A program made the position numbers and the translations under genes. A model generated the notes under the pieces. The model saw only the letters and a program-made list of their open reading frames with translations. It made no database searches and had not been told where the DNA came from. Shown here in pieces: positions 1 to 55,569 of a stretch of DNA of 55,569 nucleotides (position 1 is its first letter; every line of letters starts with the position of its first letter). The stretch is from positions 3,967 to 59,535 of the forward strand of contig MU271468.1 of assembly GCA_021432655.1 (NCBI GenBank), in the 5' to 3' direction. This DNA is from Atractiella rhizophila (lineage: Eukaryota).

Positions 1-241
1 TCTTCTAAGGGTCCATTCCAATGTACTTGTTCAATTCTACAACCCGAAGCTGTTTGCTTCCCCTCAGACGATCATACAGATTACGGCTCCGCGGCATCCC
101 GCTTCCGCTCAAGTGGTCAACATCACAAAAACCAGCAGACTACACGGCTGCTACGGTTTACCCTGTTTACATCACATCTCACAGAGACTGACAAGAGAGG
201 TCCATATCCTGTGATAGAAAGCTATTCCGACGAGAAGAATC

Positions 242-2744
242 ATGATGCGTCGTGCTACCACTTCCCTCCTCTCGAAAACGCCAAAAACGCAACTCTCAAC
301 CGCCAGTGGTCTCCGGCACTTCTCCATCCTAAAATCCAACGTACAGTCATACTATTTCTTTATTATTTGGCTGACTGCAGCGCGCATATGTGTGGTCGAT
401 TAGCTCGATGTAACCTCGTCCACTTACCACTCGAACCAAAAGTACATGCGCTCGCTCGTCTCCCAGCTTGATGAGCTTTTCGAGAATCGAGTGAAGCCAG
501 GGGGAAGCGAGAAAGCGCGGACGAAGCATTTGGAGGCCGGCAAATTGTTGCCTCGGACCAGGTCTGCCTTTCCCATCCAGCGTTCACAACTGTAGTAAGC
601 TGATTCGCATGCCCTGCAACGTAGATTGGAACGTCTCCTTGACCCTTTTTCTCCGTTTTTGGAGTTGTCCCAGTTCGCCGCGCATGGGATGTACGATGAC
701 GAGGTACCTGCTGCTGGCATCATAACCGGAATAGGTACGCTTCTGCCCACTTCTCGCCCTGGGATCTTCAACTGACTTTCCTTGCGCAGGACGTGTGAGC
801 GGGTGAGATGTCAATGATCCCTAGCATCTACATATTGATGCTATTTAGAACTGAGTGCATGATCATTGTCAACGACGTTCGTCTTTACTGGCTCTCTAAA
901 TGTTACTAACTTGCTCCCAACAGGCAACAGTAAAAGGCGGCTCATATCACCCCATGACTGTCAAGAAGCAATTAAGAGCTCAGGAGATCGCAGCACAGAA
1001 TAAGTTACCCTGCATCTATCTTGGTCGGTCCCCTCCGCTTCTTCCGTCCATTGTTTAATCACTCGGGTTCTCGTGCAGTGGAGTCTGGAGGAGCTGCACT
1101 GCCTTACCAGGCGGAGGTGTTCCCTGGTTCGTCCCTCTACTCTTCCGGTTCACTATCAATACTGACGATGGTGAAGATAAGGAGCATTTCGGTCGCATAT
1201 TCTATAATATGGCAAGGATGTCCGCTGCTGGAATACCGTGAGCTCCCCTTTCGCTCAACTAGCATGACATTGAGAACTTTGAAAGGCAAATATCTGCGGT
1301 TTTTGGTATCTCTGTTGTAAGTCTTGTCTTCAGAAGTAGACGAGAGAGTAGAACTGACCGTCATTTGACAGGCAGGTGGAGCTTATGTGCCCGTATGCTG
1401 GTTATACTCCTCCCAAAAGTGCTCGCTAAGCCCTTTTTGCTTAGGCGATGGCGGATGAGAACATCATCGTCCGAAACCAAGGGACCATCTTTCTTGCCGG
1501 GCCGCCGCTCGTCAAGGCTGCAACAGGGGAGGTGGTCGACTCCGAAACTCTTGGAGGAGGAGATATGCATTCACGCGAGAGTGGGGTGACGGATTGGTTG
1601 GTAGACAGTGACATGGAGGCCATTGAGAGGGTCCGGAGCGTGGTCTCGACCTTGAGTTACGAGCGGTCGCTGCCGCTGACGTCGATCTCGACGCCGTCGA
1701 AAGCGGTGGAGGAACCGCTTTTCGCGAAGGAGGAACTGGATGGTATCGTGCCACAGGAGGGCAAGGAGAGATTCGAGATGAGGGAGATCATCGCTAGGCT
1801 GGTGGATGGCAGTCGGTTCGAGGAATTCAAAAAGGAATACGGAGATACTCTCGTCACTGGTTTTGGTTTGTTTCTCCATCTCCATTTGTTTCCCATCCCA
1901 ACTCAGGCGATGGTTCATGACCTACAGCTCACATCCATGGCTATCCCGTTGGAATTGTACGTCCTCTCTTCCGATCAAGGGAGTCCGAGATTTAATGAGC
2001 TACCTGACAGCTTGCAAACAATGGCATCCTCTTCTCCAAATCTTCACTTAAAGGAACGCACTTCATTGAACTTTGTGAACAACGGTCCATACCTTTAGTT
2101 TTTCTCGTGAACATCGCTGGATTCATGGTCGGGAAGTCCGCCGAATCAGGGGCAAGTCCTTCGTAACGCTCCAGTCCATTCCGTTCATAATTGACCTGCT
2201 CCGCAGGGTATCGCAAAGGATGGAGCGAAGCTTGTCCGAGCTGTCGCTGCCACTAACGTGCCAAAACTCACAGTCATAGTCGGCGGGTCATTTGGTGCGG
2301 GAACCTACGCAATGGCTGGACGCGCGTGCGCATCTCTCACCTTCATCCATGACCCCTTCGTTCACTGCTCCATTCTTATCGGGATGCAGGTACGAACCAC
2401 GGTTCTTATGGACGTGGCCCTCTGCTAGGATCGGAGTGATGTCGCCAGACGCCCTGCAGCAGGTGATGATGAGCGTGTCGAAGGATCCGGAGAAGCGGTC
2501 GAGCTTGAAGGCAAAGATTGAGGCTCAGACTTTGCCGCTGTATGCGAGCGCAAGGTTGTGGGACGATGGGGTACGCAGCTTTCTGTCCCTTTCACTATTT
2601 GCCATTCACCTATACCCTGAGTAGATTCTCAGACCTCAAGATACCCGTGCGGCTTTGGGTTTGGGATTGGCGGTTTCGTTGAGAGGATGGGATCCCAAGA
2701 GCAGTCCACATGGGAAGGGAAATTTTGGAGTATTCAGAATGTGA
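242..2744 (+). CDS. MCCC2: Methylcrotonyl-CoA carboxylase beta subunit (carboxyl transferase), multi-exon
   Basis: Exon translations include [58 protein letters not shown] and [10 protein letters not shown], ending FGVFRM*. The N-terminus ([12 protein letters not shown]) resembles a mitochondrial presequence. Many short GT-AG introns. Confidence 0.93.
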
Positions 2745-2817
2745 CAAATGCATTTATATATTTCCATCATGTATTACATCCAACTGTTTTGGTCAAATCA
2801 AACTCAAACCCGGCACC

Positions 2818-4177
2818 TCAACTCCTTCCAAGTCTATTCCCCTCCCCCCTCCTATGCACATCTGTATAGTCATCCCACTCCCTCTTCTCCCTCAAGGCAT
2901 CCTCCTCCTTCTCATAGCCTTCCAGAGTATCATCCTCACCCTCCGCTCTCACCTTCGCCCTCTCCTCCTCCACCTCCTTCGAATTCGTCGGCCCACCTCC
3001 CTGAAGGACGTTTCCCATCGCATACTCCGACTCCAAAAACTCGTCAATCGTCATCGTGGGCAAATTATGCGACGGCTGAAAGACCTCTTGCTGCAATCGG
3101 AGGCGGGTGGCAGAGGCTGAGGATTTCGATGGGAGGATGACGAATGGTCTCAGGACCTTTCCGTCGTCCGATAAGAGCCGACCATCCTCAGCTCGTCGAA
3201 GGGGAGGGTCGAGGCGCCAGCTTACTTCATTTTCTCCGCCCCTCTTCTTAGCGCGCGAATCATCGTCTTTGGAGGAGGATGGGGAGGAAGCGGAGGCTTC
3301 GGAGGTGGGGATGGCGTCTTTTAGGATGTCGAGCTCGGCGGATATGCTGTCGAGTTCGGATAAGGCGCGCAGGTAGTGGAAGGTGATGAGGGAGATGAAG
3401 AGAGGTCGGGAGTGTTCGTCGTCATATTCCCCTTCTCCCGCTCCGATCTTCTGTCGGTGAGACTTGAGCTCCTGTCATCGTTTGATCGGTTAACGCTTGG
3501 TTGGAGAGGGATGGGGAGAAGAGACAAAGATGAACCTGAAGCTTGCCCTTGAGCTCCTTCTCCTTCTTGAACCGCGAAATCTTCATCTCCCTCTTCCGTC
3601 CCATATCAGAAGCCTTCAAATTCTCAGGTGCCCAAATCTCCCTCTCCTTCTTCGGTACGACTTCGTATTGATCGACTTGGGTTTTGAACGCACTCAAATG
3701 CGTCTTTCTTTCATCCACATCCCATCAGCCCTCAACACCTCATCGTTGGTTGGGATAGAATAAATTGGAATGAGGGACGCACCTGAGCCCTTATTAGCCA
3801 CATCTTCCTCTCTTCCGTCCCCTTACACCGCGCCAAGGTCTCCAATTCACCCCTCAATCCGTCAACGAGCAAACACCGCAGGTCGGCAGTGTTGATGTCC
3901 TCCAGAGTCTCATTCGGAGACAGCAGCGAGAGGTGGTCGATGAGCGACCGGGCAAGGTCGAGGTGGGAGAGGGTGAGATGCAGCAGGCTCTATAACGAAT
4001 ACGAATGGACGGTCGCGTTAGACGAGATAGGAAATGGATGGTAGAAGAATGATGGTGAGTGGGACAGACCTGCGTCTGGCCATCGTTGGGCAGCTCGGCG
4101 GATAAGACGGTCTCTGCGCCATCTAGGGCCTTGTCGAGTAGCTGTCCTAGTGTTAGATCCTCTTCGGAAGCCATCAT
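2818..4177 (-). CDS. TAP42: PP2A-associated protein TAP42/alpha4 family, multi-exon
   Basis: Motifs KREMKISRFKKEKEL, QQEVFQPSHNLPTMTIDEFLESE and the C-terminal REWDDYTDVHRRGEGNR are typical of TAP42/IGBP1. Confidence 0.9.
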
Positions 4178-4560
4178 CGCGATCTCTAGCTTGGTCGTTT
4201 CACTCGATTGCAGCTGCTATTCGATCAGTTTGTCTTCCCGAGTATGTCAAATTATTGTAATTATTGTAACCTGAAGGTATCGCGCAGATCACAACTACTT
4301 TCTTTTTCTTCAATAAGGATTCCTTGCTAACAGTATGTATTACTCTCTAAGAGGCAATGACTGAAGAGTCACCCTACAATACTTACACTCCATAATCTGT
4401 GCGCAATCAAATTTTCATCCTTACTTCATTTTACAGTTGACCTCAGGATAGATTCCTGGTTTACTGGCTGTAGTGACGAAAGTAAGGTGGGTATAAATCA
4501 TGCAACAACACGAATATCTCGTGGACGAAAACGGAGGAAAGAAGGGACAGAAGGACGAAA

Positions 4561-5090
4561 TCAATCGGTGTCCATCCTCCCCGAATACTGGCTCAACGCA
4601 TCCTCATATTTTTCTCCTAACGATGAAAAGATCTTTTCCAGCTCTTCCAACGCGGTCCTCATTACCACCGTACAGCTTTTCCCATCTGTTCCATCCAACC
4701 GACTCACATTAGCATTTCCAAAAAAATAAGCGATACGGAAGAAATAAGAAGGGGGGGACTAACGCAGAGTCTGTATTCGGAGATGGATCTTGGGTTCAGA
4801 AGGATGGGGAGCGGAGTACCCGCAGAACTCGACGTCGGGACTTGGACACGGCAGAAGGAAGTGAGTTGATGGAAGGAGAGAAGAGAGAAGGAAGGACATA
4901 CTCTTGCATGATCATCCACCGGAGAACGTTTCCGAGCGTGTGGTCCTCGTTCTCGATCGAGAATGTGCAGGCGGTCAAGTCGGGGTCCCAGCCTGGGAGC
5001 TACAGAAGTGCCAGCTTAAGCTTGAGAAGGTAGTAGTAGAGAAGGGAGACATACAAGGTCCACTTTGAGCCCTGTGGTTCCGTCTGACAT
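4561..5090 (-). CDS. RPC19: RNA polymerase I/III shared subunit AC19 (RPAC2), multi-exon
   Basis: [23 protein letters not shown] followed, after an intron, by [22 protein letters not shown] (RNA_pol_L_2 signature). Confidence 0.9.
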
Positions 5091-5250
5091 TGTATTACTT
5101 CCTCCCTTGTTTTATTCCTACTTTTGCTTTATTCCTTCTGCTTACTTTGTTATGTTGTCAAAATTAAACTTTGGAAATATCAAATTGGGTGCAGAGGAAG
5201 CGGCTTCGGAGCATCCCGACAGTGAGACCAAGTCCAGCTGGAGTGACAAG

Positions 5251-7995
5251 ATGGCTGCAGAGACGCCGCAGAAGATTTCGACGCTAGAAGGCGACTATGT
5301 ACTCTCCCAGGACTTCAAGTGCGCTCTATCTCCTTCCATCTCCTTTCTCCACTTCTGTCTCCTTCCACCTCGTCCACCTTTATTACTACTCCTTCATCTC
5401 CCCTATACCCTAATCCCTATCCCTCGATCTCTTCTGCCCTCTGCCGTCTATCCTGTTCTCTCCATTATCTACTATCTATGAAAGAAGCAGGCTCACAGAG
5501 GGCAACAGTGTCACTGCCGACCCAATCACGCCGTCCCACTACACCAAGCTCACCACGCTCGTCGTCAAATTCAAGAGCGCCCCGCCCTCCTCCGCCTCCC
5601 GCATCCTCGGCGGCGGTTTGCGTTCCCGCGAGCCTTCCCTCGCCACCGGTACCAGCCCCAGCCCCAGCACCCCCGGCACCATCAACAGCAACACCAACAC
5701 GACGACGACGACGCCGTCCGCACCGAGCATGAGCATCGGCGGCGGCGGCTCCAACGCAGGATCGAGCATCGGTACCCCTGGCACGGGCGCTGGGAGTCCA
5801 GCTCCACATCCGTCACGGTGTCCGAAGACGCGTCCCTCCTCCCTCCCTCCGCTCCTTCTTCGGGGAGAAGAAGGACGGTCGGATCGATGTCTACGCCGGC
5901 CACTGTCCCCATCTCCTTCTCTAACCCTTTTCCGTCCCCACAGCCCTCCCCATCGGGATTTGCGCACTCTAGCAGACCGAAGAATGGGTTCAAGGGCACG
6001 AATTCGACTTTTATCAGGAGCTCGGATGGACTCCCGGTCCAGCATGCTACCATCAAGGGGTGGCAGGGAGAGGGAGGGGACGGGAGAGAGGTCCTCTTTG
6101 GATTTTACACCAAGGAGAGAACCGTGATTTGGGTCGAGTTGGGTGGAAAATCAAAGGTGCTATTCTTCTCCTTCCCCTCCTTTCTTTCCGTCCCTTGTTT
6201 TCATTTTGTTTTAGAAGTTGAGTTGACTGGGATGGATTGGAATGCAGGACCAGCTCGCAAAGTTCCAGTTCTCGACGTATCCCACGGCGCTGTCTATCAA
6301 CGCCCACACGTCTTCATCTGAGCGAATCGACCTGCTCATCGGTTTCCAAACCGGCGATATCCTCTGGATGGGTGCGTGCTTCCCCTCCACCCTCACTGCT
6401 CAAACGAACGAACACTAAAACAACCATGGTATCTGGTACAGATCCGATGATATCTAAATACACGCGTCTGAACAAAGGAGGAATGATAACGTCCTCGCCC
6501 ATCACCTCCCTCCACTGGCTCCCAGGGACAGACAACCACTTCCTCAGCACCCACATGGACGGCACGCTCCTCATCTGGGACAAAGATCGGGACGACACCA
6601 CGACCTTTTCGCCCTCCTCCACCTCCCCGACCGCGATCTCTCTCTCGCCAAAACCGACGGCGATCCATTCGGCGGTCCAGGTGGGGGGAACGTCGGATGA
6701 GGAGGGGGTCAGGGAACCGATCGTGACGAGGATGGGAGCGCAGGCGGCGGATAAGAAACAGATCTTGTTGGCCATGAAGTGTAACCCGTTGAGCCATTGG
6801 AAGATCTCGAAGAAGCCGATTCTGAATGCGGCTTTCGCACCGGACAGACATCGGTTGGCGACTGTGGGCGAGGATGGGTGTCTTAGGATCTTTGATATCG
6901 CCACGGAAAAGTCGGTCGTCTCTCTCTTCTCTCCTTTCTCTTGACACACACCCGAAGCTGATACAATCTGTTCATCGTGAAGGCTCTTGGATTCGTATGC
7001 CTCGTATTTCGGAGGCCTCACCACCGTCTGTTGGTCACCGTCCGGCCGATTCCTCGTAGTAAGTCCTCTTCCTCTCATCTCACTTCTCCAACCAATTTCA
7101 TCACCGCAATCCAACATCTAAAACGTAACGCAGACTGGAGGCCAAGACGACCTCCTCACGATCTACGCGCCATCGGAACAACGACTCGTCGCCCGTTGTC
7201 CCGGACACTCCTCCTTCGTCAGCGCCATCGCTTTCGATCCTTATAGGTGTGATGAGGACGAGAGGACGCTGAGGTTCGCAAGCGTCAGTGAGGATTGTAA
7301 GGTCATCTTTTGGGATCTCAATAATGCGGCTCTTCAGCGACCAAAATTGCAGGTGAGTGAATCCTTCCTTTCCATGTCTACCCCTTCAATCCTTTTGTTT
7401 GTTCCCTCCATCGGACTGGTTTGACGATTGCGTTGATATGTTCCGGACGATTTGGGGAATGAAGCATCATGCGGTCTCCAGACGGTATTCTGGACATTCG
7501 ACTCTCAGCCTCACTTTGACGAGGAGGCGGACGACGGAATCGACCACTCATCTTCCCCTCCATCATCATCACGAAGCTAAGGAACCGACATACCATCCTT
7601 CCCTTCGGCGCGACACCACCAACACCCTTCTCCCTACACTCGTACGTCTTTTTCCGCCCGCGCTTCACATCAGTCCGAGCAGGGTTGATCTGATGGACGA
7701 CTGGTTCAATTTCCTGTGGGATGGATGACAGGTAAAACAAATCTCGAACGACCTCCTCGTCTCCCTCTTCTTCCACCAAAATTTCCTCCTCACCCTCTCA
7801 CGCGCTGGTCAGATCAAGCTTTGGTCTCGTCCCTCCACGTCCTCTGCAGACGTCGAGCGTCCCCTCCCTCCGCAAGCGAAGCCGGCTGTGATGGAAGCGC
7901 CGATGCTCCAGAGGAGGAATACGGAGAGGGGACGGGACGCGGGTCATTCTCTGGGGTTGATGCAGAGGACGTCCGTAGTGGATTCTGTGGCATGA
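5251..7995 (+). CDS. creC: Catabolite-repression WD40 protein CreC / WDR20-like, multi-exon
   Basis: [91 protein letters not shown] and C-terminal GQIKLWSRP. Confidence 0.88.
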
Positions 7996-8155
7996 TTCCT
8001 TTCTCTCTCTCTCTCACGGGGTTACCTACAAACAAATGAACTGTTTCATGAGATGAGCGACCCGAATTGTAAGGAGCATCGTGAACTGGTCTATTCTATT
8101 CCTGAGGGTATCAACATTGTTCTATCTAAGGTATCCATTGACTGTATTCCAATAT

Positions 8156-9483
8156 TCATTCGTACTCCCCGAAATCTGTGTGCCCAGTCTCCTTAGCATG
8201 TTGTCGAGCCTCCTTCTCCCCTACCAAGCCTACACCGCACCGTTCGCACTTGAGACTGAAAGTGGAGGTGTCAGTCCAATACCGCTTCGATCGCAGATCT
8301 GAGAGCATCTGGGATTGGAGACGGGGAAGGTAAAAGATTTCAAAATCGCCCAGCGAGAATTGCGTGGTGTCGAACCCCATGTCTTCCGGTGGATAGGTCG
8401 GTTTCGGAGGTGTCGACGGAGGAGGGATGGGAGAGAGCGTGACGGCGTCGTAGTGGATTCCTGTGCACAGAAATCAATGCTGCATCTCATGGAAACTGGA
8501 CTAAGACGAACCGGAGTAGACCAAGATCCCGATCTCTTGAAATGTCGGCTCGTCTTCTCCAAATGTGATTAGGGTACCTGTCCCAACGTCTAATGTTGCC
8601 AATCGAACGCGATAGTGTTTGGAGATGATGGATAGCTCGATCGCCCCGCCCCATGTCTGAGGAGAGGATATCGCCTTGATGTACGATTCGGGAGATTGTC
8701 CAAGCATAGCTTCGCTGTAAGTAAACGGATCCTCCTTGATATGATCGACCACAACTATTACCTCCGTCAGCCACATCGCAGGATCCGAAAGGGCCAACGT
8801 ACCTTGCCGTAGTCGTTTCGGCGCATCTGCAGCCCCATTCGCCAGGATGATTCCCAGCGCTGAGAAGAGACAAGAATTGTCGTCAGGCACCACTCGGAGG
8901 ACAAGATGTCCACCTTCAACAGGGACAGATGAAGCAATGTTCTTCCCCTTCCCTCCCGCCTTCTCCTCAAATTTTGTGCGCTTGTTCGACTCGTTCGAAA
9001 CAGGTGGGCTAGCGCGTTTCCCGCCTGTGATCCCTGAGGAGGAAGTTGAAGAGGAGGATTTGGACAAAGGCTGAGCTCGGAGAGGCGAGACTTGTTTTGG
9101 AGGAGGCGGAGATGGAGAGGATGAAAGGGAGCTTGATGACTCTTTCGAAGACAGATTGATGGACTCTCCGCTCTTGATGCCAAGGTCTTTGAGCTTGGAA
9201 TCTGGGCTCGCGTTCTCGATCGGTTTGGGAGGGAATCCGATTCTCACTGTGTACCTCATTTCAGCCACTGCCGATGAGGACTACGTGGAAACAAAGGTAT
9301 TACGCTCTTGCTCTGTAATTGGTACTTTCGCTTGTGTCGATATCTCCTCCTGGAGAGCTGAAAGGGTGGCGTCATCGTCCAATTTGAGGGTGAAGGTGCC
9401 CTGTGCTGATCTGTTGAGGTAAGGCTTCAGTAATCTGAAGATGGACGCAAAGAGGCATACCTTAGGCGAAGGTTGATGGGCAT
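8156..9483 (-). CDS. OTU1: Ubiquitin thioesterase OTU1 (UBX-like, OTU and C2H2 Zn finger), multi-exon
   Basis: IGFPPKP, VVPDDNSCLF (catalytic Cys), WGGAIEL, YSG|IHYDA across an intron, and C-terminal CERC...EARQHAKETGHTDFGEY. Confidence 0.93.
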
Positions 9484-9950
9484 GGTGTATCTGCGGAATC
9501 GTTGAACTGGTGGCGTGGCGAAGATCAGGGCGTCGCGTCGTCAGCAGCTGGAGCTGGACGAGATTTAAACCTTATTTTATTCTTCACTAATTGATGCAGA
9601 CAAGGAAACAACCAAAACCATGCCTAAACAGGGAATTTTTTCAGGGCTGTGTTGATCACCCACTGCTTTTTGTTCCGTCAGGCTCAAAACCTTGCTGACG
9701 GAACTCAGGAGCGATTGTTCATGGATTCGCGACGTCGCCCAAGCGATCCGAAGCATGCACAAAGGAGCGTTTGATGTGGAAGAAAATATTCCTGAATCCT
9801 GACAACTTGCACAATGCCAACAATAACTTCTATCCACCCGGTCGCTAAAGCTCAATTGTCATCCAATATTCAACTGAATCCGGTTAATTCTGTGACTAGC
9901 TCGAATTCAGATATTGAAAACTCACATAATACCCAAAACACACTATCTCA

Positions 9951-12900
9951 TCATTCGCACACAAACTCTTCCGTTTGACCTTCGACAACCATTTTAACTT
10001 CGTTTAGAACCTTCGAAGTTTCTTCATCCACCTTCCCACCATCGATAACCTCCTTCAACCGTGTAACCGCTCCACCTTGTACGGAAAGGGCTCGAATTGA
10101 TTCCGATGTTGAAGGTAGTTTGACGATAAGGACCGCGAGGAGCCTGGCCGCTCTGAGGACGAACTGAGCATAACTGAGTCAGGAAGACTTCATGAGAGTA
10201 CAGAGAACTCATACATCTACGTTTTCGCTCTTCAGGAGTTTGATGGCGTATTCAACAGCACCAGCCGCCGCCATTGTTCTTGCTCCATTCCCACCTTGCT
10301 CTGTTATCCTTCTTGCTCCCCAGGTATAATCGTAAGGTTTCCGCTCGTCAGTTGCCGAATCTTCTTCGTCCAGGTACTTCCTTACTCCCTCCGCGACTGC
10401 AGCAAACCCTTCACCTTCCTCCCCGTCATCGCAGAATCTTGCGATGATAGGAAACAAAGTCATGACATCGTTATAGTGGCTTGAAAAGTCGGTCATGGCT
10501 CCCTGGAGGAGGGCGTTAAGTACGTCTGAAACTTTCAATTGCGCCGCAAATGACTGTGGGACGGTAGAGATGAACTGCGCCAGGTCATCGAGCGGCGCGT
10601 TCTTGTTGACAAGCCTACTAGCTACGATTTCGAAGGACGGAACCAGGGCGGCAATGAATCCTTCTTCATCCGCACGCTGCCCCATCGCCTTGAGAAAACG
10701 CGCACTTTCTTTCCATGCATAAGCATCCTTCCCCTCAAGTCCCTTGATAGCCAATTGCACGGTGCCACACTCCAACAGGACCTTTCGAGCGGAGCTAGAA
10801 ACGAGGGCGAGAACGCGCGTTCGTTCAAGCAGCTGGAGGAGGGACAGACTCTTCTTCTTCTTGTTTTTCCCTTGGGATACTGAAACAAACGCTTCTTCCA
10901 GGCTCTTCTGTAATTTATCTCGCCCTGAAGCCGTATGACAAGCCAATATTCCGAGTAGAGGGACAAAGGAGGTAACCGGGGCATCCTCGTTCTTGAATAG
11001 CGCAAACAACGCGTCCAAAAGACCTTTACTTTCGTCCGCAAGGCACGCTATCGCTTCCTCTGATCCTTTCGCAAGGTCGAAGAGTGCCTCAGCCACTCGA
11101 GATGCGTCCCATATGTCTTCTCCCTTCACCGCATTGGCTGCCTGACTGACGGTACGATCTTCCTTGAAGAAGTCCGAGCGTAAAGAAGTTCGGAGTGCTT
11201 CATCAGGACATTTTGCGAGTAGAACGCCAAAGGAAGAAAGAGTTGACAAGTCTAACTCGTCCGACACTGACAGTACGTCTAATAGTAACCTCGCGGCGCC
11301 GCCTTGACAAAGTCCTAACGCAAGCTGCGGGCTCGCTGAAGCAATCGTATCCAAAGCACCGGTGTGGGAGGTCAGGAGAGGTAGGAGAGAGGAGACAGTC
11401 GTAGATAAGTCGGACGAAACATGATTCGCGAGGGAAACGAGGACTTTAAGCACGCTTGAACTATCGGAGAGTTGTAAAGAGAGCTTGAGGAGGGGGGAGA
11501 GCAGCGGTTGGGCCGTTTGGATGGCGGGGAGAATCAGACGGAGGATTTCGACGACAGTGTCCGCATGTCTAAGCAGCTCAATTAGTCACGCTTTCAAATC
11601 CAAGCAAAGGGACAGACGATTGACAAAGGTTCCTTTCTTCTTCAGCGCGAGTGTCCCAAGCCTCTACCTTCTTCAAAAAGGCCTCTGAAGCCTCCTTGTA
11701 CGCCTGACTTTCACCGGATGGGTCATCTTTCCACACCTCCGGCTCAGGAGGATATTCCTTCTTTTCCTTGTCCCAGTCGTACGGATGCAGTTCGAGCATG
11801 AAGACGAGATCTCGAACCATTCCCTCATCCCCGATCCCATGCTCCGCCCATGATAAAATCCAAGCCTGCCCACCGTTCTCTTCTTCGACTTCGAGGAGAC
11901 GAAACATGTACATGCAAACCTTGAGCGCCTCAAGCTCCCTCCTCCTAACGATGCGACAGATCATGGTCGCGATATCCGGACTCTTCCTTCCAACCTCTGC
12001 GTCCACTCCATCAGCTGCGAGGAGGCAACGCACCCCCTCTAGAATAGCTTTATCAGCCTTCAAATCATCTTCTTTCTCCAACTGAGTTCGCAGAAGCTTG
12101 AAGACAATATCAACGGCGCCAGCATCTACCGCTGCCTGAGCAACCCGTCTCTTCTGCCTTCCAGCGTGATGACCTTCATATTCTCCATACAGTGATTCCC
12201 AGAAATACACGTCGTGTTCCCCTTTCTCGAGCAACACGCTGAATGCATGTCGTAACGCCTCTTGCCCATTTTCAAACCCCCACGCCAGCCTGCAGAGTAA
12301 AGATAGGCCACCTGCTCGCGAATCTTCGTGACGAAGAAGCTGAAGCGCAGATGAGAGGAAGGTGAGGGAGGAATCGAGTAGCTTCTGCTTCGTCGGGCAA
12401 GGAGGGAGGACGGAATCGGGATCATGTTCATCGTAGCCCCAACTCTCAGATCCATCCTCGCCACTGACCAGCTGAGCAAAAAGAGACGCGCAAGCGCCGG
12501 CAAGCTTCCTGTCCTCGTGCTGAAGATACGGCAGCAGTTTGGACAGATGGAAGTCATCAGAGAGAAGAGAGACAACTTCCGATCGCTGAGGCGAGTTCTC
12601 GATATCTTCCCCAGCTGGGTTTTTGGACGGGGAGTATGAGTCGAAGAGGTTGCTGAAGATAGAGAACAGTGTTGGTGTTGGGCTTGCCTCTAGAGTAGAG
12701 AGGAGTTGAAGCAAAGAACTTTTATCTTGAAGAAGATAGTAGCCTGCAATTTGTTCAATCTCCATAAACTCGACCATCAGTCCCTGTATTACCACATCTT
12801 AACGATTAGGTTGGGATCCAGGCAAAACGAACCAGCAGGTTTTCATCCTTCGCTTGAACCACGTAGTTCCACAGTCCAGCCTCGCAAGTGTATCTCCTCA

Positions 12901-14357
12901 AATCAACAAAGCTGTCCTTTACGCCTTTGATGACTTGAAAGACATCATCCCTGGTTGCTTCATTGAAGATCTCTTTACAGGCCGTTGTGCATGCGTCGAA
13001 ACCCTCCTTCCCATCCGAAAAGCTGCCTATGACCCATTCCAAGCCTGCACTTTGAATCGCTTTCTCCCTGGAACCAATGCACTTGAACAGCTTCTTCACG
13101 ATGCCATCACCGGTCATTATTGCCCCCCTCATGTAAAGCTCTTCATTTTTACTGAAGAAAAATCCGATAGCCTTAGCAAGTACTTCAGGGTTTGAAGTAG
13201 ACATGAAAATTTGGGTGGAGATGTAGAACAGAAAGATTTTAGGCTCGGGATCTTTATCGATGGCGTCGTGCTCCAGAAAGAGGTCGTGGTCGGAAAGATG
13301 GGCGATCAAGCTGATAATCGCGACCTGAATCTGAGGATAGCCACGAGAGGCATCGTCTGCCATGAGCATCAGAAGGAAGTCGAAGGCACCGCTGGAGATG
13401 AAGACATTGTCTACCGAAGTCCACCCGAATAAGACTGACAGCTCCCAAAATTCGAGAATTGAGATCTTCTCCTGCTCGCTGAGAGAGGCCACGGAAGAAA
13501 GTTGCGCCTTGAAATGATTAGCCAAAGTCGCTTCCCTTGCTTTCGTTGAACTAGTCTTCCGTTTCCCTTCCGCTTCATCTTCGTCCTCGCCTTCCTCCGT
13601 TTCCGTTGCTTCACTATTCAGCATCGCCTCCAATGCCCATCCAATGTCGTTGCGCTCCGAGATTCCGCCATCCTTCAGAGCGCGAATGAGTGTATGCACG
13701 TTCTCATCAAAAAAGGAGTTCTTGGTTGCGACTCCGACTTCGTTCGAACGCAGGAGCTGGCACGCTAGCCCATAAATGGACCCACGGTAGACTTCGTTTC
13801 TCGATTCGTGGAGATCCTTCAAGATGGGAGGCAAGCAGACTGCGAGCTGCAGATATGATCCCGTTGGGTCCTCCTCGATCACAGCTTCGATTTTCTGGTA
13901 GCACTATGCAATAGTCTGATGTCAGGAAACAGCAATGATATATTTCAGAACGACGTACCTTGATGTGCATATCTTCGCCATCCTTGGAGGAGGGAAGCAT
14001 GCCAGTCAAGTATTCCGGAATCTTCTCCACCTCAATCGAACCTAGTTCAAGCCGCGATTTCTCTCTCTCTTTCTCCTGCTCACGCTTCATCTCGTCCCAG
14101 ACCGCATTGGCGATTTCATCCAGCGCATCATCTGCTTTATCTGACGAATCTTCAGACTCCTCTGCGGAGCGAGAAACCTATTCAGCAAAGTAGCAAACAT
14201 GGGAGCCGTACAACAGACCTTCTCCCTCGGAGCTCCCATTCTCCAGGTTTGCTACATCATCAACAAGCTCTTCTTCTTGCCTGTTCTTGTCGTCTGAATC
14301 TCCCAAGATGACGACAATGTGGTCCTCGTCCCTCTCTTCGAAATCACTGGCAGGCAT
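9951..14357 (-). CDS. Large (~1300 aa) alpha-helical ARM/HEAT-like repeat protein of unknown function, multi-exon
   Basis: Long minus-strand ORFs 12806-13882, 11578-12795 and 10209-11453 can be joined by plausible GT-AG introns. ARM-like units include AVDAGAVDIVFKLL, LLECGTVQLAIKGL and AAAGAVEYAIKLLKS. The N-terminus is acidic. Confidence 0.7.
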
Positions 14358-15643
14358 CCTTCCTTACGAATTCCTCCTTCGATGCCTTTCAACACGCAAT
14401 CAAATTTCGAACGAAGAGGCGATGGGCCTCTCGAATGCCTGAACCCATTATATATTGGAAGAGTGCAAGTTGGAGCAGAGGGAACACTAAGAGTTGGAAC
14501 AACCCAAGAGATTTACAGCTGACCCGACCTTTGTTGTGCTCCAACGCGATCTGTACTCTTGGAGTACCGATATTCTTTATGAGTTCGCCATTACGCCCAT
14601 CCTTGAGCCTTGAGGTTTCCACGCTTATAGCTTACGCGATATGTTTGTTTGCAAACCTGTCTATAGGTACGTACATTGCATCACGTACGCGTATCGTTGC
14701 TTTCTCATCATCTCACCGTCCTTCTGTGAATGTACTTATCCTCCTCCTCTCATAGGCTTCTCAAAAGGACAAATCAAGCTCTAAGGCCGTCCCGTGTGTA
14801 AAGAGTGATGCGAAACAAATGACGCGAAACAAGTTGGCTTTGACGAGCATGCTGATACCTGAAGCTGTGGTCCGTACATTCTTTACCTTGGGTGCATCCA
14901 GTGGTGCTAGGGTTGTAACCAATTAAGTCACAATGTCTTTTCCCTCGATTTCATACTGTTTACAGTAGACTCAGTAGCCCCGAAGGAATCCGGCAACTGT
15001 TAACTGCCAATATTGCGTATGAACTCGTGGGTAAGTGCAAGCAACATCAAAGCGAAAGATCTAGCGTTGTCTTGTCTTGTGAGTTGAGACAGCATCGAAA
15101 AGTATCAAGCGAAGGTTTGGGGTACACATGTGATTGTTGAACATGGCGTGTACCACGCAACCTACTTGAGTAGAAAAAGAAACCAGTCGTCAGAGCGTGA
15201 ATGTAAAGCCTAGCTACACCGTCGGTTACTGCTGTCCGACCTCTCAATGCTAACTAGTGACACTACTTGACGCTGACATGCGTAAATGGGTGAATGAATG
15301 TTCCTTGCCCATGTTAAGACAGGTAAGGAAGGTAAGAAATTGAGGCATGGGTAAACACAGGTTAGCGTAGGATCAAATGATCTGTACAACCATTGTAATA
15401 AGATGTTGTCAACATCAGTTAGGCCAGGTTGGAGGCTGCGTCAGACGGAAGTGAGCTCTGAGTCGTCTGAACAATCACTCTGTGACGAAACTACCCACCC
15501 CTCAGGTTATAGGTGTACTTTGGTTGGGTTTACCCTGGTTTACCCACTTGGCGATGGTTATCTTCGCATATAGGATCCAATTCGCTACAGTTGCAGCTCA
15601 TCTCCTTACCCTGATCCGGTCCTGATCTATGCCTGATTGGATG

Positions 15644-16275
15644 TGTTGTGCCACTATGTCACTGTTCACAGTTACATCGATGCCAATGACAACATCACGA
15701 GGGAAGTAGCGATATGCCCAGAGTAGCGCTCCCTGCCAGGCCATGCTGGGATCGTGCCCAAGTGATACCTAACAATGTGAGCCAGATCACCCGCGATGCA
15801 TGAAGGATCACGCTCCGGAGTACTGTCACTCAAGGACTTGCAGGAAGCAGGGAGCCACAGGGAAGACAGGGACGTCATGGAGGAGGATCTCTGCTGGCGA
15901 CGCCAACCAGATTGTTCATCCTAAATCTCTGACCTGGCTTGAGCGAGGTTTGAAAGAGATGCGCAATCCTGACATGACCTGAGCTAGCTTGAGATGGCTA
16001 GCCCGAAAATTTGATGGATGCGGGCTGAGAAGCGGGAAGGAGATCTTCCTCCCCGCCGGATCTTACATGGCGTCATACACAGATCAACATGCGATAAGAC
16101 CCATGACCATCAATTGTGCTCAGTTGATGTTTTGAGCTGTGATATCAAGTGATACGTATAAAAGGCCGAGCTGCTGTTAATCGATCACCTCCCCTTTGAT
16201 AATAATTCCCTCACAACAACTGCGACCTTCATAATATCTGTGCTGTAGACCTTGGGTACCTATTCCACCACAATA
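15644..16275. mobile_element. Candidate solo LTR
   Basis: Starts TGTTGTG (15644). Possible inverted ends are CACAACA (16212-16218) or CACAATA (16269-16275). Internal TATAAAAG at 16157. About 600 bp, non-coding, no clear target-site duplication. Confidence 0.35.
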
Positions 16276-17386
16276 TCTGTTCAATAATGTGCTCTAAATC
16301 TTCGTATGTTCGTCTTTTTGTCAGGCTGAAAGGGTTTTGAACGATGACATGAAGGAAACACATCTGCTCAGCTCAGCCTCCTCCAGCTGGGTGTGTTTGC
16401 TCTGTTGCTTTTGCCGCTTCGTTCTCATTGACCAATTTTTCAGAGAATATTACTGTTGTTTCTGTAGGTTGCCTATACCTAGACCAAGAACTGAGCCGAG
16501 GCTGAATGGCAGTTTAGGCGGGCGGCGGTTCTTCGACATCGATGCTTTCCGAAAACATACGAACTTTTGCCAAGGGTGAAGCTTGAAGTGGAGTAAAGAA
16601 CTCCGTGCGTCGCTCGACATCTGCTTTCAGGGTCTTCTTAGCTGAGCGCCGTAGATTCGTTTCCCGGTTTGCATTATCGACTGCTGAGTGATCGCACGTC
16701 TGCATACGCCTTCTGTCCATACCCCTCGTCCGGCGTCGAGCTTCAATCTGTCCCACCTCAAGATAACAATCCTCGTTCCGGCCGTTCCTCGTACCATCGA
16801 TCTAGAGTCGTTCCCTCCCGTCTCTCAACCACACACGAACATTTGTCGACGGCCGCTCAATTCGTTACATCCTTTTGTGCATAGGGACAAATTTGTATGA
16901 AGTTCCATTCTTGTATCACCAGACAAAACGTGTTCGAATTTCTTGTACTCAGGCTAGCTTCATTAATATTGTCAATATTTCAAATCGATGTACATATATT
17001 TTCTACACACGTCCATCTTGGCCTGGGGGAAATAAATTTGAGACCTCTGCGTGGACGGTCGCACGCTGTGATTTTGGTTGGGAAGCCACAAGCCACATTC
17101 TCCCTGCAGAATGTGATAGGCTACTTAATAAGTCAGCTGGCGACGAGTGCGGCGAAGTTGACCAAGAGGCTTATCATAATCAGCAATAGCTGATTAATCC
17201 GGTTCATGCTCCATTTGCTCCATCCATCTCTTCAACAACAGCTTTCAACGAATTTCAGCTTTCAGTGTCGGAATCGCATTTAGTAAGCTGCCCAGTGACC
17301 TTGTTATAAATCTGCGGGTCCCCTTTATAAAGACGACGTTTAATTTCAACTTTGCGCGTCCAAGTGTGCCAGAGCGATAAATCAAA

Positions 17387-17901
17387 ATGCCATACCTGAA
17401 CCTCATAGTCAACTTCACCGTGAGTATTGGATATGGACTGAAGACCTGACTGATGAGCTGATGGACGATTGATGATTAGGTACCAGACGAGAAAGCTTTC
17501 TCTCTGGCTTTCGCTAAAGCTGGAGGGGAGATTCTGGGTAAACCAGAAAAGTACATGTCCACCTCTGTAACGACCAATCCTTCCCTCAACTTTGGCGGAT
17601 CACACGATAAAGCTTTTCAATTGCATATCACTACTCTGGGCAACTTGTCAGTCGAAAAAAACAAGGAGTACTCCAAAAAGCTAAGCGAGTTTTTGGAGAA
17701 GGAGTTGGGCATCAAGTCGGATAGGGGATATATGTGCGATTCCTCTTCATTCTTCGATCTATAATCGATTAACTGACGTCACATAGCACCTTTTATGATC
17801 CTGGGAACGCATACCTTGGTCTGTGATTTGTTTTTCGAGATGCGCATTAGCTCACAAGGATTCTAGGCTTCGGAGGACAGACCTTTGATGGGCTCCTTTG
17901 A
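17387..17901 (+). CDS. Macrophage migration inhibitory factor (MIF)/tautomerase family protein
   Basis: MPYLNLIVNFT gives the catalytic Pro-1 after Met removal. Also ILGKPEKYM, NKEYSKKLSEFLEKELGIKSDRGY, and final short exons FYDPGNAYL|GFGGQTF. Confidence 0.9.
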
Positions 17902-18463
17902 GTATCAGTTATTCGTGGGGAGTTCAGCGAGTGACAGGGGTTCGCGAATAAACAAATGGCTGTACTGAATATGAAGGTTTATAAACATGTATTTGAGTAA
18001 TCTTGGATGCGTGCACAAGGCAAGGTTGTTTTAGACGTCCATAAAGCGAGACTGAGACGGTAGGCAAGCAAAGGATACATTTCACACGTCACTCTACTAA
18101 AACAGGAAACACTCTTTCAAGACACAATACTCTTTGCGAAATTCAAGACGGTTAAACGGTTGCAGATCAGCTACTGTACGACAGAAGGATAGAAATTCGG
18201 TTTTCGCAAAATAATCAAAGAACGATGAGAAAGAGAACGACAGGATTAGAAAAGAAGGAAGAACGACTTGAACGAGGAGACGGAAAAGAAAGACAAAGTA
18301 ACGTGTGTGCTCAAACACACCGAAGATAGAAATGTGGGAAGACGTGACTGGTTGGTTGATTGATTGGAAGAACGGCCAGTGGTCGAACTCGTCTTCTAGG
18401 CTATATATGTTCTCATCAATACCAGTCTCAGGAGGCACTAACAAGAAACGCACCTTTCGTCCA

Positions 18464-21400
18464 TCAATAGCTCAACACTCTGACTCCACCCTTTTCTCCT
18501 GCACCTTTCTTGTCTACCACATTCAACACAAACCTTCCAACGATTGTCTCGGTCTCTTCATCCTTCACACTGCTGACCATCGATCCCCCTCGTCTTGTTG
18601 GGGAAGAAGGACGACTAGGAGTCTTCTTCTCGACGACCCTCACTCTCACTTCGTCGCCTATCCCATCAGAAGACGAAGGGATCCCCCAAAACTCCATAGC
18701 ACCAGTATCAAAGTTTATCCATCCTGGCAATGGTCTTCCATCCGTCTTTACGTCCGTGGGATAGTCGAGAACGGCACGGTAGGAAGTTTTCATGAGCTGA
18801 ATTGCGCGACCCGGACTGCCGATTGAAGCCTGCGGAGGCGGATGGATGGAGGGCGTGAAGTGAAATGGCTCCCCTGGAGAGACGGTGATAGTTATAACAT
18901 CTAACGGCGAGGTAGACGTTCTGTGCATCTTCATTCCTTTAGGTTCAGAACAGACGGTTGCATTTGGGTGATTGTAGAAGTCGTGTGATACCGTGGATTT
19001 GTTCGAGTTGGAGTAGACACCAGGAGATCTGGGCGGAGGGGGATTTGGAGAGTCGAAGAAAATGGCCGAAGTTGCTGGAGACCCCTGAGTCGGCTGATGC
19101 GTTGACCACTTCCTGTTCCTCTGTGAATTTACCTCATCGCTCGCATCTTCAAACATTGGGTCGATTAAATCACCCCTCTCTCCCTTATTTACACTGCTCG
19201 TCCTCCCTCCACCACCAGCTCCAAATTGCATAAGTTTCGGTTGGACGGAACTGGAGTATGAATCCCCATGAACGAGTGCCTCTGCGGAAGTGGAAGTCTG
19301 TCCATCGACGGAGGTGATAGTAAGATTGAACGTGGAGGGGAAGACCATCGAGTCCGTATTAATTCCACGATAACCATAAGGATTGTTAGTCTCCCGCTCC
19401 CTATCACTCTCCGAAGAAGAAATTAAACGGATGGCCGTCTCCCGATCTGTACTTCTGCCCTCTTCTCCGCTACTCTCGTTACTGCTTCCAGGAATACGGG
19501 AAGGCCGTGGAACAAAGTCTCTCCTCTGCCTAGGCAAACTCCTTCTCTCCCTGTCGCTCCCAGTTCCAGAGCTCCCCGTCCTTGACGAATAGAATCCACT
19601 CTCCTCGCTCTCCCCTTCTGAACTAGAACTGTGCGAGCGCCAACTATCCCTCCTCATCTCATCCCTCACGAAGCTGATTTCCGGCGCAGTAATAGGGGTC
19701 GAGCGATCAATGCCCATCCCAAAAAGCGAATTGGCAGAATCAACTCCACCCCGCACTCTTCCGCCTATAACTCCCGCATCACTTTTCCTGCCAAAGATTT
19801 TGAGTAAGTCCATCCTCTTCGCCGCTCCTCTCTTCTCGCTCGAATGCACGAGTTGTTCGAGCGGCCCAGGAACATAAGCCCTCTCCGGAGAGGTAGGCAT
19901 GACGACTCCAATCCACCCAGGCCCGTCCTTCTCCGCTCCAGCAGTCTTCTCCCCAACCAGCGCACCGACGCTCGAAACGCTCGGGCGACCCGTCGTTGCA
20001 ACGGCCGTGACTGAAGAACGACGTCCAATGTCAAAATTGGGGCCATTCAGAGCGGGCGAGAGGAGGGCGGGCGAAGCAGCGACAGAGGGTGCGGCAACAG
20101 GAACTCCATCGCGGCCGTCGTCTGAGTCAGAGTAGTGACGACGACAGCAGGCCATGAGTACGGCGAAGAGGATGAAGGCGCCAACGAAGGCTCCTGAGAC
20201 TGTGGCATAGCCCATCGCGTCGATCAGGCAAGGTGGGACAGCCAGAAAGGAATAACATACCGGCCAAAGCTATCTTCCCTGCTTTCGTCAAATGGCCGTG
20301 TCCTCCTCCTGCCTCCTCTTGATCGTCTCCCCCACTCCCGTCTTCCTCCTCCTCTAATTTCATGACCATCATCGTCGACGAGGTGATTCCATTTGCTGCA
20401 TCTGTACCCGCGAAAGCGATTTGCACATTGCCGTATTCCGGAACGGGATCGGGAACTGTTCCTTTCAGGATCAAGGTATCGTCATCGAAGACCATCCAGT
20501 CCCCTGCCTGAGAAGGTGAGAAGCTTGCAGAATACGAAGCTCCAGGAGCAGTCTCAGCTGGAGACAGGTCGTAAGTGAAGGATTTTCCGGCGTAAACTGT
20601 AAATGGTTCGAGGGTAGGGGCGGTAAAGAGGTCTGGAAAGACTTGTATTGCTATCTCAGTCGTAATCGAGAGGTTGAAAGTAGTGGTGAGCGACAGAGGG
20701 ATGCCCTCGTTATCTGACTTGGAGAAAGATGGAGGAAAGACTCCAGAAATTTCCATTTGGCTAGAGGAAAATGAGAGGAAGGGAAGACTTGAGAGATCGA
20801 CAGTGACACTTTTTATATCCGAAGAGATGAGAGTGCCATTATCCGCCATTCTGAAATCATTCGGATCGATCGTGTACTTCGCTTTTGAGCCAATCGTAAC
20901 GTTCCAAACCCTTATTCCACCCTCTTTGACAGTTAATCCGCCAATGGACGGCGTGAAGTCACTCCAGGAATCACCAGCCGTAGAATTTCCGCCGTCTCCC
21001 AATTCCTCGACGTTCGAAACATGAAGAGTAAAACTCTGTCTCACGTCTCCGAACCCCTCCCGCTCTGAACCCCAGAGGTCAAAGGTGTAAACTCCCTCAT
21101 CCGGCGCTCGAAGACAGTCGAAGGTGACGGTACGGTTATCGAATACAAGCCAGTCAGGCAAGGAGGTAGTGCCGCGTTCCACAGCAGAATAAAAGATCTG
21201 GGCGCCAGAAGAGGAGGTGAACGTGTTATACTCGAAACCGAGTGAGAACGACCAGGTCGGAGGGACGCGTAAAGTACCATCGGATTGGAGGGTACACCCA
21301 TCTCCTCTATCAGCCGCAGACCCCAATTGCCTGTTGAGTGGGACATTTATCGCCGGTGGTGGAGAGGAGAGGAAAAGGAGCTCGAATCCGTCGATTGCAC

Positions 21401-21737
21401 TTGTTCCCGTGACGGAAGAGTTGCCAATGACGGTGATCCATCTGCCCAAATCTTCTCCTTCGGTAACATTTGTAGGAGGTAATCCTGAGAAAGTGCGAGT
21501 GGAAGGGTTGAAGGAGAGCCAAGCCGGTAGATTGTGGGCTGAGTAAATCATGGAATTCGAGGCTGAAAGGTTAGCGGACGAGTAAGGGGCGAATGAGTCT
21601 GGGAGGATGGTAAAGGTGTACGGGAATGAGGGGTGAACGAGTGGCGGGAGTTGATAGGAGAGTGGATGAAGGATCTCGAGCGCCGCCACCGTTATTATTG
21701 TCGTCGCAAAAAGTGTGAAAGAAATTAGAAAGAGCAT
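18464..21737 (-). CDS. AXL2: Axl2-like single-pass membrane glycoprotein with dystroglycan-type cadherin-like (CADG/He_PIG) domains
   Basis: Signal peptide, repeats LPAWLSFNPSTRTFSG, LPDWLVFDNRTVTF, LPFLSFSSSQMEISG and WMVFDDDTLILKG, the VPPTWSFSLGF motif, a TM helix (FVGAFILFAVLMACC) and a Ser-rich tail. One intron near 20215-20260. Confidence 0.8.
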
Positions 21738-23600
21738 CTTCTATCTCGCCAAACTCAGTCAGTGCTTTGACAAACATTTCCAAAAGGGAGGTAGGAGACG
21801 GAAGTCTGGGACATACGGTATCTAGGAATACTGAAAGAAAGGTGGCAAAAGATTGTTGCGATTGTGCGAAAGAACGACTGAAGAGCGCTAGCACTGGCCA
21901 ACTCTACCTAAAGCTCAAGGAGGGGACCTATATATTGCGGTTGTCGAAACTGAATAACGAGCGAACTACTGAGGAAAAAGGGGGAACTACCAAGGACATG
22001 AGAAAGGGTTGGTGGATCCTCGAGCACAATCACGTGAGAGGTAAATATCCTCGTCCGCAGTAGTGCCCGTTATTGTGACCTGTGACCAAGCTCCATGGAC
22101 TTCCTCTTCGAATGGTGGAATAGATCTTTGCATTGATGTACATGGATTGTTGTAGAGAGAATATGGGAGACAAGTTCGTTGTAGTATGAGGGATCCAGAC
22201 AACCTGAGGTGGGTCGGTTCGCGCTGCATCCATTCTCCTCAGGTTCCACCTAAAGCTCCCAACTTGAACATCATTCAAGTCCACTACTTCAACGCTCTTT
22301 TAGGGTTCGCGCTCTGCAGTGGTTTCCCAAAGCCGCTAATTACCGCCAGGTCATAATCCGGGCCCCATCCGTGAATCTTGGAGTGTTGCAGCAGCTCACT
22401 GACCAGATGTTGAGAGGAGAAGTATTAAAGGATTTCTACCATTCCACTTTGTGTACTAATTTTCATGTTAAAACGTGATGAAAGGAGGATGGGCTTCTTG
22501 AGCAAGAAGAATTAAAAGATGCAGAGTGTAAAACTGATGCTGGAGGGAGGACTGCGATAAATCACGCTCTCATTTTTTTGCCCCTTCGTTGGTACTTTGT
22601 GCGGGTTGAGCTCCTTTTCCACCAAGCGTTCCTTCTACCCCATGTGTCATGTAGGTTACCGAATCCAAAACTGGAAAGGCTCACTCGTCACTGACATGAT
22701 ATTGGCCATGACCAAGACCCTGCGGACATCGTCTATGGGAAAGATTTCTACCCTGCCGTCGATGAGGATGCGGTAGCTACCATCAAATTCACCCTGAGAC
22801 AACATGAGAACTCATGACAGACCGCTAAGAGAGGAGAGTGCTGACCTGCAGGACCACATGATTATCGAGAGGTGTATCCATGTAAATTTCTTTTTTTTAC
22901 TGTTACTTGGGCGACAAACTGTTTAGTACGATGACAGGCGACTTGGGTTGCGCTTTTATGTGCAAGATCACTGCGCTCCGGTATTGTGGAGTTGCTTATG
23001 TTGTGGTGTTAAGAATTTAATTTTCTCTTCTGCGGTGCCTATTTATTACTTTCTGATATGAAATCTAGCAAGCTTTATTGATCATCGCATAGCTTGTGGA
23101 TCCTTCTGTGGACGTATCTGTTGGATGGTAAGGAAGGAAGAGCAACGAGTTCAATTACGGTAATGTTGTGCTGGAAGGGCAGAAGAGAGGAGGAAGCAAA
23201 GCAAAGGTCAAAGCTTTGACCCAAAGCAACTTCCAAAAATGCGCCGTTACCGCAGTCCCCTATTAGTATTTTATTCTCACGATCGATTGCAGCTCGAATC
23301 TCGCGTCCAGTTCGTAATTCTTAGGATCTGTGGATGTCTGCCTGCTTAGTTGCAGCGCCTCGTCGAAAGCGTCTCTTGCAAAGAAAGTTTCATGCATGAT
23401 GGTACATACTTGATCTGGGGTTCATCGCTCGATCGTCCGTAATTTTGGACTCGGAGGTTGAATCACGGAAGACTGAGTTATAACCTGAAGTTACTCTAAT
23501 GCTTGTTTCTCACAGCGTCAAACCAAGGCCATGAAGTGGTTCATGCACCGTGAGCAAGTGACGAATTTGAGGAAGGAACCACTGCATACCGTGCAATCAT

Positions 23601-24650
23601 TTGCAACCGATTATACCTTACCATCTTTCACGATCCTTGTGCGCCGCCGAAAAACTTCTTTGCCCTGGTTTTGAATTGGTTCCTTTCCATTGTGATAGAG
23701 TTACTTCGGAAACCTCTTATCAAATCGACAAAGAACGAAAGTTAATACTGACAGACAGGAACGAAAATAAATCAATAGTCACGAAGTGCTGCCTTTGCAC
23801 GAAGGACGGCCGCCTTCACAGTCCCAGCCGAAATCCCAGTGATAGTTCAATCCAACTTTAGTTTCTTGAGTTTCTAATCGCGAATCGTCGTTGTTGGTGG
23901 ATAATAACCATAATTGATTCATTGACCTGAAAGACCAAGCTTACCCGCAGTCAGATCCGGATGTCTTTCTTCATTGACAACGTCCATAAACACGTTAACA
24001 AAGTCCAAAATCACGGCCGGATTGGTCCAGATTGGGTTAATGCAACCTGCCTCAATGAGGATGAAGTTTTGTTTGCCCAATCATGGGAACGTATGAACCA
24101 GTCAGTAGGTATCGACACTGATGCGTGCTTCGGTCGTTTTCTTTTGCTTCGGTCCCTCCCAGACCGTTGGACATCAGGAACAAAATGTTGAGGAAATGTG
24201 TGCCATAGAAAACCAACCGAAAATCGTGCCGAATTTCATAAGGTTGAAGCTTATTTCAAAAAGAATGTTCAAACAAATGAGCATTTGGTCCTTTTTTTCC
24301 TACAATATTCCTCATTGGTGGGACAGATTGATGCTTGACATCCGAAAGAGCGGCAATGATTGGGTAGATAACATCATCCACACACAAAGACCCGGCAAAA
24401 CCAAGAATGCCTACAATCTCTGTCACAGTGCCACAGTTTACGACGATTCACTCGCAGAATAACAACCTTGACATTGGCACGTTGACATGGCACACTTCGG
24501 CCGTATCAGTGTTACCGAAAAGAGGCTTGAAATTGGGAACAAAACGCTCTTTTTCCAAATATTGGAAGGATTGCACAACCAGGGCACGGTTCCTGCGTCA
24601 CCACCACTTAGTCGCCTACCGAAGTTCATGACGGAACATCAGCTCTGACT
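23601..24650 (+). pseudogene. Decayed, apparently intronless ORF remnant of unknown origin
   Basis: ORFs 23601-23861 and 23961-24191 share a frame, separated by isolated stops. Protein-like sequence continues with frameshifts to about 24650. No family recognised. Confidence 0.25.
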
Positions 24651-25232
24651 GGCGCGTCGATATTTGCGCTGCAGCCCTCATCTCCCACGCTATGTGATTC
24701 TTATGAACCTCCATGAACTGATGAGATAACAATTGGTGTCAGCTGCCTTATGAGCACTCCCGCAGGTCAACGCTCGGCGCTCAAGCGCTCATCGTTCAGA
24801 CTTGCGGCACTTGCGCTGGGAATGTCGAATGACGCTGTTCCACCGTCAATCTAGTGCTGTCGTAAGCTTATACCCAATTGCTTAGTATAGTTGTAGAATC
24901 GACGTAGTATTCCGAAAGGGAATCGTTCCAAGGAAGAATAAGTAACTTGGTGAAAAGATCGTGCTGCAGACAAAATAAATTTCGATGAAAGTTTTGGATC
25001 GGAAGATATCTTTCGTCATTCGGCGATCGTTGAAGATACATTAAAAGGAAGAGAATACTGGGCTAGGAAGGATGACCACGTTGACTACTGAACATGTTTC
25101 TCACCTTTCTACGGGCTCGGAGCGACCTAACGCTCTGCGTATCCAGGTCACCCTCCATCCATTTTGCAGGCCGAAGGTATAGGTGACAGCTTTCCAAGTC
25201 AACAAGTTGGCATCTGCGCCAACCTGAGCACG

Positions 25233-25745
25233 ATGGCAGAGCAGGGCCAAGTTCCGCTGGACAATCAAACATTGCACTCTTCTCAAGTTTGTTCCTGCTC
25301 TTCCTCATTCAAATTCGGGCTGATGAAGGAGATTAGATAGACCATGAAGCCAACTTTGAGTCCGCAGGCACTGAGCTTGCTTTTCAACTCCATGAATTGG
25401 CAATGAATGTTCGTTTTCTGCATTCGACGAGACGATGTTTGCGATTGAATGTGCGTGGTCTCCGGTGGTTATGGATTTGGCGCGTCGAGGATTTCAAGCT
25501 TGTCCCTATGAATTTGGAGAGTTTTATGAGGGTGATTCCTATGTGGTCGCGGACGTTCGTTACTTTGCATTAATACTGTGATTCGAAGTAACTCAATGCG
25601 GAGTGAGAAAGTTGGGGAGGAACACTGGAAGCAGATACTGAAGGATGACATCTTCTTTTAGCTCGGTGTTGAAACGACACAGGAGGAAGCTGGTACCGCA
25701 GCCTACCAGACTGTAGAAATTGACCGAATTTTGGTTGCCTCGTCT
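25233..25745 (+). pseudogene. Truncated gelsolin/severin pseudogene, copy 1 (5' half, introns retained)
   Basis: Matches 31618-32165 ([56 protein letters not shown]) with frameshifts and mutated splice sites. Confidence 0.85.
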
Positions 25746-26321
25746 TACAAATACTAAGGAGTTGATTTCGATCCCAGTCACGTGGCCAATAAACAAAGTG
25801 GCCAATAAACACAGTTCCTCAGTCAGACAGTTGTAGTGACGAAGAGAATCTCTGGGACGGATTGGGCCACGGATGCGCATGGAGTGGCAGGAATATGTGG
25901 TTGAACGAATTGCTTATGGTCAAAGGTTTTGACAGCCGTGGGTCGGTTCTAGTTTTCTTGCTGCCGTTGATTTCCTATTGCCTGCAGTCGGGTTTGCGCT
26001 TCACGGCAGCCTCACAGTCGCTCACGAAGTGTCCCATGTCAGTCAGAGAATTACATACCAGAGTCTATAAAACGTCGAAAAGTTATTGTGACCTACTTAC
26101 CGGTCTCAGGGCGTCAAACTCAAACTCGACGGATGTACTCACTACGGTGGTTACGTTCGGAGAAGTCATTATCATGAGGCATTAATGACTATGAGGCATG
26201 AATGGAGGAAGGGAAGTGGAGAAGATTTGGGTAAGATCGTTAAGAAAAGAAAAGAACAGGGATAGAGGATTGGAGAAAGCTGTAAAAAACGAAAGTTTAA
26301 AAACATTTTTGAATAATGCTT

Positions 26322-26894
26322 TCACATTCTGGTCCCACCGTCACTGTGAGCGCCTTGTGTTGCAAGCTTTACTACAGTCTCAGTGGCTCCTGTCGTCGCG
26401 ACCCCATTTAATGCTTGCATGTGTTGTTAGAGCAGAAAAAGCATGTTATTGCAGAATGGTAGGGATGTCCTTGTCAATTTTTGTTTTCAAGATAAAGTGA
26501 AAACAAACTGGGGCGAGAATCTGGGACATTGCTGCAGGACGTAAGAGACTCAAGGATTCCGTAAGTAGTAGAGACGAGAGCAATGTGTTCAGTTTGTCGT
26601 CGCTGCGTTGGTGGCCAAATCGTTGACGACGTTGCCAGGAGCTCCCCGACCCTGCACAGCTTCATAACATGCGTCATGAAGGCCTTTTTAGAATGTAAAG
26701 ACAGCTCACTGGTCATGGCGATAAGCCTGATAAGGACGTCGAGAGCCTCATGTCGTCGGAAGATAGTCAAGTTGTCGTTAATGCGAACTGCGTAAGTACC
26801 ATCACCCTAAGACAGGAATGGATATCTGTTCTGGCATAGAGAGGATGCATGAGCTCACAAGGAGAACAATACTGTTGGGGTTAATGGGCGGCAT
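26322..26894 (-). CDS. Orphan spliced microprotein A (67 or 74 aa; two candidate last exons)
   Basis: Exons 26894-26859 (MPPINPNSIVLL) and 26806-26710 (GDGTYAVRINDNLTIFRRHEALDVLIRLIAMT), then either 26659-26589 or 26413-26322 (...DGGTRM*). Canonical GT-AG introns; minus-strand TATAAAA at 26958-26964. Paralogous to 29460-29743. Confidence 0.6.
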
Positions 26895-27249
26895 ATCGCT
26901 TCTGTGTTTGCTTCGCGAACTAGTTGTGGACTAGGACTGTGAGAGTGCTTTGGCTGCTTTTATAAGAAGGGCTGCCACCTTCGGAAAACAAGCATATCGT
27001 GCCGTGCCAATTCACCGTCATGAATCTTCGTCCAGGATTGATGATACAGGAATAGCTGGGAATAGATCATAGTGGTCATCTTGGAAACCTCAACGCGAAA
27101 GACGAGTTTGGGCGTTCAGATCGATCCGACTTCAGATCGGGCGCTTTCTATATTCATTCAAGGTAGCAAACTCTTACTTTCTCTTGGCATAACTTTTTCT
27201 GGAAATTGACTCACAAGTTGTCTCGAGGTCCTTCTCCCGCTCTGCTTCT

Positions 27250-27610
27250 ATATTATCATGCGACGAGCATACTGCTCTCACATCATGAAAGCTGAAAGAG
27301 ACGTTGATACTGGTTGAGATCACTACAATGAAGTAAAGAGAGTTGGGGATAGCATTTTGAAGCTTTAGGCTACAGCTTATCCATCGTATCCTACCAAAAC
27401 GCCTTGATCAGCTGGGAAAAATAATTCTACCACTGTCACTTCTTTCAGCTGGTTTGTTACACTCCAAACTTACAGACGATGGGACGGGGGTTGGATCTCG
27501 CATTTACGCATAATGCTCACTTGAAATCAAACATAAACCTTGTCGTTGCCAAGCAAAAATGGAGAACCAGAGATCGGACAAACAATGTTAGGTGCGTCTC
27601 TTTGTATTCT
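27250..27610 (+). pseudogene. Degenerate RNase III-domain remnant
   Basis: In order across frames: IMRRAYCSH, HYNEVKRVGDSILKL*ATAY..YP, QLVC..NLQTMGRGLDL, TMLGA. This resembles the RNase III pattern ALTH...NERLE.LGD..LKL...LV.N..L...L.L...EA++GA. Stops and frameshifts present. Confidence 0.35.
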
Positions 27611-28739
27611 GAACTCGCATTCTTCTCCCACAAGCTTCTAAGCACCTCCAGAAAAGTAATAACCGAGTAGATGAGATCTAGAGGGACTCGTTGAGGAAAC
27701 GAGGGGGCTTCTGGAAGGGATGCTGAGAAAGCATCCAAAAGAGGTATGACATGGTTAGACAAAATTTCAGGCGCACCCCAAACTGCATTGTGATCACAAC
27801 AGGTCGGTTGGAAGCAAGCCGCTTCTCGGTATCCTAACTCCTCCCCTAATTTCGGGGACCGTGATTTCTGCAGAACGAGAGCAACGACCAAAATACTCTC
27901 GTTGATCCACAACCAGCTGTAACCCAATCTTGACGGTTATGGTGATCGGCCGTACTTTGGAGCGGAGTTCCTGTTCTCTTCCACCACGTCACTTTAGAAG
28001 GAAGGAGAGCTACGATAAACTCGAAACGTCCCAGAATTGACATTCGATCACCATCTATCATTTTCTCGGATGGTTGGTGGGGTGAGGACTTAAAGTCAAA
28101 TCAAAGTTCCCTTGTGACTTGATGGACCTGATAGAGCTTTCGGCACGATATTTGACACCCTTCATCAGGCTCCCACACCATAACAATAATTTGCGAAACC
28201 GTGTTTGCTAGAAATTACACTCAGCATCATGAAAAAGAACCGCTTTGCGGTGATGCACATCTTCTGATCCTGATCCTCGCTTCAGAAATGGGCACGTGCA
28301 GAGGGGAGGTGCATAGTTAGAATTGCCATTTAAGACTCTGTATTAAGAAGTAAGAGTGTGGACTGGAAGTTACGTTGCTACTTGTGTCGCGTGCCCATAT
28401 CCTCCTGGTAACTGTTATTATTATGTTAAGCCAATGCCACACTTGGGCGAGCAACGACCTTGCTTTTTCGTCCTCAAGTGTGGGGCTAGTGTTTGTGGGG
28501 AAAGAAATCTTTGGCACTTGCTTGTAGTAGTAAATACTGTCTTTAACCGGCCATACGTTTGTATCCTACAACAAGACAATTTTAAGGAGCAGAGGAAACA
28601 TTGCTATCAGTAAGGGGCTTTTTAAGGACTAACCGCTGCTATCACTGTCTTCGCTGCTTCGTGCGCAGGTGTTCGTATACAGCACAATCTATCATGACAT
28701 TTTGATGCACCGTGATTGGCACGTGCTTCCTACGCTGAA

Positions 28740-28890
28740 GCTGGAGGCTTCGGAGAAAGATGGGAAGGAGATACAGAAGCATGACATCTTCTTTTGGCTC
28801 GGCTTTGAAACGACGCAGGATGAAGCTGGTACGGCAGCCTATAAGGCCGTAGAGTTGGATGAATGTCTGTTGCCTCCTCTCAGAAATACT
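28740..28890 (+). pseudogene. Gelsolin/severin fragment, copy 2
   Basis: [35 protein letters not shown] plus the start of the next intron, nearly identical to 32045-32165. Confidence 0.85.
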
Positions 28891-29459
28891 GAAACAAGAG
28901 AAACAGCAGGTAGGAAAGAGTTCCCTGAATCCTGTCACGTGGCCCGTAGTCCGACCTTGTGGTTGACGACGTGAGATGTTTGGCAATCTCAGGGACGAAT
29001 TTGAGATATAGACACGCATGGAGTAGGAGGAATATGTGGTTGAGCGAATGAATTACTTGTAGTCAAAAGGTTGGGCAGCGGTGGGTCGGTTCTGGTTTTC
29101 TTACTACCCTTCCTTTTCCTTTTTCCTGCAGTGCCGTTTGCGCTTCATGACAGCCTCACAAAGTCGCTCATCGCCATCACAAACTGTCCTGTGTCAGTCA
29201 GGGAATTACGCGTCGAAGGTTATTGTGACCTGCTTGCTGGATCGACTCAGGTAGTCAAACTTGAAAGATGGATACACAATGGTTACTGTCGGAGAAGTCA
29301 CTTATCATGAAGTACTGACGACTATGAGGCATGAAATGGAGGAAGGGAAGTGGATAATATTGAGTAAGATCGTTAAGAAAAGAAGACGCAAAAGAACAGG
29401 GATAGAGGGTTGGAGAAAAGTCGTGAACTAAAGATATTTTCAAAACTGTTGAATAACGT

Positions 29460-29743
29460 TTACATTCTTGTCCCTCCGTCAATGTAACGGTCTTGCGCGC
29501 TGCGAGTAGCTTTCGCATCACATATGAGTGCGTTTCGCTGAAAGGGGAGAGGGGACCTCACCTGTCACGGTGCTGAGGATGTGAAGGATATAGAGGACTT
29601 CTTCTAAGCGAAAAATTTCCATGGTGTTGTCGACGAGCATGGCGTAGCCGCCGTTTATTTCTCCCTAAGACGGATTGGGAAGCCGCTATGACAGGGAAGT
29701 AGGAGCTCACAAGTAAGATAACTTGAGGGGTTGGCGCATTCAT
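29460..29743 (-). CDS. Orphan spliced microprotein B (61 aa)
   Basis: Exons 29743-29711 (MNAPTPQVILL), 29664-29562 (GEINGGYAMLVDNTMEIFRLEEVLYILHILSTVT) and 29509-29460 (ATRSAQDRYIDGGTRM*). Intron positions and phases match copy A. Confidence 0.6.
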
Positions 29744-30372
29744 CACGTTGTTGCTTTCTTTCGTGATAGTGGTTGTGAGATGTTTTGCAGAGCACTTCGA
29801 TGGGCTTGCTGCTTTTATGGGCTGGGCTTGGTAAGCCGACCGAGCTTAAGGATTTGGCGCAAATACTTGATCGGGGTTCATCTGAGGGAAGACGGCAAAC
29901 TGTAGGGTAACAACTTGATTAATCATTAATGCTCTGTGATGCGAGATAGACGAAGGACAATTCTTTCAATTTCAACTGTGGAGTGAATGTATTTTTCCAT
30001 CAGTCCAGCGGGCGAGATGCACAAGGATGTTGATCTCTCAGGTTTCTGCCACCCATTGATAACTTTTCAGCACCTAAACTTTATCCGTCTGCTGACTTCT
30101 CAAGCCTTCCAGCCTATTAATATGGTTTCGGCACTCGTGTCCTTTATTCAATGTGCTCGTCAGTCTACCTGCTGTGCGAGCCTCGATGCAAATCTAGGAG
30201 AGTTCTTTCGTGTGCACCTGCTCCAGCATTTCAAAACTTCCAATCCATTCAGAGATGGCTGACATTCCTGCATGATATGATTACAATAATGTAGCACAGT
30301 GGGAACGTTGTTGAAGGAGGCTTCTCGTCGCCTTATGACGGATCTAGCCCATAACTTTCTCAGCCCATTGCA

Positions 30373-31265
30373 TTAATGCGATTTTTCAGGTATCTCAAGA
30401 TTGAAGTTAATCAGAACTGTGAATGTTCCGCAAACCTTGTTTTTCATGCAAAGTTGAGATTCAGAATTCTGATAAAAATTCCGGTGCAGGCCTTTCCCCT
30501 GAGATGAGGCACACGAACATTTAAGGTCACGCTCATCACAAAATCTTTTCGCCAATATGTTCTCTACTCCTGATTTCCGGCAAACCAATATTATATGATC
30601 CCCGCAACTTCACACGAATGCACCTCATGTTCATCCCTTTAATATCCAATTCAGGTTGGTGTACAAGCTTCTGGAAACGTATGTAAGACACGGATGAGGA
30701 TTCATTCCAGGCTGCGGTATTTCTTCTCCTAGGTAGCATTCAGTTTGCCTCGAGCTCGCACAGTCACTTTTCAACACCTCCGCTCCACCGAAGATTAGCG
30801 ATGGAAGAAAATAGTCAGCACGACAACCCAATCTGGAGTAGCTGCGGCCTACTTCTGAGACTAACCCCTGCTTTCAAGAAGGTTCTGAGTGCTGGAAGCC
30901 CATTATCTATGTTTGGAAGTGCGAGAAAGTCATGCTCGTTTCCCGCGACTCCTCCAAATAACTTCAAAGAGGCGATGAGACCCCAGATGACGAAAGAAAC
31001 GAACTCTGGTTGTACCATCCTTTGCGGTATATTTTGGGTGATGATATTGACAATATGTCGTTGGCAACTGCTATCCCTTCAACTTCCCAGCCTCAATAAG
31101 AATGTGTAAAACAAAAAGTGAGTGATCCAACCGTGAACGTCTTTTCGTGCGTCCGTATCACTCATTCTGAGGCGCAACTTCTCTACTTTCATCCAAATTT
31201 TCTATCACTGTCCGATGTCAGAGATAATCCTGAACATTTCAACTCGGACTAATTCTAGGCCGAGT
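30373..31265 (-). pseudogene. Possible decayed F-box/LRR-like gene
   Basis: A chain of short Leu-rich minus-strand ORF fragments (LELVRVEMFRIIS; LPALRTFLKAGVSLRSRPQLLQIGL), loosely similar in character to the F-box/LRR gene at 42467-44050. Heavily disrupted. Confidence 0.2.
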
Positions 31266-31617
31266 AAGGCAATCCTTTATGAAGGAGCAAATAAATAACG
31301 TGTAGATCTAAACGATTCCTGCAGTCTGGCCAGCTGCACTCCTGAATTCACTGTCTCGGATACTTACGCAAGTCCAAGTTAAGTATATGTCCATCTAAGC
31401 AGCCTTTAAGTAAGCTCTCGCTTGTGAACTTCTCCTAGTCTCGGGAGAACATTGACAGATAGGATACGCTTCTCTCTCTTTACGGTTCCAAATGTAGCAC
31501 CTGGATGTCAAAATTCTGGGGATCGCAGGAAGTTGTTCCAACGTTCCAGCATTCGGTACCGCTGGAAAGGCACCGCCCAGCTGCAATTTGACAAACATAA
31601 ACGAGACGTGGAACAAA

Positions 31618-32963
31618 ATGGGGGAACAGGGCCAGGTTCCTCTCCAAGAATCCAACATCTCACTCTTGGGGTCTCAAGTTCGTTGCCACCCTCTTTGTCC
31701 TGAATCTGAGCCGATAAACAATTTTGCGCAGATAGATCATGAAGCCAAATTTGAGTCCGCAGAGACTGAGCTTGCATTTCAACTCCCGGGAATCGGCAAT
31801 GAAGGTTCGTTTTCTGCATTCGACGAGAAGATGTTTACGATTGAATGTGCGTGATCTCAGGCGGATTGTGGATTTGGCGTGTCGAGGATTTCAAGCTTGC
31901 CCTCTGGCCCCGAGAACGTTATGAATCCGGAGAGTTTTGTGAGGGTGACTCTTATGTGGTCCTGCAGGTTCGTTCCTTCTCATCAATTCTCCGGATCCGA
32001 TTTAACTCAATGTTTATGGTAGAGTGAGAAAGTTGGGAAGAAAGACGGGAAGGAGATACTGAAACATGATATCTTCTTTTGGCTCGGCGTTGAAACAACG
32101 CAGGATGAAGCTGGTACCGCGGCCTACAAGACTGTAGAGTTGGATGAATGTTTGTTGCCTCCTCTCATCACGGAACAGAAACTAAATCTATCTATGGGAC
32201 GGACAAAGTGTTAGGAGGTGGACCGGTCCAACATCGCGAATTAGATAACTACGAATCCTCTGCCTTCCTCGGTCTGTTTCCCCGAGGTTTTACTTCTCTT
32301 CAAGGGGGGCACAAGAGCGGCTTCCATCATGTCTCCCCGACCTCCATCGAGCTATCCGAACCGCGACTCTACCTCCTCCTTCCTCCTTCCCAAATCAAAC
32401 AGCTTAAGCTTCCCCCATCATCCCTCTCGCACACAGCCATCTACCTTGCCGATAAAGGCGACAAGACCGTCCATTGGAATGGCTCTAAATCCTCTCCGCT
32501 CTTGAGAGCAAAGGTGGCGCAGATGGTCAGACGATGGACGGATGCGAGAGCTGGAGAATGTACGCTCGAGGTTGTAGATGACGGCCAAGGTGATGCACCG
32601 TTCTTCAGCCTGATCAACGTCTCCAAAGTCGAAGTTGAATGGGACGACGATGCGCATCTGTCGCGAAAGTCGGTCATCAGTTCCATCGAGATTTATCTAC
32701 TCCCGGAACATGGAGAGCCTAGCAACGTCGACTGTGCCGGAAACGTGAAGGATTCACTGAGGACAAGTGAACTGTATATCCTTTTGACGAAGAATACGGT
32801 CTATGTTTGGGTAGGACAAGGCTTGGACACGAGAAGAAAGAAGTTTGCGATTCCTTCTGCTCAGAAGGCCCTCTTTGGATTGCGGAAGGGGGGCAGGTTG
32901 CCTATTGTTAAAGTTGTGGAAGGATACGAAGGGAGTCAGTTTGATAAGGACGTTGGAATATGA
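31618..32963 (+). CDS. Three-domain gelsolin family protein (severin/fragmin-like), multi-exon
   Basis: [26 protein letters not shown]...[10 protein letters not shown]...GDSYVVL...[27 protein letters not shown]...PVQHRE...[10 protein letters not shown]...VYVWVG...VVEGYE. Confidence 0.92.
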
Positions 32964-33115
32964 AACCGAAACCTGTTGCAAGAAAGAATAAGAATACAGG
33001 AATGTAACATTGATGTATGAACCTAGTTTGCTCGATAAAAATACAATGTGATGCTTACTCAACGTCCATGCTTCCTATGAACATTTTCGCGACGGAAGAG
33101 GAGGTAAGGGAGCAC

Positions 33116-35037
33116 CTAAACGAGACTCCAGCCACCTTCCTCTTCCACCTCCTCTTTCACTGTTGCCCGTTCAGCACGACTTCTTTCCTTCTCCCGTCCA
33201 TCCCTCCTCTTGATAAACCCATATCCTCCGCCTGTTCCACTCGAACTTTCGCTTCTACTCCTCCTATGTTCCGTACTCCCACTTCCGCTCGCACCGCCAC
33301 TTCCATCCTTTGCGCAGACAATCTGAAGCACCCTCTCAAAGTCCACATCCCAACTCTCACCCTCCTCCACGCCCACCAAACCCAGGCCATTCGCACTCGG
33401 GTCTCTCTGCAAATTAGGCAAAGAAAGCTTCCGCTTGCCAGTGACGTGGCTTCGCGTCCCCAGTCGTTCCGCATCCTCGACTTCCAACCTAAGAGCGTGG
33501 TAGAGAATCGAAAGCATATTCTCTCCTCCTGACGCTGAGAGCTGAGAAACCCGTGCGCCTTGTGTATGCGCTAGGTAGGAAATGGAGTAAGAGAGCATGG
33601 AGAGAGCGGTGAGAAGGGCTTCAGTGGATTGCGGCGACGGTCGAACAGACAAACTAGACGTGGCAGACGGAGAGGAAGAAGAGGGATCGATGGAAGATGT
33701 AGATATATAAAGTGGATAGCGGGAAGCATATCTATCTTTGTTTTAGCAGTACAATGGGGAATAGAAAACTGAAGACTGACTTCGTCGACCATCCTCCTTC
33801 CAACGACGAAGTGGTCATCCCTGGTTTTCCAGGTCCAAAAGCCGCCAGATCGGGGTTGAAGGGCAATTTGACGGCAAGATACATGGCAAGGAGCCTTGTG
33901 AGATGAGCGAGATGCCAAAGCGCAGTATTGACTCTTATGATGCTTTGTGAATCCTTCATCCGTCTCAGATCCCCTATCAATCCCAATCGACATCCAGCGA
34001 TCGTCCACTCTCTCCCCGCAGTACCCTCCACCTCTCCCACCTCAAAAACCTCGATCAATTCGCTTACTAACACCCGTCTTGTTTTTGCTATCTCTTCACT
34101 AAGCTCCTCCCACCGTCGCTTGCTCACCTTCACCTCTTTGTCCGCTTGCCGAAGGCCACCCGGCACGGACTCAAGAGCAGAAGCATCTGGCGAGAGGAGG
34201 GGTGTGACGGGTTGCGAGAGAAAGGGGTTGGTGGAGTTGGTAGCGGATGAAGAAGTGGAGGGAGCGGATGGCGGATAGGAGAGATAAGTCAGCTGTTGGC
34301 GAGCTCGAGACAGATTCTGGCGCCGCCTGTCCAGCGAAGTCCGTAGGGAAGATAGGCGAGTAGAATCTACGGTCGTGATCAATCAACACTTGCAGGTACG
34401 CTCGAAATACTAAATGTTGTAATGTGAAGGAAACTAAGAGGCGACAAAGCACATATAAGGCATGATATGTCCGATATTGACTGCGTGGCCTAACGGTTCC
34501 GGCGTCTGTACACGCAGAGAAGAGTATATGTCCTTTTGTTGGCTTCATCTCGCGAAGCGGATATGTGGACAGATAGAATGAACATTATCACGGCCATGAT
34601 GCAACCATAACAAAAAGCTATGAATGAGGCGAGTGAAATAGTCAAACAATTTTGCTCCTATTCATTCATAGACTTGAACAGTAGGATAAATGAAAAGTGT
34701 ATACTAACTAAACAGAGCAAAACAACACGAAAAGTGTACCCTTTCTTTAAAATGGAGGTAGGAACTTACAATCCTTGCACTCCTCCCTCAACCTCGCCTG
34801 CTCTTGTAACGCTTTTGCGAGAGTCCACTCGACCTCCCACTTTTCTGCTTTTCCCTTTCGTTCTGCTTCCACTCCACCCTCCACCAACAGTTCCTTCGCC
34901 CGTTTCCTGACTTCTTCTCTCAGGGATTCGACTTTGGATAATGTGGCATGATGACCACTTCGACGATCGGTGAGGCAAGACGAACAATAGAACTTGGAGA
35001 GATTAGGGCGTTGGCATGTCGGACAGGGGAGGCCCAT
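33116..35037 (-). CDS. Atg14/Vps38 (UVRAG)-family PI3K complex subunit
   Basis: N-terminal CPTC...CSSC zinc motif, a coiled coil, TRRVLVSELIEVFEV, INTAL.HLAHL..LLA.YLAVKLPF-like segment, and ALSMLSYSISYLAHTQG. Confidence 0.8.
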
Positions 35038-35255
35038 AGTCCTTCTAGGCTTTTCCTCTTCTTACTGTACTCTTCTTTGGGATGTTAGTGAGGGAAAATA
35101 ACCAGATACAGGCAAGTGCAGAGAGATCGTCAGTGTATTGCTGTTTGTCTTCGGATCCGAAGAGCAGACGTCGTTAGGATTTAGAACCGTTCGACGACCA
35201 TCTCCCCTTTTCTCGCCTTTTTCACCTTCGTTTTCAAGGGTGTTGTGGGGTGACC

Positions 35256-37905
35256 ATGTCCACTATAGAGCAACAAATCCAACGAGGGGCCATTGGAGGG
35301 TCATTTGGCCCTTTTCCCGCTCAATCCTCATTTCGAGGTGATTCCTCTGCAGTCGGCGACGATTCCTTCGACTCCCCAAATCCAACTCGTCGCCTTCTCC
35401 CCCGCCAATCTTCTTACGGCCGCGACTCGCGATACTCTACTACTGGCGCTGAACTTTACCCCGAAGAGTATGGGAAGGAGGACGCTCGCCTATCCGCTTA
35501 CCTCCCTCCAGGCGCGGCTGGAGGTATGGCCCCGGGAACCGAATTCGAGGATGCACGCATCGCAAGACAACAGTCCGGCCTCTCTTACATGTCGTCTTAC
35601 TCCAACCCACCTCCCTCTCCCGGATTCCCTGGTGGTGCAGGCCCGTCGCCTAGTTATGCGGAGACAATGAGCAGCCTGTTGTGGACTGACGCAAATAAGG
35701 AGGGCGACGATTGGCTTCATGACCCCGGAAAAGCTTACGGGAGCAAAGGAGCTTGGGGAGCAGGAAGCTCAAAGAATCGTAGACGTCCTGGATTCCAACT
35801 TTTTTCCAGTAGAGGTTTCTTGAATACTGCGGCCTTGCTCATCCTTGTCGCGGGTTTACTCGCTCTCTTCGTCGCCTGGCCTATCTTTGATTTTTATCAC
35901 AACCACAATCTCCTCAACAACGCAGGAGGCTTCTTCGGTCCAGGAGGGACGAACGCAAGTGGACAGGTCGGCGAAGTGGCAGGCTGGAACGGCCTTGTGG
36001 ACAAAGACACCCAGGACCCAGTAAAGAAGTGGACATCCCCAGTCCAAGGTGATACGCTCGACATTGTCTTCTCAGACGAGTTCAACGTCGATGATCGCAC
36101 GTTCTATCCGGGAGATGATCCATTTTGGGAGGCAGTAGATTTACATTATTGGGCCACTGCGTGCGTTGACCAACTCCTCACGCCTACTTTCTCGTAAACG
36201 TGAAAGCTGACGCTACCGCAGGGATCTGGAATGGTATCATGTACGTTGGTTCCCGATGGTGGGACTCTATGTTGATGAGGCGTGGAATGATAGCCTGATG
36301 CGGTTCGAACTCGCAATGGAAACCTCGAGATTACGATGACAGAGGAACCGCAGAGCGGACTGAATTGGAAGTCAGGGATGCTTCAAAGCTGGAATAAGTT
36401 CTGTGCGTTCTCTTCTCTTCCAGCCTATCCGTTCCATTCTGCGTGCTGTAAGCTGACAGCGATTTCCGAAGGTTTCACTGGTGGTTACATCGAGGTCAAC
36501 GTCTCGCTCCCTGGAAATCCTAATTGGTACGCCTTTCGCTTCCATACGGGATTCGCTAAACGGCCTTGATGAAGGTTCGGGTTATGGCCTGGAGCGTGGA
36601 CTATTGGCAACCTCGCTCGACCTGGTTCGTCTCCCTTCTTACATTTACTTCCTCTTCCCCATCTTCTGAGCGTCTCTCATAATGTTGTAAGGCTACGGAG
36701 CAACGAACGATGGTGTCTGGCCTTATTCCTACGATGTGTGCGATGTCGGTACCTACCCCAACCAAACTCGAAAAGACAACACTCCATCAGCAGCATTGAC
36801 TTCTGGTAGCTCGGACTACAATGGAGAGCTCGCTTATTCTCCGGGCCAGAGGTTGTCAGCCTGCACCTGTCCAGGAGCGGATCATCCCGGTCCCACACAG
36901 AATGGAAAGTTCGTTGGACGCGCGGGTCCCGAAATCGATATTCTCGAGTCTCAGTCTTGGTTCGCTGGTAAAGCCGGCGCTTCCGTTTCGCAGTCTATCC
37001 AGGTGGCTCCCTTCGACTCAGCCTATGAGTTCAGGAACGATTCGACAGCGGCAACGATCTATAATGCTGAGACATCGGTTTACAATTCGTTCAAGGGAGC
37101 AGTTTATCAGGAGTCTGTCTCGGTGATTTCGAGCACAGATCCACAGGCTTACAACGGGAATGTCTATAAGACTTACGGTTTGTTCTAGCTTTCAGCGTTA
37201 GTGAGAAACCTGAGGAAAGAGTAGGATTTGACTACAAGCCCGGAAAGGATGGATGGATCACTTGTGCGTGCATCCTTTTTTTTACCGTACTTCGTCCCGA
37301 GTGACGTACTTCGTGATGGAAAGGGTACTACGATGGGCAGGCCACTTGGACTATGAACGCTGCAGCGATTGGACCGAACACACTAACCGAAATCTCTCAG
37401 CGCTTAGTATCTGAAGAACCGATGTCGATCGTTCTCAACTTTGCGTTCTCAACTAAGTTCCAAGGCGACCCTTCATATGGTAGCATTGTATTCCCTCAGA
37501 CTTTCTTCATCGATTACGTCCGCGTCTATCAGAGGGGAAGTGTGAATGTAGGATGCGAGTACGCCGTTCTTTTGAAATAAGGAGGTGGAAGGAATGCTGA
37601 TGATGCTTGGCTTATGTACAGCCCGAAAGATCATCCAACGGCTCAATATGTACGTCTTCTCCTGTTTCAGAAGGAAGACCTGCTCATTGGGATATACAGA
37701 TCCAAGACCACCCGAACGCTTATATGAAGTATGTTCCTTCCTTCATCCCCATAGTGAAGCAACAATTAACTTTTCACGTTTAGCCCGCTCACCACAACCT
37801 GGGCACAAGCTGGTTATCAGTGGCCAGTGAACGGAGATTACGGTCAGTCCCTTCGTCCATACACCGCAGTATGGAAACTGAAATGAGAGAACAGACACCT
37901 GTTAG
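35256..37905 (+). CDS. KRE6: KRE6/SKN1 beta-1,6-glucan synthesis-associated GH16 type II membrane protein, copy 1 (intact)
   Basis: DDWLHDP, SSRGFLN + TM helix, VFSDEFN, DDPFWEAVDLHYWAT, SGMLQSWNKFC, GLWPGAW.IGNLARPGYGA..DGVWPYSYD.CDVGT, PGQRLSACTC, PEIDILE, EPMSIVLN, IDYVRVYQ. Confidence 0.93.
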
Positions 37906-38301
37906 ATAGCTTGAGCTGAGTAAAACCCGTGCTTAAATCCTTAGTGACGGAATGAATGGACAAAACGGACGGACTGAACTTTCGCTTCACTTTTTTGCCT
38001 CTTTCTTATGACCTACAGATTATTCGCTTTTAAGTAATCTTGCCCTCACGTGCGATCCTGATCCTGTCATACTCCCTTTTGGCTTCGTGTGTAATGGTTC
38101 TTTGTTTCAATTATTCACTTGTGTCCAGCCCCAAAAGCGGATAAGTCCCATTTCAAGTTCGGTACACAGGTACGTAAAAAATATGAGGATGAAGGCTGCA
38201 GACTGAATCGAAACACGAAGATACGGTGAGGGCTCGAAGAAAGCTTGAGCCACTATGATGGTTTGAGGTAAGATGGCGTTATGACTGTAGGGATGATTGA
38301 C

Positions 38302-40044
38302 TCAGTCCTCGCTGGTGATACCCCTGAAGCGAGCCTGTTGAAACTCATCCATAGCAGAGCCAGCCATGAGATTGACGAGGGCTTGGTAATCACCGAATTG
38401 TTCCTATACACAGGACAGTTAGAATGCCTCTCGAGAGGTGAAGCGAGAAGCTCACATCGTCCTCATCCACCTCGCCTACTTCTTCGACAATGAAGTTCCT
38501 TCCTCGTGGTCCAAATCCATCAGGTAAATTCCGCATCGCAAACGTCTGGTCGCTGTCAGCTGCATGCGAAATCGTCACAATTGGACTCACAGCAAGAATG
38601 GCACGACGATCCTTCAACTTCATCCCTACGCGATCCATCTCATCGTAGTCTGGTCGATCGAGCTTTGTCTGGAGGACGCTTTCATTCACGCGTGTTGTTG
38701 AATCTGCATGATCGATGTGAAGGACAAGGATGGGGAGGAGTTGTGCCGAGTTGAAAACTACGTATTCGAGCTTGGATGGGGAAACGTGACTATCATATGT
38801 TGCGGATCGAGTTCGACTCGAAGTTCGCATGTACTCTCCAGCTAGAAATCACGATCAATGTGTGATTTCTGTCAAGGGCGTAAAGTAAACTTACCCTTGA
38901 GCTGATAACGCTTTCCCATCAAACAGGCAGCAACAACAACTTTATAACCCGGAAGACGACGCTGACTCGCCGCTGTGTGATCAGCGTAGGAGAAGGAGTA
39001 CGAAGGGTCAGGTGAAGAATAGATGCCTAGCCGCTTTCAATGAGACAATTTAGGGCCAGGGTGTGCTGCATACCTCTGCCCCATGTCGAGCCACAACGCA
39101 CTTGGTGCTCTCCATCCGTAGTTTTCTGTCCAGGAAGCCTGAAGCCATTAACCACAATGGATGCGACGTTCTTCCTCAAGGTTCCGTGAAACACAACCTG
39201 AGCGTTGTCAGAATACCCTTGAAGAGAACATGGCCGCTCACTTCTTCTTTGAACACCTTATCCGCCATGCCGTCGGCTGCCCTTCGACTCATTCCAGAGA
39301 GTCGATGCTTTGTGTAGAGCTTGGATCGGAAATCCTCGAACCCTCTAAGAAGCGAGTCGCGAAGTATGACTTCCGAATGCAGGATTTTGAACTGATTTCC
39401 AATCTTGCCTTGAATGTAGTCTGGAGTAAATTGTCCAAGGTAGCGAGTGATGATTGTATCGTCGCGAATAGCTGAATGTCTCATCAGAACCTATGCATAT
39501 ATGGCTTGACAGCCAACCCACCGTCGCTCTGCCAACTAACATCAGCTGGGAGACCATTCAAGTCGATTTCAAAATCTCCAGAGTAGAAGTCCAGATCATC
39601 CCCTGAGATTTCCTGCGAGAAAATCCTGACTTCTTGGATAACCTCGCTAAGAACAGCGTTTAATACTGCATCAGATTCCTCCTCGTCCTTAGCAATATCC
39701 AATGCGTTGTTTTCAAGAATGAGTCGAAGCCGATCCTCGAGCTCGAAGAGTTGTAGACGACTAACACTATCATCTGCCCGAACATCGATGACGGGAGAAG
39801 CAAAGCAACGCTTGAGCGGAGCGGTGAAGGTGCGAAGAATGTAAGAGACAACGAAAGGTGCAAATGCATAGCGTGCTTGAATGCCAGAAGATGAGAAGAT
39901 GGGAACTGTGAAAGATTCTTCACCGTGGATCGCGGTAAGGATGTCCAGATGGTCAGTTATAAGTTGTGAAAGTTCTTCCGATAGCTGGACAGTCTGGACT
40001 GGACCATCCTCTTCAGGCTCAGGCCGAATTGTAAACCAAGGCAT
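38302..40044 (-). CDS. PARP-like (H-Y-E) ADP-ribosyltransferase domain protein, multi-exon
   Basis: Spliced exons: 39197-39074 (VVFHGTLRKNVASIVVNGF...RCGSTWGR), 39026-38895 (GIYSSPDPSYSFSYA...KVVVAACLMGK), and from 38841 (YDSHVSPSKLEYVVFNSAQLLP). The frame is open through canonical introns to the TGA at 38302. The start codon is tentative. Confidence 0.8.
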
Positions 40045-40448
40045 CACAGTCGACTGCTTGAGTCAAGCTTGAATACTAGCATGCAGCAAAATACATGTCC
40101 ATTTATTGGAAGGCTAGAAAGTCTCCTATGTGACTTGCCTCGGAGGGTGACTTGCCTGATACACGCCCTTTCCAGTTTCGGGTCGACGGGCTACACAACA
40201 CAAAGTGCCATCATGACTTGCTTCTGACAACTAAACCCGATCCTGACACCGCCAGTGAGTGGCCCTGCGAGATCTTTCAAGAGCTAATAGGGCTTCATCC
40301 CTGTCTATTCCTGGTCCATTTCTGTTCCCTCAGCCGCATAAACGCGAAAACTCGATGTCTGTTTGGCAGGTGGTGGTTGGGTTTCAAAGTCACCTGATCA
40401 TCTACGACAGCTGAAGGAACGCTGAGAAACGACGAGCAAAACACGATC

Positions 40449-42354
40449 ATGGAAGTGGACGCTCCTCCAGTCCCGCTCTCGCGCGGTTCTCCTTATGTAG
40501 TTAATGTCGACGACACTTCATCCTTCGATCTCGAGTCCTATGCCTCCCTTTATACCACCTCTTACACCTCTCCTCGCGATAAAATCAACCGTCTCCTCTT
40601 CATCGGGACGACATGCCCTCAGCTAGCCGTACAGGCTCTTACTTTGGCTATTCAGGCTATAAAGAACGAGACTCTTGACACAGAACTGTACCATCGCGCG
40701 TTGACAGAGCTCGAGAAGGCACAGAAGGCGAATGGAATGACTGGGGATGTGGAAACTGAGGATGGGGAGTGGGTGAGCAAGACTGAGAAGGAGGCCAGGA
40801 ATGGCATCGGGAAGCTAGAAGTTGATCTGAAGACGTACACTAATAATCTGATCAAAGAGAGCACTAGGGTGAGTTTCGATGCACGTACAGAACTGGGGTT
40901 GAAAGAAGTAGTAGTTGACATGCAGAGATCTTGCTATGTATCAAGCGAAGTGTGGAGAGTCTAACATTGCTATTCGCACATGGTTGAAGTCGCGAGAGTT
41001 TTGCACCACCAACGTTCACCTGCTTGAAATGTGCATGGGAATAGTGGAGGTACGCGTCAGTTCAATGGCGCAGCCCTAAGTTGATTTCTTGCTTCACAGC
41101 TTGCATTAGAAAGCGGAAACTATCCATTTGTTAAAAGCTATGTCGGAAAAGCTGAAGGTTTGTTCTGTTTGAACTGTCTATCTTTGACTCATTTCTTTCA
41201 AGGCGCCCTTGAATCGATCACCTCCTCTAGTTCGAAGGCACAGACGTCAACCGCTGCTGCTCCCAAACCAGGCACAACCATTTCCGACGCCTACAAGCAA
41301 TCAGTCCAACATCGTCTCCTGATCGCTTCTTCCATCGCAGACATGGCACTGGGCAAGTTCGCCGAAGCCGCTCGTGGTTTCGTACGCGTCAAAGCTCCCG
41401 ATCTTCGTACCGTCCTCAATGAAAAAGGAGAGTTGCAAAGCGGTTCTGCAGGTGGCGTTGCTGCAAGTTCAGCCGTGGCCGGAGCACCAACAGCCTCCGC
41501 CGCTGCTCCTGGCTCCTCCATCCCTGGTCCCGCTGCATCCACTCCGGTCAGCGCTGGGATCCCTCTTAACGAATTCCTCGTACCTCCTGCAGATATTGGT
41601 GTTTATGCAGTGATCTGTGGACTGGCGACCATGAATCGAAAAGAAGTGAAAGAACTTTTGGTAGACAATAACGAACTTCGAGCGATCCTCGATTCCGAAG
41701 CCGGACTGCGAGAAATCGTTCGAGAGGTAGGCAGCGGGACTTCATACGGGGCAGCCTTCCGAGCTTTGGGAGTGGAAGTCATTAGCGGAAAGGGGAAAGG
41801 AAAATCTACATCTCCGAACCCGAACACATTACGGGTGGGCGAATTGACGAATTTGAAGGCCAGGTTAGAGCTGGATATTCATCTTGCTGGCAGCAACAAG
41901 TTGGAGGTTCTCAGAGGTATGATTAGGGATAAGCTGGTGGCAAGGTATTTTGAACCGTTTGAGAGGCTGGCGTTGAACCGAATGGGAATTAAATTCGGAT
42001 GGACTGAGGATGATATCGAGGCTGTCGTCGTTGATTTGATCGAAAGGGGTATTTTACAGGGTCGGGTGGACAAACAAGACAGAGTATCTTCTTTCTCATT
42101 CTGCGCGCAGACAAAGACTGATGGCCTCATGCCAGGTGCTTGTTGCTCGCTCGCTCTCTTCGCGGAAAGCAGCCTTCCGTCACGCTCTCAAAATGGGTAT
42201 GGATGCAGAGAGGCAGACAAATGCTCTGCTCTTGCGGATGAAGTTATTAGAGCTCGAGATGTATGTAGGGGCGATAAAATCAACAGTAGGAGATGCAGGA
42301 CCACAACAACAGGGACAAAGTCAAGGTCTCAAGCCTGCTCCTTCGAACAAGTAA
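40449..42354 (+). CDS. CSN1: COP9 signalosome subunit 1 (Rpn7/PCI domain), multi-exon
   Basis: FDLESYASLY, RLLFIG, KLEVDLKTYTNNLIKES, SREFCTT, DIGVYAVICGLATMNRKE, LELDIHL, IR.K....YFEPF, LIERGILQGRVD. Confidence 0.88.
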
Positions 42355-42466
42355 TGCCTGATTGTTGCATTTGTAGAAATGTGTACAATACATCGCAGTT
42401 CCTCTGTCAGTCAATATGAAAAACAAATAGCACCTTAGCATGCCATTAGAAAACGGCCCTTCAGCA

Positions 42467-44050
42467 TCACGATCTTCCCAGCTGGCTGATAAGAATATTC
42501 TTACTGTGGCATTGAGATAAAATAGGTCTTAACTCCAAGATCATATCCCTACCTTCCTTAGGGTCCAGGCTCAATTCTTTTAGATTACACTTCGCACTCC
42601 CGAGGTAAAACTCAAGTTCCTGTGCCAAATCGCCAATAGCCCTCTTGTCGTCGAACAATTCATGTGAGCAATTCAAAAGAAGCCATCGTAGGCTTTCAGG
42701 TAAAGATGTGAAAACCTTGCACAACTCCGGTCCAGAATGAAAGGTCGAGGCTTCGAAAAAGCCGATATGCAGTGAGAGAGACGTAAGTTTTTGAGGAAGA
42801 ATTGGGAAGGGATAGGAATAGGGCGTCAAGACTGTCTCGATCGTTGGTAGAAGCAGTTTCTGGACCAACGATAAACTGCAAGATGTTCTCTCGTCTACAT
42901 CGATTGCCAGTTGTCGCAAAGGACAAACTTCATCTGGTCTCGTATTTGAATTGCAAGTAAGCTTGCAATTAAGGAGGTGTAAGGTCGCTAAAAGCTTCAT
43001 TTCCAGAATCAGGCAAACATCCACTTCCAAGCTGGAGAGATAGAGGGTAGCGAGATTCGGTAGGTTGCTTCCAGACAGCGTAGGAAAGAGGAAAACCACA
43101 GGCCAAAGTTCTAGTACGTCGCACCACAATTGTTGGAGCGTTGGAGGGAGGAAACGGATGGACATTTCGGGATCCAGTGAAGGGATCGTGAGTGATTGCA
43201 GGTTCGGAAGTCGATGGAGGAATGTGTTGAAGTCAGCTGAATGACCCCGATAGCCACTACACTTGATAGACAACAAATTGTCATTTGTTTGTGTCTTGAA
43301 AGGTAGTGGCTGGGAAAAATCTGTGGAGCGAAGTCTCGCTGCCAGAACCTTTTGGTGTGGTGTCACTAGGCAATTTTCGAGTTCGAGAACAAAAAGTTGA
43401 GTGAAGTCATGCAATAGTAACTCTGGCACGTTCGTGTTCAGTCCATAAAGGGACAGAGAGCGTACATTTCCGAGGGATCCTTCCGACGATTTTAACAGTG
43501 GCTTGAAAGCCCAACAAGATTGATTTCCCTGACCAACATAAAGGTCGAGAATGGTGGAATGGTCTCCAAAGTTTGGGAAGAAGAATTTGTGCTGTCCTCT
43601 GTGTTGAAAGCCGTAAATCTCCAGCCTTCTCAACGAGCACTGCCCATCTCGAATGGCGGTAGCAAACAAATTGACCAAGCTTTGGAGTGTCCATCCGACA
43701 TTGATTAATCGTAGCTCCTGGATCGCATTGAAGGCCGCGCGACGATCTAGGAGGAAGAGCCATAGTTTCTCTGCCACGGATGGGGACCCAATTTTGAGAC
43801 GATTTAAAACCAGACCGCGTACTACATTGGTGAATCGTTTGCTGACGACTGAAAGTCTCAAAAAGGGGCAGACATCGAAAGGATAGGTCGTGCGTTTGTC
43901 CTCTAATGTTCCTCGATCAAGCTCACGTGGGAATGAAAGAGTGAAAATGTCATGTATGATCTAATCCTTTCTTGGTGAGTGACAATCCCATTGACGACGA
44001 ACGCTATTTACTCTGTTGAAAATCTCCGGCGGTAGCTGGTTAAGAGACAT
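42467..44050 (-). CDS. F-box protein with leucine-rich repeats
   Basis: First exon MSLNQLPPEIFNR, intron 43961-44011, then IIHDIF...LRLSVVSKRF (F-box), followed by LRR-like LxxLxL repeats (LPNLQSLTI, LPNLATLYL, LKELSL). Confidence 0.75.
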
Positions 44051-44482
44051 GACTGCAGTCTATGGCTAGTAAACAAACCTGCGAATGAACGTAGTGTGAA
44101 GACACTTTGCTCAGCTTCGAAGGCTGCTTGGTTGTTCTCGCACTACAAAGCGGTAAAGCGGTCATGACGACCTGACTTCTCCAGCACGGTAACACAGCAG
44201 AGTTCTGTTTTTCGAAATCCAACGTCACCAATATCAAATGTGGGAACTTCTGCATCTGTTTCAGCTTCAATATTGCAAAATGGTAGTCATGTCAATGGTC
44301 CCTTGTTCCTTTCGGAGCCGATAACACAATTTGTAGTGCTACGACAAGGATACCTCATTAAGCAAAGCATCCAAATCAACAATGCAGGTATTTCGCCAGG
44401 TACATGAAGGTATCATTAAGACACAAGTTGAAATGACGAATGAACAAAAGTAACAGATCCAAAGCGATTAGGCGACCAGCAA

Positions 44483-47057
44483 TCAATTCTTCTTCCCCGA
44501 CTTCTTGCCCTTCGCCTTCTTCTTCGGCTGATTCACTTCCTCATCTTCCTCTTCCGTGAATGCCTTCTTTCCTTTCTTCTTTGGAGGCGGTGCGGCATCA
44601 TTCTCCTCCTCTCCTTCCTCTTGGTCTTCCTCCTCCCCTTCTTCTGCTTCTGCCTCCTCCTCCGCTTGTCGCATACTCATCTGTGACATGGACTGCTCGC
44701 GGCGCAAGGTGTCAGGATCGGGGAGTACCATTCCAGCCTCATCTTCGGGCACCCGTCGGGATTGTGCAAAGAACAGCTCAGCGTGGATTTGGGCGATGTT
44801 TTTGATTGCGTAGGTGTTACCTGTAATAAATTCCACCATGAATTCGATAAAAAGAGGTATGAGCGAACATACCGCGAGGCACCATGAACATCCCCCTTGG
44901 ACCTATTGTGAACTTTGTGCCATGAACAGTAACCTCGACGGCTCCTTCAAGCACGATAAAAATCTATTTATCAAACCGATGAGCTTTTTGAATAACAGGA
45001 AGAAGCAAAACGAACGTAGGAGTTGTCTCGTGCTGGTTTGATAGGCTTTTCACCAGAAGGAGCTGGATCCAGCCTAAGAATGCCTCCAGCTAGGTAATCT
45101 AGCTCGTTGAAGATCTTTTGAAACTCGAATGTTTTCGTTCCCGATCCCTTGAGATTCATCATGCGATGAGTGAAAGCAATCCCTAGATTCCCATGTCACT
45201 CTTAAAGCTAACGAAGAGAGGGATAAACGGACGTCGTTCGATTTCACAATCGCCTTCATAGTTCCAAACCCTGACTTCCGACTCCGTCCTCTTGTCGCAG
45301 TTCTCCACTGGATAAGCCTTCCCATTTGGCCCAATGCAAAAGACTTGTGGCTTCGTGTTCTTCGCGTTCTGAGCACCGGGAGGAGCAACAGAGGCGCTCC
45401 GTTCCCGTTTAACACCCCTCTTCCCATATTTCTTCTGCGGTAAGAATTGTCGTTCAGCCTCTGGCATCTCTAACACCTCCTGCAACTCGAAACCGCCGCC
45501 GGTGACTCTCTTGTAGATAACCTTCTCACCGCAATACCCCCTTACCGGACGAATCCTTACGCGATTCGATCGTCGAACTATGGCGCCAATAAGCGTCGTA
45601 CAGGTGGGATAAGAAAAGCATACCGCCCTGGTTCTCCTCGTCCGAATCTTCAAGCTCCCTCCTACCGCGTTTCATACCTCGTGGCGCAACTGCCGACCGA
45701 GAGCCCCCCCGTCGTTGAGCCTCATTGGTCTTCTTCGTCACGAGTTCAGACTTGTAATTATGCTGACCTTCTTCTTCCTCCTCCTCTTCAGGTATAGCTT
45801 CCAACGCGTCTTGAAACCCGCCACCATCGTCAACCCATTCTTCCCCCTGCTCATCCTCACCACCCTCCTCCTCATCCTCGACTTCTCTCACAGTAGCTTT
45901 TCCCTTCCCCCGAGGGCTGCGGCTCAGCGGCTCAAAGCGATCATCAAGTCCTGTCTCCCTTGTCGTTAAATTGCTCCCTTCGTCTCCATCCCCACTGTCT
46001 TGTTGGGCTGTCCCACTCCTTCGTGAACCTTTCGAGGTACCTGCGCGCGGAGAGCCTGAGGTGTCTAAATCTGCCCGATTCGCGAGGGGATGGACGGGGA
46101 CTTGGTGCTTCGCACGAGACTGGGACGCACCAAAGCGATGCGGGGAGCCAATGCGGGCAATGGGGGAGACGGAAAGGTTGACGCTGATGTTGGGATCTCG
46201 ATGCTGGGGATTGGCTGGTGTGGATATCTTTGCTCGGACGCTTGGGTGGAGGCGAGGTGTGGATGAATTTACTATAAGCGTAATTCAAGGCTTGAGCTCC
46301 AATCATGATTGCAGAAGCGAGATACGAACCTAAAGACATGGATTGTTCGCCATAGCCGCCACCATCGTCCTCGTCTTGATCCGGAGGGGGGATTCCGAGA
46401 TCAGGATTCCCAGCGACAAATGCAAGCGTCTCGTCTTCGTCAAAGGTTCGTTCTGCAGATTGTGGCGGATTTTGGGCAAAGAATCGCTCTGGTCTTTCAA
46501 AGCCATTGGAATCGAGCGAGGTTTGGCTAATTTCAATGCCTGTGAACCTGAGAGGGCAATCAGCACTGAGATCTACTAGAATGCACCGCAAATATGCTCT
46601 GCTTGGCCAAAGTAAGTATGTTAAAGAAGCATAAGCCGCTAGCTTGACTGGCACATTGAAGGGAACATGTAATCTTCTTTGAACCCAAGGCTCTTTCCCT
46701 TGCACACCTTTTTTTCACAAGTTGAAACAAAGACGCACCTTCCCTTCTTCCCAATCTCGTTAAACTGTGCATTCCTCTCGCTCCCTCTTTTCTTCTTCCC
46801 CTTCACACCACTTGCGCCGACACCACCTTTGTCTGGCGACATCGCAGCGAGATAGGGATCCTCAAACATGTCATCGTCATCCGCACCTCCATTGCCCGAT
46901 ATACCAAATGTTCTACGAGGAGCGTGGGGTAGTTCAACTCCAGTGAATCTATGCAAGCTCTGTCAACATACAAACGACCAACGTTGGATCAAACTCACCG
47001 TCCTTTCTTCCCAATTTCATTAAACTGAGCAGGTTTCGTTTTCGCCTTGGAAGCCAT
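44483..47057 (-). CDS. MIF2: Inner kinetochore protein Mif2/CENP-C, multi-exon
   Basis: N-terminal FNEIGKKGR|FTG motif (present twice), CENP-C-like motif RRSNRVRIRP...GEKVIY, and a C-terminal cupin (FQKIF...GEKPIKPARDNSY...EGAVEVTVH...GGMFMVPRGNTYAIKN...LFFAQSR). Confidence 0.88.
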
Positions 47058-47708
47058 CGCGCAAAATTACGGTGTGACGCGAATCCGCAAATATTCGCAA
47101 CGGATGGATGATGCAAGGATGGTGGTCTGCTGTTGGTGTATCTTTTCACGTGACTTGAAATGTGGTGTGGTCTTGAGTGACAAAGAATCCCACGAAACCC
47201 ATAATTTCCATCTCATATTCATGCTCACCGACAGTAGGCAGTTTGACATCTTCAGGGTTTTGTGCAGGCTAGGAGAGTGGCTGGATGGAGTTGTATCATT
47301 GTCTTCAGGGGAGTGAGAGTACGCCCGTTCATTGCGAGCCTGGAAATGGCCATCGAGAGTGCATACACCGTTAACAATCCACGTTAATAGTCTTGCAAAT
47401 ATTTTGCAGGATTTTCTACCGATGAAGGCGAAGATTCTTGCTCATGCAGCAATCACTTGGTTACTTCGCTCATTCAGATGGAAGGCTGCAGCGTATGTGG
47501 AATGCTGACGTGTCGAATGTTATGGAACTTGTGGTTATGACCATCGCGCGGATGCTGGCGAGGCAGCTTTCGGGGCATCAACGGCGCAGTGGGACGTTGT
47601 AACCGTTGACTTCCGGCTGACATGAGCTCCGACGCTTTTCGGATGAGTGTGCTCTTCGCTCCATCGCCGTTGACCAGTAGACCTAGACCTGTCTGAAAGC
47701 TTCAGTCC

Positions 47709-47715
47709 TATAAAA
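47709..47715 (+). promoter_or_regulatory. TATA box of HD-hydratase gene 1
   Basis: TATAAAA about 55 bp upstream of the ATG at 47767; an equivalent TATAAAA (49177-49183) precedes the paralog. Confidence 0.5.
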
Positions 47716-47766
47716 GAAAATACATCATGTCGCCTCAGGCCGATGTTTCCGAAACCGTCAGGCAAA

Positions 47767-48698
47767 ATGTCAACCGTTCCGTCACCGGCTTATGTATATC
47801 TCTCCGGTCTTAACTTATCACCTCCCTCTTCTCCCCTCCTAATTACGGCAGGATTTTTCGATGTCCCTTCCACCCCTCTTGCCAAAAAGGCAGTTGCCTT
47901 GATGGAAAATTTACTTCCGACGTGGGGACTGAATCATTGTTATCGTACTTTCTGTTACGCGCTTGCTATTACGTCTGCAGCAGGATGGGACAGATCTCCA
48001 CAAGCGGAGGAGTTTGGCTGGGATAGGGAGGCGATCTTTCTCGCCTGCTTCCTACATGACATTGGATGGGATGAAAAGGAAGTGGAGGGAGAGGATGGCA
48101 AGAGGTCGAGGCTCAGCTTTGAAATATTCGGCGGGATCAAAGCTCGAGAAGCTCTGCTCAAGTGGGGCGCTAATCGATCCCTAGCGGATGAAGTTTGTGA
48201 GGCTATTGTGAGGCACACAGTATGCAGCTCCCATTATTCTGCCCATCAAGTAGAGATAGTGACATTTCCATAGGAAAGAGAACATCCAGGAGGCAGTATG
48301 TTGCGTTCCATCTGACACCCTGCCTCGTTGGTGACTTTCCGGTTCTTGCAGTACGACTCTTGCAAGCTTGCGTCAATCTCGGCGCAGGACAGGATATTGT
48401 CGGTTGGGCAGTCCCATCTCTGGTCCATCCCCTAGATCACGCATACATCATGCAGACGTACCCACGTGTTGGCTTTACAGATGAATTTTTGACATTGGCG
48501 GGAAAAGAATGGACGCATAAACCTGGTTGTCTTTTCGAGAAAGAAAGGGAACCCGTCGCTGCTTTTTTGACCGAGAACCTGGATCATTGGAGGGAGTTAG
48601 ATGGTGAACGGGAAGCGGAGGAGTTGAAAGCGAATTGGAGAGAGAGAAGGCTGAGAGTTGATTTGGACAGCATGACGTTGGATGGAGTTCCTTTTTGA
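47767..48698 (+). CDS. HD-domain cyanamide hydratase-like protein (Cah/DDI2-3 family), copy 1
   Basis: LNHCYRTF, ACFLHDIG, SRLSFEIFGGIKARE, ADEVCEAIVRH, YPR.GF, KPGC. A 22-nt middle microexon lies between two introns. Confidence 0.8.
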
Positions 48699-49242
48699 GC
48701 TCGATTTTTGAGTCTCCATACATACATACATAATGGTAAACAATGTCATACTTCTCTCGTTTCACCATGTCTGGATAAAACATGTGTCGAGCAGCCACCA
48801 GTTCCGAAGGCAAGGCGCTCCGCACTGCAGGATGCCATGGGCTGTTCCTGCAATCAGTCATACCAGCCTCTGTTAGGTTACACAGACCTTGCCGATTTGT
48901 TAAGAGCGCTACTCTCGAAATGGAAACTGGCGTCTTCGGTTGTAGTGCTTGTAACGCTGCAGAGGCCAAGTCTGCTTCAACCAGTATTCCATATCTCACA
49001 TCGGGTGGTGCTTAGTGGCGCCCGTCGCGTTCCCGCTCACCGACTGCCTAACTTCAAATGCAGCCGTACACCGTATCATACCAAATACCAACAGACTCGC
49101 CCAGTAGCGGATGTGTCACCGTCGACCTTCTAGTCATCAGCAGTATCCGCGCCAGTGATGTCCTAGCGCTGGGCAATATAAAAGGAGGGTGGAAAGCACC
49201 TGCTTTTAACAAGTTAAGACGTTGCGATATCATCATCGCATC

Positions 49243-50167
49243 ATGAAGACGATTCCTCAAACGATTCGAAGCGAGCTTGCCAATGGCAAGTTCCCTCCTC
49301 CTGCCTTTGCCATTCCCAACCCTGCCGACTTCTTCTCCATCCCTTCTACTCCGCTCACCCAAAAGTCGATCGTCCTGATGGAGAACTTGCTTCCCAAGTG
49401 GGGGTTGAATCACTGCTATCGCACGTTCTGTTACGCTCTAGCGATTGCCGAACTCACCGGTTGGAACAAGTCGCCTTACGCCGAAGAATTGGAATGGGAT
49501 AGAGAAGCGATATTTCTAGCGTGTATTCTGCACGATATTGGGTGGGATGAGAAGGATTGCATTAGGGACGATGCGAAACTTTCGAGGCTCAGTTTCGAAA
49601 TCTTTGGTGGCATAAAGGCGCGCGAAGGGTTGCTCAAGTGGGGCGCTACGCGTTATGTGGCTGATGAAGTTTGCGAGGCAATCATTAGACATTCCGTCCG
49701 TATTCTAAGCTTTGTCTATAACTTCAAATATTGAATACATAAGTTTAGGATATGCTGGATGGACCTGGAAGCAGTACGTCCTCTTTGAGCCTTCCGTGAT
49801 AAAAGTTAATATGCTCCTAGTGCGCCTTCTTCAAGCATGCGTTATGTTAGGTGCAACGCATGACATCATAAATTGGGGCAAAGAGACTGTCATCCATCCT
49901 GCAGATCAAGAGTACATCATACGCGCGTACCCTCGTCACGGGTTCACAGAAGAGCTTCACGCGTTGATTCACAAAGAATGGACGCATAAACCAGGTTGTC
50001 TCTTTGAGAAACAGACGGAGCCGTTCGTGAGCTATTTTACAGCTAACCTTGAAGCGGCGAAGGAAACGGACGGACCACGCCAGAATGAACAGGAGAAGCA
50101 GCAGTATCTCAAGAGGCGGATGAGAGTTGATTTGGATAACATGACGCTTGATGGTTCTCCTTTCTGA
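49243..50167 (+). CDS. HD-domain cyanamide hydratase-like protein, copy 2 (tandem paralog)
   Basis: Same motifs (LNHCYRTF, ACILHDIG, SRLSFEIFGGIKARE, EAIIRH, YPRHGF, HKPGC), same two-intron structure, shared C-terminus RVDLD.MTLDG.PF. Confidence 0.8.
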
Positions 50168-50378
50168 ACATGTTTCGACGTGTGGGCTAAATCATTTGAT
50201 ACTCTTGCTAGCTGGTGCACTAATAGCACTTTCTCCGATATCTATCTATCATCTGTTCATCTGTTCCATCAACAAAGCGAACGTTGATGCGACACGAGAA
50301 ATTTGCCACTTGCGATTAACCAATAACAATAAATACGAAGCTCTTGGCTCAGACACGTGGATTCTGCATTACCTCACC

Positions 50379-51700
50379 ATGGCTCCCTCCAAAGGACGAA
50401 ACAACGAAAGAACTTATCAGGAGATCCTACATGTTCGCCACTCCCCTAGTGTTTGGTCTTGGTCGCTGGTCCTAGTTGGAGGACCAGGACCGATACAGCT
50501 GGATGTATACACGCTGAGTGCTGTGGAATGGTACTGTGCATCAAACAACATCATCAACCGTTGATCAACCGCAGAATGGCAGAGCAAATGGATTGGAAGG
50601 GGTGACAACAAAAACTGGATCCTGCGTTCTAGTGGACGCATCTACTAACAGTTGTAAAGGTATTGAGTACGCCTTTTGCCCATTACCTTTTCCGTCCCTC
50701 ACGCCCCATCCCAAGGCGTGGGTCACTCATTACCTCCGCGATGATGCTCTCCCTTGAAGACCTTCCGATCCTTTCGACACCTCAATCTGGGCTGTCGCTG
50801 TCGTGGTGCTCTATGGCTTTTGCCGCTTGCTACCCGCTCGAAACCAACCTTTTCCCCTCATTCTCACCTCACCCGCTACAAGCTCTCCAAAGAGGGAGAC
50901 ACCATCGTACTTTCGCTTTCGCCTTACCGAAGGTCAAAGTGTCCATCGCAAAACCGTTGACATAAACCTCATCAATCCCGCATTGGTTCTTCCTTCACTC
51001 TCGGCGCTGCTCCTGTGTTCATTCTTCCTTCACTCTTACACGGCGTCTCTGCTTCCCAAGCTCGCGAGTCATGCTTCCCCGCCTAGACGAAGAGGGCTTT
51101 TTGTCTCGCTGTTGCCGCTGTCGAAGCTTACACTTCCGCTATCCCTCAACTCGAGCTGACATCGAAGGCGTCTTGGGCCGCAGTTTCACATCGGTGGTGC
51201 CAGTAGGCTCTGGATCCACAAGGTGAATATCGATTTTATGACGACGGCTGGTCGTTGGAAGTCCATCTCACGGGAACTCTATATTCGCATAAAGGCACCA
51301 GTTACTATGAGCTGGTCGAATTGCTCCCCTTCCAACGTATTCTAGGGACATCCGCGAGGAGAATTTAGCGCAGTCGAAATGGGGCAAACCGATCGCAACG
51401 GCCGCTTCTCGTCGTGGCGTGGTTGTTGGTCTACGGCAGGCGGAAGTAGCTTCCTCCCCTCTTGGAACGGCGTTCGTCGCAGCCTGCGGGTGTCTCTCTG
51501 CCTGACAACAACCTCGTTCAGGGACTTTCCAACTTCTTCGTGCTTAGGACCGTCTAATCCCTGGTAATACTCGGGCCTCCCTCGCACACGGAAGCCGGAA
51601 GAGAGTAACCCTCAAAGCAGCGTGCTTTCGTTCTTATTGTTCGGAGCTTTGCCTCGTCCCGCCGTGTTTGGAAAGTTCATTTCACCATTTCAGCGAGCGA
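50379..51700 (+). pseudogene. Disrupted ionotropic glutamate receptor (iGluR/GLR)-like channel gene
   Basis: Ordered motifs: pre-M1/M1 PFDTSIWAVAVVVL (from 50770), M3 FFLHSYTASLLPKL (SYTASL at 51034-51051), S2-like YSHKGTSYYEL (~51282) and GVSLPDNNLVQGLSNFF (~51489), M4-like RVTLKAA/AFVLIV (~51602-51650). In-frame TGA at 50755 and several frameshifts. Confidence 0.55.
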
Positions 51701-51938
51701 GCAAAATCGCCGCATCGAAGCTAGAGCAGCGCGTTTGGATAATATTCTTCGGGATGTTTGTGAGGGAATGTACACAGGAGACAGATAGGTGCAGGTAAGA
51801 CAGATAAGTGCAGATAATCGACTGTATGTTCCGATCCGAATTGCCGACATTGCGAAGATGGATTTAGTAGCTAGTTCTACGACCACCTCCTCTTTTCTCG
51901 CCTTTTCACCTTCGATTTCAAGGGTGTTGTAGGTGGCC

Positions 51939-54617
51939 ATGTCCACAATAGAGGAACAAATCCAACGAGGAGCTATTGGAGGGTCATTTGGCCCTTTTCC
52001 CGCCCAATCGTCATTTCGAGGTGATTCCTCTGCAGTTGGCGACGAATCTTTCAGCTCCCCCAACCCAACTCGTCGCTTCCTCCCCCGCCAATCCTCTCAT
52101 GGCCGCGAGTTGCGATACTCCACCACTGGCGCTGAGCTCTACCCCGAAGAGTATGGGAAGCACTCCCTCCGCCAGTCCGCTTACCTCCCGGCTGGAGATA
52201 TGGCCCCAGGAACCGAATTCGAGGACCCACGCATTGCAAGACAACAGTCGGGCCTCTCTTACATGTCGTCTTACTCCAACGCACCTCCCTCTCCCGGATT
52301 CCCTGGTGGTGCTGGCCCGTCGCCGAGTTATGCGGAGACGATGAGCAGCTTGTTATGGACGGACGAAAATAAGGAGGGCGACGATTGGCTTCATGACCCC
52401 GGAAAGGCTTACGGAAGCAAAGGAGCTTGGGGAGCAGGAAGCTCAAAAAATCGTAGACGTCCTGGATTCCAAGTTTTTTCCAGTAGAGGTTTCTTGAATA
52501 CTGCGGCCTTGCTCATCCTTGTCGCGGGATTACTTGCTCTCTTCGTCGCCTGGCCTATCATTGATTTTTATCATAACCACAATCTCCTCAACAACGCAGG
52601 AGGTTTCTTCGGTCCAGGAGGGACGAATGCAAGTGGACAGGTGGGTACCCTCCCTGCCCAACGGCTTCTTTGCAGTGACATGTTCCATGGGTGCAGGTTG
52701 GCGAAGTAGCAGGCTGGAACGGCCTTGTGGAGAAATACACCAAGGATCCAGCGAAGAAGTGGACGTCACCAGTACAGGGTGATACGCTCAACATTGTCTT
52801 CTCAGACGAGTTCAACGTCGATGATCGCACGTTCTATCCTGGAGATGATCCATTTTGGGAGGCAGTAGATTTGCATTATTGGGCCACCGCGTGCGTTAAC
52901 TGACTCCACGCCTGCTTTCGTAAACCTGAAAACTGACTCTGCTGCTCAGGGATCTGGAATGGTATCACGTGCGTTGTTCCCAAACGGTTAGATTGTAGGT
53001 TGATGAAAACTCGAATGATAGCCCGATGCGATTAGGACTCGCAATGGTAACCTCGAGATTACGATGACAGAGGAACCGCAGAGCGGACTGAATTGGAAGT
53101 CTGGGATGCTTCAAAGCTGGAATAAGTTCTGTAAGTTTCCGTTCCATTTCGTGTGCTGTAAGCTGACAGTGATTTACGTAGGTTTCACTGGTGGTTACAT
53201 CGAGGTCAACATCTCGCTCCCTGGAAATCCTAATTAGTACGCCTTTCGCTTCCATACGGGATTCGCTAAAGAGCCTTGATGAAGGTTCGGTCTATGGCCC
53301 GGAGCGTGGACTATTGGTAACCTCGCTCGACCTGGTTCGTCTCCCTTCTTACATTTACTTCCTCTCCCCCATCTTCTGAGCGTATTCTCATAACGATGTA
53401 AGGCTACGGAGCAACGAACGATGGTGTCTGGCCTTATTCCTACGATGTGTGCGATGTCGGTACCTACCCCAACCAAACTCGAAAAGACAACACTCCATCA
53501 GCTGCATTGACTTCTGGTAGCATCAAGGACTACGGTGGAGAGCTCTCCTATTCTCCAGGCCAGAGGTTGTCAGCCTGCACCTGTCCAGGAGCAGATCATC
53601 CAGGTCCAATGCAGAATGGAAAGTTTGTAGGACGCGCTGGTCCCGAAATTGATATCCTCGAGTCTCAGTCTTATTTCGATAATAAAGCAGGTGCCTCGGT
53701 TTCACAGTCTATCCAGGTGGCTCCCTTCGACGCGGCGTATGATTTCAGGACCGATTCGACCGCAGCGACGATCTATAACCCTGAAACATCGGTTTTCAAT
53801 CCCGCCTTTAAAGGATCAGTTTATCAGGAATCTCTTTCGGTAATATCGAGCACGGATACCCAGGCTTACAATGGGAATTCCTATAAGACCTACGGTTTGT
53901 TCCTGTTTTCGCGGTAGTGAGAAATTAAAGGAAATGTAGGATTTGATTACAAACCCGGAAAGGACGGTTGGATTACTTGTGAGTGCCTCTTTTATCGTGT
54001 TCCCTTTCTGACTCGCTTTCCTCTGCGATGCAAAGGGTACTACGATGGCCAGCCCACTTGGACCATGCAAGCAGCAGCCATTGGACCGAATACATTAACC
54101 GAAATCTCCCAACGCTTGGTGTCTGAAGAACCTATGTCGATCGTTCTCAATTTCGCATTCTCAACTAAATTCCAAGGAGACCCTTCATATGGCAAAATTG
54201 TATTCCCTCAGACTTTCTTCATCGATTACGTCCGCGTCTATCAGAGGGGAAGTGTGAATGTAGGATGCGAGTACGCCGTTCTTGTAAAATAAGAGGGCGG
54301 ACTAAATGCTGATGATGCCTGGTTTACCCGCAGTCCGAAAGATCATCCAACGGCTCAATACGTACGTCTTGTGCTGTTTGAGAAGGAATGCCCGCTCATT
54401 GGATATGCAGATCCTGGACCACCCGAACGCTTATATGAAGTACTTTCCTTCCTTCATCCCAGTTACCTGCAGCGAAATTAACTTTTTCCTCTGCTAGCCC
54501 ACTCACCACGACCTGGGCGCAAGCTGGTTATCAGTGGCCAGTGAACGGAGATTACGGTTGGTCCTTCCTGTCTGTATTTAAGCATGCAAACTGAATCAGA
54601 GAATAGACACCTGTTAG
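51939..54617 (+). CDS. KRE6: KRE6/SKN1 GH16 protein, copy 2, with an intron-split in-frame TAG (possible young pseudogene)
   Basis: Same exon series as copy 1 plus an extra intron at 52641-52696. The codon TA|G (53235, 53236, 53285) replaces TG|G (Trp) of copy 1. No other lesion was spotted. Confidence 0.75.
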
Positions 54618-54944
54618 ACAACTGCTAGGAGCTGAGCTGAGTGGGGGCTGAGCTTAAATCCAGATGGAATGAACGGACAAAATGAACGGACTGCTGTTTC
54701 GCTCCACTTTTCTTTACGTCTTTCTTATGACTTGCAGACATTATTCGCTTTTAAGTAACCTCGCCTCTCGCGTGCAATATTGTCTTACTCCCTTTCTTGT
54801 GTAATCGTTCTTTGTTTCAAGGAGTTCACTAGTCTCCCGCGAAGCGAGCAAGACAGGTCTCATTTATCAAATCAAGGAGTACAGGAAGACAAAACATGAG
54901 GATGAACTCTGCTGGCAGACTGAATCGAAAGACGAAGATTACTG

Positions 54945-55340
54945 CGACTGCTTGAAGAGCTTGCGCTCTTGCTCGATCCTGTGATTTTGAGTTAATGGAG
55001 TTGTGCTGCAAGCTGGCGGGAATGGCGACAATCACTTGTAACCTGGAAGGCAACGCTAGCTGGCGTCAGCATAGCAAAAGAGTACGTCGGGTCGGGTGAG
55101 TAGATGCCTGTGTGCTTTCAAGAAAGACAGGTCATGGGCGAAGCACAACGCTCTCCATCTCTAGTTTTCTGCAGACTGAAGCCATTAACCACAATGACGT
55201 TCTTCCTCAAGATTCCGTGAAACACAACGTCAGAATACCCTTCAAGTGAACGTGGCCGCTCACTTCTTCCTTGGACACCTTATTGGCGATGTCATCAGCT
55301 TCGGCACAATCAAGAGAGTCGATGCTTCGTGTAGAGCTTG
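54945..55340 (-). pseudogene. Decayed copy of the PARP-like ART gene
   Basis: The minus strand gives VVFHG.LRKNV..VVNGF and GIYSPDPTYSF...PGYK-like remnants with many deletions. The catalytic Glu region is largely deleted. Confidence 0.8.
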
Positions 55341-55346
55341 TTGAAA

Positions 55347-55462
55347 CTGAGGTTCATCAGAGTGACAGAACGAAGAAAAGATCAGCATTGCATGAACGTT
55401 GGTGAGGAGTCACCTACCTGAGGTTCATCAGAGTGACAGAACGAAGAAAAGATGAACCTCAG
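55347..55462. repeat. Exact 36-bp direct repeat pair with an overlapping 12-bp inverted repeat
   Basis: CTGAGGTTCATCAGAGTGACAGAACGAAGAAAAGAT occurs at 55347-55382 and 55418-55453. GATGAACCTCAG (55451-55462) is the reverse complement of the first 12 bp of the repeat. Confidence 0.9.
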
Positions 55463-55569
55463 ATAGCTGAAAAACAGACTAAACTACGGGAGCGGGCGGA
55501 ACTGACACCAGATGCGATAGCCAGCTCAAAAGGGCAGAAAGAAAGTAAAAGTCAAAAACGTAATAACTT

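Follow-up and report, generated by a model that had tools for sequence, protein, structure and literature searches.

Genes for self/non-self recognition often carry unusually different versions on the two copies of a chromosome. For fungal het loci, narrow windows of excess diversity are given as a signature in the account of PMC10890737, and the somatic incompatibility and conflict systems of basidiomycetes are called poorly understood in PMC8229728. Two described groups of small units serve below for comparison with the proteins treated here: the COMM domain, which PMC13392464 describes as three strands and a helix forming an obligate dimer, and PC4-like units, for which PMC7549692 gives four strands ahead of the helix.

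Atractiella rhizophila is a root-associated fungus, and the family described below has been seen so far there alone. The window, that is, the whole stretch of DNA analysed, comprises 55,569 nt of this species (assembly GCA_021432655.1, contig MU271468.1, forward strand 3,967-59,535). We tentatively favour the reading that its genes A and B encode small intracellular dimerising modules, which would evolve by birth and death, maintain balanced alleles and perhaps act in recognition or conflict.

Two spliced genes and their 3′ ends

The original prediction placed two minus-strand three-exon genes, starting at 26894 (gene A) and 29743 (gene B), with intron phases 0 then 1, each preceded by a TATA or TATA-like box, and in these respects it was right. 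It named splice junctions as its first test. Joints were taken from contigs of one public run, X1, aligned to the DNA around the two genes; the run has no RNA label on record, is treated as cDNA-like solely on the ground that GT..AG introns of several genes, on both strands, are missing from its contigs, and is a single run whose depths were left unused for ranking genes. All four introns of genes A and B are joined in these contigs, as is intron 1 of copy C, the counterpart of gene B on a second contig. Genes A and B are real spliced genes, with these features:

26958-26964, minus strand: putative TATA box of gene A (TATAAAAG at 26964)
26859-26894, minus strand: gene A exon 1, 12 codons, first strand of the predicted fold; joint in X1 contig
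26807-26858, minus strand: gene A intron 1, 52 nt, phase 0, GT..TAG; joined in X1 contig
26710-26806, minus strand: gene A exon 2, hairpin and helix core; sequence comparison and X1 joints
26660-26709, minus strand: gene A intron 2, 50 nt, phase 1, GT..AAG; joined in X1 contig
26589-26659, minus strand: coding part of gene A exon 3, 23 codons plus TGA; X1 contig continuous over 26659-26441
26322-26413, minus strand: unproven alternative last exon of gene A, ending DGGTRM* (exon 3 as first proposed)
29813-29819, minus strand: TATA-like CATAAAA of gene B (CATAAAAG at 29819), absent upstream of counterpart C
29711-29743, minus strand: gene B exon 1, 11 codons; joint in X1 contig
29665-29710, minus strand: gene B intron 1, 46 nt, phase 0; joined in X1 contig
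29562-29664, minus strand: gene B exon 2, core; sequence comparison and X1 joints
29510-29561, minus strand: gene B intron 2, 52 nt, phase 1, GT..AAG; joined in X1 contig
29460-29509, minus strand: coding part of gene B exon 3, ending DGGTRM*; X1 contig
28872-29459, minus strand: 3′ UTR, continuous with spliced gene B in one contig; true end not fixed by the contigs

Gene B is as first proposed, with 61 aa, a DGGTRM end and both introns joined. Its contig is free of joints from 29509 to 28872, so that ATG|TAA is not a donor in that contig, and splicing from the ATG|T of DGGTRM into a longer protein does not occur there. Gene A, in contrast, does not stand as a single 26894-26322 unit. The joined form takes the 50-nt second intron, the observed joint 26710-26659 having an AAG acceptor at the same position as that used in gene B, and the contig runs on unspliced to 26441, crossing the TGA that ends at 26589; the product has 67 aa, ends in ...AATTN and lacks DGGTRM. 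The 74-aa form proposed earlier would need a 296-nt intron (candidate branch point at 26430, AAG at 26414) and is possible on paper; in X1, 26244-26440 is without cover and no joint to 26414 is listed, which does not make the long form absent. Homology of the alternative last exon to B and C is limited to about 26357-26322, and its DGGTRM stretch is most plausibly a 3′ end left over from a truncated B-type duplicate. A tandem exon duplication as the origin of the two candidate last exons was unsupported by shuffling (protein P = 0.09, DNA P = 0.63), and the upstream intron 27214-27148 gave no in-frame extension of gene A.

The C-terminal DGGTRM had also been taken as a signal under constraint, acting as a weak PTS1 or as a peptide that is released, a reading to which we give little likelihood. 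The two DGGTRM* stretches do differ by silent changes only, as claimed (three differences; three random substitutions were all silent in 1.0% of 50,000 trials), and on a star tree of three copies 4/5 changes in 21 nt are silent; the stretch is, however, no part of joined gene A, which ends TTN. The shared motif borders a duplicated tract in which 71/545 21-column windows are equally conserved; across three copies, the tract that it borders has 81-84% identity. A TRM end occurs in 2/16 gene models (B and its counterpart C), and the strict PTS1 pattern, [SAC][KRH][LM], in 0/17, C-terminal ends being variable. One family copy stops two residues past exon 2, one entire subfamily ends 2-3 residues past the helix, and the tails of copies Ew and E give a dN/dS of 1.03. 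The last six codons of B and C show two silent changes versus one replacement change, against none versus eight in the preceding ten codons, so that some local constraint is possible there, and a loose end motif, [TS]-[ND]-[EG]-[GA]-x-R-[NM], recurs in B, C, E, F, H and P0007. A constrained C-terminal motif as the working part of the family is thus unsupported, which makes peptide precursor and PTS1 minor readings. Two family models end in ARV, and non-canonical PTS1 ends such as ARI and SNL are reported for Ustilago maydis, also a basidiomycete, in PMC9133605, which leaves the PTS1 reading to B and C alone. The DGGTRM tail does not define the family, and a false lead is removed.

A species-restricted family in turnover

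Both genes of the proposed pair exist, but the count was too low: a third copy, Ew, which had not been reported, lies at 22881-22570, and the genome-wide count of copies that had been called for gave family matches at 49 places on 25 contigs of the assembly, 13 of them on one contig (C271). The core motif said to be shared by A and B is present, with exon 2 identical at 12/34 columns, although its 'DN' is offset by one residue between the genes. Purifying selection on the core is confirmed by dN/dS, which is 0.35 for A/B (Fisher p = 0.010) and mostly 0.2-0.5 across the family, whereas the tails vary; pS exceeds pN in 114/120 pairs among 16 core sequences, and some pairs, such as B/Ew (0.82, p = 0.39) and I271a/K217 (1.7), show no selection signal.

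Protein searches found relatives solely under the name Atractiella rhizophila, in agreement with a lineage-restricted family of spliced microproteins. They include hypothetical proteins KAH8921356.1, KAH8914954.1, KAH8917721.1, KAH8921109.1, KAH8921118.1 and others, none with a functional name. Gene models H and Q are letter-identical to public proteins P0005 and P0007, none of the public-protein matches was a product of A, B or Ew, and several public models (P0003, P0004, P0006, P0008) carry long extensions or are fused to other reading frames. Pfam gave no family at E 0.1 for four full-length members and matched 1/17 exon-2 peptides (DUF7293, E 0.11); a PDB sequence search reached E 0.1 at best, with nothing named, and the ESM Atlas gave no usable feature match (top score 0.81). 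One candidate relative, P0010 (946 aa of repeats, aligned at profile positions 4-16 only), was dropped as spurious, as were two metagenome loci from 513 candidates found with P0005 (both 69% GC, no profile match). No paper on this family was found in the literature searched, mostly titles and abstracts, with subscription journals and supplements outside its scope. The many genes of this family, spliced, under selection and each shorter than 70 codons, are missed by ORF tracks and only partly captured in public models; having no named domain, the family offers a test case for the origin and expansion of new small folds.

In the window, the copies form part of a tandem array with the following further features:

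22570-22881, minus strand: third family copy, Ew, with predicted exons 22881-22846, 22793-22685 and 22631 (or 22634)-22570
25616-26357, minus strand: truncated B/C-type 3′ end (last codons and 3′ UTR-like tract); its low end takes in part of a gelsolin-like fragment
25233-25745, plus strand: decayed 5′ fragment of the gelsolin-like gene, 76% to 31618-32165, carried in the tandem duplication
28754-28882, plus strand: second gelsolin-like fragment, 91% to 32039-32167
31618-32963 (approximate limits), plus strand: gelsolin-like gene at the right flank of the array (Pfam PF00626, E 3.7e-11)

Copy Ew has a predicted product of 68-69 aa and CATAAAAG at 22960; its splicing is predicted only, since it lies outside the stretch compared with reads. 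Three introns of the gelsolin-like gene are joined in X1 contigs. The array has turned over: the duplicated tract (25616-26347 versus 28752-29485) is 71% identical, gelsolin fragments were duplicated along with the unit, the window holds Ew, A, B and the relic, and contig C1046 holds E, D and C. This turnover, the 13 matches on C271 and a copy with a stop in exon 1 all suit a plainer account, in which these are small structural or regulatory binding proteins of an ordinary orphan family, and in which old tandem duplication with differential loss, segmental duplication or introgression, within loosely constrained intergenic DNA, has produced the depth between facing copies (see below) with no balancing selection; we regard it as a serious if somewhat doubtful possibility. 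That the unit belongs to a transposon, or is a fragment captured by one, is extremely unlikely. Its dispersed copies and the duplicated fragments of a neighbouring gene would fit, but both introns are kept in the copies, window positions 21301-32300 match other family loci in the gene body only (two short hits, C1046 set aside), and a check for shared termini or bracketing inverted repeats was negative, with 0/25 listed inverted-repeat pairs bracketing a copy.

Divergent facing copies on colinear contigs

Three loci have a counterpart on a second, colinear contig, where the family copy is only 42-78% identical; the contigs themselves agree at 93-100% in the flanking genes but at about 75-88% around the family gene. 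Core identities of facing copies are 35/45, 36/47, 22/43, 17/40 and 19/42, and their pS is 0.21-0.70 versus 0.039-0.079 in four ordinary nearby ORFs, all of one region, that served as background. Reading from one assembly, we infer that the second contigs are alleles, segmental duplicates being the alternative. Provided that they are, the divergent alleles in a narrow window expected of a het/vic locus are found at three loci.

Copies A and D face each other, yet are not each other's closest relatives, so that part of the depth is due to loss of different members of an old tandem array; some facing pairs are shallow (M54/N271c, 45/45 identical; C1034/C217, 98.7%), and the intergenic DNA of the F/G locus is alignable over about half of its columns only. 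Against the orphan-family account, the F/G and H/Q loci have, over the stretches compared, one copy per contig between matching flanks with a pS of 0.56-0.58, roughly ten times background, and the drop in identity is narrow and centred on family genes at all three loci. We retain balanced alleles as part of the favoured reading; if true, these islands of allelic divergence would be direct candidates for a somatic incompatibility or other conflict system in basidiomycetes.

A more specific version, in which the microproteins would be allele-specific self/non-self determinants, dozens of COMM-like half-domains pairing combinatorially, with idiomorph-like alleles setting the dimers formed and no HET, NLR or pheromone parts, appears distinctly improbable. 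For the favoured reading, too, simple allele-versus-allele killing fits poorly with the finding that one and the same run has both B and C spliced. Pfam, run on 8 of the window's 80 long ORFs, gave no HET/NLR-type effector domain.

Predicted fold and described systems

The fold was predicted for paralog H, A and B themselves being outside the prediction. The model has strands at residues 7-10, 13-18 and 21-26 and a helix at 27-46, with block pLDDT of 87-90 (residues 11-40) and 55-62 (tail) and a pTM of 0.44; it agrees with the beta-hairpin and amphipathic helix proposed earlier and adds a third strand from exon 1. The helix has a mean hydropathy of 2.1 with a single polar stripe; of 33 rows, 19 have D/E at outward strand column 23 and 17 at column 27, and the outward columns contain few aromatics. 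In a VIA fold search the best hit was weak, with Z 3.6 and rmsd 4.4, 0/48,161 chains reached Z 5 or more, and COMMD chains made up six of the top seven rows (Z 3.0-3.6); Foldseek against PDB and BFVD gave none at E 0.001, and such blank fold and sequence searches are no proof that the fold is new.

Under the favoured reading, A and B would belong to a species-restricted family of intracellular proteins of 47-70 aa, whose working part would be a core of 42-47 residues encoded by exons 1 and 2, in which a sheet of three antiparallel strands leads into a long helix with about three quarters of its surface hydrophobic. The tail contributed by exon 3 would be disordered and largely dispensable. Judging from hydropathy, such a core is probably unable to bury its helix alone and would form intertwined dimers, homo- or heterotypic, in the manner of COMM and PC4-like units. 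The exposed, variable and mostly acidic face could perhaps be used for recognition, or as bait, in a conflict that keeps old, divergent alleles, whether self/non-self recognition, defence against a selfish element or toxin-antidote pairing.

A small size, a large expanding family, lineage restriction and a hydrophobic helix are also traits that resemble effector families, and this family has all four. A membrane-active or unconventionally secreted effector or toxin against plant roots or microbes, its helix inserting in a membrane or binding a target, is nevertheless unlikely: a hydropathy scan of the first 25 residues found no N-terminal hydrophobic run (best 9-residue value 1.9 or less), the best 19-residue hydropathy is 0.7-1.9 and exceeds 1.6 in 1/17 models, net charge is neutral to acidic, and the proteins have 0-1 Cys each, unlike small secreted cysteine-rich effectors. 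Basidiomycete lipopeptide pheromone precursors carry a C-terminal CAAX; a mating pheromone precursor was rejected, 0/17 models having a Cys four residues from the end.

Among known folds, the PC4-like, PUR and Whirly proteins (5fgo, 8chw, 6ycs, 2ltd) share with the family a sheet-then-helix unit (Z 2.3-3.0), and their units work as swapped dimers. The VIA rows include PUR repeat III (Z 2.9-3.0), PC4 (Z 2.9), MRP1/2, Sub1 and YdbC, so that a single-stranded nucleic-acid-binding dimer of this kind was considered; it is very improbable, since the model has three strands versus the four described for PC4-like units in PMC7549692, and, where those proteins have a nucleic-acid-binding surface, the outward strand columns here are mostly acidic, the proteins having a pI of 4.1-6.7.

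The COMM domain of COMMD proteins (PDB 8esd, 8p0w, 6bp6, 9q6a) is closer, with three antiparallel strands then a long helix and, as described in PMC13392464, a hydrophobic surface that needs a partner; COMMDs, too, form a family of paralogs. Its topology agrees with the paralog model, but at Z 3.6 and rmsd 4.4 at best, and over the chains compared identity is 4-10% and rmsd 3.2-5.1 Å, with no Pfam match. The helical N-terminal HN domain of COMMDs is absent from the family, which has only 6-8 residues before strand 1, and COMMDs are ancient and widespread, whereas the family is found under one species name.

For the loci rather than the fold, the comparison is with fungal het/vic genes. The family differs in that its proteins have no HET, lectin or PII domain, its copies number dozens, and two of them, B and C, are both spliced in one run. 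It would resemble Podospora het-B, as described in PMC10890737, in having divergent haplotypes in a narrow window between conserved flanks, and in het-B, too, one partner is a small protein, the PII-like Bp.

Structure and splicing of genes A and B

The window (contig C289, 3967–59535) is a stretch of fungal DNA whose spliceosomal introns are short; it belongs to a 51.5 Mb assembly of 1,998 contigs of Atractiella rhizophila, a root-associated basidiomycete. The microprotein genes A and B (three exons, minus strand, starting at 26894 and 29743) lie in a gene-poor 10 kb between two flanking genes:

Frame reaching 21740: Ig-repeat (He_PIG) gene, flank of the array
About 31618–32963: gelsolin-like gene, flank of the array

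Splicing was read from contigs of X1, the single public run listed, which is not recorded as RNA and whose contigs skip GT..AG introns exactly. The start codons, first introns, second exons and TATA-like boxes of A and B are all where the original prediction placed them. X1 contigs confirm both predicted introns of gene B and the AAG acceptor at 29510, giving a 61-aa product ending in DGGTRM; the contig runs unjoined to 28872. For gene A, intron 1 stood and the last exon did not: the second X1 joint is 26710–26659, removing an intron of 50 nt whose AAG acceptor has the same position as in B. The contig continues past the TGA ending at 26589, up to 26441, and since it crosses this codon unspliced the form seen has 67 aa and ends in AATTN. 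The predicted 74-aa form needs a 296-nt intron, for which the sequence offers a plausible branch point and acceptor, making it a possible form. AAG is the second-intron acceptor in 15 of 16 models, partly picked by homology, and X1 contigs join it for A (26660) and B (29510); unused CAG or TAG often occurs near it across the family.

Upstream of the gene A TATA box, a low-depth contig joins a 67-nt minus-strand intron (27148–27214); it gives A no in-frame extension, and it may belong to an extended leader or to an independent RNA. On the plus strand, a low-depth spliced contig at 27956–28243 (intron 28081–28133), with no open frame across it, is possibly a non-coding RNA within the array. Elsewhere in the window there are two gene copies, 83% identical (35073–38250 and 51745–54966; further copies on contigs C351 and C541), whose translation we take to resemble a KRE6/SKN1-type glucan synthesis protein; a tandem pair, presumably resembling HD-domain hydrolases (47864–48698 and 49340–50167, 72–80% identical in three segments); and an exact 36-nt direct repeat, copies 71 nt apart, at 55347–55453.

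Family size, selection and the DGGTRM ends

The family is real and has no name. In single-protein searches of the same genome, copy F found 19 matches and public protein P0009 found 40, of which two, in first exons, were set aside. Combined, the searches give 49 places on 25 contigs (13 of these on C271), a count that takes in second-haplotype copies, the redundant pair C1266/C1391 and weak unchecked matches. These two contigs (stretches L018 and L019) are 99.8% identical over 3.1 kb, probably an assembly redundancy that inflates copy counts. A script that required a phase-1 donor as well as an acceptor in frame retained 31 distinct candidates, and 12 candidate rows had no donor of the pattern used. 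Sixteen genes were modelled; the models of H and Q agree residue for residue with public proteins P0005 and P0007. The third copy in the window, Ew (22881–22570, minus strand), is the counterpart of E on contig C1046, with 36 of 47 core residues (exons 1–2) identical. One family copy has a stop in exon 1, and copy D stops two residues past exon 2. In the P0009 model (C217:59046–59102, C271:53885–53941) about 850 nt separate the first exon from exon 2, and a family-type first exon sits 52 nt upstream of exon 2; the distant one may be used as an alternative, or the model may be mistaken.

When 1.84 billion cluster representatives were searched with a profile made from 17 exon-2 peptides, there were 11 hits; all ten looked up were A. 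rhizophila hypothetical proteins, and the eleventh, which matched a long repeat protein over 13 residues, was rejected. In a second protein search five of 1,113 candidates scored, all under the name Atractiella rhizophila. The A and B products were absent among the profile hits; as they score 42 and 50 bits locally, above the weakest listed hit (37.7), they are probably unannotated. Since annotation often misses small genes, hits confined to A. rhizophila do not show absence from other species.

Nei–Gojobori counts over exons 1–2 gave pS > pN in 114 of 120 pairs. The ratio dN/dS came to 0.35 for A/B (p = 0.010), 0.25 for B against C, its counterpart on contig C1046 (p = 0.004), and 0.34 for Ew against E (p = 0.02); B/Ew, at 0.82, is among the exceptions. 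The core of the facing pair I271a/K217 (L030:1440–1686 and L037:1410–1660, from C271 and C217) had dN/dS 1.7, with 11 replacement and 2 silent changes, a hint of diversifying selection in a second subfamily. The tails (exon 3 products) are free to evolve: dN/dS is 1.03 for Ew/E, and B and C differ over the first ten codons of the tail by 8 replacement and 0 silent changes.

The silent-only differences between the two DGGTRM stretches are real (three of three, chance 1.0%), and the constrained C-terminal motif proposed from them was over-read: 71 of 545 windows of the duplicated tract are as similar as this stretch, itself picked after the fact, and the joined form of A ends in AATTN. In a star tree the branch leading to the copy behind A carries just one of the DGGTRM changes. 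For B and C, the counts hint at some constraint over the last six codons. A signal carried by the tail is an improbable account of the family. Overall, the original prediction was right for gene B and wrong for the last exon of A.

The tract 25616–26347 gives a 71% DNA match to 28752–29485, and the B-type homology behind A starts about 15 nt before DGG. On the 3′ side of the stops, the copy behind A, B and C are about equally distant (mismatch 17.4%, 15.7% and 18.9%), a pattern unlike that of the coding exons (pS 0.68 for A/B, 0.73 for A/C, 0.32 for B/C). A tree built from 16 cores places B, C and D together at 96/96; for A, a position apart from both the B/C/D and the E/Ew group is moderately supported (84/83 and 89/87). 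The simplest reading would be an older paralog, A, directly upstream of the truncated 3′ end of a B-type duplicate. Two gelsolin fragments (25233–25745 and 28754–28882) stop at the same source-gene point (32165–32167), as expected if a unit that included B together with the 5′ end of the gelsolin gene had been duplicated in tandem. A transposon origin of the family is the least probable reading of all.

Divergence of facing copies

Parts of the window each have one close second contig (C412, 96%; C1046; and C351, 99%), which fits an assembly holding two haplotypes. Contig C1046 is colinear with window 21317–32265, and identity per 200 columns goes from 0.97–1.00 in the left flank to 0.81 in the Ew/E region and 0.77–0.88 at B/C, returning to 0.96–1.00 in the gelsolin gene. 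Gene content is Ew, A, B and a relic in the window versus E, D and C on C1046. Gene C lacks (L011:5008–5037) the TATA-like segment found upstream of B (29784–29852), yet it is spliced in X1, as is B, and its X1 contig extends further upstream.

The same narrow dip occurs at two other loci with flanks of 93–98% identity, where facing copies F and G share 22 of 43 core residues (pS 0.58) and H and Q 17 of 40 (pS 0.56), against a background pS of 0.039–0.079 for four ordinary ORFs at 8504–13903 compared with C412. In these comparisons, values near 0.75–0.8 in about half-gapped blocks probably represent unalignable DNA. Facing pairs are not all deep, the proteins of M54/N271c being identical. Of all the features, the deep divergence of facing copies deserves follow-up most. 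Turnover together with putative old alleles is, tentatively, best explained by a role in recognition or conflict. Ranked second, and somewhat doubtful, is an ordinary orphan family lying in intergenic DNA that changes fast.

Predicted fold and comparison with known systems

AlphaFold2 was run on P0005 (paralog H, 44% exon-2 identity to A) with a 33-row alignment. The model (mean pLDDT 76, pTM 0.44) has strands at 7–10, 13–18 and 21–26, a helix at 27–46 and a low-confidence tail. Strand 2 opens with an invariant Tyr, and 31 of 33 rows keep a Leu in the helix. The helix has a single polar stripe and a mean hydropathy of 2.1; on the outward face of the strands, most positions are acidic. The family proteins contain 0–1 Cys each and showed neither a signal-like nor a clear transmembrane segment. 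A membrane-active effector, to which so hydrophobic a helix might point, is ranked third and seems unlikely.

Most likely, the proteins would be intracellular sheet-plus-helix half-domains, dimerising through the helix and inner sheet face and presenting a variable acidic outer face; copies would turn over via tandem duplication and loss, with old, presumably allelic, forms kept at some loci.

VIA-align with the P0005 model returned 162 chains at Z ≥ 2 and none at Z ≥ 5. Six of the first seven rows are COMMD chains (Z 3.0–3.6), followed by PUR repeat III and PC4; such scores may reflect a common structural arrangement and no more. PC4-like units are described as having four strands (PMC7549692), versus three in the family model, and nucleic-acid binding is a very unlikely function. 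The COMM domain, in one account, has three strands and a helix and needs dimerisation to bury its core (PMC13392464). The model, with its weak match scores, would follow a similar plan; the protein may work like a COMM half-domain, yet is no COMMD. Somatic incompatibility in basidiomycetes is called poorly understood in one source (PMC8229728). At het loci, excess diversity in narrow windows flanked by conserved DNA has been reported (PMC10890737), and the family loci likewise show narrow divergence between conserved flanks.
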